This document shows positions 1 to 36,675 of a stretch of DNA of 36,675 nt, in pieces. Position 1 is the first letter of the stretch, and each line of letters begins with the position of its first letter. The DNA lies in IMG/VR virus record IMGVR_UViG_3300045988_072490, one strand, 5' to 3'. The position numbers were made by a program, and so were the translations under genes. Origin of the DNA: a virus. The notes under the pieces are model-generated. The model saw only the letters and a program-made list of their open reading frames with translations, was not told the origin of the DNA and searched no databases.

Positions 1-90
1 AGTAACAGAACCTACCGAACCGGGAGTAACAGAACCTACCGAACCGGGAGTAACAGAACCTACCGAACCGGGAGTAACAGAACCTACCGA
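1..90 (+). repeat. 24-bp in-frame tandem repeat AGTAACAGAACCTACCGAACCGGG, 3.75 copies, encoding PGVTEPTE. Bases 1-73 duplicate bases 36603-36675.
   Basis: Read directly: units at 1-24, 25-48 and 49-72, partial unit at 73-90. The same unit occurs at 36603-36674. Confidence 0.95.
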
Positions 91-205
91 GGAGGAAATT
101 GCCGCAGCAAAACGCAGCGCAGCCGCAAAGAAGGCCGCAGCTACTAGAGCGGCGAAAAAAGCCGCGGAAGAAGCCGAAAATGCGGATATCTCTGAATTTG
201 AATAA
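2..205 (+). CDS. 3' portion of the ORF that wraps the window ends (5' part is 36265..36675). PGVTEPTE repeats are followed by an Ala/Lys-rich tail; function unknown, in the virion-module context.
   Basis: The frame starting at base 2 continues the codon phase of 36265..36675 and reads VTEPTE...EEEIAAAKRSAAAKKAAATRAAKKAAEEAENADISEFE, with stop TAA at 203-205. Confidence 0.65.
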   Translation, partial: VTEPTEPGVTEPTEPGVTEPTEPGVTEPTEEEIAAAKRSAAAKKAAATRAAKKAAEEAENADISEFE

Positions 206-219
206 TTAATCTAAAGGGC

Positions 220-1377
220 ATGATAGACGGAAAAAGAATATATCTAGCAGTCCGCAAAGCTATTAACCTACTTCCGCGACAGGCGGAAGGGGTTGTTAGC
301 TATGATGCGGATAACCTGTACCCGCAAAGGATAGCCAACCTTATAGACGCCAGTAAGACCGCTACGGCGTGCGTGGCAAAAGCCGCCGAGAATATAGTAT
401 GTGAAGGATTTGCCGTGGAAGAGTTCGCCCGTATGACGAACGATAACGGGCAGGACATGAACGACATACTGGAATTTATAGGGGAGGACATTCCGAGATT
501 TCGCGGTTATGCGCTGATAGTGCAGTACGGAGGCGATTACAAGCCGAAGGCGGTGTATCCTGTTCCGTTCGGCTATGTCCGCGCAGTACTTAACAAGAAT
601 TACAAGGAGAATAGCCGCGTAAACAAATGGTTAGTATTTGATAACTGGGACAGGGGGATGCTGAAGGACACTAACAGCAAAACCGGAAAGATATACCCCA
701 CATTCAACCCGGCTAAATTTGCCGAAGAATGTGAGGAATACGGAGGAATCGAGAATCACCCGGGACAACTGTATTATAGCAACTTTTCAAACCGCGTACC
801 CTATCCTACTAGCCCGTTTCACGCAGTGCAGCCCGAAATGGCAGCGGAACGCGGAAACGCCATGTATGTGGAGAACGTATTATCTAGAGGGTTCCACGCA
901 TGTAGCATAGTTACGCACGGAGATTTTGAATCGGACAGGGAACAAGACGATTTCCGCGAAGCCCTTACAAATATGATGGGCGTTGAGGGGACCGGAGCGG
1001 TATTAACGGTACGTGACACAGCCGTAGGCATATCGGACAAACCATTTATCAGAGTGGAACAGGTGGGAACACCGATAGATGCAGATTTGTACGAAAAGTA
1101 TTCCGAACCGTTACGCAAAGATATAGCAATAGCGTGTTATACTATCCCTATCCCGCTAATAGATTCATCGTTAATTAACTTTGCGAATGCTTCCGGGGAA
1201 GTGGTTAAAGAGATGCAGAAAGTGTACAGGCGCTCACTATCCCGAGTACGTGAACGCATATCTAGAGATTTGGCGTACATCTTTGACCTAGATACTGCAA
1301 TTACTGATATAAATAACAATCTCGAAGGGGAAGCGGTGGATACAGCAGCCACGAATCCCGGAGAACAAACCGTATAA
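220..1377 (+). CDS. Putative portal protein (385 aa)
   Basis: Long ORF in the head-assembly block. The C-terminal half (DDFREALTNMMGVEGTGAVLTV..., LRKDIAIACYTIPIPLI) resembles the portal wing/stem pattern as I recall it. Not verified by search. Confidence 0.55.
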   Translation: MIDGKRIYLAVRKAINLLPRQAEGVVSYDADNLYPQRIANLIDASKTATACVAKAAENIVCEGFAVEEFARMTNDNGQDMNDILEFIGEDIPRFRGYALIVQYGGDYKPKAVYPVPFGYVRAVLNKNYKENSRVNKWLVFDNWDRGMLKDTNSKTGKIYPTFNPAKFAEECEEYGGIENHPGQLYYSNFSNRVPYPTSPFHAVQPEMAAERGNAMYVENVLSRGFHACSIVTHGDFESDREQDDFREALTNMMGVEGTGAVLTVRDTAVGISDKPFIRVEQVGTPIDADLYEKYSEPLRKDIAIACYTIPIPLIDSSLINFANASGEVVKEMQKVYRRSLSRVRERISRDLAYIFDLDTAITDINNNLEGEAVDTAATNPGEQTV

Positions 1378-1379
1378 GT

Positions 1380-1820
1380 ATGGCATATCCTATTGCAAGA
1401 TTAAGAAGTTTGTTTTCTCTAGCGGCCGACGTCAAGGATGCCGACCTAGAGAAAGCATTTTATGAGGCCGACCAATTGGATGTCAAGCCGCAAATTTGTA
1501 TGACCTATGAGGCAACACCGCAAGAATACAAGCCGGATAATGACAATTACGCAGGACTTGACACCGTTATATGTTATTATGCTTTCGCGCGCTACGTGCA
1601 GACGAGCGAACAGAACAGCACAGCAAGTGGGATTAAGATACAAAACTACTTAGGTAGCTACGTATTACCGGACGTCAACAAGGCCAAGAGATTCGAGGCG
1701 GAACGCGGGAAGGCAGACCAATTTATAGTGCCGCTTTTGGAACAACTCCGAAAAGACGGGCTGTTAAAAGATTCGTGCGAGTGTAACCGGGTACAAAGTA
1801 GAATATGTTTAATAAGGTAA
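1380..1820 (+). CDS. Hypothetical protein (146 aa), possibly a head-completion/connector protein by position
   Basis: ORF starts 3 nt after the stop of the previous gene, between the portal-like gene and the holin. No recognisable motif. Confidence 0.6.
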   Translation: MAYPIARLRSLFSLAADVKDADLEKAFYEADQLDVKPQICMTYEATPQEYKPDNDNYAGLDTVICYYAFARYVQTSEQNSTASGIKIQNYLGSYVLPDVNKAKRFEAERGKADQFIVPLLEQLRKDGLLKDSCECNRVQSRICLIR

Positions 1821-2350
1821 TGGACGGGATACTAGACGCGGCGCGAATATCGGTGATTGCCTTTATAATGTCAGTAACCAACGATGTTATGACATTTTTT
1901 GTACTTATTGTCCTGTTCGGTACGCTGAATTTCGTGGTAGGGCTTGTAGCAGATTTAAGGGCCGGAAAACCGTACTCACACCGGAAGGCATTCCATGCAT
2001 TTTTCGAGTATGCGATAGCCGCGATAGTTATCACTTTCACGGCGGCGGCGGCAAGGCTGATACAGCCGGAAGGGGACCATACGCACGTTCTGAGACTGTT
2101 AACAACGTTATTTGCACTTGTGTATGCGAAGAATATTATCCGTAATTTCAAATTGATACAGCCGGATAACGAGTTTATATCCGTGCTTGATATGCTGATT
2201 AACACTAAGTATGTAGAATTCGTTAAAAAGTCAAAAAATGGAGTATTTCACAGTGAAGGAATTAACAAGGTCGGTGACGGCGGAGGCCCGGAAGATAGAC
2301 AACACACCGACACCGGATGCGGAAGCGAATCTGAAGGCATTAATAAGTAA
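1805..2350 (+). CDS. Putative holin (181 aa, 3-4 predicted TM helices)
   Basis: Hydrophobic segments ISVIAFIMSV...FFVLIVLFGTLNFVVGLVA, FFEYAIAAIVITFTAAAA and LRLLTTLFALVYA. It lies immediately upstream of, and overlaps, the endolysin gene. Confidence 0.6.
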   Translation: MFNKVMDGILDAARISVIAFIMSVTNDVMTFFVLIVLFGTLNFVVGLVADLRAGKPYSHRKAFHAFFEYAIAAIVITFTAAAARLIQPEGDHTHVLRLLTTLFALVYAKNIIRNFKLIQPDNEFISVLDMLINTKYVEFVKKSKNGVFHSEGINKVGDGGGPEDRQHTDTGCGSESEGINK

Positions 2351-2636
2351 CGTACTAGACCCGTTACGGAAGGCGTACGGGCACCCGATAACGGTGACTA
2401 GCGGTTACAGGTCGCCGAGGCTTAATGCGGCGGTAGGGGGCGTAAAGGCATCACAGCACCAAAAAGGACAGGCCGCAGATATAACCGCAGGCAGCCCGGA
2501 GGAAAATAAAAAACTATTCGATTTGGCACAGGAATTGAACCTACCATTTTGTCAACTCATAGACGAGAAAAAATACAAGTGGGTACACATCTCATATGAT
2601 AAGAATAACGTTAAAAGACAAGTACTACACTTATGA
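2238..2636 (+). CDS. Endolysin, peptidase M15 (zinc D-Ala-D-Ala carboxypeptidase-like) family
   Basis: N-terminal FTVKELTRS...IDNTP, then GHPITVTSGYRSPRLNAAVGGVKASQHQKGQAADI and WVHISY. This matches the H-x6-D...H metal-site pattern of the M15_3 family (from memory). Confidence 0.85.
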   Translation: MEYFTVKELTRSVTAEARKIDNTPTPDAEANLKALISNVLDPLRKAYGHPITVTSGYRSPRLNAAVGGVKASQHQKGQAADITAGSPEENKKLFDLAQELNLPFCQLIDEKKYKWVHISYDKNNVKRQVLHL

Positions 2637-3211
2637 GCAGACTAAATCAAATACTAATACTAGCCGTCGTACTGGCGGCTATATTACTTTTCTTCGCGTT
2701 CGGTAAGATACGGAAGCAGAGAGCCGAGATAGACCGCCTAGATTGGAATATAGAGGCGGTAAGCACCAAGGCGATGCAATACAAGTCCACGGCGGGAGAT
2801 TTCGCGGAACGTGTGAATACGCTGACCCTAGAGAAATCAGAGCTAGAAATGTTTAATGCAGACCTTAATAATAAGGTACGCGAGCTAGGAATAAAGAACC
2901 GGGAACTAAAGAATGCCACACGCACCGAGACCGTTACGAGAATAGACACAGTAATAAAGACCGTAGTAGACCATACCGAGACGAAAAGAACCGCGCACTA
3001 TAATGACGGTTGGAACGATATAAAGGTAGTGAGTCTTCCGGACAGTACGAAAATAGAGGTGCATTGCACCGATTCGCTAGATGTAATTACGCACGTCCGG
3101 CAAAAAAAGTTCCTTTTCTTTAGAATCGGCAAGCCGAAACCATATACAACCGTTTCAAACAAAAATCCGAAAAATACACTTCATATTAGGTTTTCGGCAA
3201 AATTCGACTAA
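2633..3211 (+). CDS. Membrane-anchored coiled-coil protein, spanin-like lysis accessory candidate (192 aa)
   Basis: ATGA overlap with the endolysin stop. N-terminal TM segment ILILAVVLAAILLFFAF followed by a charged helical region; last gene of the lysis cassette. Confidence 0.45.
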   Translation: MSRLNQILILAVVLAAILLFFAFGKIRKQRAEIDRLDWNIEAVSTKAMQYKSTAGDFAERVNTLTLEKSELEMFNADLNNKVRELGIKNRELKNATRTETVTRIDTVIKTVVDHTETKRTAHYNDGWNDIKVVSLPDSTKIEVHCTDSLDVITHVRQKKFLFFRIGKPKPYTTVSNKNPKNTLHIRFSAKFD

Positions 3212-3230
3212 AAATATTTACAATCGCAAC

Positions 3231-3570
3231 CTGTCTATTACACCTATCTGTGACACATAAGTAACTGTGTATCAAGCTACAAAATTTTTGCTGTCACAGA
3301 TAAACATTTTTCATCAGTGACACTAAACGTGCAGTAAATCAAGTACTTATGGCTAGTGTAATAGATGTAATAGATAAATCGTATAGAGATAAAATAGAAA
3401 AGTGCTATAAATGTTAATATATATCAAATCGTATATAGTATATTTTCATTTTAAACTAATAGGGAAAATGCTGTTACATCTGTGACATGACGCCTAACTT
3501 GCTGAACTACTGCACGTTAGGCGTCATTCTTCATCTGTGACACTAGCAATGTATCTGTGACACCCCCGCA
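3231..3570. promoter_or_regulatory. Structured non-coding element, copy A: an iteron array (ATCTGTGACAC family) around an AT-rich core with inverted repeats
   Basis: Forward motif copies at 3246-3256, 3313-3323, 3478-3488, 3533-3543 and 3553-3563; an inverted copy at 3292-3301; inverted variants GTGTAATAGAT/GTAATAGAT at 3357-3375. Paralogous to 19290-19655. Confidence 0.8.
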
Positions 3571-3614
3571 AATTTGTTAATTGTAGCTAAATACACAAAG
3601 TTTTTTCGGAAAAT

Positions 3615-3646
3615 GTTTTGTAGTTCAGGAGTAAGCCGTATCTTTG
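3615..3646 (+). promoter_or_regulatory. Promoter P1 (Bacteroidota type: TTTG at 3617-3620, TATCTTTG at 3639-3646)
   Basis: Matches the TTTG-N18-TAnnTTTG pattern. The 32-nt cassette matches P3 at 27/32 positions by hand alignment, and is followed by the shared TGTCGATA motif. Confidence 0.65.
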
Positions 3647-3864
3647 CAATGTCGATAGGGAAATGAGAACCCCGCCAATCGTAACCAAAGGGGGGTGAGA
3701 AGGGAAACACGGACGGTATCCCAATTCATTTGAAAAGACGGTGCGGTATCCGCTTAATTGAAGCTATAAAGCCGGAATCCTTATAACGACAAAAACTGTA
3801 AACCATACTAAATTTTATAGCACTATTCCGGAAGGCCGGAGAATCGGACTAATAATTACTAGAT

Positions 3865-4215
3865 ATGGGATATTTAAAAATTTACCGACTAGAAAAGTTT
3901 TTCTACGATACGGTAAAAAAGCGAATCTTTGAATGTCTTAGCCTGTGGACGATAAATGAGCTATACGGGCGCAAAGGCGCTGTTAGCATAGCGGAAGTAT
4001 TTGCAAAGGAACTAGAGGAAGAAGAAGCCGGAAAAAGATTTGAATATAACATCCGGGGCTTTATCATACCGAACGCCGACAAGTATCTATCCGTATACGA
4101 GCAAGCGCGCCAACGCGCCTTTATAGACTACTTATATTCGCGGAAAGGGCAATTCAGAACAATGGAGGAAACAAAAGAAAATTGGAAAAGAAATGGAAGA
4201 AAAAAGAGAAAATGA
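3865..4215 (+). CDS. Hypothetical early protein (116 aa), basic C-terminus
   Basis: First ORF of the early arm; no recognisable motif. Confidence 0.6.
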   Translation: MGYLKIYRLEKFFYDTVKKRIFECLSLWTINELYGRKGAVSIAEVFAKELEEEEAGKRFEYNIRGFIIPNADKYLSVYEQARQRAFIDYLYSRKGQFRTMEETKENWKRNGRKKRK

Positions 4216-4381
4216 CCTACTGACAGTAGCACAGGCCGCACGCCTCGTAGGGTGCACGGAAAACGCTATCCGGTATCAGTTGCAAACCGGGAATCTCACT
4301 AGATTCGAAAATGCAGCCGGAAAGATACGTATATCACGTAATGAAGTATTGGACAAACTTTTAAATTTTGAAAAGAAATGA
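4193..4381 (+). CDS. Small helix-turn-helix DNA-binding protein (MerR/excisionase-like HTH, 62 aa)
   Basis: LLTVAQAARLVGCTENAIRYQLQTGNL...KIRISRNEVLDKLL fits the HTH_17/excisionase-type pattern (from memory). Confidence 0.7.
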   Translation: MEEKRENDLLTVAQAARLVGCTENAIRYQLQTGNLTRFENAAGKIRISRNEVLDKLLNFEKK

Positions 4382-4980
4382 GAATTAATTTTGAACTGAA
4401 CACCGAGAACGAGAACCCGAGTATGTTACAGGCAACCGCCGAGTATCTGAACAACCTTGCAAAGATTAACGTAGGGCACGCAATTGAACCCGTACAGGGA
4501 TTTACGGAACCCAAACCGTGTAATTGTGCATGTGAGGAAGAAAAGCCCGTAGAGGAGCCTAAAAAGGGTGAGAGCATTGCCGAATCTATTGAGGCAGTAA
4601 AGGAACAACTAGCCGCCGAGAAAGAAGAAGCTAAAAAGACTACTAGACGTAGAGCGGTTAAAAAGGAAGAACCGGAACCAGCTAAAGAACCGGAACCCGC
4701 TAAAGAACCGGAACCAGCTAAAGAACCGGAACCAGCTAAAGAACCGGAACCAGCTAAAGAACCGGAACCCGCTAAAGAACCGGAACCCGTGAAGGAAACC
4801 GAAAAAGCTAAAGAACACGTCACAATCGAACAGGCCAAGGCCGTTGCAATGAAGGCGTTAAATAAGGGCCGCCGGGATGTGGTAAAGGACGCATTCGGGT
4901 ATGTGGGTGCAACGTCTTTCCCTTCACTTCCCGCAGAGAATTACGCCGACTTCATCAAGTACATAGAAGAAAACTTGTAA
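4378..4980 (+). CDS. Acidic repeat protein (200 aa) with EPEPAK x7. Its conserved C-terminal domain is typically found upstream of DUF2800 nucleases in this replication module.
   Basis: ATGA overlap at the start. The C-terminus HVTIEQAKAVAMKALNKGRRDVVKDAFGYVGATSFPSLPAENYADFIKYIE resembles a domain I recall from homologous modules. Confidence 0.7.
   Translation: MRINFELNTENENPSMLQATAEYLNNLAKINVGHAIEPVQGFTEPKPCNCACEEEKPVEEPKKGESIAESIEAVKEQLAAEKEEAKKTTRRRAVKKEEPEPAKEPEPAKEPEPAKEPEPAKEPEPAKEPEPAKEPEPVKETEKAKEHVTIEQAKAVAMKALNKGRRDVVKDAFGYVGATSFPSLPAENYADFIKYIEENL
4669..4794 (+). repeat. 18-bp in-frame tandem repeat GAACCGGAACC(A/C)GCTAAA, 7 units (EPEPAK x6 plus EPEPVK)
   Basis: Read directly; unit starts at 4669, 4687, 4705, 4723, 4741, 4759 and 4777. 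Confidence 0.95.
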
Positions 4981-6152
4981 TGGAACAAAATCATAGCGAA
5001 AGGGAACACGCGCTATTATCCCCTAGTTCATCTAGCCGTTGGTTGAATTGCACACCTTCGGCTAGGCTAGCGGAGAACGCAGAAAACAAGTCAAGTGTAT
5101 ATGCCGAGGAAGGCACCTTATTCCACGAGATTTGCGAGTATTGCCTAGCGCAATGGAATGCCGGAGTATGGGAACCTGACCCGTTCGGGGAAGAACTTCC
5201 GGAACTGAAAGATGACCACCTGACGCACCCGTTATTTAAACAAGAAATGTTCCGGCACGCCCGCAATTATTGCGATTTCGTGATGAACGAGAACTATAAC
5301 CTAGAAAAGTCGGACGGGGTGTGCAAAATGCTGTTAGAGGAAAAAGTAGATATATCCGAATACGCGCCGGAATGCTTCGGCTCTGTTGACTGTCAATTAG
5401 TGGGGCGTGATACGCTGATAATTATCGACTTGAAGTACGGGGAAGGCGTTAAAGTCTACGCAGAGCGCAACACACAAATGATGTTGTATGCACTTGGAGC
5501 GATTAAGGGGAAACCGTCTATAAAGACTATCCGCCTAGTAATAGCACAAGTACGGCTAAATCATTTCGATGTGTGGGAGATATCCGCAAATGACTTGTTA
5601 CAGTGGGCCGATAAGGTTCTGAAACCGACCGCTAAGAAGGCGTTCGCCGGAAAGGGAGAGCAAAAAATGGGCGATTGGTGCGGTTTTTGCCCTGTAAAGG
5701 CACAATGTCGGAAACAGTACGAGGCGGTAGTAAATGACTTCGACAGGTACGAATACCCGGAACTACTTACAGAGGACGAGATTTGCGACCTTATAGAAAA
5801 GATAGACAAGTACAAAGGTTGGCTAGAGAGTGTCAACAAGTTCGTGTATGATGAGGCGCTAAGGGGCCACAAGTGGAAAGGATACAAATTGGTCGCGGGA
5901 AGGTCTAGCAGGGTGATAACTGATGAAGAAGCCATACGGCAAGACCTGTTAACCAAAAAATACCTAGAAGATGAGATTTTTAACATCAAATTGAAAGGTA
6001 TTGGAGACCTCGAGAAGCTAGTAGGGAAAAAACAATTTTCGGCTCTCTACGGACAGTACGTAAAGTCCAAGCCGGGCAACCCTAAGCTAGTCCCGGACAG
6101 CGCGCCAGGGGACGAGATTAACCCGCTAAGCGATTTCGATATCGAAAGCTAA
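4980..6152 (+). CDS. PD-(D/E)XK exonuclease, DUF2800/Cas4-like (390 aa)
   Basis: N-terminal LLSPSSSSRWLNCTPSA, core IIDLKYGEGVKV and C-terminal Cys cluster CGFCPVKAQC. TAATG overlap with the upstream gene. Confidence 0.8.
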   Translation: MEQNHSEREHALLSPSSSSRWLNCTPSARLAENAENKSSVYAEEGTLFHEICEYCLAQWNAGVWEPDPFGEELPELKDDHLTHPLFKQEMFRHARNYCDFVMNENYNLEKSDGVCKMLLEEKVDISEYAPECFGSVDCQLVGRDTLIIIDLKYGEGVKVYAERNTQMMLYALGAIKGKPSIKTIRLVIAQVRLNHFDVWEISANDLLQWADKVLKPTAKKAFAGKGEQKMGDWCGFCPVKAQCRKQYEAVVNDFDRYEYPELLTEDEICDLIEKIDKYKGWLESVNKFVYDEALRGHKWKGYKLVAGRSSRVITDEEAIRQDLLTKKYLEDEIFNIKLKGIGDLEKLVGKKQFSALYGQYVKSKPGNPKLVPDSAPGDEINPLSDFDIES

Positions 6153-6200
6153 CGAATATTAAAATAAGTAAAGCGATTACAGGATATAAAAATAAAGATA

Positions 6201-6208
6201 TATCTTTG
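6201..6208 (+). promoter_or_regulatory. Candidate -7 promoter box TATCTTTG upstream of the SSB gene
   Basis: Exact TAnnTTTG match 34 nt upstream of ATG 6243. No clear TTTG at -33. Confidence 0.4.
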
Positions 6209-6242
6209 AATCGAATTAAAAAACCTATAAAATTTTAAAGAC

Positions 6243-6797
6243 ATGAGTAAAAAATTGATTTTAAAGAACGTGAGATTTTCCTATGTAAGAGTATTTGAGG
6301 CCGCTCCGATTATGGACGGAAATACAAACTATTACAGCGTATCCGTACTTATCCCTAAATCAGACACCAAGCAGGTGAACGAGATTAAAAAGGTGCTAAA
6401 AGAATTGGCGGACGAATTTCTAGCCAACAACCCGAAATTAAAGGGTGTGCTTCCGGAAGGTTGGAGAAACCCGCTAACGGACGGTGATAAAAAAGGCGAA
6501 GAAGGGTACGCGGATATGTGGGTATTGAACGCCAAGAGACAGGAAAAGAACGGTGCGCCGATTGTTATCGACAAATATAAACAGCCGATTACGGTTAAAG
6601 AAGATATGTATTCAGGTTCATGGGGAACCGCATCACTAAGTTTGTTCACGTACTTTAAATCCGCTACTAGTTGCGGAGTCGGTGTCGGGCTTAACGGGAT
6701 TCAAAAAGTTACGGACGATGATCGGTTAGACGGGGGTGCAAGCGTTAACGACTTCGATTATGAAGGAGGAGAAAGTGGTTTAAGCGATTTTGAATAA
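6243..6797 (+). CDS. Single-stranded DNA-binding protein, DUF2815-like (184 aa)
   Basis: N-terminus KNVRFSYVRVFEAAP...YSVSVLIPKSD and acidic C-terminal tail DFDYEGGESGLSDFE. Sits between the DUF2800-like nuclease and the DNA polymerase, as in the known module. Confidence 0.75.
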   Translation: MSKKLILKNVRFSYVRVFEAAPIMDGNTNYYSVSVLIPKSDTKQVNEIKKVLKELADEFLANNPKLKGVLPEGWRNPLTDGDKKGEEGYADMWVLNAKRQEKNGAPIVIDKYKQPITVKEDMYSGSWGTASLSLFTYFKSATSCGVGVGLNGIQKVTDDDRLDGGASVNDFDYEGGESGLSDFE

Positions 6798-6855
6798 CAT
6801 TTACAGGGTTTTAATTTTTATTTATTAACCGATTTTATTTTATAACAAATGTGCG

Positions 6856-6885
6856 AGGTCCGCCCGAGTAGAAGCGGGTGGGCCT
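6856..6885 (+). terminator. Hairpin terminator after the SSB gene
   Basis: AGGTCCGCCCG (6856-6866) pairs with CGGGTGGGCCT (6875-6885), including two G-U pairs, and is followed by TATTTTTA. Confidence 0.6.
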
Positions 6886-6911
6886 TATTTTTACCCCTAA
6901 AATTAGAACAA

Positions 6912-8903
6912 ATGATTAACCCAATTTACATAGATTTTGAAACGTATTCCAGTGAGGACATAAAGACGGGCGGCGCGTACAGATATACGGCTGCAATCGA
7001 CTTTGAAATACTCCTGGTAGGTTACGCGATTGGGGACGGTGATGTAGTTATAGTAGATGTTGCGAATGATGCACCCAGGTGGAGAAGATTTAAAGACCTT
7101 ATACAAGATGAACGCTACACGATAGTAGCGCACAACGCGCAATTTGAAAGATTGTGCCTAGAGGCCTACGGCATACGCATCCCGGCAAAGAGATTCTTAT
7201 GCACCGCGTCACTGGCATTATATGCGGGTTTCCCCGAATCGCTTAAAATGGTATCCTCCGCGCTGAACCTGAAGGAAGGAAAGAAGGGCACCGGACTAGC
7301 CCTAATAAAATTCTTTTGCCTTCCACAGCAGGATAAGGCCGGAAACACCTACCGGAATTACATGAATGACTTTCCCGAGAAGGCCGAGGAATTTATAGAC
7401 TATCTCCGTTATGATGTACTATCAGAACGCGAGGCGTACCACAGGTTAGAATATTGCGACTTTCCCGAATCGGAAAGGGAAGTATATGCGCTAGACCAAT
7501 ATATTAATGACGCCGGGATAAAGATAGATACAGAGCTAGCCACGAATGCGGAGAAGATTAACAACGAGTTTTGCGACGGGCTGAAACACCGCATAAAAGA
7601 CCTGTACGGAATATCCTCTCTAAAGTCAACCGCGCAACTGAAGAATTTTTGCCTTATCCGCACCGGAAAGAATTTCGATTCATTCCGGAAAGAGGATATA
7701 GACGCTATTATAGAGGAGTGCAACGACGAACAAGTAGCGGACGTATTAGAATCACGGAAGATTATCAATAAGACCAGCAACGCCAAATATACGTCAATGC
7801 TAAATTGCGTATGTCCGGACGGGCGCGTACATGGATTGTACCGTTACTATGGGGCGGGGCGTACAGGCCGTTTTGCGGGGCGCCTAGTGCAGATGCAGAA
7901 CCTACCGCGCAATTATATAACGGAGCTAGACGCGTGCCGTGATGACGCTAAGAAGGGCGATTTAAGTACGTTCGAAATGTTTTGGGGCGATGCGCCGGGA
8001 ATGCTTTCCCAACTTATCCGCACCGCCTTTATCGCCGACACGGGAAAGGTGTTCGTAGTAGCGGACTATTCCGCAATCGAGGCGCGTGTATTGGCGGGCC
8101 TGGCCCGTGAAGAATGGCGCCTTGACGCCTTCCGTAATGGAAAGGACATATATGTAGTATCCGCTAGCCGTACATTCAGTCTACCGGAAAATCAATGTGG
8201 TAAAGGCACTCATTACAGGCAGCAAGGAAAGGTAACAGAGTTGGCACTAGGGTACGAAGGTTGGGTAGGGGCTATGGAAGTTATGGACTATGAAAAATCA
8301 ATCGACCCGGCTCTATACAAGGATATCATACTACGTTGGCGCGACGCTTCCCCGCGAATAGTGGAATTTTGGGGGACCTTGGATTCTAAGGCAAAACTTT
8401 GCATACGTAACAAAAAGAGGGTAGATGTAATAGTGTACGGTGTATGGGTGTGCGCGTTCGAGTGGTTCACAGAAAACAATTCACTTGCTATCCTGTTACC
8501 TTCCGGGCGCCGCCTGTTTTACCCGGAATGCCGGATAAAGACAAAAACAATAAAGGGTAGGGAACGCAGCGTTATATCATACATGGGAACAAACCTAGTC
8601 GGGAAATGGGCCGAGTTGGACACATACGGCGGAAAGCTGACCGAGAATATAACACAGGCGGTTAGCCGCGATTTGTTAGTACATGGAATGCAAACCATAA
8701 GAGAGAGATTTCCGGATGTGGATATAGTGGGGCATATACATGATGAGACGGTTAACGAGGTGCCTCTAGACGATTTTGGGGAACCAACCGTAACATTACG
8801 GGAGATTTGCCAAGCTATGGCGACTACACCGGAATGGGCCGAGCCATTTGGCATCCCGTTGAACGCGGAAGGATTTATAAGTAATTACTACAAAAAAGAT
8901 TAG
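6912..8903 (+). CDS. Family A DNA polymerase with 3'-5' exonuclease domain (663 aa from ATG 6912)
   Basis: Exo motifs IDFETYS and HNAQFE. Pol motifs ADYSAIEARVLA (A), RQQGKVTELALGYEG (B) and HIHDETV (C). Start moved from 6849 because that ATG lies inside the terminator hairpin. Confidence 0.9.
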   Translation: MINPIYIDFETYSSEDIKTGGAYRYTAAIDFEILLVGYAIGDGDVVIVDVANDAPRWRRFKDLIQDERYTIVAHNAQFERLCLEAYGIRIPAKRFLCTASLALYAGFPESLKMVSSALNLKEGKKGTGLALIKFFCLPQQDKAGNTYRNYMNDFPEKAEEFIDYLRYDVLSEREAYHRLEYCDFPESEREVYALDQYINDAGIKIDTELATNAEKINNEFCDGLKHRIKDLYGISSLKSTAQLKNFCLIRTGKNFDSFRKEDIDAIIEECNDEQVADVLESRKIINKTSNAKYTSMLNCVCPDGRVHGLYRYYGAGRTGRFAGRLVQMQNLPRNYITELDACRDDAKKGDLSTFEMFWGDAPGMLSQLIRTAFIADTGKVFVVADYSAIEARVLAGLAREEWRLDAFRNGKDIYVVSASRTFSLPENQCGKGTHYRQQGKVTELALGYEGWVGAMEVMDYEKSIDPALYKDIILRWRDASPRIVEFWGTLDSKAKLCIRNKKRVDVIVYGVWVCAFEWFTENNSLAILLPSGRRLFYPECRIKTKTIKGRERSVISYMGTNLVGKWAELDTYGGKLTENITQAVSRDLLVHGMQTIRERFPDVDIVGHIHDETVNEVPLDDFGEPTVTLREICQAMATTPEWAEPFGIPLNAEGFISNYYKKD

Positions 8904-8905
8904 CT

Positions 8906-11287
8906 ATGAATAAGTACACATTGTCGGTTGCAGGTAGTTCAGCGTCTTTAAAATGGTCTACTGTCAGATATACGTGGGAGGATTTTTTGGAGCGCCTCAA
9001 ACGAGATATACGCGGTACAGAGACTATGCGAGAGTTTGACCGCCTCGACCGCACCGCTCGCGCCAATTTGAAAGATGTTGGCGGATATATGGCGGGGGAA
9101 CTTTCCGGTGCTAGACGTCTTAAAAGTGCGGTATTATCACGGTCTATGATAACATTAGACGTTGACTATGCTGACGGTCTTTTTCCTGTGGAATTTGATA
9201 CTAGGTTTCCCGGTGTAGCAGCCGTTATATACAATACACGTTCAGACCGGGAAAAGAGCAGGCGGTTCCGTGTGGTTATTCCGTTCGCCGAAGAAGTGCA
9301 GGACGCGGCGCAATACGAAGCCGCAGCGCGTAAAATGGCGGAATTGCTAGGTATAGACTTGTTCGACCCTACCACATTCCAAGCCGAACGGATGATGTAT
9401 TGGCAATCTCTCTCATCAGACCAACCGAAAGTTTTCGAAGTGTTCGAGGGTGAGCCTATCAGCGCCGAATACCTGTTATCCCTGTACGGGAATAACGAGG
9501 AGTGGCGAGATATCCGTAATTGGGCGTTCAAGTCAGACCAGGAGAAAGAGACACGCGCAATTGTCAGTAAGGCAATGGCGCAGAACCCCCGCGAAAAGGC
9601 GGGTCTAGTAGGGGCGTTTTGCCGGGCTTATTCCGTTCCGGCGGCTATCGAAAAGTACCTTTCGGACGTGTACGAGATAGCGCCGGGAAACGACCGTTAC
9701 ACTTACAAGGCGGGGCATAGTGTGGGCGGTATGATAGTATTTGACGACCTATTTTGCTTCTCGTACCACTCCACCGACCCGATTTCAGACGGGCACGCCT
9801 ATAACGCCTACGACCTTGTACGTGTGCACAAGTTCGGGCACCTAGGTAAAGGGGGTAGCACGAAGGCGATGAACAAGCTAGTTTGCGAAGATAAGGACTG
9901 TGTTAAGGACTTGATTACGCCGGATGCCGATTTAAACGACTTCGAAGATTACGGGGATGCGGTGAAGTCAGATATAACCGAGGAAGTTACCGACCTTGTG
10001 TGGGATTTAGACGGAAAAGGGAACAAGCAAGTAACTGTTAACAACTTCGTTAACGCGTTCAAGTCCGACCCCCTGTTAAATGGGCTGCTGGCTTATGACA
10101 TGCTAAAGGAGACGATAGTATTTACCCGCCCGTCATTCACCGCCAAGGGAAGCAAGAAGGGCGACCCAGTCAATGATACGGATATCTCCATTATCAAGGG
10201 GCGTATAGAGCGCATGCACAGGATATACAATGATGCCAAGCTGAACGACGCAATAGAACAGGTTAGCAGTGATAACGCGTTCCACCCAATCAAATTGTAT
10301 CTAGAGTCGTTGACATGGGACGGGGTACCGCGCATTGATACATTTCTAGTTGAATATATGGGGGCCGAGGATAACGCATACACTCGCGAGGCGTTCCGGA
10401 AAATGCTGCTCGCAGCCGTTACACGTATATACGAGCCGGGGCGCAAGTTCGACACCGCTCTAGTATTCTATTCCGAGCAGGGTGTAGGAAAGTCAACACT
10501 TATCCAACGACTTTCAAAAGGGTGGTTCAATGATTCGTTAACCAACCTATCCGGAAAAGAATCATACGAGGCTATCCAATTTGCGTGGCTCGTGGAGCTA
10601 GCCGAGCTATCGGCCCTACGAAAATCGGACGTTGAGGCGGTGAAGAACTTTATATCTAAGCGGGAAGATACGTATAGGGGCGCATACGCTAGACGCGTGA
10701 AAACTCATAAGAGACAATGCGTATTTTTCGGCTCGACGAATGATGACGAATTTCTGAAGGATGCGACCGGAAACAGACGGTTTTTTCCCGTGGGGGTGAA
10801 ACGCACGAGGAAAACCCGCCTTATATTTGAGCCGGAATTTGATGCCATTGTAGACCAACTTTGGGCGGAAGCAATGGAGGGGTACATGTTAGGTGAAGCC
10901 CTCACACTATCGGATGAAGCGGAAGCCATTGCCGGCGGAACGCGCGAGGAGTTCACAGAGCGCACACCGATACAAGGTCTTATAGAGGAATACCTAGATA
11001 GATTGTTCCCAGCTGACTATGAAGATAGATTTCTAGCGCAACGCCTAGATTTCCTTAACGGTGATTTAGGGGAGGAAGGAACGGAAACTAAAAACTCTTT
11101 CAGTCTTATAGAGTTGTGGACGGAAGCGCTAGGAAGGCGGAAAGACGAGTACACAGTAGTTAAGGCTAGAGAGCTATCCAACGCGGTTAAAGCCTTGAAA
11201 GGTTGGAAGCGTGACAAGCAGGCCCGACAGAAAATATACGGCCCGCAGGTTATTTATAGGCGAGTAGGGGCAGATATTATAAAATAA
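8906..11287 (+). CDS. Primase-polymerase / VirE-family helicase fusion (793 aa)
   Basis: N-terminal AEP-like ITLDVDYAD and ...YHSTDP...GHAYNAYD. C-terminal VirE-like P-loop SEQGVGKSTLIQ and ...GNRRFFPV. Confidence 0.85.
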   Translation: MNKYTLSVAGSSASLKWSTVRYTWEDFLERLKRDIRGTETMREFDRLDRTARANLKDVGGYMAGELSGARRLKSAVLSRSMITLDVDYADGLFPVEFDTRFPGVAAVIYNTRSDREKSRRFRVVIPFAEEVQDAAQYEAAARKMAELLGIDLFDPTTFQAERMMYWQSLSSDQPKVFEVFEGEPISAEYLLSLYGNNEEWRDIRNWAFKSDQEKETRAIVSKAMAQNPREKAGLVGAFCRAYSVPAAIEKYLSDVYEIAPGNDRYTYKAGHSVGGMIVFDDLFCFSYHSTDPISDGHAYNAYDLVRVHKFGHLGKGGSTKAMNKLVCEDKDCVKDLITPDADLNDFEDYGDAVKSDITEEVTDLVWDLDGKGNKQVTVNNFVNAFKSDPLLNGLLAYDMLKETIVFTRPSFTAKGSKKGDPVNDTDISIIKGRIERMHRIYNDAKLNDAIEQVSSDNAFHPIKLYLESLTWDGVPRIDTFLVEYMGAEDNAYTREAFRKMLLAAVTRIYEPGRKFDTALVFYSEQGVGKSTLIQRLSKGWFNDSLTNLSGKESYEAIQFAWLVELAELSALRKSDVEAVKNFISKREDTYRGAYARRVKTHKRQCVFFGSTNDDEFLKDATGNRRFFPVGVKRTRKTRLIFEPEFDAIVDQLWAEAMEGYMLGEALTLSDEAEAIAGGTREEFTERTPIQGLIEEYLDRLFPADYEDRFLAQRLDFLNGDLGEEGTETKNSFSLIELWTEALGRRKDEYTVVKARELSNAVKALKGWKRDKQARQKIYGPQVIYRRVGADIIK

Positions 11288-11367
11288 CGGGTATCTTTGC
11301 CGCGAGAGAATCAATTACTACTCATTCAATCCCTCACCGACTACGATTTAAGGGGTTTACAGTTCAG

Positions 11368-11395
11368 AAAGGAGACGTTGCGAAACGTTTCCTTT
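11368..11395 (+). terminator. Hairpin terminator after the polymerase-primase operon
   Basis: AAAGGAGACGTT (11368-11379), loop GCGA, AACGTTTCCTTT (11384-11395), then TCTTTATTT. Confidence 0.65.
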
Positions 11396-11435
11396 TCTTT
11401 ATTTGTGTTAAATCTACAAAGTTTTTTCTCAAAAA

Positions 11436-11467
11436 GTTTTGTGATTCAAAAAGTATCCGTATCTTTG
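11436..11467 (+). promoter_or_regulatory. Promoter P2 (TTTG 11438-11441, TATCTTTG 11460-11467)
   Basis: Same 32-nt cassette as P1 and P3 (29/32 identical to P3), followed by TGTCAATAAG. Confidence 0.7.
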
Positions 11468-11509
11468 TAGTGTCAATAAGAAATTAATAACCCTTTAAAA
11501 TTAAAAGAT

Positions 11510-11761
11510 ATGGCAACTAAAGTAATAGACGAAAAGAAGAAATTTAGCTACGTAGTAACATTCAATTTGTTCGGACAAACCAACGTTAAGATATCAGTAG
11601 GTAATAAGATATACGAACTCGTGAACGTAGTCACCGACTATAACACCGCTAACGGGTGTAGCACTATCGCGGTTCTGTACGACCTTAAGGCTCTTAAGTA
11701 CATAGCCGTCGATATACAGGACAAGAAGATTAACAGTAAAGAATGTGTAGTAATCGGGTAA
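11510..11761 (+). CDS. Hypothetical protein (83 aa) in a self-contained promoter-gene-terminator unit
   Basis: ORF lies 43 nt after the P2 -7 box, with a hairpin 11 nt after the stop. Confidence 0.65.
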   Translation: MATKVIDEKKKFSYVVTFNLFGQTNVKISVGNKIYELVNVVTDYNTANGCSTIAVLYDLKALKYIAVDIQDKKINSKECVVIG

Positions 11762-11771
11762 TCATTATCCA

Positions 11772-11789
11772 GGGCGGGGCAACCCGCCT
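11772..11789 (+). terminator. Small GC hairpin after ORF 11510..11761
   Basis: GGGCGGG, loop GCAA, CCCGCCT, followed by ATAAAAATT. Confidence 0.5.
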
Positions 11790-11823
11790 ATAAAAATTAA
11801 TAGTCCTTTAAAATTAAAGAATC

Positions 11824-12126
11824 ATGAAAATTAAAGTAACATTTCGCCCCCTAGGGGGAGAAGACACAACGGTAACAATGGAGATTTCACAAGGAGCTAT
11901 TGCAGACATAGCAAAAAGCGGTTGTATCACGGATATTGTTAACGGGGCGTTCGCCAAATCGGGGGTCCGTGCGCGATACGGATCCGCGAGAAAAATAAAA
12001 AATAGAATATCAGGATCATTAATACCATACGTACATGAAAAAGAAGATACTTACATTTTTAACATACCTATTTTGGGCCCTAGCTTTCGTAGCGTTTATA
12101 TTAATATTTTGCGAACCAACAACTAA
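11824..12126 (+). CDS. Hypothetical protein (100 aa)
   Basis: ORF preceded by the shared leader motif CCTTTAAAATTAAAG. The C-terminal ~30 codons overlap an alternative-frame membrane-peptide ORF. Confidence 0.55.
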   Translation: MKIKVTFRPLGGEDTTVTMEISQGAIADIAKSGCITDIVNGAFAKSGVRARYGSARKIKNRISGSLIPYVHEKEDTYIFNIPILGPSFRSVYINILRTNN

Positions 12127-12133
12127 TATATAA
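12035..12133 (+). CDS. Candidate small membrane peptide (32 aa, MKKKILTFLTYLFWALAFVAFILIFCEPTTNI)
   Basis: Hand-translated ORF below the ORF-track cutoff. MKKK plus a ~20-residue hydrophobic helix; the stop lies 3 nt before the next ATG (12137). Confidence 0.35.
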   Translation: MKKKILTFLTYLFWALAFVAFILIFCEPTTNI

Positions 12134-12136
12134 ATT

Positions 12137-12373
12137 ATGTTTGAAATTTTAAAGGTAACCGCTATATTCGAAAGCGGTAGGGCAGTCAAGTACCGGGGGG
12201 AGGAAATAACCGCCCTTATGGGAACCCCCGAAGTATCCCACATAGGTACAGCCCGGAAAATTATATGGGCCCGTATAAAAGACCTCCAAGAAGAACCCCG
12301 TAACGAGGCTCTAGGAGCCGTAAAGAGGGTTATACTAGTGTACAGGGAGAAAGAACAAAGTATTAACCGATAA
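12137..12373 (+). CDS. Hypothetical protein (78 aa)
   Basis: + strand ORF in the compact early island; the antisense ORF 12019..12429 looks like junk. Confidence 0.55.
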   Translation: MFEILKVTAIFESGRAVKYRGEEITALMGTPEVSHIGTARKIIWARIKDLQEEPRNEALGAVKRVILVYREKEQSINR

Positions 12374-12383
12374 TAGACAAGTA

Positions 12384-12662
12384 ATGAGTAACAGAAAGAA
12401 ACTAAGAGGACCCAGAGACGGCGCCACACGTATCACCCCGGACAAGTCAATGAAGGGCACATTTTGCGGCCTGTACAAATTGGAAACCTACGATAAGAAG
12501 TCGGACAATTGGAACACCCTAGAGGGATGCAGTAATTTAACGTGGGGGCAGGCAGTCATAGCCCGTACCAATTATACCGCGTTACGGAGGGAATGCAAGA
12601 TAGCTAACAATACCGTTATACGGATAGTAAGACCGGGAATCGATGAAGGCAACGGAAACTAG
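12384..12662 (+). CDS. Hypothetical protein (92 aa)
   Basis: + strand ORF whose end overlaps the VRR-NUC start by 20 nt. Confidence 0.55.
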   Translation: MSNRKKLRGPRDGATRITPDKSMKGTFCGLYKLETYDKKSDNWNTLEGCSNLTWGQAVIARTNYTALRRECKIANNTVIRIVRPGIDEGNGN

Positions 12663-12957
12663 CGAAAAAGCGTTTGAACGTACTTTATCTAAGTACGTCA
12701 ACGACAAAGGAGGGATAGCGGTAAAGTTGCTATCCCAATTTGTTAACGGGCTGCCCGACCGCCTGTACTTGATACCAGGAGGGAATGCGCTCTTTGTCGA
12801 GTTCAAGAGCATCGGAAAGAAACCAACCAAGATACAGGAGCATATTATAAACCGGATACGAAAGGTAGGATTTTCCGTTATGGTGGTGGATAGCCCGGAA
12901 GCATACAAAAATGCTGTTTTGTACATTGATATGTTACTAGGCGTTAATATCGAATGA
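12643..12957 (+). CDS. VRR-NUC domain nuclease (104 aa)
   Basis: GLPDRLYL...LFVEFKS...KPTKIQ fits the PD...ExK...Q pattern of VRR-NUC. This is its expected place in the DUF2800/PolA/VirE/SNF2 module. Confidence 0.8.
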   Translation: MKATETSEKAFERTLSKYVNDKGGIAVKLLSQFVNGLPDRLYLIPGGNALFVEFKSIGKKPTKIQEHIINRIRKVGFSVMVVDSPEAYKNAVLYIDMLLGVNIE

Positions 12958-12991
12958 ACTGATATAACGAATGTTAATGTTTTGACAAAAA

Positions 12992-13023
12992 GTTTTGTAG
13001 TTCAAAAGGTATCCGTATCTTTG
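12992..13023 (+). promoter_or_regulatory. Promoter P3 (TTTG 12994-12997, TATCTTTG 13016-13023)
   Basis: Same 32-nt cassette as P1 and P2, followed by TGTCAAAAGG. Confidence 0.7.
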
Positions 13024-13061
13024 AAGTGTCAAAAGGAAATAACCACTTAAAATTAGAAGAT

Positions 13062-13241
13062 ATGAAAAAGTTAGAAAAATCAATTTTGAAAGCAATCGGT
13101 AGCGGACTAAAGAAGACAAGAGACATAATACCCTATGTAGGTTGCGAATGCGAGTACAAAAACTTCTGCGAGGCTATCGCGAAACTATTGATAGAAGGGA
13201 AAATAGTTTACGGCGCAGACGGATATACATTAAGCAAATAA
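13062..13241 (+). CDS. Small winged-helix-like DNA-binding protein candidate (59 aa from ATG 13062)
   Basis: MKKLEKSILKAIGSGLKKTRDIIPYV...FCEAIAKLLIEGKIVYGADGYTL has a wHTH-like layout. The start was chosen by aligning the leader to P2; the track start 13026 (GTG) lies 3 nt after the -7 box. Confidence 0.55.
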   Translation: MKKLEKSILKAIGSGLKKTRDIIPYVGCECEYKNFCEAIAKLLIEGKIVYGADGYTLSK

Positions 13242-13251
13242 ATAATAACCC

Positions 13252-13269
13252 GGGCGGGTAACACCGCCC
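13252..13269 (+). terminator. GC hairpin after ORF 13062..13241
   Basis: GGGCGG (13252-13257), loop GTAACA, CCGCCC (13264-13269). No strong T tract follows. Confidence 0.4.
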
Positions 13270-13285
13270 ACAACACCCAAAAGAT

Positions 13286-13711
13286 ATGAAAAAGTTAATT
13301 AGTATTTTAGTAGTAGTTTTGTTTGCAGTTAGTGCAATGGCGCAAGTATCTAGCCAGTCCGGGAAATTGGAGGTTATGAAGTCGTTCCGCCTAGGCACGT
13401 GTAAGTTAGTGAAGGTAGAGAAGGAAGGCGCGGTAGCGTATCAGATAACCGCCCTGATAGCGAATGCCACGTCACACGAGTTAGATATACCATTGGGGGA
13501 TAAAGACGCCGCTACGGCCCTATTAACGTCCCTAGCGGAATATAAACCGACCAAGGGTGAAGTAGTCAATCTTAATAACGTGGACGGAAATACGGCTACC
13601 TATTCAAAGTTTAACGGCACGTGGCAGATATACGGACGCGGTCGCACTCTGTACATAGTAGTGAGCAGAAAGGAATTGTCAACAATGGCTAAAGTAATAG
13701 GAGGCAAATAA
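13286..13711 (+). CDS. Secreted or periplasmic protein with N-terminal signal peptide (141 aa)
   Basis: MKKLISILVVVLFAVSAMA/QVSS is a classic signal peptide with an AxA cleavage site. Confidence 0.65.
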   Translation: MKKLISILVVVLFAVSAMAQVSSQSGKLEVMKSFRLGTCKLVKVEKEGAVAYQITALIANATSHELDIPLGDKDAATALLTSLAEYKPTKGEVVNLNNVDGNTATYSKFNGTWQIYGRGRTLYIVVSRKELSTMAKVIGGK

Positions 13712-13712
13712 T

Positions 13713-14174
13713 ATGGAGACCACAGAAAGAAACTATAACGAGCTATACGGTAACGGAAATGAGTATCTAAAGGTTTTCGTACATGCGGGACTGCATAACA
13801 TATATGAAGCGACCAACGTAAAGACAATGGAACGGAAACGATTCAACTCCCTTAAGGACCTGGAAACATATCTATACAATAAAGAGTATCACCTTATTAT
13901 GACAGACCGTGCTACGATATTCGCCCGTAACATCATGGAGGGTGTCTCGCCGTTATCCCTTATGGACCTGACCACCAGGCGCGACGGGACACTGAAAGAG
14001 ATTTGTTTCCAACGCGGAGACAGAACGTACACCGGGTGGATAATAGGCAAAAACCTATGTGATAAGCGGGAAGTGGTTGTCAGATGCAATTGCCCCGGCG
14101 CCTATACGAACGCTACCGGACATAAGACCGTAACGGTACCCGTCGAGAATATTATATTATTGTCGGATTATTAA
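13713..14174 (+). CDS. Hypothetical protein (153 aa)
   Basis: ORF starts 2 nt after the previous stop; no recognisable motif. Confidence 0.6.
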   Translation: METTERNYNELYGNGNEYLKVFVHAGLHNIYEATNVKTMERKRFNSLKDLETYLYNKEYHLIMTDRATIFARNIMEGVSPLSLMDLTTRRDGTLKEICFQRGDRTYTGWIIGKNLCDKREVVVRCNCPGAYTNATGHKTVTVPVENIILLSDY

Positions 14175-14186
14175 TTTACTAGAGAC

Positions 14187-14618
14187 ATGGAAGAATTTAA
14201 TAAGAAACTTAAAGTAGACCGCGTGAATCAGTTCGGGCACCTGGTTAAGGCTATGGCGCACGGGACGCCAACCGAGGGATACGCAATCGGGGACGCTATT
14301 AAGGCCCTTCCGGATAACCTGCAACAATACTTGTTGTCCGAGGTACCCGACCGGATACTACGCAAAGAGCATACACGCAGGGGCCTCAACGACCTAACGA
14401 CGACCCCGTACGAAGGTATCGACGAATTGAGGGAAACGTACACGGATGTAGTATTCAAGGCCAACCCGGCTAGAGAGTTGTGCAACCTGTTAGACATCAG
14501 GTCAGCCTTTCCCGATATACTGGATGTAATAGACGAAGTACTGAAATTATTTCCGGAACGGTTCACACGGAAGGACCTTGCGAACGAGTTGTATATGGAC
14601 GAGATAGGAATGAGATAA
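14187..14618 (+). CDS. Hypothetical protein (143 aa)
   Basis: + strand ORF in the early island; no recognisable motif. Confidence 0.6.
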   Translation: MEEFNKKLKVDRVNQFGHLVKAMAHGTPTEGYAIGDAIKALPDNLQQYLLSEVPDRILRKEHTRRGLNDLTTTPYEGIDELRETYTDVVFKANPARELCNLLDIRSAFPDILDVIDEVLKLFPERFTRKDLANELYMDEIGMR

Positions 14619-14640
14619 TATCAATTAAAAATTTAATGGC

Positions 14641-14868
14641 ATGAGTAATAGAGCTAATAGTTATATGTGTGTAGGCACCACGTTTGAGAAGGACGGTACA
14701 ACCTACGTAGTAAGAGAGGCGAACGATAACCTCTGTAAGGGGTGTGCATTTTACAGTATCAACGAAGAAGGCGCGCCCGAATGCAAGGGGCTTGACTTCC
14801 TGTGTGACGAAGGCTGCCGAGAAGACGAGAAGAACGTAGTGTTCCAAACAATCAACAAGGGGGAATAA
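14641..14868 (+). CDS. Small Cys-rich protein (75 aa, 6 Cys), possible zinc-binding protein
   Basis: C10, C32-x2-C35, C48, C55-x3-C59. Its stop overlaps the SNF2 helicase ATG (TAATG). Confidence 0.55.
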   Translation: MSNRANSYMCVGTTFEKDGTTYVVREANDNLCKGCAFYSINEEGAPECKGLDFLCDEGCREDEKNVVFQTINKGE

Positions 14869-16256
14869 TGCTAGACCGTACACAGTTACACAAGTATCAG
14901 ATAACGGCCGTCAACCATATCGAGAACAACCCGTGCGCCGCGCTGTTTCTTGACATGGGATTAGGGAAAACCGTGTCCACGTTAACGGCCGTGTCTGACT
15001 TGATAGAACGATTTGAAGTAACTAAGGTATTGGTAGTAGCCCCCAAGAGAGTAGCGGAAATGACGTGGATAGACGAGGTTAACGCATGGAGCCATTTACG
15101 CCACCTACGCGTATCAGTCATTAAGGGCACCGCCAAACAAAGAGAAGCGGCAGCTAGGGCGGATGCGGATGTGTACACGGTTAGCCGGGATAATCTCGTA
15201 TGGCTCTTGCAAATGTGGGGCGGGCAAAAGGCTCCCTATGATATGTTAGTGTTGGACGAGTTAAGCAGTTTCAAGAATCACAGCGCCAAACGGTTCAAGG
15301 CGGCAAAAGTTATCCGCCGTAGTTGTTACCGTGTCGTAGGTCTTACCGGAACGCCCGCGCCAAATGGACTTATTGACCTGTGGGCGCAAATGTACCTTGT
15401 TGACGGCGGGCAAAGGCTAGGTAAGACGATAACCGATTACCGCGCCAACTACTTCCGACCGGGACGGCAGAACGCCGGGATAATCTACGAGTACAAACCG
15501 CTGGCCGATACCGAGGAGGTGATAGGGGGAAAGATATCCGACATCACGCTGTCAATGAAAGCACTTGATTTCCTGGATATGCCGGAAGTGACGTACATCA
15601 ACAATTATGTCGAGCTATCCGAGAAAGTGAAGAAGGCATACGACAAGTTCGAGGAGGAGCAACTTCTAACACTGCTTGACGCCGCCGGAGGGGATTCCAA
15701 AGAAATCACAGCGCTAAACGCCGCGGCCCTTACAAACAAGTTACTGCAATATGCAGGGGGTGCGGTCTACGATGAAGTACGGGACGTGTACAACGTGCAC
15801 GACGAAAAGATAGAGACCCTTGTAGAAATGGTTGAGGCGGCGAACGGAGCGCCCGTACTTGTGGCCTATGGTTTTAAGCACGAGGAAGCCCGGATAATGA
15901 AGGCTTTACAGCCGTTCGGTGCGCGGAGGCTTAACACCGTGGATGATGTAAGGGAGTGGAACGAGGGAAAGATACCCGTACTAGTAACGCACCCGGCGAG
16001 CGCGGGCCACGGGCTTAACATGCAGAAGGGCGGCAACCGTATAATATGGTACAGCGCTACATGGAGCCTGGAATTATATCAGCAGTTCAACGCGCGGTTG
16101 TGGAGGCAGGGCCAAAAGAACAGTGTATTCGTACACCACTTGATAAGCAAAGGAACCGTAGACGAGCGGGTAATAAGTGTGCTAAATGGAAAGGCCACCG
16201 CGCAGGACGGATTAATGAACATAGTTAAGGAACTAATTAAAAAATATAAATTATGA
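14868..16256 (+). CDS. SNF2-family helicase (462 aa)
   Basis: Motif I LDMGLGKT, motif II LVLDELSSF, motif III LTGTPAPNGLIDLW, motif VI QQFNARLWRQGQ. Confidence 0.9.
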   Translation: MLDRTQLHKYQITAVNHIENNPCAALFLDMGLGKTVSTLTAVSDLIERFEVTKVLVVAPKRVAEMTWIDEVNAWSHLRHLRVSVIKGTAKQREAAARADADVYTVSRDNLVWLLQMWGGQKAPYDMLVLDELSSFKNHSAKRFKAAKVIRRSCYRVVGLTGTPAPNGLIDLWAQMYLVDGGQRLGKTITDYRANYFRPGRQNAGIIYEYKPLADTEEVIGGKISDITLSMKALDFLDMPEVTYINNYVELSEKVKKAYDKFEEEQLLTLLDAAGGDSKEITALNAAALTNKLLQYAGGAVYDEVRDVYNVHDEKIETLVEMVEAANGAPVLVAYGFKHEEARIMKALQPFGARRLNTVDDVREWNEGKIPVLVTHPASAGHGLNMQKGGNRIIWYSATWSLELYQQFNARLWRQGQKNSVFVHHLISKGTVDERVISVLNGKATAQDGLMNIVKELIKKYKL

Positions 16257-17482
16257 ATGTATTGAGTTTATTCGACGGGATGAGTTGCGGACAAATCGCA
16301 CTTACCGAACTAGGGTGCTTCCCGGAAAAGTACTACGCTTCCGAGGTGGACAAGTTCGCCATACAGCAGACTATGCACGTGTTTCCGGGGACTATCCAAC
16401 TAGGGGACGTTACCAAGGTGGGCGTATCGCAATTGGATAGAATCGATTTGCTGATAGGGGGAAGCCCGTGCCAATCATTTTCATTTGCAGGAAAACAGGT
16501 GGGTATGGTTACAACTGATAAGGTGGATATAACCGACTTGCAGACCTACCTAGACCTCAAGGAAATGGGATTTGAATTTGAGGGGCAATCGTATCTCTTT
16601 TGGGAGTATATGCGCATATTGACAGACATACGGAAGTATAACCCGGACGTTAAGTTCCTGTTAGAAAATGTAGTTATGTCGAAGAAATGGGAAGCGGTAT
16701 TAACGGCAGCTATCGGAGTGGAACCAGTCAGGATTAATAGTAACCTAGTATCCGCGCAGAACCGGAAGCGCCTGTACTGGACTAACATAGCTGAGATACC
16801 CCAACCGAAAGACGAAGGAATATACATACGTGATATACTAGAGGACGAAGTAGATGAAAAGTACTATCTATCCGACAAGACCATACAGGGCATGATTAAC
16901 CACACCGAGAAAAGTACGGAGAAGGGAAACGGTTTCGGTGCGCGCGTTGTGTCACCGGACGGAAAGGCGAACACGCTATTGCAACGGTGCTACAAGGACG
17001 GTAAAGATAATCTTATAGTAGCTAGCCGAGGAAGAACGGACCCGGACGGTATTACTAGGCAGAACCTAGAACCGAGAACGGACGGAAAATCTAACTGTAT
17101 AACAATGGTGCAAAAAGATAACCTGTTGTTGGAGTGGTTGCGGGAGTGGTTGCGGGATTTATCGCCCCGCGTAAAGGGGGTAACAGTCACTACGGAGGGA
17201 ATAAGGACCCACAGGGGAGACGCTAAGAAATCCGGGGTAAGCGTATTGGGGACTATCCGTTTCTCCGATTCGAAAAATGACACCCTGTTAACAGGCTCGA
17301 AAAATTTGGTACTAAGAGAGGACTGTCGTGTAAGACGGTTAACGCCTAGAGAGTGCGCACGGTTGCAGACCGTACCGGAGTGGTACGAGTGGGTGGTATC
17401 TGACACACAGATATACCGGATGTGCGGTAACGGGTGGACGGTAAAGGTAATAGAGCATATATTAGGGAATTTATTCATTTAA
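16253..17482 (+). CDS. DNA (cytosine-5) methyltransferase (409 aa)
   Basis: Motifs LSLFDGMSCG (I), GGSPCQSFS (IV), ENV (VI), QNRKRLYW (VIII), RRLTPRECARLQTVP (IX) and GNGWTV (X). Confidence 0.9.
   Translation: MNVLSLFDGMSCGQIALTELGCFPEKYYASEVDKFAIQQTMHVFPGTIQLGDVTKVGVSQLDRIDLLIGGSPCQSFSFAGKQVGMVTTDKVDITDLQTYLDLKEMGFEFEGQSYLFWEYMRILTDIRKYNPDVKFLLENVVMSKKWEAVLTAAIGVEPVRINSNLVSAQNRKRLYWTNIAEIPQPKDEGIYIRDILEDEVDEKYYLSDKTIQGMINHTEKSTEKGNGFGARVVSPDGKANTLLQRCYKDGKDNLIVASRGRTDPDGITRQNLEPRTDGKSNCITMVQKDNLLLEWLREWLRDLSPRVKGVTVTTEGIRTHRGDAKKSGVSVLGTIRFSDSKNDTLLTGSKNLVLREDCRVRRLTPRECARLQTVPEWYEWVVSDTQIYRMCGNGWTVKVIEHILGNLFI
17132..17155 (+). repeat. 12-bp in-frame tandem duplication GAGTGGTTGCGG x2 (EWLR EWLR) inside the methyltransferase variable region
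   Basis: Read directly at 17132-17143 and 17144-17155. Confidence 0.9.
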
Positions 17483-17495
17483 TTAAATGTAAAGT

Positions 17496-17969
17496 ATGAA
17501 AACAACAAATTACAAGAAAGGTGATGTAGTATTACTGAATGACGGATACCGTTACGAGTATTTAGGAGAGATACTGCTAGCAGATGACCACGCGTCGCAT
17601 ACGTATAGGCCGCTAGACGGAAAGACGGATTATGGGCTGGTAAAGGGCGCCGCGGGCGGGATAGCACCATTCGGCTATAAGGTATCCGCCGAGGTGGTAA
17701 GCGCGAAAGGGCGCAACAAGTTATTACGGTGGTTCCTTGAGTCCAACCGTTGGAAACACTTCCTTTATGCTATCCCGGCGGGCGCGATAAACTTTTGGTT
17801 TGCTATCGGGCTAGCTCTAGGTATGGAGTTCAAAGATGCGCAGCACGGCGGTACTTTCGATTGGGTGGACGCCACGTGCACAGCAGTGGGCGGTTTCGTA
17901 GGGGCCGCGCTATCCTGGTGGCTATTGGGCAATTACGTATTACATTACCTAGTCAAACTAATCTTTTAA
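17496..17969 (+). CDS. Membrane protein (157 aa): soluble N-terminal domain plus two C-terminal TM helices
   Basis: HFLYAIPAGAINFWFAIGLALGM and TAVGGFVGAALSWWLLGNYVL. Confidence 0.6.
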   Translation: MKTTNYKKGDVVLLNDGYRYEYLGEILLADDHASHTYRPLDGKTDYGLVKGAAGGIAPFGYKVSAEVVSAKGRNKLLRWFLESNRWKHFLYAIPAGAINFWFAIGLALGMEFKDAQHGGTFDWVDATCTAVGGFVGAALSWWLLGNYVLHYLVKLIF

Positions 17970-17980
17970 ATCATAAAGTT

Positions 17981-18295
17981 ATGGCAGACATGGAGCATTT
18001 ATTCAGAGAGCAGGAAATGAGGGAACAGGCCGAGGCAACCGGACGTCCCACAGCGAACGAGATTTTCAAGACCGCATTGTACCGCGCGGAAAAGGCGCAA
18101 TATAATATGCGTATGAAGATAGGGAAGGCGGAAGCCGAGGAAGTGGTAATATACGCGGAGAGCGTGCCGAGGAACCTAAAGAGGGCTACGGACTTTACGT
18201 TTTACCGGAAAAACAATCCGCAAGTACAACTGACATTGACGCGCACGGAGATGTATGCGTTACTGGGAAAGATACGGGAGGCGTTGAGGCTATGA
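17981..18295 (+). CDS. Hypothetical helical protein (104 aa from ATG 17981)
   Basis: The track ORF 17750..18295 overlaps the previous gene by 220 nt. The internal ATG at 17981 (MADMEHLF...) begins 12 nt after that gene's stop. Confidence 0.55.
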   Translation: MADMEHLFREQEMREQAEATGRPTANEIFKTALYRAEKAQYNMRMKIGKAEAEEVVIYAESVPRNLKRATDFTFYRKNNPQVQLTLTRTEMYALLGKIREALRL

Positions 18296-18435
18296 TTAAG
18301 AGATTTTGCAAGTGGATGAGTAGCCCGGAAGATTTGCCCGGGCTAGTAGTGAGAATGTTAACAGCGATTTTAATAATAGTGGTTTGGGCGTTCCTGTTGG
18401 CGCTGATAGCCGCATTAACAATGTGTAGATTATAA
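18292..18435 (+). CDS. Small single-pass membrane protein (47 aa, MIKRFCKWMSSPEDLPGLVVRMLTAILIIVVWAFLLALIAALTMCRL)
   Basis: Hand-translated. ATGA overlap at the 5' end and TAATG overlap at the 3' end link it to both neighbours. Confidence 0.5.
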   Translation: MIKRFCKWMSSPEDLPGLVVRMLTAILIIVVWAFLLALIAALTMCRL

Positions 18436-19007
18436 TGGGACAGAAACAAATGGATTGCAGAAAGAAACCGCTAGAGTTCGTAATACAGGACCTAGCCACG
18501 ATACTAAATGTAAATGAGTTCTTCCTATTCAAGTTCTGCAAGGAGAACGGGATATATTACCGGAAGGTTAAAAATTTCCCCTATCACCTAGTGAAGGCTA
18601 TGGATATTTGTGAGGCGATTCCAAAGATAAGAGGGGGGATAGCTACGGTACGGGACGATAGGAACACGAGAACGGAACCAAACCGGATACCAACTATTGA
18701 GACCCTATTTATCAAGGACAACAAAAAGACCAGGCTAGACAAGTTCAATACGGAGGATGTCCCTAGGATATGGTGCCCGGGAACGGGGACGGTTAATTAC
18801 CGAGGCAGGGTAGAATCAAATGTAATATACCGCCTTAACTATTATAAGGACGGCACCGTATCACTAGACATGTGGAAATGGTCGTTCCATAAGTGGGAAA
18901 CGGTGGAACCGTGCAGGGCGCTAAGGAATCGTAAGGAAATTTTACGCGAATGGGCATGCAAACATAGCTTTATAGCGAGGGATAAAGACGGTAAAGTAGT
19001 CGAATAG
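18435..19007 (+). CDS. Hypothetical protein (190 aa), last gene of the early arm; possible N-terminal HTH
   Basis: ORF in a coupled chain. The N-terminus LEFVIQDLATILNVNEFFLFKFCKENGI is weakly HTH-like. Confidence 0.55.
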   Translation: MGQKQMDCRKKPLEFVIQDLATILNVNEFFLFKFCKENGIYYRKVKNFPYHLVKAMDICEAIPKIRGGIATVRDDRNTRTEPNRIPTIETLFIKDNKKTRLDKFNTEDVPRIWCPGTGTVNYRGRVESNVIYRLNYYKDGTVSLDMWKWSFHKWETVEPCRALRNRKEILREWACKHSFIARDKDGKVVE

Positions 19008-19262
19008 CTGAAAAAACTTTCTTCTCAAATTTCTATGTTATTACAATTTTAGTGACGACACAAAGATTTTGAGAGGAAAGTTTTTTCTCATTTTATTAAC
19101 ATTTTAGGTTAATTGATACTAAATCGTTGTAAACAATATTTTTTGAGAGACAATTTGAAAATAACGTTTTTCGGGCAAAAAGAGTGTTTTAAAGGATATT
19201 GAGAGAAAAGTTTTTTGAGAGAAAATATACAATCAGCCGTTTTACGCATTTCTTCTCAAAAA
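19008..19262. repeat. Non-coding array of TTGAGAG/TTCTCAA and AAAGTTTTTTC motifs, including three copies of the composite 19-mer TTGAGARRAAAGTTTTTTC
   Basis: Composite copies: reverse at 19010-19028, forward at 19069-19087 and 19199-19217. Extra TTGAGAG at 19143-19149 and 19215-19221; extra TTCTCAA at 19253-19259. Confidence 0.8.
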
Positions 19263-19289
19263 AGTGTACTAAAAGGTTTTACAATTCTG

Positions 19290-19655
19290 TTTTATCTGTG
19301 ACACTTACCAATGACGCGTAAAGCGCTGATTATCAAGCTACAAACTTTTTGCCGTCACAGGTAAAGATTTTTCATCAGTGACACGTAACTGACTGATATT
19401 TATATAGTTATATATAGTGTAATAGATGTAATAGATGATTTGTATAGAGATAAAAATGAATGATTTTAGATTAGTGATTTGATATATATTAACTTATATT
19501 AATTAATATAAAATCAAAGGTGTTATTTTTTTATTTTTATCTTCCAGGGAAAATGCTATTACATCTGTGACACTGGCTGTAACTCGCTGTGCCACTGCAC
19601 TTTACGTGTCATTCTTCATCTGTGACACACCTATGGCATCTATTACACCCCTGCG
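19290..19655. promoter_or_regulatory. Structured non-coding element, copy B (paralog of 3231-3570)
   Basis: Motif copies at 19294-19304, 19374-19384, 19563-19573, 19618-19628 and 19638-19648 (variant); degenerate inverted copy at 19353-19362. Runs identical to copy A: 19416-19436, 19608-19628 and 19367-19384. Confidence 0.8.
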
Positions 19656-19728
19656 TTTCGGGACGTTAAGTTGCTGTAAAACAGATAGTTACGGTACGTA
19701 AACCACAATTATAGGCATTTAGCGTGTA

Positions 19729-19754
19729 TTTGAGGTGGGAATGTAGTATATTTG
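19729..19754 (+). promoter_or_regulatory. Candidate late promoter P4 (TATATTTG at 19747-19754)
   Basis: The TAnnTTTG box is followed by the shared TGTCAATAA motif, 28 nt upstream of the terS ATG. The nearest TTTG (19729-19732) is only 14 nt upstream, so the -33 element is uncertain. Confidence 0.5.
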
Positions 19755-19782
19755 CTGTCAATAATTAAGAATCAATTTTCGT

Positions 19783-20484
19783 ATGAATAAAACAGATAAG
19801 AACAAGGATGCGGGGAAGCCCGTGCCGGAGGTGGCAATAGGGAAAGACGGGGTGCCGGTGAACGTTGGTACGCAAGCCCGCCTCGAAAAATCCCCCACGC
19901 GCCTAAATCCGGCCGACGAAACCGGGTGCGATAGCGTTTTTCAGATATGCCGCCGCCGTTGGGGGCTGACCCCGCTTTGGCAGGAACCGGACGACCTTCT
20001 AGAAGCGTTCAGTCGGTACCGCGAGTGGATAGATGCGCACCCTATAATAGTACACGACGTAGTTAAGTCGGGTAACATGGCGGGTACCATACTAGACATT
20101 CCGAGAAAGCGACTTATGTCTGAATCGGACTTCTGCGCGTTCCTTGGCGCGGCACCTAACTATTTGGCGGACCGTAGACGGATATATGAAGCCAATTACG
20201 AAGAGTTCGGTCTAGAGGCATCCAAGGGATTCGCCGAAGCTATCGACAATATCCGTATGATGATATTTCAGGATATGGACGCGGGCGCGGCGTCGCAGGC
20301 GTTCGACCCTACGTACATCCGCTCTTTACGCGGGCTGAAAACAGCGCTTGACTACACATCCGGTGGCAAGGAGATTAAAGGAGGCCTCACAATACAGGTT
20401 TCAGACCCTAGGACGGCATCTAGAGTCCAAAAGCTAAAGGACTTCAAGAAAGAGCACAAAACGTCAGAAAACGAAGGAAAATAG
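19783..20484 (+). CDS. terS: Terminase small subunit (233 aa)
   Basis: Lies immediately upstream of terL. LEAFSRYREWIDAHP...RKRLMSESDFCAFLGAAPNYLADRR fits the Terminase_2-type pattern (from memory). Confidence 0.7.
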   Translation: MNKTDKNKDAGKPVPEVAIGKDGVPVNVGTQARLEKSPTRLNPADETGCDSVFQICRRRWGLTPLWQEPDDLLEAFSRYREWIDAHPIIVHDVVKSGNMAGTILDIPRKRLMSESDFCAFLGAAPNYLADRRRIYEANYEEFGLEASKGFAEAIDNIRMMIFQDMDAGAASQAFDPTYIRSLRGLKTALDYTSGGKEIKGGLTIQVSDPRTASRVQKLKDFKKEHKTSENEGK

Positions 20485-20490
20485 CCTTAT

Positions 20491-21660
20491 ATGAAATGTA
20501 CATATGTATTCGATAAAATGATAGGCCCGGTAACCGACCCGTACATAAGAGGGATAGCGAGTAAAGGCGGTACGCGTTCTTCTAAGACTTGGAGCGTGTT
20601 ACAGTTACTTTACCTAATCGCCCGGGAAAGTACCGAGCCGCTAATGATTAGTTGCGTAACGGACACATTGCCCGCAGTCCGTCGCGGTATGTTGCGCGAC
20701 TTCACAAATATGCTGATAGACGAAGGAGTATGGGAGGACAGCGCGTTCAACAAGTCCGAGATGATATACACCGTAAAGGAAGGTGTATATATTGAATTCT
20801 TCGGGTGCGACAGTGCCGCCAAGGTACACGGCCCGGCGCGCGACATTCTTTTCATCAACGAGGCGCAAAGGGTGCCGAGGGAAATATTCCGGCAACTGGA
20901 CGTGCGTACCCGGCTAAAGGTGATAATCGACTTTAACCCCGTCCGTAGATTTTGGGGCGAGACTGATTTTGTAGGGGACAAGTACGTAACTATCCACAGC
21001 ACGTACAAAGACAACCCGTTCCTGACCGAACAACAAGTACAGGCAATCGAGAAGAACGCCAACGACCCAAATTGGTGGCGCGTATACGGTGAAGGACAGA
21101 CAGGCGGGCTGGAAGGCCTCATATATCCAGAAATTGACATTATTGAGGAGTTGCCCAAGGAATTACAGGGCGAGGACACAAAACGCTGTGTAGGGATTGA
21201 TTTCGGCTTTCAGCAAGACCCGACCGCAATAGTCGATATCTACATGCGTGGTTGGGATCTGTACATAGATGAAATTTGCTACCGTACCGGAATGCTGAAC
21301 CGCACAATAGCCGAGACGCTAAAGGAAGCCGGGCTGCATAACGTCTACACCGTATGCGACAATGCCGAGCAGAAGAGTATCGTGGAGATACGGCAGCACG
21401 GATGCAAAACTATCCCCTGTGTGAAGGGCAAAGGCTCCGTAAAGGCAGGCATTCAGCAGGTGAAGCAATTCCGGATACACGTAACGAAAAGGAGCGATAA
21501 CGTACTGGACGAGGCGGATAACTATTCATACGTCAAGGACAACATGACGGACCTGTACACCAACGAGCCGATAGATGCATATAACCATGCATGGGACGCT
21601 ATCCGTTACGGCGTCGATTTCCTTATCCGAAAGTACCGACCTAAGGCGGCCGCACAATGA
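20491..21660 (+). CDS. terL: Terminase large subunit (389 aa, PBSX/Terminase_3-like)
   Basis: Walker A-like GGTRSSKT, Walker B ILFINEA, nuclease-domain GIDFGFQQDPTA and C-terminal HAWDAIRY. Confidence 0.85.
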   Translation: MKCTYVFDKMIGPVTDPYIRGIASKGGTRSSKTWSVLQLLYLIARESTEPLMISCVTDTLPAVRRGMLRDFTNMLIDEGVWEDSAFNKSEMIYTVKEGVYIEFFGCDSAAKVHGPARDILFINEAQRVPREIFRQLDVRTRLKVIIDFNPVRRFWGETDFVGDKYVTIHSTYKDNPFLTEQQVQAIEKNANDPNWWRVYGEGQTGGLEGLIYPEIDIIEELPKELQGEDTKRCVGIDFGFQQDPTAIVDIYMRGWDLYIDEICYRTGMLNRTIAETLKEAGLHNVYTVCDNAEQKSIVEIRQHGCKTIPCVKGKGSVKAGIQQVKQFRIHVTKRSDNVLDEADNYSYVKDNMTDLYTNEPIDAYNHAWDAIRYGVDFLIRKYRPKAAAQ

Positions 21661-21821
21661 TAGAGATATACGAGCGTGTGCAGGTTACCGAGGACGGAAG
21701 GACGGGAACCGTATTGGAATCGGATGTATTGGGCGTTGTAGTCCAATACGACGGAACGGATGAACAAGAGTGGCTATTTTATGAACAAGTTGAACAATTA
21801 GAATTTGACGAATATGAATAA
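21657..21821 (+). CDS. Small acidic protein (54 aa, MIEIYERVQVTEDGRTGTVLESDVLGVVVQYDGTDEQEWLFYEQVEQLEFDEYE)
   Basis: Hand-translated. ATGA overlap with the terL stop; its end overlaps the next ATG (ATGAATAA). Confidence 0.5.
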   Translation: MIEIYERVQVTEDGRTGTVLESDVLGVVVQYDGTDEQEWLFYEQVEQLEFDEYE

Positions 21822-22500
21822 GATTAGATTTAAAGGGCTTGAGGATATCGTATTGATGTCGTGCCCGAATACCGTGAAGGGCCGTATGAAACGCGCGCTA
21901 ATGCGCATATACTATGCACTTTGTCGGTATAATAACGCCAAACAATTGGAATTTATATGTAACTTGCACCCGTGTTACGAAGGTCGGCTAACTTCCGACC
22001 AAAGTAAGTTGTTAGATAAATTGTCGGAGTACGTCAAGGCTTCCCCGTTCATAACCAAAAAGCTAAAGACCGTGTACGTCATTCCGAATATTGAGAAAGT
22101 CACGCTATGGCAGCTAATCGAGACGCGCCGAGCCGAGACAGCAACGGAGAAGGTTACGAAGTGGTGCACCCCGGTTGAGGGACAGACGGCCGAGTATTCA
22201 CCCGATAACGTATATCACTTGCTAACCGCGATGAAGTACATACGGGAGCAGATTAAGACGGCCGACGATTTGGAACGGACGTTGTTTCCACAGGGCGCGG
22301 GCGGGCCGGACGCAGAGCCGGACACACTGAAAGAGGCAAAGAACATATTGACGTTGGTACAGGCTACAGCGGAGTTGTTCAACTGCTCGTTCGAGGAGGC
22401 GAAAAGGATAAATTACCTAGACGCCATATTGGCACTGTCCAAGAGACACGAGGAAGTAGAAAAGGAAAAAGCGGAAATGAAGAAACATTTTAACAAATAA
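21814..22500 (+). CDS. Hypothetical protein (228 aa from ATG 21814)
   Basis: The ORF-track start 21805 is a TTG; an ATG lies 9 nt downstream. No recognisable motif. Confidence 0.6.
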   Translation: MNKIRFKGLEDIVLMSCPNTVKGRMKRALMRIYYALCRYNNAKQLEFICNLHPCYEGRLTSDQSKLLDKLSEYVKASPFITKKLKTVYVIPNIEKVTLWQLIETRRAETATEKVTKWCTPVEGQTAEYSPDNVYHLLTAMKYIREQIKTADDLERTLFPQGAGGPDAEPDTLKEAKNILTLVQATAELFNCSFEEAKRINYLDAILALSKRHEEVEKEKAEMKKHFNK

Positions 22501-22503
22501 CTT

Positions 22504-24843
22504 ATGATTAAAAAGTATGAGATAATCACAGTAGAAGGCAAGAAGCGCATAAAGGCACTTCGGTCTTTCAGCGTACAGGGCCGTTACGTTAACGTGGGCG
22601 ATGTAGGCGGTATAGTCTATGACGAGAACACATTGTCACAGGAGGGCAACGCGTGGATATTCAGTGGGAACCTTGGCTATCCGTCTATCCGTGTGGGCGG
22701 CGATAGTATTGTAGACACAAATGGCTACGAGGGCGCAGTAACCGACCCGAGACCATTCGTTAACATTACGGGGACTTCCGCACTTATCGGGGCGCATGAC
22801 TTTGTGACGGGCGCACTAGTATCTAGAGAACTCGCAGTAGCGGACGTTGAACAGGGCCATATTAATAATGCGCTGGGCGCCACCTACGAAGAGGGTAAAA
22901 CTAGCAACGCGAATATTATTCGGCTTAAATCTTTGATTTATTCGGGAAAAATCGCAGGTAACATAACGGCATCAGGAAAAGAGTATGAGGTACAGGTGTT
23001 ACGCTACGATGCTAATAAACGCCTTGTTAGCTTTTCTTCGTGGGGGGCTACCGCGGCAATTTCCGGAGCGGACTATATCGGAATTCTAATCCGCAAAACA
23101 CCGTACGCCGCAACGGTTCCGGCGGATATCACGGCCGCTAAAGTGGCGTTACCCGCGCTTTCCATTGAGGCCTACCTGGACATCAACGACAGCCGCCTAG
23201 AGTTTCAGTACACTAGCGCGATGACCGTTGCAACTAAGGTTAATCCGGGGAACGCAACTTCCGGCGTGCCTAAATCGGTCATTGACACAAGTAACGTTAT
23301 TATCAGTAAGACGGGCGGCGGCGGATTCGTGGCTATCATATTTGCGGACGTGGTTAAGTGCGGTGTGGAATGGCGGTTGATTTCGGCGAGGGGTTCCCTG
23401 GTAGGTAACTTTACGAACGTGGAAAGATTAGTGTTAGACGGGTCTACTTTTCTCGCATCAACTACCGCTGTAAAATCTCGTATAATTGCAAAAGATTGCG
23501 GAATATTTTCTATGTCCGCAACCGTGATTCCGGTTAACACAATTAATGATGCGATAGCAGCGAGGATGCCACTTACATTCATCCGTTGTAACGTTGAACA
23601 CGGATTGTTCTACCACAACCCGGTTAACCGCAATGTGTACACGGATATCGACTTTGATAAGGCCCTTACTGATTTGTCCGAACCGTTGGCAAACGATGAC
23701 CTTATTTTAGCTAGCGGGGAAAAGCAGGGAATGTATCGCGTAGTTTCCAAGAGTACGCGCGCTATGGGGCCATTGGTAGAGGACATTCACAGCGTGAAGA
23801 ACCTTAACCTAACCGCCGTAGGGGCTAATACGCAGTCCGTGGAGATTTACAAGGATGCATATTTGGAAGGCGCGTTCACCCTAGAAGGCCCGCAGGTGTA
23901 CGGGGGCTCTTTTGGGCACGACAGAAGCACCGACTTAAAGCCACACATGGTAGCCGCTAGGGGGGCATTCAATACGCAGGAGGTAGGAGAGGTTATCACC
24001 GGAACGGTGGCGAACGAGAACACGATGATTATCGCCACACCTGTACGTGTTAACGGCCTTCACGGCATGGAGATTGACGGCCTCACGGGTTCGGGCGTAA
24101 CCGCTACATTGGCATTTACCGATATACGCGGAAAGATTGCGGCAGTAGACGCACATTCTAACGATGTGTCGAAACTTACGGAAGATGACGTTAAGTTCCA
24201 CCAAGCCTATATCACATTCTCCAAGGTGGGAAGCCCCGTAACAGAGGACGACCTTAAAGGCATAGTTATCCGCACATTCAACGGTTGTAAGGTAGTCAAT
24301 ACGAAAGAGGCCGCCATAGTCGTTAAAGGAAACATAAGGGTAGAGGATAACGCCGCGGTGTACGATTCTTCAATAAGCGGTTCCGGGTATTTCGGAGGGA
24401 ACTCCGTTACCGAGAATGCAAACGTAAACGGTAGCATGCTAATCAAGGACAACGCGGTATTTGCGCCCGTGGCGGAGGAAAATAAATCCGACAGTTATAT
24501 ATACCTAGAGGACCGTGCGAGATTTCTAGCGACGTCCAGGGCGGACGCAAACACCGTAATAATGAAAGAGGGCGCGGTTTTTTCGGGCCGTAAAGTTAGC
24601 TCTACGGTAGCTTTAATTATGAGAGATAACGCGCGATGTGAGGGCGGTATATCGGGAAGCGGTGTATTAACGATGAATGGTGATTCCCACGTATCGGCGG
24701 GTTCCCTATCGGCGAACGGGGACATAACCGTTACAGGGAGATACAAACAGACAGCCGCGCGGGTTTTCTATGGAAAACGCGTTATATCGGATGAATCGGA
24801 GCCTACATACGACAATAACGTAAAGACGCAATATGACTTTTAA
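22504..24843 (+). CDS. Beta-helix repeat protein, tail fibre/spike-like (779 aa)
   Basis: Long runs of short G/N/V/S-rich repeats (e.g. NIRVEDNAAVYDSSISGSGYFGGNSVTENANVNGSMLIKDNAVF...) typical of parallel beta-helix tail proteins. Confidence 0.55.
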   Translation: MIKKYEIITVEGKKRIKALRSFSVQGRYVNVGDVGGIVYDENTLSQEGNAWIFSGNLGYPSIRVGGDSIVDTNGYEGAVTDPRPFVNITGTSALIGAHDFVTGALVSRELAVADVEQGHINNALGATYEEGKTSNANIIRLKSLIYSGKIAGNITASGKEYEVQVLRYDANKRLVSFSSWGATAAISGADYIGILIRKTPYAATVPADITAAKVALPALSIEAYLDINDSRLEFQYTSAMTVATKVNPGNATSGVPKSVIDTSNVIISKTGGGGFVAIIFADVVKCGVEWRLISARGSLVGNFTNVERLVLDGSTFLASTTAVKSRIIAKDCGIFSMSATVIPVNTINDAIAARMPLTFIRCNVEHGLFYHNPVNRNVYTDIDFDKALTDLSEPLANDDLILASGEKQGMYRVVSKSTRAMGPLVEDIHSVKNLNLTAVGANTQSVEIYKDAYLEGAFTLEGPQVYGGSFGHDRSTDLKPHMVAARGAFNTQEVGEVITGTVANENTMIIATPVRVNGLHGMEIDGLTGSGVTATLAFTDIRGKIAAVDAHSNDVSKLTEDDVKFHQAYITFSKVGSPVTEDDLKGIVIRTFNGCKVVNTKEAAIVVKGNIRVEDNAAVYDSSISGSGYFGGNSVTENANVNGSMLIKDNAVFAPVAEENKSDSYIYLEDRARFLATSRADANTVIMKEGAVFSGRKVSSTVALIMRDNARCEGGISGSGVLTMNGDSHVSAGSLSANGDITVTGRYKQTAARVFYGKRVISDESEPTYDNNVKTQYDF

Positions 24844-25231
24844 AGGGATATTAGATGAAGTATCAACATGGGCGGGCCGGCACGGCCTACCCGTGTTTTT
24901 CGGAGATGAGTACACCCGCAATGTTCTAGCGAACCAAATTACGGGTGACTTCGTTTTCGTGGATGTACCCGGAGGGATACAGACATACTCCGATTTGGCA
25001 CCCGAACCGCTCGGGGTATCGGTACTTATCCAAGTGCTGGGAACGTCTTTCTATCTCCGTGACGATGCGGCGGAAATAGAAGTCCTAGACAGGACTTTCA
25101 CCGCTATCACAGACATTGCCAAGCAGGCGGGGTGTAATTACGTTAGCGGGGCTGCAAATGTCGTCAAACGGCAGAATATTTACGATAGTCCTAAATCGGG
25201 GTGGGAAATAACTATTAATATATCCGAGTAA
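24833..25231 (+). CDS. Small virion-assembly protein candidate (132 aa)
   Basis: Coupled ORF in the structural block; function assigned by position only. Confidence 0.5.
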   Translation: MTFKGILDEVSTWAGRHGLPVFFGDEYTRNVLANQITGDFVFVDVPGGIQTYSDLAPEPLGVSVLIQVLGTSFYLRDDAAEIEVLDRTFTAITDIAKQAGCNYVSGAANVVKRQNIYDSPKSGWEITINISE

Positions 25232-25677
25232 TGGCAAAGAATCCGATAACACAGATTGAAGTGCTGCTAACCAAGCTACGCGACGATATCGAACAATCGT
25301 ACATACAGAAGGGCCTGATAGCTTCCGGTAACTTCGGACGCGAGCTGAAACTTACCGTAAGTGGCAACAACGCGAAGATAACCGCACCGCGCTATGTCGG
25401 CGCAATGGAGGGAGGACGTTCCCCCGGAAGGCGCCCGCCGTTATCAGTCATCAAGCGTTGGATAGAAGACAAGAACCGTAGAGGGGCGAACATACCGATA
25501 GAAGCCGCCTATCCTATCGCAAAGATGATAGGCGAGGAGGGAATAAAGGTTCCCAACGACCACAACCCCGGCGGCGTGGTGTCGGATGTGCTAAACCCGG
25601 CCAGGGTACTGTCATTGCAGAATGACATTATAACGATAATACGATATGCGATTATTGACACATTAAAAATTGAATAA
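25231..25677 (+). CDS. Small virion-assembly protein candidate (148 aa)
   Basis: TAATG coupling on both sides; function assigned by position only. Confidence 0.5.
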   Translation: MAKNPITQIEVLLTKLRDDIEQSYIQKGLIASGNFGRELKLTVSGNNAKITAPRYVGAMEGGRSPGRRPPLSVIKRWIEDKNRRGANIPIEAAYPIAKMIGEEGIKVPNDHNPGGVVSDVLNPARVLSLQNDIITIIRYAIIDTLKIE

Positions 25678-28286
25678 TGAAAGTATATTTACCCATAATC
25701 GACGAGACGCTAGTGAGTAGCGTGTCAATTGAAGAATCCAACTTCTATTTGCAACCTATCCCGGTATGGCCTACACGGTCGTACACGATTACCATTACAC
25801 CGGAAAGTCCCGCACAGGACGTGGGAATATCTATTCTGCAAGGCGGCGTTAACAAGTTCCTAAAGAATATCCCGTATTCACCGAAGATTGAGTTTGATTT
25901 GTCAATAGCGGGCACAATAATAAATCCGTTAACGCGTGACCGATCATTGGTAAATGGCGGAGGTAACGATTTAGGTCTAATCACTATATCGCACAATAGC
26001 AAATATTGTTTACTTATTTTGTTTAACGCGGATGTTCCCGTGCATATGATGCCCGCGATAGGCGGAACCAATTTCAAGTTCCCGGTAAAGCCGAGAATCC
26101 CCGGACAGCCATACGACATTATTATGCCGTCTTTGTCGTGGGAAGACAACGGGCTGACTAGCTACGACATCACATGTGAACCCGTGGACGATTACCACGG
26201 TGCGCACGTGTTCCCCACGAAGTATTTCCTAGGCAGTACGATAGATATCAGGTTCATCAAGAAATTAACCGTCAAAAGCCCGAAAACTGGCGATACGGTA
26301 GCCGTAGCCGAGTATGAAAATAAGTTGCCGCAAGCCGTAGCGAACGACGACCAAATGTTATGCGCCGCGCGCCTACGTTGGAATATGCGTAACGGGCAAT
26401 GGTTTTGGTATGCGTTTAAGGACTACTTTTGGAACGAGGGCTTCACTTATATGCGTGGTTTGGGCGGCGCGTCCGAGCAGGGCATTCTGACTATCAACGT
26501 AGCGTATGCAAAGGAATTTTATCCGGCATTCCAAGAGTTGTTAGTTTCGTCAAATATCGAATTGACGCTTCCGAAACAGTCCCCCACAATAGACGAGGAA
26601 CAACGATATAAAATGGAGGTTACCAGCGACACGGGCGCCCGGTGGAGCGGCTCGGAACGTGTGTACCGCCAACAGATTACATTGCGTACTATCGGCTTTA
26701 TGGATAACTATATACCGCCCGCTGAACCGGACGCGCCCGGCATTCTCCCGGCAGCGTTTACCGCTACTCCGTATGAGCAGTCGTACCCGTATGAGCAGTC
26801 GTACCCGTATGAGCAGTCGTACCCGTACTATGCCGATATAAATGCGTTAACCAACGTTACTAGTAATGTCAGGTGGGACATGGTTCCGCAGGCTGATTGG
26901 CTGATAATAGATGACCCGGCAAACGGAAAGGGCAGCATAGGACGTACACAGGTAGTAACTAGACGTAGGTTGAACCCTAGCACGGCACCCCGGACGGGAT
27001 ACTATCATTTCTTCAAGGAGGGAACGACCGAGCAGATAGGCGGAATAAAGATAAATCAGAACGGGGCGCCCGCAGTGAACGCCACGCCTAAGTTTTTGCC
27101 GATATCATCCGGGGGAGAATCAAAGTCCTTTACGGTGAGTTGCGCAACCGCCGGAGTGGGGAAATTAAAGGTTACTAATATGTCAGGCGCTAGTGGGGCA
27201 TGGGTTAATCTAGACGCTAGCCAATTGGAGCAAAACGGAGGAGATGTGTATGTGAACCCGGCGAATAATTTGCCGGAAACCGGAGGCGTTCCGCGCTCGT
27301 GCATTATCCGCACTACACACGACATCACCGGACAAATAGCGGATGTGAATGCCATGCAGTACGTAAATTGCCCTCTTGACAGATACCCGAACGATTTCAA
27401 ATGGGCGGGCAAAGGTATGTATGCATATGACGGAAATGCACATAATGATAATGAGTTTACCTTCACTTCCGGAATACCGTATACCGATATGGTCGCGGAA
27501 TGTAATTGTAGCTACGTAACTAATATTAGAATAGTACGTGCAGCACCTAACATTAAGCTAGTGTTTAATTTGGCGCAAAACGCGGGCCCCGGGGCAAACG
27601 CTGATAGATTTGCGCGTATCAACATCAAGCACGTACCCACCAGGAAAATATTGGGAACCTTAGTGATACTCCAACGCGCCTACAGCAATGCGCCTACTAA
27701 TTACGTGCATGCTAATTGGGACGCAGTAGAGGCAGGAGAAGGAAGTATGCATTCCTTTGAGTTGGTAACGGCTGCACCTATGGTGCCTAGCCTTAAACCG
27801 CCGTCGCTGGCTAAGGCCTACAATATTGACAGTCTCACCGTTAGCGGTGTGCAACTTAATAAGTTCCGCGTTATGCTAGATTGGAATCCCCGTCTGACCC
27901 GAACTGTCAATATACCGATGAGCGTTACGGGGGCTTCGGGGAACGCCCCTATTATACAGTATTCCAACGTTGACGCTATGGCAATATTATCTAATCAGAT
28001 TTGGGACCGCTTATCGCCCGTGTGGGTGTTGAGTGCAGCCAACGAACGAACCGCAGAAATAGCGGTACAGGCGCAAAAGCTAAAACAACGTGATGAGATA
28101 TCGTTCTTCCGGCTTGACAGTTGGGTAACACTAGAATCAACCAGGATAGACCCTAATAACGAATATATTAGAAAGTTCAATTTGCGGATAGCGGCCAATA
28201 CGACAGGCGCGGCACGGGGTACGGAAATTAGGTTCCAAAGACCGGGGATATCTGATATAATTATACGAATCGAACAAGCAGGGTAA
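25677..28286 (+). CDS. Large virion protein with several BACON-like (Ig-like) modules, candidate receptor-binding/tail protein (869 aa)
   Basis: Repeated module ends fit the BACON pattern W...W...N...R.a.I...Q (from memory): RTGYYHFF...IKINQNG, RSCIIRT...VNAMQY, RFARINIKH...LVILQRA and SWVTLES...AANTTGAARGTEIRF...IIRIEQAG. Confidence 0.6.
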   Translation: MKVYLPIIDETLVSSVSIEESNFYLQPIPVWPTRSYTITITPESPAQDVGISILQGGVNKFLKNIPYSPKIEFDLSIAGTIINPLTRDRSLVNGGGNDLGLITISHNSKYCLLILFNADVPVHMMPAIGGTNFKFPVKPRIPGQPYDIIMPSLSWEDNGLTSYDITCEPVDDYHGAHVFPTKYFLGSTIDIRFIKKLTVKSPKTGDTVAVAEYENKLPQAVANDDQMLCAARLRWNMRNGQWFWYAFKDYFWNEGFTYMRGLGGASEQGILTINVAYAKEFYPAFQELLVSSNIELTLPKQSPTIDEEQRYKMEVTSDTGARWSGSERVYRQQITLRTIGFMDNYIPPAEPDAPGILPAAFTATPYEQSYPYEQSYPYEQSYPYYADINALTNVTSNVRWDMVPQADWLIIDDPANGKGSIGRTQVVTRRRLNPSTAPRTGYYHFFKEGTTEQIGGIKINQNGAPAVNATPKFLPISSGGESKSFTVSCATAGVGKLKVTNMSGASGAWVNLDASQLEQNGGDVYVNPANNLPETGGVPRSCIIRTTHDITGQIADVNAMQYVNCPLDRYPNDFKWAGKGMYAYDGNAHNDNEFTFTSGIPYTDMVAECNCSYVTNIRIVRAAPNIKLVFNLAQNAGPGANADRFARINIKHVPTRKILGTLVILQRAYSNAPTNYVHANWDAVEAGEGSMHSFELVTAAPMVPSLKPPSLAKAYNIDSLTVSGVQLNKFRVMLDWNPRLTRTVNIPMSVTGASGNAPIIQYSNVDAMAILSNQIWDRLSPVWVLSAANERTAEIAVQAQKLKQRDEISFFRLDSWVTLESTRIDPNNEYIRKFNLRIAANTTGAARGTEIRFQRPGISDIIIRIEQAG
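26769..26828 (+). repeat. 18-bp in-frame tandem repeat CCGTATGAGCAGTCGTAC, 3 exact copies plus a partial (PYEQSY x3)
   Basis: Read directly at 26769-26786, 26787-26804 and 26805-26822, with a partial copy at 26823-26828. Confidence 0.95.
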
Positions 28287-28288
28287 AA

Positions 28289-30025
28289 ATGGATACAGTA
28301 AAGTTAAAGATTAACGGAAATTACGTGGAGGGCCTTTTGAGGTCCTCTGTAAAACTCACAGTCAATAATATATCACCCGTCACAATGACAGGTGACAGTG
28401 TGGCGTTCTCGGCCACTATCAAGGTACCGAGGACCCTCAACAATGACCGTACATTTGTGAACTTACAGAAGGGGCTCCATGAGTGCGTATTCTACGACTG
28501 TCAATTACTCGTGTATGGGCTTCCGTTCCAATACATGGGGTATGATGTGGAGTTCTACGCCAAAGTATCATACAACGGCGGGAATTACTCTATATCGCTA
28601 GTCGAGAATACGCAGAAGTGGAGCGACGAAGAAATACGGATACAGCACAAGTTAGAGCAGGTAGAACAGATGTTTGCCGGGTGGCTGAATGCGTCACGTG
28701 TTGTCAACCTTGAAAAGATTATCAACGACCATATCACATGGAAGGAAGGCAAATTTCCGGTTCTCACCCCGAAGAACAACGAAGGTTCCACGATACCCGA
28801 ACCGATAGATGCGGCGCTATTAAAGCCCACTATTATGATATTCCGGTCGTCCATAGTATGGGATAATGATGTAGCATCCGGAAATATGACTTTAGTACCT
28901 AAGGAGTACACGAAAGGCCGGGGCGGCTATATTTATCCGGACATTGCGCAGGTAGTAATATCCGATACTATGAAAGCCTTGTATGCCACCCTTTTCGGTC
29001 CAGCCCCCAGAGGACAAAACCCCGGATTCAATATCCGGTCGGGCGTAGGGCGCGATATCCGTATGATAGTGGAGTACACAGGAACTACCATTCCTAGCAC
29101 GTTGCCGGAACTGCACATAGTAGCGGAATCCACCAATTTAACGGAGTGCATTCTATACGCCCGTTCAAGACTGACCGACCGTATATGGCTATATGTATCG
29201 CCACTTGATTCCGTGGCGTTCGTCACGCCTACGAGCGACAAGTATATGATATTGAAAGGGCTGATAGGCGGGGTCAAGCAGTCGTGCTTCAAATTTCCGA
29301 ACGGATACGCGCCGGAAGAGCTAATAGATATGGGCGAAGGGAAAGCGGAAGTACTGACAGCATACAGACCCGCAGCCGGAACAATAGTAACCGGAACGGG
29401 GTTCCCGTATTCGGACGTCAAAAAAATGGTGGATGACCTGTGTACGGCGTTCCATTGGCGGAAGCAGTGGCGGAACAAGACGCTAAGTATTGAGCCAATC
29501 ATACACCCGTCAATACGCGACCGAAAAAATGACAGGCATAAATACATAGTTGATTGGAGCGATAGGTTTTCCGGAGTGGACACGATAGAAGTTCCGGATG
29601 AGTTTGCCGACCAACTTGTAACGCAGGTGGGAGACGTAAAGTACAGTTACTCGATAGGCCCCGGAACGCTTAATCCTGTGAAGGACGCATATAAATCCGG
29701 CTTGCCATTTGCGTATAACTTTATGGCATTTCCGAAAGTCGCGCTAACATCCAAGTTCACAACAGGCGGAACCGCTACGTATGTGACTGCACTAGAGGAC
29801 ATTTATAGGATGTATATAAAGAGACACTTCAAGTTATTTGCGCCTAGAATTCAAGTTAAGATAAAGGCCCGGTTAAGCTACCAGGACGTAATTAACTTAA
29901 AGTTGGACAGGGCGTATTACTTTTCGCAGTTGGGAGGGTATTTTTACATAAAATCCCTAGGCGAATATGATGTAGCTAAAGGCGATTGCAAGCTATCTTT
30001 GTACAAATTGGATTTAACTAATTAG
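28289..30025 (+). CDS. Virion structural protein, tail/baseplate-like (578 aa)
   Basis: Large ORF between the BACON-like protein and the tape-measure-like protein; no motif recognised. Confidence 0.5.
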   Translation: MDTVKLKINGNYVEGLLRSSVKLTVNNISPVTMTGDSVAFSATIKVPRTLNNDRTFVNLQKGLHECVFYDCQLLVYGLPFQYMGYDVEFYAKVSYNGGNYSISLVENTQKWSDEEIRIQHKLEQVEQMFAGWLNASRVVNLEKIINDHITWKEGKFPVLTPKNNEGSTIPEPIDAALLKPTIMIFRSSIVWDNDVASGNMTLVPKEYTKGRGGYIYPDIAQVVISDTMKALYATLFGPAPRGQNPGFNIRSGVGRDIRMIVEYTGTTIPSTLPELHIVAESTNLTECILYARSRLTDRIWLYVSPLDSVAFVTPTSDKYMILKGLIGGVKQSCFKFPNGYAPEELIDMGEGKAEVLTAYRPAAGTIVTGTGFPYSDVKKMVDDLCTAFHWRKQWRNKTLSIEPIIHPSIRDRKNDRHKYIVDWSDRFSGVDTIEVPDEFADQLVTQVGDVKYSYSIGPGTLNPVKDAYKSGLPFAYNFMAFPKVALTSKFTTGGTATYVTALEDIYRMYIKRHFKLFAPRIQVKIKARLSYQDVINLKLDRAYYFSQLGGYFYIKSLGEYDVAKGDCKLSLYKLDLTN

Positions 30026-30028
30026 AGT

Positions 30029-32542
30029 ATGGCAGACCAAGTAACATTATTAGACTTAAATTTTGGAACGTCAGAGGCCGAGAAGGGCCTCGACGCTCTG
30101 ATAGCAAAGAGTATAGCGCTTGCAAAGACCAAAAAAGATTTACAAGCCGCATATAACACTGAAAAATCAGCTCTTGACGCTCTGAATCAAAACTACGCGG
30201 ACGGCCTTGTATCACAAGACAAGTACGAGGCGTCAGTTAGTAAGCTGAACAAGGAAATGATAGAGACTAAAAAAGCTCTATTAGACAATGCTAACGCGCA
30301 GAAGGAGAACAACGCCGAGATTAAGAGTACCAAGACTTTGTTAGACAGCGAGGCCACGAGCGTTAACGCGCTCCGTGCGCAGCTGGCGCAGAACACCGCG
30401 GAACTTAACAAGATGTCCGAGGCGCAGCGCACTACTAGTAAGGAGGGCGTAGAACTCACAGAGCAAACCAAAGCCCTATCCGACAAACTGAAAGAGCTAG
30501 AGAAGTCCGTAGGGGACAACCGTAGAAATGTGGGTAACTATGCGGAAAGTGTCAAGGAAGGAATTTTGCAAACGCAGGGTCTATCCGGCGGAACGGGCGC
30601 GCTAGTGGGCGCGATGAAAAGCGGTATAACAGGTGTGCAGGCGTTCAATGCCGCATTGAAAGCGAACCCGATTCTATTTATAGTTACGACCGTGTTAACG
30701 CTTATCGGGCTGATTGAAAAGATGATTAAGCGTAACAGCGACTTATCAACTAGCCTAAAGGCGGCTTTTGCGCCGTTCCAAACAATTATAGGGCGGTTGC
30801 TGGACTACATAACGGAGTTGTTCACGGCACTTGCAAAGGCCTTTGAATGGCTGGCTGAGAAAATAACGTGGCTACTCAATAAGATAGGGCTTATATCGGA
30901 CGCCACATTAGAGGCCGCCAGGAGTGCCAGCGCTCTAGAGAAGGAGATGCAGCGCATATACAAGGCGGAAACAGATATGCTCGTACCTATGGCACGGTTG
31001 AAAAGGGAAATGGAGGAACTGAAGACCCTAGCCGCCGACCAAAACAAGAGTACCGAGGAGCGGCGGAAGCTTCTAGAGCAGGCTACCGAGAAACTGCACG
31101 CTATGCGGGACATGGAGGTACAGATACTAGAAGCCAAGTACAATCAAATTAAAGCCCAAAATGAGTTGGGATACACATCAGACGAGGACGCCCGGAAGGA
31201 GCAGGAAGCCCTAGCGGCACTAGAGCAGGCCCGCGCCAATTACGCCACACAGGAGAAAGAAATATACGGGCAATTGACGGGATACGAAAAAGCGGATGCG
31301 GCAGCCAGACAGGCTAACATTAAGGCAGCGCTAGACGCCCGGAAGAAAGCAGCAGAGGACGCAGAGAAGGCCGAAATTGATGCGGCCAAACGTGCAGCGG
31401 ACGAGAAGGCTAAAGCACAGCAAGCCATATTGAATCAGTACGCGGACGCTATCGAGGCTATGCAATTGCAGATTGCCGAGAACGAATTGAAGAATGGCGC
31501 GGCAACACTGGAAGAACAACAGCGGGTTATCAACGCACAGATTGAGGCGGAAAAGTACAAGAGGCAGCAAAACCTAATTGGAGAGCAAGAATACCTCAAC
31601 AACGTGAAGGCCCTGCAACTAGAGTTTGCCGCGTCAGTGAAGGCCGAGGAGGACGCACGGATGCAGGCAGACCGGGACCGTAAGGCAATGGAGATTGAGA
31701 ACCAAAGACAGCTAGACGATATCAAGTTAGGTAACTCTCTAGAGGCTGACCTTATCCGGCTGAACATGAAGAGGGACGCGGAGGTAGCCGCAGCCGAGGC
31801 GATAGGAGCCGAGACGGACAGCATATATGAGCGTTACGAACTTATCAAGGAACAGAGGGAAAGAGCCGCAGCGAATGCGCGTGTAGCTTTGGCGGGCGAT
31901 GTAGCTGGGCAATTGTCCACGCTATTAGGCGAAGAATCCGCAGCGGGTAAGGCCGCCGCGATAGTGCAGGCCACTATCAACACATATCTAGGCGCTACCA
32001 AGGCATTGGCACAGGGTGGTTTTCTAGGGATTGCGCAGGCAGCGATAGTAGTCGCCGCCGGCATGAAGCAAGTAATGAGCATTACGAAAACCAAGGAGCC
32101 AGATACCAAGGTACGCACCCCGTCAGCGAAGTACGCGAAGGGTGGACAGATTTACGGCCCTAGCCATTCCGCCGGGGGTGTAACGTTCGTAGGCTCCAAC
32201 GGGCAACGATTCGAGGCCGAAGGAGGCGAGAACATGTATATTCTTAACCGGAAGGCTTCCGGAGCGATTAACGCGCTTTCCGCGCTTAATATGGAGTATG
32301 GCGGGCGTTCTTTCGGTTCTTCCGGTGTGTACCGTTACGCGAACGGCGGGAAAATTTCGGTAGGTTCAAATGGTACGATTAAGATGCCTTCAAATTTCGC
32401 CCTATCTGACGACAGCCTGTACAAGTTAGCCGCGATTATGTACGATTCGGTAGCACGCGTTCCGGCGCCGCAGGTCGCAGTGACGGACATAAACGAGGAA
32501 TCCGAGCGCTCACAGAGCGTACAGGTGGCGGCAGGCATATAA
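30029..32542 (+). CDS. Tape-measure-like protein (or internal/ejection protein), 837 aa
   Basis: Very long coiled-coil Ala/Glu/Lys/Gln-rich sequence with hydrophobic segments (ILFIVTTVLTLIGLI, GFLGIAQAAIVVAAGM) and a Gly-rich C-terminus. Confidence 0.55.
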   Translation: MADQVTLLDLNFGTSEAEKGLDALIAKSIALAKTKKDLQAAYNTEKSALDALNQNYADGLVSQDKYEASVSKLNKEMIETKKALLDNANAQKENNAEIKSTKTLLDSEATSVNALRAQLAQNTAELNKMSEAQRTTSKEGVELTEQTKALSDKLKELEKSVGDNRRNVGNYAESVKEGILQTQGLSGGTGALVGAMKSGITGVQAFNAALKANPILFIVTTVLTLIGLIEKMIKRNSDLSTSLKAAFAPFQTIIGRLLDYITELFTALAKAFEWLAEKITWLLNKIGLISDATLEAARSASALEKEMQRIYKAETDMLVPMARLKREMEELKTLAADQNKSTEERRKLLEQATEKLHAMRDMEVQILEAKYNQIKAQNELGYTSDEDARKEQEALAALEQARANYATQEKEIYGQLTGYEKADAAARQANIKAALDARKKAAEDAEKAEIDAAKRAADEKAKAQQAILNQYADAIEAMQLQIAENELKNGAATLEEQQRVINAQIEAEKYKRQQNLIGEQEYLNNVKALQLEFAASVKAEEDARMQADRDRKAMEIENQRQLDDIKLGNSLEADLIRLNMKRDAEVAAAEAIGAETDSIYERYELIKEQRERAAANARVALAGDVAGQLSTLLGEESAAGKAAAIVQATINTYLGATKALAQGGFLGIAQAAIVVAAGMKQVMSITKTKEPDTKVRTPSAKYAKGGQIYGPSHSAGGVTFVGSNGQRFEAEGGENMYILNRKASGAINALSALNMEYGGRSFGSSGVYRYANGGKISVGSNGTIKMPSNFALSDDSLYKLAAIMYDSVARVPAPQVAVTDINEESERSQSVQVAAGI

Positions 32543-32581
32543 TTGATAGGTAAATAACCCCTTAAATGTAATTTAATATCA

Positions 32582-32589
32582 TAACTTTG
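32582..32589 (+). promoter_or_regulatory. Candidate -7 box TAACTTTG upstream of the head genes
   Basis: Exact TAnnTTTG match 21 nt upstream of ATG 32611 in a 68-nt intergenic gap. No clear -33 element. Confidence 0.35.
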
Positions 32590-32610
32590 TAACGCAATTA
32601 ACATAACTAC

Positions 32611-33603
32611 ATGAAAAAGTTTGAAAAATTACGAATAATCGAGGCAGGAGAAACCAAAAATGCCATAGAGGACAACGGGAAAAGATATAAATTAGTCATT
32701 TCCGCAAAATGTTTTCCGTCCCTCGTGGCGTTAGGAAATGAGCGTCCGATTCACGCACGCCGCACACATAACGGCGATGATTTGTTAGACGGGTATATAG
32801 GGCATTTTACCAACTTCTCGCATGATGAAAACGCGGTCTACGCGGATTTAGTAATGTCGGAAGCGTTGGAAACTGCGTACCCTTCTGAATTCGCCTTCAT
32901 GGTAGCCATGATTGAGAAGGAACCGGAGTTGCTAGGTGTATCCGTCAATCAAATGGACGTTAAAGTTTTCGATGATGAAGCGGAAACCGCTACTGTTACA
33001 GAGGTGACGGAACTTTTCAGCGCTGATTTGGTAGGGCTTCCCGCCGCGACTAGTTCACTATTTAGCAATAATAATTTTAAAAATTCAAAGAACATGAGCA
33101 AATTTTCATTTAAAGGCCTGATTTCGTCTTTCTCCAAGACGAATCTAGCGACCGAGACATTTACAACCGTAGACGGAACAGAAATCGTAGTTTCCGCAGC
33201 AGGTGACGAAGTGCAGGTAGGCGACGCCGTTACACTAGCGGACGGAAACCCGGCGCCGGACGGAGATTATCAAATTACCACGCCGGACGGGGATATTATT
33301 CTAGTCGTTGAGGGTGGTGTAATCGCAGGAGTCAAAGACGTAGAGGTAGAAGAACTTGCAGAGGATACCGAAACCGAGGAAGAGAAGAAAACGCCCACAC
33401 CGGAAGAACTTGCAACGTTACAAGCCGAGGTTACCGCGCTAAAGGCGGAAATTTCCGCACTGAAAACACAGTTAAACCGCAAGTCCGGAACTCCGAAGCC
33501 CGCAAAGACCGAGGTTAAGACCGAGGAAAACAAGGGAGAAACAAAACTAAGCCGTGAAGCCGTTCAAAAGGCATTCTTGGAGAACCGCAAAAAATGGCGC
33601 TAA
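32611..33603 (+). CDS. Prohead protease/scaffolding protein candidate (330 aa)
   Basis: Lies immediately upstream of the capsid gene. The N-terminal half (RPIHARRTHNGDD...GYIGHF...LLGVSVNQ) resembles S78-type prohead protease spacing. The C-terminus is acidic and coiled-coil (EELATLQAEVTALKAEISALKTQL), as in scaffolds. Confidence 0.5.
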   Translation: MKKFEKLRIIEAGETKNAIEDNGKRYKLVISAKCFPSLVALGNERPIHARRTHNGDDLLDGYIGHFTNFSHDENAVYADLVMSEALETAYPSEFAFMVAMIEKEPELLGVSVNQMDVKVFDDEAETATVTEVTELFSADLVGLPAATSSLFSNNNFKNSKNMSKFSFKGLISSFSKTNLATETFTTVDGTEIVVSAAGDEVQVGDAVTLADGNPAPDGDYQITTPDGDIILVVEGGVIAGVKDVEVEELAEDTETEEEKKTPTPEELATLQAEVTALKAEISALKTQLNRKSGTPKPAKTEVKTEENKGETKLSREAVQKAFLENRKKWR

Positions 33604-33636
33604 ATAATTAATTAACAACTAAAAAACTAGAAAATT

Positions 33637-34590
33637 ATGGCATTTACATTTAGTGATTTAAACAAACTGAACATTGACAGTTTATCCGAGGTTATCTCCT
33701 TGACACTTGGTTTGGAGGGCGAACTTTCCACAGGCGTAACGGTGCTTTCCGGCATTGAGAAAGGAAAGCCTATTCTTACATTCACCGCTACCGACAAGGC
33801 GGTAAGACGTTCCGCAGGTTGCGACAGCGAGTACAAGTACAGCGCGGTGCAGGACAAAGTTAAGTATTACGACCATGCGCAAATCGAATTGCCTATTGTG
33901 GTATGTTTGCAGGACTTGTGGGGTAAAATGGTTGCAAAGGGTGTGCACCTTTCTGACAACTTCGACCAAACACAGTTGGCCGCATTCATGCAGAGCGAGA
34001 TTTTGAAAGTGTTGGAGGCTGATATGTTGCGTCTCGTATGGTTGGACGGTTTGAAAACTTCCGATACCACGGGCGAATACACAGTATTTAAAAATGGTGG
34101 TATCATCAAGCAGATGCAGACATCAACCGAGGATATCAAGCCATTGACACCCACCGACCAGGATAGCGTATTGGACTGTCTGAAATGGTGTATCGACAAC
34201 CAACGCCCGGACCAACTGAACGACTCCGAATTTTTCGTATCTAGCAACGTTATGCGCGCGTACAAGAATCTTGTAGAATCCAAAGATAATCATTTGGCGC
34301 AGGCTAACATGGAGGACGGAAAACCCGCATACTACTTTGAGGGCTATAAAATCAACGAGTTGCGCCACGTATCTAACAGCGCTAAGGGTGACGCATTAAC
34401 GGTTCGGTCATTTATCGCGTTCACGCCGAAGACCAACATTCAGTTGGCGTTGGAAGATTCCGCATTGAACATTGCGCCGTTTATCCAGGACGCGAAAGAT
34501 AGAAAGTATTACAGTACTACTGTATTCGCTGCTGATGCTATGTTAGCCGTTCCACAGTACATGAAACTGTGTACAGCGGCAACAGTTTAA
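33637..34590 (+). CDS. Major capsid protein candidate (317 aa)
   Basis: Size and position after the scaffold/protease gene; the composition is typical of HK97-fold capsid proteins. Not verified by search. Confidence 0.6.
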   Translation: MAFTFSDLNKLNIDSLSEVISLTLGLEGELSTGVTVLSGIEKGKPILTFTATDKAVRRSAGCDSEYKYSAVQDKVKYYDHAQIELPIVVCLQDLWGKMVAKGVHLSDNFDQTQLAAFMQSEILKVLEADMLRLVWLDGLKTSDTTGEYTVFKNGGIIKQMQTSTEDIKPLTPTDQDSVLDCLKWCIDNQRPDQLNDSEFFVSSNVMRAYKNLVESKDNHLAQANMEDGKPAYYFEGYKINELRHVSNSAKGDALTVRSFIAFTPKTNIQLALEDSALNIAPFIQDAKDRKYYSTTVFAADAMLAVPQYMKLCTAATV

Positions 34591-34612
34591 CCAATTAAAA
34601 TCAACTAAAATT

Positions 34613-35146
34613 ATGGCTTGTATAAAAGCACTAGACAAGGCGATACAGTATAACTGCGAATTGGGCGCGGTTGGTTTAAGGGAGTTATACCTTATCAACT
34701 TCGCCGACATTACCGCTATGACTGCAACAGCCACGAATATCATAACAGCCATAACCTTAAGGGCGGGAGCTAAAACAGTTCCCGTCGATACGGTTAAAAA
34801 TGGCGCTAAAGTGGTGGAGGCAATGAAGGCTACGGACGTGTCTAACGGAATAGACCAAACATTGACTATTACACTGTATAACAAGTCCTTTTCCAGTACG
34901 CAAATCATTGACGCCCTTATGAACGGGCGGTTTATGGCGGCGGTATCATATAAGGACCTCAACGCTAAACAGAGTATGTTAGGCGCTTTTTGCGGTTTGG
35001 AAATTTCCGACATTCAGACGGACAGCAGCGCGAACGGGGGTTTTACCTCTATCACGTTAAAGACGCCGGACGATGCGAAAGGGGAGAAACGGATGTTAAT
35101 AGATGCGGCTCCCTGGACTACAATAGTTAACGCTAAACTTACATAA
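34613..35146 (+). CDS. Structural paralog 1 of 3 (177 aa), possibly a tail-tube or capsid-accessory protein
   Basis: Shares MACIKxL, Cys15, LINF/Y, NGRF and ANGGFTSITLKTPD with the next two ORFs. Confidence 0.65.
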   Translation: MACIKALDKAIQYNCELGAVGLRELYLINFADITAMTATATNIITAITLRAGAKTVPVDTVKNGAKVVEAMKATDVSNGIDQTLTITLYNKSFSSTQIIDALMNGRFMAAVSYKDLNAKQSMLGAFCGLEISDIQTDSSANGGFTSITLKTPDDAKGEKRMLIDAAPWTTIVNAKLT

Positions 35147-35148
35147 CT

Positions 35149-35679
35149 ATGGGATGTATATCAAAATTAAATAGAGCTATCCTAGTGGACTGCGACGCGG
35201 GCGCCACGGGCATTGAAGAATTGTTGCTAATCAATTATTCCGAGATTGCTACGCGCGACTTGTCCGCCGGACAAGCTACGTTAACGCTCTCTAGCGGGGG
35301 CAAAGCTATCTTAGTGGAGTCCAATAAGAAAGGCGTTAACGCCTCATCAGAAGCCCGTATTAACGACAATGCGCCCGCCGGACTTGCTGATTCCGTGACC
35401 TTTACGATTTACGGAAAAGATAAAAATAGCGCGGATATCGTGAACCGCATTTTAAACGGTCGGTTCGTGGCAGTCGCTAAGATGAAAGAGAAAAATGTAT
35501 TCCGTGTGTACGGTCTAGTGTATGGGCTTACTATGTCGGCCTACACAGAAGAGGCCAATGCAAACGGTGGGTTTACAACAATAACGTTAACGACGCCGGA
35601 AAACGTGATAGGTGAGCAGCGCGCGCACTTCAATCCGACGACATATACGACGTTAAGAACGGGCGCTATTGTAGCGTAA
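35149..35679 (+). CDS. Structural paralog 2 of 3 (176 aa)
   Basis: MGCISKL, Cys15, LINY, NGRF, YGL and ANGGFTTITLTTPE. Confidence 0.65.
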   Translation: MGCISKLNRAILVDCDAGATGIEELLLINYSEIATRDLSAGQATLTLSSGGKAILVESNKKGVNASSEARINDNAPAGLADSVTFTIYGKDKNSADIVNRILNGRFVAVAKMKEKNVFRVYGLVYGLTMSAYTEEANANGGFTTITLTTPENVIGEQRAHFNPTTYTTLRTGAIVA

Positions 35680-35691
35680 AGGAGGTATAAT

Positions 35692-36240
35692 ATGGCATGT
35701 ATTAAAAAATTAGCGGGCAATATAACATACGATTGCGCAAGCGCGGGTAGTATCCTGACTATCGGCGAAGTGGACGAACTTATATTAGTCAACTATGACG
35801 ACATAAGTACATTTGCAGAATCTGCCGGGGTGGCTACGATAACTATGAAATCTACTACAAAAGGGTACATGGTCACTAGCGTTAACAACTCCATTAGCGT
35901 CACGATAGCGGCGAGAATTAACGACTTTGTGGCGACGGCGCAGGAACACAGCGTTATTGTTAACATCTTGTCAAACGGAGGGGCCCCTGACGGGGCTGTA
36001 CTCGTGAATGTGGTTGACGCGTTGCAGAATGGCTCTTATGCGGCCTTCACAAAAACAACGCTAGGTCAGTATTACGTGTACGGGCTATTGTCTAGCCTGG
36101 AATGCTCCGAAATTACGGGGGATTCGGCAGCGGGCGGTCGCGTTCAAGTGACGTTGAAAACACCGGATTCCGCAGGAGGCGACAGAATGCTAGCGGTATC
36201 ACAAGCCACTTATGACGGACTTAAGACACCGAAAGCGTAA
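35692..36240 (+). CDS. Structural paralog 3 of 3 (182 aa)
   Basis: MACIKKL, Cys15, LVNY, NGSY, YGL and AAGGRVQVTLKTPD. Confidence 0.65.
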   Translation: MACIKKLAGNITYDCASAGSILTIGEVDELILVNYDDISTFAESAGVATITMKSTTKGYMVTSVNNSISVTIAARINDFVATAQEHSVIVNILSNGGAPDGAVLVNVVDALQNGSYAAFTKTTLGQYYVYGLLSSLECSEITGDSAAGGRVQVTLKTPDSAGGDRMLAVSQATYDGLKTPKA

Positions 36241-36264
36241 CAACAGACTAAAATTTAATTACAA

Positions 36265-36675
36265 ATGGAAAGATTACAAGATATTGGACAAATTTTGGCG
36301 CTGTGTGTGCGCATGACTAACTTAAAGTTGGAGGCTTCGTGCGGTTTTGACAGACAGTTCGCCGCACAATGGTATGAAAACGAGTATTTGACCGGAAAAC
36401 ACACGCGCTACGTGATGAAACCGGACTTGTCGATTACATCATACGAGGACGGAAAGGTGTACCGCGCATTTAATTGCGATGATGCAAAGGCCGTTGAACT
36501 AATGGAGGCGAACCCGGAATACCGCGATTACTTTATCGATATGGAATCGGTATCCGTTACCATTCCGGAACTAGGGGATGACCCGTTTGCACCGGAGCCG
36601 GGAGTAACAGAACCTACCGAACCGGGAGTAACAGAACCTACCGAACCGGGAGTAACAGAACCTACCGAACCGGGA
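36265..36675 (+). CDS. 5' portion of the wrap-around ORF (137 complete codons to the window end; continues at base 2, or at base 74 if the overlap is collapsed)
   Basis: ATG at 36265 with no stop before the window end. The last codons read PGVTEPTE PGVTEPTE PGVTEPTE PG. Confidence 0.65.
   Translation, partial: MERLQDIGQILALCVRMTNLKLEASCGFDRQFAAQWYENEYLTGKHTRYVMKPDLSITSYEDGKVYRAFNCDDAKAVELMEANPEYRDYFIDMESVSVTIPELGDDPFAPEPGVTEPTEPGVTEPTEPGVTEPTEPG
36598..36675 (+). repeat. 24-bp tandem repeat (PGVTEPTE), 3.25 copies, continuous with the repeat at 1-90
   Basis: Read directly; codon-phased units begin at 36598, 36622 and 36646. Confidence 0.95.

Follow-up and report, generated by a model that had tools for sequence, protein, structure and literature searches.

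A duplicated site-array module in a lytic Bacteroides siphophage forms a pair of putative replication origins of the SaPI-Rep type

The alpha protein of P4 combines a primase and a superfamily-3 helicase with a C-terminal winged-helix domain that binds the origin. In P4 the initiator binds two cis loci, ori and crr, which lie several kb from each other and contain a common short iteron; replication fires from ori alone, crr being accessory. The Reps of SaPIs are initiator-helicases that load themselves and read the iterons of the origin with a C-terminal winged helix, and in SaPI5 Pri and Rep are fused (PMC9371898). In SaPI origins a central AT-rich region is flanked by 6–12 iterons in total, two or more on either side, with the two sides oppositely directed (PMC9371898). 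SPP1 has two origins ~13 kb apart, each combining direct repeats with an AT-rich unwinding element and bound by gp38 (PMC6316719). Here we analyze a duplicated non-coding module, copies A and B, in which the original prediction had recognized no described element. As replication origins, the two copies would correspond to the SaPI-type Rep origin, and SPP1 oriL/oriR provide a precedent for an element of this kind in two copies.

The window, by which we mean the entire 36,675-nt stretch that was analyzed, is a complete ~36.6-kb genome of a lytic Bacteroides siphophage, with all genes on one strand. The phage belongs to the recently proposed "Bacteroiduroviridae", a large and prevalent family of lytic siphophages of gut Bacteroides (PMC12694917). 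The ends of the record resemble assembly breaks, overlapping by 73 nt in the window and by 55 nt in BC679P5; a 55-bp tandem duplication in copy B of BC679P5 was dismissed as an artefact of joined record ends. The replication module consists of a DUF2800 nuclease, an Enc34-type SSB, a family A polymerase, and a VapE/Rep helicase; the proteins scanned included neither a DnaB-type helicase nor a loader. A tRNA scan gave no match. Cumulative GC skew rises monotonically without a switch at copy A or copy B, and is uninformative because all genes lie on one strand.

Copies A and B are 16 kb apart and ~72–77% identical over ~340–360 nt (Table 1). Copy A begins at the DUF6549 stop codon and an invariant TTTACAAT (3217–3224) and runs to the end marked by ...ACACCCCCGC. 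The originally described positions at the heads of the two arms are correct: A separates the lysis genes from the replication genes, and B immediately precedes the gene for the small terminase, terS, which starts at 19783, directly downstream of B, where terL is also found. All four runs that had been named as identical between the copies (21, 21, 18, and 14 nt) are exact. Each copy carries ten sites, degenerate ones counted, in the same order and with the same spacing (13, 45, 22, 43, 9, AT core, 55, 20); the length of the AT core differs. The expectation that all blocks recur in order holds for the ten colinear sites and fails for the downstream promoters, which fall outside the duplication because A/B homology stops at ~3570 and 19655.

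Table 1. Positions of the module copies, their parts, and associated features in the window.
Feature	Position	Strand	Details
Copy A of duplicated module	3207..3570	.	A/B alignment, repeat families, multi-genome alignments
Site S1, degenerate	3233-3243	+	GTCTATTACAC
Site S2	3246-3256	+	ATCTGTGACAC
Site S3, inverted	3291..3301	-	ATCTGTGACAG on - strand; 10-bp inverted repeat with S2
Site S4	3313..3323	+	ATCAGTGACAC
Left inner tandem pair S5/S6	3356..3375	-	ATCTATTACAC + ATCTATTACAT on - strand, 9-nt period
AT-rich core, copy A, putative DNA unwinding element	3376..3462	.	81.6% AT vs 53% genome
TATAGAGAT box, left edge of AT core	3382..3390	.	Invariant in window and BC clades
ACTAATAGGGAAAATG box, right edge of AT core	3455..3470	.	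Equivalent ACTAATAGAGAAAC conserved in all three clades
Right inner tandem pair S7a/S7b	3469..3488	+	TGCTGTTACAT + ATCTGTGACAT, 9-nt period; mirrors S5/S6
Hairpin/palindrome	3487..3527	.	12-bp arms ATGACGCCTAAC / GTTAGGCGTCAT
Site S8	3533-3543	+	ATCTGTGACAC
Site S9	3553-3563	+	ATCTGTGACAC
Canonical Bacteroides promoter, early (replication) operon	3617..3646	+	TTTG-N18-TAnnTTTG
Structured 5' leader RNA, early operon	3650..3864	+	Separate feature, not duplicated in B
PriRep: fused primase and SaPI-type Rep helicase, 793 aa, candidate initiator	8906..11287	+	
PriRep C-terminal winged-helix domain	encoded ~10970-11284	+	
Copy B of duplicated module	19283..19655	.	A/B alignment, repeat families, site scan
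Copy B sites	19294+, 19307+ (weak), 19352- (weak), 19374+, 19417-, 19426-, 19554+ (weak), 19563+, 19618+, 19638+		
AT core, copy B	~19437-19547	.	83% AT
Imperfect hairpin, copy B	~19569-19611		
Putative late promoter downstream of copy B	19729..19754	+	-7 box TATATTTG (19747-19754), TTTG only 14 nt upstream

The sites of both copies share the 11-mer consensus ATCTRTKACAC. When ATCTGTGACAC was searched with at most one mismatch, the window yielded 10 matches against an expected 0.32, and all of them fall within A (3246, 3291 on the - strand, 3313, 3478, 3533, and 3553) or B (19294, 19374, 19563, and 19618); 0 of 100 shuffles reached this number. The scan recovered the five forward and one inverted 11-mers listed in the original prediction, and the tandem inverted variants described with them were located at 3356–3375. 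This S5/S6 block is the most conserved part of the module and is directed away from the right-hand pair, so that the tandem pairs on either side of the AT core are oppositely directed, in B as in A. In the window clade the reverse complement of the left pair matches the right pair over 17–22 nt, and the mirrored layout is also present in copy B and in the BC clade.

A small coding sequence under conservation would be an alternative source of the A/B similarity, and some GenBank records do annotate short hypothetical ORFs in gap A. Those ORFs are antisense to the promoter and leader, a stretch in which close relatives differ by a 1-nt indel. The gap at 3212–3864 is free of ORFs, as originally described, with no ORF of at least 25 aa within the element, and each frame contains 5–13 stop codons in both copies. 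The three codon phases carry similar numbers of A/B differences (27/22/25, p = 0.77), and indels between clades are not multiples of three. A small ORF is refuted by these stops, phase-even differences, and frame-breaking indels; we found no conserved coding sequence that accounts for the similarity, and its probability is negligible.

To follow the module in relatives, we used the S5/S6 block as a pattern against isolates and IMG/VR contigs and counted exact matches: 48 of 48 occupy the same two syntenic slots. Site positions and their pairing at the arm boundaries are conserved in relatives, in agreement with the original prediction. The site itself varies by lineage around a shared ATCT core, reading ATCTGTGACAC in the window clade, ATCTATGACAT in the BC clade (relatives of isolates BC669/BC679), ATCATTCACAC or ATCTTTTACAC in the BK/BO clade (BK687P1, BK745P1, and BO1), ATCTGTGCA in BU3-1, and ATCTATCCA in SJC17. 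In the tree, the A copies and the B copies of the window clade are sister groups; A and B are 72% identical there, whereas orthologous copies in the BC clade are only 65–67% identical. A conversion tract of ~100 nt between the copies is visible in contig c038561. The A and B copies are alike within a lineage while their sites differ between lineages, which is concerted evolution. The A/B pairing is kept in BU3-1, whose primase-helicase is only 42% identical, and is weak in SJC17 and marginal in PM708P2.

The AT-rich core had been placed at about 3340–3460, an interval that is indeed 78.5% AT in a genome of 53% AT. Its composition is 78–88% AT in every copy measured; its length is ~85–110 bp in copies A and B of the window and ~50–100 nt where copy boundaries are reliable. 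Across clades the composition is kept while sequence and length vary, with large indels in the alignment. Because its AT-rich composition is conserved and its length and sequence are free, the core behaves like an unwinding element, unlike an operator or an RNA. To the right of the core, the two 12-bp hairpin arms (3487–3498 and 3516–3527) are perfectly complementary, as had been reported. Comparison of the copies shows an almost invariant inner TAAC/GTTA and outer pairs whose variation is partly compensated: pairing occurs in 72% of cells compared to 30–41% in slid controls, and covariation as high as that observed arose in only 1 of 500 shuffles.

This conserved and partly compensated hairpin raises the question of whether the module acts as a folded single strand, either as a structured RNA (a 3' UTR or terminator belonging to the operon upstream, or an sRNA) or as an ssDNA hairpin serving in priming or as a single-strand origin. 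Folding of the + strand is far better than that of shuffled sequence (z = -4.9), and the left inverted pair shows compensatory A/B differences in the window; for S2/S3, 217 of 250 cells are Watson-Crick paired in the window clade. Yet the opposite strand is nearly as stable (z = -3.9), and since it folds almost as well, the signal reflects inverted repeats at the DNA level. The left pair is not kept in the BC and BK clades and was rejected as an obligatory stem, as it holds in the window clade alone. RNAalifold gave no consensus structure across clades for the right-hand segment, Rfam covariance models had no match in the whole window at E values up to 1, scans around A and B detected no terminator-like hairpin with a T-run, and the AT core tolerates large indels. 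We also rejected the surplus of G-T relative to A-C pairs (33 versus 9) as an indicator of the folding strand; it is compositional and reproduced by shuffles (31 versus 11). The structured RNA role that had been put forward for the duplicated element is consequently not upheld, given the Rfam and RNAalifold results and the like folding of both strands, and we regard a folded strand of either type as very unlikely. The leader that adjoins copy A (Table 1), in contrast to the module, is well supported as a genuine structured RNA.

As a candidate reader of the sites, the phage encodes PriRep. Residues 377–714 of this protein match SaPI1 Rep1 (PDB 7PDS) with E = 1e-76, and a profile built on the C-terminal domain (about residues 689–793) finds the corresponding domain of Rep1 (7PDS residues 329–465) with E = 2e-7. 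The AlphaFold model of the C-terminal domain has pLDDT values of 89–94, and a Foldseek search with it returned 7PDS chains as the only strong matches (E about 1e-11). Between clades PriRep diverges most in its C-terminal domain; the link of this domain to the diverging sites is correlative, because all proteins differ between clades, with early1, p18435, and terS diverging faster still.

Taken as a whole, the phage system is like the SaPI origins in having a Rep homolog with a C-terminal winged helix, a primase fusion as in SaPI5, ten sites per copy with an 82–83% AT core between them, and opposed pairs on the two sides of the core (left 3356- and 3365-, right 3469+ and 3478+) (PMC9371898; PDB 7PDS, 7OLA). 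It differs in location: the SaPI origin lies immediately downstream of rep, whereas the PriRep gene is separated by 5.3 kb from the end of A, upstream, and by 8 kb from the start of B, downstream, and the gap that follows this gene (11288–11509) holds a promoter and no sites. SaPI iterons measure 5–6 nt and the phage sites 9–11 bp; the SaPI has one origin per genome and the phage two copies; and the phage module adds the TATAGAGAT and ACTAATAGAGAAAC boxes, the hairpin, and outer sites. The host element is a lytic Bacteroides siphophage rather than a staphylococcal satellite. Copies A and B contain no DnaA boxes (TTATCCACA, at most one mismatch), in contrast to DnaA-dependent iteron origins (plasmid oriV, lambda-like).

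The two-copy arrangement is closest to SPP1 oriL/oriR, also two distant homologous loci with repeats and an AT-rich element on a circularized genome; SPP1 is likewise a lytic siphophage with one-strand transcription, and one of its origins sits in a long intergenic region with transcription signals (PMC6316719). The SPP1 initiator gp38, however, is unrelated to Rep and needs the loader gp39 and the DnaB-type helicase gp40, oriL is located inside gene 38, and the SPP1 repeats are direct while the phage sites are mirrored around the core. P4 shares with the present phage a multifunctional primase-helicase and two distant cis loci with a common short iteron, but ori and crr are not colinear copies, as A and B are.

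On the basis of this architecture and of the initiator homology, we judge it moderately likely that A and B are paired, putative initiator-binding origins of the SaPI-Rep type. A replication origin is the best supported of the three roles originally suggested (origin, operator or enhancer array, and structured RNA), which had been listed with no preference among them. The sequences show the architecture, how it is conserved, the concerted evolution of the copies, and the homology of PriRep, whereas binding, melting, and firing are steps that we infer. In the proposed mechanism, the C-terminal winged-helix domain of PriRep would bind the sites of A and B, two helicase rings would self-load, one per flank of the core, and the AT-rich core would then melt; synthesis would be begun by the primase domain together with the phage family A DNA polymerase. 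Because both copies must fit the same protein, A and B would co-evolve with it, and gene conversion would further homogenize them. One copy might be accessory, acting as a fork barrier like SPP1 oriR or as a cis enhancer like P4 crr.

The position of the copies relative to promoters bears on a different interpretation, in which a transcription factor of the phage would use A and B as operator or enhancer arrays upstream of the early and late promoters. The terminal Bacteroidota-type promoter of the original prediction is matched at 3617–3646, one of only three + strand matches to TTTG-N18-TAnnTTTG in the window, and it resembles those at 11438 and 12994, with which it forms a repeat family. 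The late promoter was missed by this canonical pattern, and its non-canonical 14-nt spacing is conserved in all clades; generic sigma-70 and terminator scans of both gaps stayed at chance level. Both copies end 50–80 bp upstream of these promoters, the early one at 3617–3646 and the late one with TAnnTTTG at 19747–19754, and the short spacer of the latter suggests activator dependence; a transcriptional role would fit this placement just as well as an origin does. The factor could be the unannotated p18435, encoded just upstream of B, or the small HTH_17 protein encoded just downstream of A (4193–4381), whose match has E = 6e-5, below Pfam's cutoff; the HTH_17 protein could bind the sites instead of PriRep. 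Such a factor would time the early-to-late switch and might loop the two loci like lambda OL/OR. The flanking genes early1, p18435, and terS encode the fastest-diverging of the conserved proteins; p18435 and early1 have no usable match in Pfam, PHROG, or PDB sequence. Any DNA-binding factor shared by the two copies would account for their concerted evolution equally well.

Several observations argue against operator arrays. An 85–110-bp AT core of fixed composition and free sequence and length, flanked by mirrored tandem pairs, is foreign to known operator arrays, no such module accompanies the other two canonical early promoters (11438 and 12994), and PriRep is homologous to an initiator proven to read iterons. 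The upstream-of-promoter position itself weighs little, because one-way transcription would place any long intergenic element there. Lambda OL/OR are similarly two paralogous site arrays upstream of two promoters with a single phage protein as reader, but each consists of three 17-bp sites that overlap the promoters, with neither an AT-rich core nor mirrored pairs, whereas in the phage the arrays end well short of the promoters, with no overlap or abutment between the last site and the -33 element (3563 to 3617 in A, 19648 to 19729 in B). We therefore consider the operator interpretation unlikely, while still giving it some weight.

The proximity of B to the terminase genes suggests yet another function, that of a packaging site (pac or cos-like) with the working copy beside terS and the other a relic. 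Small-terminase binding sites are often repeat arrays, and B is directly upstream of terS and terL. Copy A, however, is remote from the terminase genes and yet equally complete and conserved in every genome, both copies are under purifying and concerted evolution, and an AT core with mirrored flanking sites corresponds to no known pac layout. A packaging site is thus extremely unlikely.

A further possibility, which we consider distinctly improbable, is that A and B are an obligatory pair linking replication with the transcription program. If this were true, PriRep bound to both copies would not only start DNA synthesis but could also bridge these loci, which divide the circle into early and late halves, and could switch the canonical early promoter off and the weak, short-spacer late promoter on. 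The entire lytic cycle of a widespread family of gut phages would then be timed by a single protein and a single duplicated DNA module. Why a 36-kb phage would keep two origins is the same question that SPP1 poses, where it is only partly answered.

In the "Bacteroiduroviridae", most genes and all non-coding DNA are without annotation (family: PMC12694917). Likely origins and a likely initiator that can now be named may offer a handle for phage engineering, for Bacteroides shuttle replicons, and for a replication readout from metagenomic coverage. If the assignment is correct, the SaPI-type self-loading helicase system would reach from staphylococcal satellites to Bacteroidota phages, and these phages would represent a natural case of initiator/origin co-evolution in which two origins are kept in step by gene conversion.

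The first 73 bases of the window are identical to its last 73 (repeat comparison), which indicates that the genome is complete, at ~36.6 kb, and either circular or terminally redundant; the + strand carries all plausible genes. Its nearest relatives are the isolated lytic Bacteroides siphophages BC669P1-3 and BC679P1-5 (BC clade), with the BK687P and BK745P phages and BO1 more distant. These isolate relatives have been placed in the proposed family "Bacteroiduroviridae" in a paper that makes no mention of copies A and B (PMC12694917). The proteins bordering the two copies, p18435 (18435-19007), early1 (3865-4215) and TerS (small terminase, 19783-20484), are among the fastest-evolving of those common to all clades: their identity to the BK clade is 38-46%, versus 60-87% for most other proteins; family and structure searches with p18435 and early1 returned no match. 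Elsewhere, in-frame tandem repeats are present in three window genes: eight 18-nt units encoding PEPAKE repeats in a 200-aa early protein (4649-4846), 24-nt units encoding TEPTEPGV repeats in the gene across the assembly junction (1-121 and 36555-36675), and three 18-nt units encoding YPYEQS repeats in an 869-aa tail protein (26769-26827).

All that the original prediction had described in copy A was recovered. The 11-mer family ATCTGTGACAC occurs ten times at ≤1 mismatch, confined to A and B, against 0.32 expected; the four identical A/B runs and the 12-bp hairpin arms are exact, and the tandem inverted variants, the AT-rich core and a canonical downstream promoter (3617-3646) are all present. 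The two copies align at 72-77% identity over ~340-360 nt, and because this homology stops at ~3570 in A and ~19655 in B, the promoters 3' of each copy lie outside the duplication. Each copy has a ten-site layout that includes degenerate sites, with equal spacings in A and B (13, 45, 22, 43, 9, core, 55, 20); the sole difference is core length, 113 versus 137 nt. The right tandem pair and the reverse complement of the left agree over 17-22 nt in the window clade (the window's close relatives) and 10-21 nt in the BC clade, so that each core is flanked by two sites per side in opposite orientation. Core AT content is 78-88% in every measured copy, and core length varies from ~50 to 100 nt among copies with reliable boundaries, with many indels.

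Features of copy A and setting of the two gaps
Feature	Position	Strand	Location or content
Peptidase_M15 gene	2238-2636		upstream of gap A
DUF6549 gene	2633-3211		upstream of gap A, after the Peptidase_M15 gene
Gap A	3212-3864		between lysis end of late module and replication module
S1, S2	3233, 3246	+	copy A
S3	3291	-	copy A
S4	3313	+	copy A
S5, S6	3356, 3365	-	copy A; tandem, 9-nt period
AT core	3376-3462		copy A; 82% AT
TATAGAGAT box	3382-3390		copy A
ACTAATAGGGAAAATG box	3455-3470		copy A
S7a, S7b	3469, 3478	+	copy A; tandem
Hairpin	3487-3527		copy A
S8, S9	3533, 3553	+	copy A
Replication module			downstream of gap A; DUF2800 nuclease, Enc34-type SSB, family A polymerase, VapE-like helicase
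Gap B	19008-19782		flanked by the unannotated 18435-19007 (last early or middle gene) and by the two terminase genes (small, large)

An exact-pattern scan of IMG/VR with the most conserved block returned 37 stretches. Together with the isolates and the window these make 48 instances, all 48 of which lie either in slot A (between the DUF6549 gene and the first early gene) or in slot B (between p18435 and terS), with exactly two in most ~36-kb contigs. Site positions are the same in both copies across ~17 window-clade genomes, while other lineages carry a different site at the same positions with an ATCT core in common: ATCTATGACAT or a GTGAC core in the BC clade, ATCATTCACAC or ATCTTTTACAC in the BK/BO clade (BK687P1, BK745P1, BO1), ATCTGTGCA in BU3-1 and ATCTATCCA in SJC17. 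Within-genome A/B similarity is present in 9 of 9 close genomes; it is 83% over 229 nt in BU3-1, weaker in SJC17 (70% over 133 nt) and marginal in Parabacteroides phage PM708P2 (L048). In PM708P2 a ~200-nt self-complementary palindrome (19217-19414, 70% identity), in the gap equivalent to A, stands in place of a clear A/B pair.

The two copies evolve in concert. A neighbour-joining tree built on the left 205 nt places the window-clade A and B copies as sister groups apart from all BC-clade copies, within which A and B are intermixed. Correspondingly, A and B of the window clade are 72% identical, whereas either copy is only 65-67% identical to its ortholog in the BC clade (A-A or B-B), and in the BC clade A versus B (81-84%) is indistinguishable from A-A or B-B (82-85%). 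In IMG/VR contig 3300045988_038561 (c038561; L015/L033), a ~100-nt tract of B spanning the AT core is 92-100% identical to the contig's own A; over the counterpart of this tract, B-to-A identity is 28-30% in the window and ~30% in other window-clade genomes. This tract marks a discrete, recent gene-conversion event in c038561. The A/B homology begins before gap A (window 3195-3224 against the BC-clade B copies L002, L004 and L005), and BC-clade B copies carry ...TTCGACTAAAAATGTTTACAAT, a match to the 3' end of the DUF6549 gene upstream of A (final codons and stop), which suggests that the duplication went from A to B.

A small ORF is excluded as the cause of the A/B similarity, as every frame contains 5-13 stop codons, and the differences between A and B are spread without codon periodicity (27/22/25, p=0.77). 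The structured RNA also proposed originally finds no support in the duplicated module but does find it in the leader next to it. The module has no Rfam match, RNAalifold finds no consensus structure in its right-hand segment, and both of its strands are far more stably folded than shuffles (z=-4.9 and -3.9), a two-strand excess that is the signature of DNA-level inverted repeats; a strand-specific RNA is thus not supported. The hairpin is likewise a conserved inverted repeat, with 72% of cells paired versus 30-41% with a slid partner and covariation at a level reached by 1 of 500 shuffles, and its pairing data carry no strand information. By comparison, the window and the BK clade share ~95% identity over the early operon's 5' leader (3650-3864, +) but only 40-60% in the proteins on either side. 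RNAalifold predicts 43 pairs in 9 helices for this leader. Six of the pairs are compensatory, whereas shuffles give 1.5±1.0, none of 500 attaining six, and slid controls give 0-2. The leader is thermodynamically not unusually stable (z=-0.2), Rfam gives no match, and the first ~150 nt are absent from BK745P1. Overall the leader resembles a structured RNA, which might act in cis as a regulatory leader, work by antitermination or be processed into an sRNA.

The canonical Bacteroides promoter pattern (TTTG-N18-TAnnTTTG) occurs on the + strand only three times (3603-3663, 11424-11484 and 12980-13040); these promoters are near-identical, share ~60 nt of flanking sequence and all belong to the early or middle region. 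Ahead of the late module (19729-19754) stands a conserved TATATTTG -7 box whose TTTG lies 13-14 nt upstream, not ~18; because this short spacing is kept in 3 of 3 clades, we suggest a putatively weak, activator-dependent late promoter. The non-duplicated upstream half of gap B (19010-19263) contains about six TTTTGAGAGA / TCTCTCAAAA motifs in both orientations, including a 20-nt inverted repeat (95%; 19010-19029 / 19068-19087), and the same word immediately precedes the -33 element in early promoters (at 11424 and, in the BC clade, at the A promoter). BC-clade genomes have six copies clustered at the same place; the BK clade lacks the strict pattern. This array could be a regulator-binding or terminase-binding site. 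For A and B themselves, the main rival reading is a regulatory array, in keeping with a promoter 50-80 bp beyond the end of each copy (canonical after A, a conserved short-spacer TAnnTTTG at 19747-19754 after B) and a small helix-turn-helix protein encoded beside A; this rival is weakened by the AT core, by the mirrored arrangement of the tandem pairs and by the two remaining canonical promoters, neither of which has the module.

The candidate initiator is the phage primase-helicase (793 aa, 8906-11287, +). Residues 377-714 match SaPI1 Rep1 (PDB 7PDS, E=1e-76), a profile built from the 130 C-terminal residues hits the Rep1 C-terminal domain (residues 329-465, E=2e-7), and the N-terminal third can be aligned to primase-annotated regions of other phages. 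In an AlphaFold model of the last 260 residues, the C-terminal domain has pLDDT 89-94 and a helix-helix-beta-hairpin topology, and Foldseek returned 7PDS chains as its only strong matches, followed by weak winged-helix matches. Between clades, no other part of the protein diverges as much as this domain (42-50% identity versus the BK clade, 60-92% elsewhere), which would fit co-evolution with the sites, short of proof.

SaPI Reps are self-loading initiator-helicases that read iterons through a C-terminal winged helix, their origins place 6-12 iterons about an AT-rich centre, two or more per side in opposite orientation, and in SaPI5 pri and rep are fused (PMC9371898). The phage module shows the same architecture of repeats, AT-rich centre and opposed flanking sites, although its putative origins are not adjacent to rep and its sites are longer than SaPI iterons. 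Phage P4 requires both ori and crr, each bound by the P4 primase-helicase. A precedent for two copies per phage genome is provided by SPP1, whose oriL and oriR, ~13 kb apart, each combine repeats with an AT-rich unwinding element and are both gp38-bound; oriR is located in a long intergenic region, and gp38 bound there is proposed to stall the fork and so set off the theta-to-sigma replication switch (PMC6316719). With modest confidence, we lean towards A and B being a pair of putative SaPI-type origins, or an origin with an accessory initiator-binding site, that would be read by the phage primase-helicase; an origin role and a regulatory role are not mutually exclusive.

Follow-up and report, generated by a model that had tools for sequence, protein, structure and literature searches.

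The window analysed here, that is, the whole stretch of 36,675 nucleotides of a Bacteroides phage genome (IMG/VR virus record IMGVR_UViG_3300045988_072490), contains a long non-coding region directly upstream of terS, and the question raised by this locus is what such a region does there and at a second site where much of it recurs. An earlier note on this DNA had described a 775-bp ORF-free gap at 19008-19782, the biggest of the genome, and had placed within it, at 19290-19770, a second copy (B) of an iteron-like element (A), with promoter control or a pac/cos role as its conceivable functions. As set out below, the two copies are probably replication origins read by the primase-helicase of the phage itself.

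Layout of the gap and of the two elements

An ORF check bore out the gap: neither strand of 19008-19782 contains an ORF that reaches 50 aa, and this is the largest such gap in the genome, the second-largest being 3212-3864. When A (about 3205-3570) and B (about 19268-19655) were aligned with MAFFT, they were found to be collinear with 78% mean column identity (blastn E 8e-49), and B is a genuine second copy of A in direct orientation, as had been claimed. The elements are ~390 bp long and lie 16 kb apart, bracketing the early/replication arm. The boundaries first given for B had to be corrected, with the left edge lying at ~19268 and 19656-19770 falling outside the repeat: homology between A and B fades past CACCCC (~19655 in B, ~3570 in A). 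Copy B does end just 5' of a Bacteroidetes-type terS promoter. The features of the gap and the genes that follow it are:

19008..19267, no strand: upstream third of the gap, outside the repeat, with a cluster of TTYTCTCAAAA words in both orientations
19268..19655, +: entire copy B, with left iteron arm, AT-rich centre and right iteron arm
19268..19285, +: ACTAAAA...TTTACAAT, left edge of copy B, with TTTACAAT at 19278-19285
19294..19384, mixed: outer left sites of B (forward 19294-19304, reverse 19354-19362, forward 19374-19384)
19417..19436, -: inner left pair of B, tandem ATCTATTAC x2, pointing away from the right arm
~19437..19553, no strand: AT-rich centre of B, 82% A+T, candidate DNA-unwinding element (DUE)
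19554..19648, +: right arm of B, with degenerate and forward sites and an imperfect inverted repeat
19656..19728, +: B-specific spacer between repeat and late promoter, without counterpart in A and kept within clades
19729..19764, +: terS (late) promoter, TTTG at 19729-19732, 14 nt, TATATTTG at 19747-19754, TGTCAATAA at 19756-19764
19783..20484, +: terS, first late gene (phrog_606, E 5e-6; weak match to P22 gp3)
20491-21660, after terS: TerL (Terminase_3 and Terminase_3C)

The corresponding features of copy A and its surroundings are:

about 3205..3570, +: copy A, repeat sites around an AT centre at 3376-3468
3233 (1 mismatch), 3246 and 3313 forward, ~3291-3293, 3358 and 3367 reverse: left sites of A
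3469 degenerate forward, 3478, 3533 and 3553 forward: right sites of A
3487-3498/3516-3527: 12-bp inverted repeat of A
3617..3646, +: early promoter, canonical Bacteroidetes type (TTTG, 18 nt, TATCTTTG), 55 bp downstream of copy A
4193-4381: second early gene, HTH_17/excisionase-like protein of 62 aa

Each of the motif copies previously listed was found in the sequence, and the description of B as iteron-like repeats around an AT-rich stretch holds. ATCTGTGACAC occurs at 19294, 19563 and 19618 and ATCAGTGACAC at 19374, while the degenerate inverted site at 19354-19362 is ACCTGTGAC on the minus strand with one mismatch; the outer left sites have the same order and orientation as in A (3246 forward, ~3291-3293 reverse, 3313 forward). 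The core GTGTAATAGATGTAATAGAT is also present, at 19417-19436, its start being 19417 and not 19418. It includes exact copies of ATCTATTAC at 19419-19427 and 19428-19436 on the minus strand, with 3358-3375 as the counterpart in A; this inner left pair reads ATCTATGAC x2 in clade 2, and ATCTTTTAC and ATCTTTAC in clade 3. AGGGAAAATGCT.TTACATCTGTGACA at 19546-19572 matches 3461-3487 of A, as had been noted. In the right arm, a degenerate TGCTATTAC at 19554-19562 abuts the forward site at 19563-19573, an imperfect inverted repeat comes next, and the forward site at 19618-19628 and the variant ATCTATTACAC at 19638-19648 close the arm; the spacing 19563->19618->19638 (55 and 20) is the same as that of 3478->3533->3553 in A. 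Counting degenerate sites, B has 8-10 and A 9-11. At the left edge of B, the words of 19268-19285 span, in copy A, the TAA stop of ORF 2633-3211, and this stretch is, judging by those words, a remnant of the gene preceding A, comprising its 3' end with the stop codon, followed by a degenerate outermost repeat. TTTCGACTAAAAATGTTTACAAT is kept at the same position in the B copies of clade 2, identical to the A copies of that clade, and clade 3 has a full repeat, TCTTTTACAT, there.

Exact matches to ATCTRTKAC in the 36.7-kb genome are confined to the two elements (13 of 13; 7 in A and 6 in B), and the 11-mer with up to 2 mismatches gave 16 matches versus 5.5 expected. Since none of 100 shuffles reached this count and all 13 exact sites lie within A and B, chance is ruled out. 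The inner tandem 9-mers are inverted across the centre in both copies (19419/19428 on the minus versus 19554/19563 on the plus strand in B; 3358/3367 versus 3469/3478, likewise, in A). Moreover, an nhmmer profile built from 18 copies matches each element and, more weakly, the reverse strand of the same element (E down to 2e-21), which indicates dyad symmetry. The AT centres, with 81-82% A+T, are the two G+C minima of the genome. Positions 19410-19509 form its least stable 100-bp duplex window (z 4.47; z 5.03 for the 150-bp window) and 3361-3460, in copy A, the second least stable (z 4.12). Each element can be described as a candidate AT-rich unwinding centre of ~95-120 bp flanked by arrays of 9-11-bp repeats (ATCT-R-T-K-AC-AC), with additional sites farther out.

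The promoters next to the two elements differ. In the late promoter, which is conserved in clade 2, TATATTTG is the -7 box and the spacing is 14 nt, versus 17-23 nt at the three canonical promoters at 3617, 11438 and 12994. The latter two are also of the early type and are followed by promoter-proximal words resembling the TGTCAATAA region. A scan of 18300-20000 for sigma-70 promoters and intrinsic terminators gave no promoter above shuffles and no terminator. The conserved early leader at 3655-3864 was considered as a structured RNA and discarded (MFE z-score -0.04).

Conservation across related phages

The absence of the second copy from related genomes had been put forward as an outcome that would speak against a paired element. 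We found the opposite, both copies being present wherever both junctions were available, with the exception of PM708P2 (helicase 38% identical), where no clear word common to both junctions was observed. Eight cultured B. caccae phages carry copies A and B at the same two junctions, late-to-early and early-to-terS, and so do about 30 contigs of IMG/VR, including 8 paired genomes of the window clade, and the pairs of clade 3. The distant phages SJC17 and BV741P4 also carry both copies at these junctions; those of BV741P4 show 82% mutual identity over 293 bp and are its two least stable duplex windows. A scan of the collection with CTACAAAMTTTTTGC returned mostly chance matches, and true homologues emerged only through nhmmer screening; likewise, a scan of genome contigs with GTMATAGATGTMATAGAT gave at least 120 chance matches in all phyla, with no homologue among the matches listed. 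No description of such elements in Bacteroides phages was found in the papers searched, and a search of the same papers for the BC679P/BC669P phages and SJC17 returned nothing.

The repeat word varies by lineage, and in every paired genome A and B carry one word at homologous positions and in homologous orientations. This word is ATCTGTGAC plus ATCTATTAC in the window, ATCTATGAC in clade 2, ATCTTTTAC in clade 3, ATCTATC(C)A in SJC17 and CTGTTCCGAC in BV741P4, and clade 4, from which copy A alone was recovered, has ATCTATTAC. The layout is retained across lineages, with the AT centre flanked on each side by at least 2 sites that face the opposite way to those across it, and pairs persist down to 42% helicase identity despite wholly different words. 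Within the window clade, 3 of 72 repeat columns of copy B are variable versus 86 of 299 spacer columns (Fisher p 2e-6), the corresponding values for copy A being 6 of 88 versus 35 of 255 (p 0.09). The AT centre of B drifts in sequence and length among genomes and stays rich in A+T.

In the window, identity between A and B is 0.75 in the left half and 0.73 in the right half, whereas identity to the positional orthologues of clade 2 is 0.66/0.56 for A and 0.69/0.49 for B. The two copies of one genome being closer to each other than to these orthologues, we conclude that A and B evolve in concert. In genome 038561, an A-type centre sits in copy B, which shows gene conversion of the centre in this genome. 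Ends of contigs and records were considered as physical termini and rejected, as they lie in tandem repeats or at varying positions within the AT centre of B; the 55-nt end overlap of BC679P5 was also dismissed, since it looks like an assembly artefact.

The candidate initiator and known systems

A protein that could read the repeats is encoded within the early arm:

8906..11287, +: fused primase, SF3 (VapE-type) helicase and C-terminal winged helix, 793 aa, candidate reader of the repeats
10973..11284, +: C-terminal domain of the helicase (~residues 690-793), predicted winged helix

The ORF matches phrog_256/phrog_9765 and the VapE-like domain PF05272 (E 5e-76), and its residues 377-714 match PDB 7pds with an E value of 1e-76; 7pds is the SaPI1 Rep1-DNA complex, according to the data-availability statement of its paper. 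The family profile built from the final 135 aa aligned with residues 324-464 of 7pds (E 2e-11). The AF2 model of this tail (pLDDT ~90) has a strand-helix-helix-hairpin order with winged-helix topology, and the top 6 Foldseek matches of the model are 7pds chains (prob 1.00). The tail is also the most divergent segment of the protein between the window and clade 2 (56% identity against 82-97%). Clade 4, whose helicase is 67% identical overall, agrees with the window in the ARELSNA helix motif as well as in the word ATCTATTAC, while the closer clade 2 (85%) has GREIANA and ATCTATGAC. This suggests that the tail tracks the repeat word across lineages, a correlation that rests on about six lineages and concerns C-terminal tails, which are often fast-evolving. 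VapE/SF3 is the only type of primase-helicase found in scans of most, not all, early ORFs with PHROGs, Pfam and NCBIfam, and the same scans gave no annotated match to an origin-binding protein, a helicase loader or a DnaB-type helicase. The small early ORFs, most of which were searched against these databases, showed no DNA-binding domain besides HTH_17. The phage also encodes PolA, an exonuclease, a gp2.5-like annealing SSB and an endonuclease/resolvase-like protein.

It has been reported that the Reps of SaPIs read their iterons through a C-terminal winged helix and that SaPI origins comprise 6-12 iterons and a central AT-rich region, with at least 2 iterons per side in opposite directions (PMC9371898). 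Both A and B have this layout, and the phage helicase is homologous, through its C-terminal winged helix, to SaPI1 Rep1, a self-loading SF3 initiator-helicase of a group to which SaPIbov1 Rep also belongs; the fusion of primase and helicase is as in PriRep5 of SaPI5. The two systems differ in that the SaPI origin is single and immediately downstream of rep, whereas the phage has two elements, one 5.3 kb upstream of the helicase gene and the other 8 kb downstream. The intergenic region 11288-11509 downstream of this gene, which is the SaPI-type origin position, holds the promoter at 11438 and no exact repeat. Iterons are 5-6 nt long in SaPIs versus 9-11 bp in the phage, and the carrier is a Gram-positive satellite there and a lytic phage of Bacteroidota here, where repeat binding is predicted.

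A pair of origins is known from the Bacillus phage SPP1, in which ~13 kb separate oriL from oriR; the two share one organisation of repeats plus DUE, and gp38 binds to each of them (PMC6316719). Stalling of the fork at oriR has been proposed to bring about the theta-to-sigma switch, with an exonuclease, an SSAP, an SSB and a junction resolvase (PMC6316719, PMC3485210). The likeness extends to two distant regions of repeats and AT-rich DUE (~13 kb there, 16 kb here), one initiator for both (predicted in our phage), the position of one region in non-coding DNA with transcription signals on both sides, and the comparable exonuclease, annealing SSB and endonuclease/resolvase-like protein. However, the gp38 initiator, gp39 loader and DnaB-type gp40 helicase are not related to the Rep1-like primase-helicase, A and B are both intergenic, unlike oriL, which is located within gene 38, and there is no sequence homology. 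Since a set of the gp38/gp39/gp40 type was not found, the elements are an analogue of the SPP1 dual origins and not a member of that type.

The alpha protein of the satellite phage P4 binds the same octamer repeats in two separate cis regions, ori and crr, which lie ~4.5 kb apart and are both needed for replication. Unlike copy B, crr is a pair of 120-bp direct repeats and not a full second copy of ori, and the repeats, their spacing and the element structures differ as well. Alpha unites primase, SF3 helicase and a C-terminal DNA-binding domain of the winged-helix type within one polypeptide (PMC2777425), the same three domain types as in our protein, although its primase is DnaG-type. Iteron origins of theta plasmids and lambda ori resemble the elements in having arrays of initiator repeats beside an AT-rich region, and their firing can be coupled to transcription. 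Their repeats are, however, mostly direct and on one side of the DUE, in contrast to the dyad of the phage, and a dedicated initiator (RepA, pi, O) recruits a host DnaB-type helicase, whereas here the presumed reader is the helicase. This type of device is known, while its paired arrangement is so far undescribed.

Origins, operators or packaging sites

We infer that the helicase binds these repeats and that replication starts at A and/or B. The C-terminal winged helix of the primase-helicase would bind the repeats, hexamers loaded on both sides of the AT-rich centre would melt it, and the same protein would then prime synthesis for PolA, the gp2.5-like SSB and the exonuclease module. The second copy might likewise be active as an origin or might, in line with the proposal for oriR of SPP1, be a fork-stalling site that the initiator occupies and that triggers the switch to concatemers, and origin firing may be linked to transcription through the neighbouring promoters, early after A and late/terS after B. 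This role is supported by the dyad iteron/DUE architecture together with a SaPI1-Rep1-like helicase whose C-terminal domain is homologous to the iteron-reading one of Rep1. It is further supported by the two centres being the least stable duplex windows, by the maintenance of both copies at the same junctions with a lineage word common to both, and by the stronger constraint on repeats than on spacers. It is weakened by the departures from SaPI origins in number, position and repeat length, by the location of the elements directly upstream of promoters, since an operator/enhancer role fits these positions equally well, and by the divergence of terS between clades (48% identity versus 79% for TerL), which is expected if terS reads the lineage-specific word. 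GC skew rises monotonically without inflection at A or B, a test that has little power because all genes are on one strand.

Neither of the functions envisaged in the earlier note was favoured over an origin by anything we found. If the repeats were operator or enhancer arrays, a small early protein, e.g., the HTH_17 protein, would bind them and time the early-to-late switch. The copies end 55-100 bp upstream of promoters, the non-canonical 14-nt spacing of the late promoter suggests activator dependence, an HTH_17 protein is encoded by the second early gene, and a lineage word common to A and B would fit any phage-encoded binder. Against this, the sites reach 100-480 bp upstream of the promoters, and a dyad around ~100 bp of more than 80% A+T and least stable duplex is typical of origins and not of operators. 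Moreover, the early-type promoters at 11438 and 12994 have no repeats, A and B show no homology next to their promoters in the alignment, and the HTH_17 protein fails to follow the word, its identity to that of the window being 85% in clade 2 and 70% in clade 4. We therefore regard operator arrays as unlikely to be the explanation, and they are in any case compatible with the origin model and not exclusive of it. Less likely still are pac sites bound by the small terminase, with headful packaging starting at B or at both copies. The position of B next to terS is the usual pac neighbourhood, TerL belongs to the Terminase_3 family, its nearest solved relatives, SPP1 G2P and Sf6 gp2, being headful packagers, terS is far more divergent than TerL, and several assemblies (BC679P5, L132, L133, L134) break in the AT centre of B. 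But these breaks occur at differing nucleotides (profile positions 129, 138, ~195-248 and 234) and others fall in tandem repeats, so that they look like assembly artefacts, and a dyad around an unwinding element is no known pac feature. Copy A, 16 kb from terS, is equal to B in architecture and conservation, and since it has no terminase neighbour, packaging can reasonably be considered unlikely as the common function. The B region alone may still have a pac role, and pac could lie in 19656-19728, or within terS, and not involve the repeats.

That the elements are junction linkers without binding function, either aiding exchange of early and late arms or being a neutral duplication homogenised by gene conversion, seems very improbable. 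Such a view would accommodate the bracketing of both arms, the gene conversion observed between copies and the exonuclease and annealing-type SSB of the phage, yet the repeat words are under stronger constraint than the spacers, a change of word between lineages leaves the positions and orientations of the sites intact, and pairs with different words persist to 42% helicase identity, unlike neutral or linker DNA. We give hardly any credence to a structured non-coding RNA or 3'-UTR element in two copies, in spite of the strong primary-sequence conservation of the left half over the 18 copies and the location of both copies downstream of operons on the coding strand: RNAalifold energies were -2.4 and 0 kcal/mol for the halves (16-17 copies), compensatory change was seen in 3 of 19 predicted pairs, there was no Rfam match at gathering or E-value thresholds and no canonical promoter within the element, and the repeats are in both orientations. 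No tRNA or tmRNA genes were found.

Returning to the two copies as replication origins, a more far-reaching version, which we regard as doubtful, combines a division of labour between the copies, which would then not be redundant origins, with a natural tail/word specificity code for SF3 self-loading helicases. One copy would fire theta replication, while the copy at the terS promoter, bound by the same C-terminal domain, would act as a programmed fork barrier or recombination hotspot, which would switch replication to concatemer synthesis and tie it physically to late transcription and to the onset of packaging; the whole phage family would depend on this split. The word/tail code pairs would be GTGAC/ATTAC, ATGAC, TTTAC, ATCTATCCA and CTGTTCCGAC.

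If the origin reading is true, lytic phages of a widespread family, with hosts among the gut Bacteroidales that include Bacteroides, Phocaeicola and possibly Parabacteroides, replicate from paired origins with a SaPI-Rep-like self-loading primase-helicase, an initiator type so far characterised mainly in staphylococcal satellites. Origins could then be annotated in genomes whose proteins are mostly 'hypothetical', and the BC679P/BC669P phages, SJC17 and BV741P4 would offer a cultured system for two-origin and theta-to-concatemer questions, with a comparative series available for how the winged-helix tail selects its repeat. Breaks in the assemblies of deposited relatives, and ORFs mis-called there, are explained by the elements, which are also candidates for use as parts in Bacteroides vectors or in engineered phages.

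The upstream third of the gap has a separate word cluster. Among the seven genome-wide matches to TTYTCTCAAAA with up to 1 mismatch, five fall in 19008-19267 and the other two at early-type promoters, and the same stretch contains the inverted repeats I14, I20 and I21.

Architecture of the two copies

The window spans a complete phage genome, circularly permuted and ~36.6 kb long, with a terminal repeat (1-73 = 36603-36675) and with all its genes on the + strand; among cultured phages it is closest to eight of Bacteroides caccae (BC679P1-5 and BC669P1-3). The earlier note had proposed that the gap upstream of terS holds a second copy, B, of element A. This was borne out by a collinear alignment of copy A (~3205-3570) with copy B (~19268-19655) at 78% identity (blastn E 8e-49), and each motif position reported for copy B was right to ≤1 nt. 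ATCTRTKAC has 13 exact matches in the genome, every one of them within copy A or B, and the level of 11-mer enrichment was attained in no shuffle. The features are as follows.

Features of the genome, the terS gap and the two elements
3865-19007, + strand: early/replication arm (PD-(D/E)XK exonuclease, gp2.5/Enc34-like SSB, PolA, primase-helicase, SNF2 helicase, C5-methyltransferase)
From 19783, + strand: late arm, with terS and TerL first
19008-19267: gap 19008-19782, part 1, B-specific upstream third with its own TTYTCTCAAAA cluster
~19268-19655: gap, part 2, the repeat proper (copy B)
Remainder of the gap: part 3, a 70-bp B-specific spacer, then the terS promoter
Both copies: outer sites in the order forward, forward, reverse, forward
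19419 and 19428 (B), 3358 and 3367 (A), - strand: inner left tandem pair of 9-mers
Both copies: AT-rich centre of 94-117 bp, 81-82% A+T
19554 and 19563 (B), 3469 and 3478 (A), + strand: inner right tandem pair
55 and 20 bp further on, forward: two outer right sites, spacing the same in A and B
19729-19754: terS (late) promoter, TTTG, 14 nt, TATATTTG (-7 box); its downstream word reaches 19764

An 18-copy profile matched the reverse strand of each element itself (E down to 2e-21), and thus the element is a dyad. Among the genome's 100-bp windows, the AT centres rank first and second for low duplex stability (nearest-neighbour stability, z 4.47 and 4.12), and they coincide with its two G+C minima.

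Conservation and lineage-specific repeat words

The comparative check suggested for the second copy also turned out in its favour, A and B occupying the same pair of junctions in 8 of 8 B. caccae phages. The same holds for 8 paired genomes from IMG/VR that belong to the window clade, for clade 3 genomes, in which terS is merely 44-51% identical, and for the distant cultured relatives BV741P4 and SJC17 (helicase 42% and 55% identical, respectively), where the two least stable windows are again located in the two equivalent gaps. In clade 4, copy A was the sole copy recovered. The repeat word is specific to the lineage and, within any one genome, identical in A and B.

Repeat words by lineage
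Window: ATCTGTGAC/ATCTATTAC
Clade 2: ATCTATGAC
Clade 3: ATCTTTTAC
SJC17: ATCTATC(C)A
BV741P4: CTGTTCCGAC
Clade 4, copy A: ATCTATTAC

These words swap position by position with site orientations unchanged. In copy B of the window clade, 3/72 columns are variable in the repeats versus 86/299 in the spacers (p 2e-6). Moreover, A and B of one genome are more identical to each other than to positional orthologues from the next clade, as in concerted evolution. Taken together, these sequence comparisons form a pattern typical of a cis element whose reader is a sequence-specific, co-evolving protein encoded by the phage, and not typical of host-factor sites, neutral DNA or RNA.

The start of copy B is a relic of the stop-codon region from the gene preceding A, which suggests that B was derived from A by duplication. 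In one IMG/VR contig (3300045988_038561), copy B holds an A-type AT-rich centre in place of its own, and the A-to-B identity of the clade 2 centre ranges from 0.23 to 0.93 depending on the genome; the transplanted centre and this variable identity point to sporadic gene conversion over 16 kb with retention of the intervening arm. In Parabacteroides phage PM708P2, more distant than any other relative examined (helicase 38% identical), both equivalent gaps contain AT-rich stability minima, but a clearly shared repeat word was not detected.

The primase-helicase as putative reader of the repeats

The 793-aa primase-helicase (8906-11287) matched PDB entry 7pds with an E value of 1e-76. This structure is the SaPI1 Rep1-DNA complex (PMC9371898). 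SaPI Reps are self-loading initiator-helicases that read iterons by a C-terminal winged helix; with 6-12 iterons in all, their origins have two or more of them on both sides of a central AT-rich region, in opposite directions, and a pair of hexamers, one to either side of the AT region, is the probable loading mode (PMC9371898). A phage-family profile of the last 135 helicase residues aligned to 7pds residues 324-464 (E 2e-11), which span the Rep1 C-terminal domain, since the deletion construct in PMC9371898 comprises 1-346. The AF2 model of residues 610-793 showed a confident winged-helix topology (pLDDT ~90); its six top PDB matches were the six 7pds chains (prob 1.00), after which came weak hits on further winged-helix DNA-binding domains. 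No other part of the helicase differs as much between window and clade 2 as the tail does (56% versus 82-97% elsewhere). The clade 4 helicase is 67% identical overall, yet it has both ARELSNA, the helix motif, and ATCTATTAC, the repeat word, in common with the window, while in clade 2, which is closer to the window, helix motif and repeat word both differ. These observations, from few lineages, are suggestive of the helicase tail as the putative reader of the repeats.

Copies A and B are probably replication origins of the iteron/DUE type that serve the Rep1-like primase-helicase, a reading we hold with moderate confidence. The helicase tail would bind the repeats, hexamers would assemble on each side of the centre, the AT-rich centre would be melted, and the fused primase would start synthesis for the phage PolA, SSB and exonuclease. 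Both copies may fire, or one may serve as a barrier or enhancer.

Origins of the iteron/DUE type whose reader is a self-loading SF3 initiator-helicase are already known, as are dual origins in a phage. The window phage resembles the SaPIs in its layout of repeats around an AT-rich centre and its Rep1-like SF3 primase-helicase, but it falls outside the SaPI type on one defining feature: the element is present twice and lies apart from rep. In SPP1, oriL and oriR lie ~13 kb apart and are both bound by gp38, and for the second origin a fork stall leading to a theta-to-sigma switch via exonuclease, SSAP, SSB and resolvase has been proposed (PMC6316719, PMC3485210). Two similar origins in one phage and a comparable toolkit would liken the window phage to SPP1, whereas membership fails on the initiator family. 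A second analogue to the paired elements is P4 alpha, which acts on ori plus crr. This protein unites a primase with an SF3 helicase and a winged helix (PMC2777425). The searchable literature yielded no account of elements like these in Bacteroides phages. The element matters mainly because a broad family of gut phages has kept the pair, together with a natural series of words and tails that co-vary, and also because cultured family members make direct tests feasible.

Promoters, rival readings and neighbouring sequence

The promoters of the window are of the Bacteroidetes type (TTTG...TAnnTTTG), with canonical copies at 3617, 11438 and 12994. The 14-nt spacing of the terS promoter is non-canonical compared with ~18 nt at these three and is kept in clade 2; its downstream word TGTCAATAA is common to the 11438 promoter, with close variants at 12994 and 3617. 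The conserved spacing and the downstream word suggest that the late promoter is activator-dependent. Such an activator-like promoter and the promoter-proximal positions of the repeats would fit operator or enhancer arrays for a transcription factor, but we regard this as unlikely, as it explains neither the dyad that surrounds the least stable DNA nor why other early-type promoters lack repeats.

It is quite improbable that the repeats are a pac site: copy A does not fit and assembly breaks in copy B fall at inconsistent positions, despite the position of copy B, a TerL of headful type and a fast-evolving terS. Pac may well reside within terS or the B-specific spacer. Linker DNA at the junctions is disfavoured by repeat columns much less variable than the spacers, and structured RNA by RNAalifold energies of -2.4 and 0 kcal/mol; an Rfam search of the element gave no match. 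These roles and that of an origin are not mutually exclusive and can coexist.

TTYTCTCAAAA (complement TTTTGAGAGAA) occurs in 7 copies at ≤1 mismatch in the window, five in 19008-19267 in both orientations and two (11424-11434, 12980-12990) just 5' of the -33 box of early-type promoters; the clade 2 equivalent of 19008-19267 is longer and has more repeats. These could be operator or decoy sites for an early-promoter regulator, or a termination zone ending the early arm. The early promoter is separated from the first early ORF by an ORF-free untranslated leader of ~210 nt (3655-3864), with 90% identity to clade 2, almost invariant inside clade 2, 72% identical in clade 4 and reduced to its 3' third in clade 3. 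Thermodynamically the leader shows no sign of structure (z -0.04), and Rfam gave no match for it. Opposite-strand 'hypothetical proteins' of 65-100 aa are annotated in copy A or the early promoter region of GenBank relatives.

Annotated 'hypothetical proteins' in GenBank relatives
L001: 1141-1443
L002: 1084-1371
L007 and L008: 1057-1359
L003: 32507-32704
L004: 20051-20269
L005: 21082-21285

They are probably mis-called genes; the frame is not conserved, the window holding just a 55-aa GTG ORF (3543-3710).

In-frame tandem repeats within ORFs are found at 4649-4846 (18 nt x8, a KEPEPA-like linker of ORF 4378-4980), 26769-26827 (18 nt x3) and the window ends, 1-97 and 36579-36675 (24 nt x3-4). 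The 4649-4846 and window-end repeats are where the window, five GenBank relatives and most IMG/VR contigs are broken, which points to assembly artefacts and not genome ends. Late proteins 22504-24843, 25677-28286 and 35692-36240 are 36-57% identical (partial coverage) to those of the B. caccae phages versus 81-95% for their neighbours, and are probably host-recognition or tail proteins. Divergence is also above average in the genes flanking both elements (2633-3211, 18435-19007 and terS).
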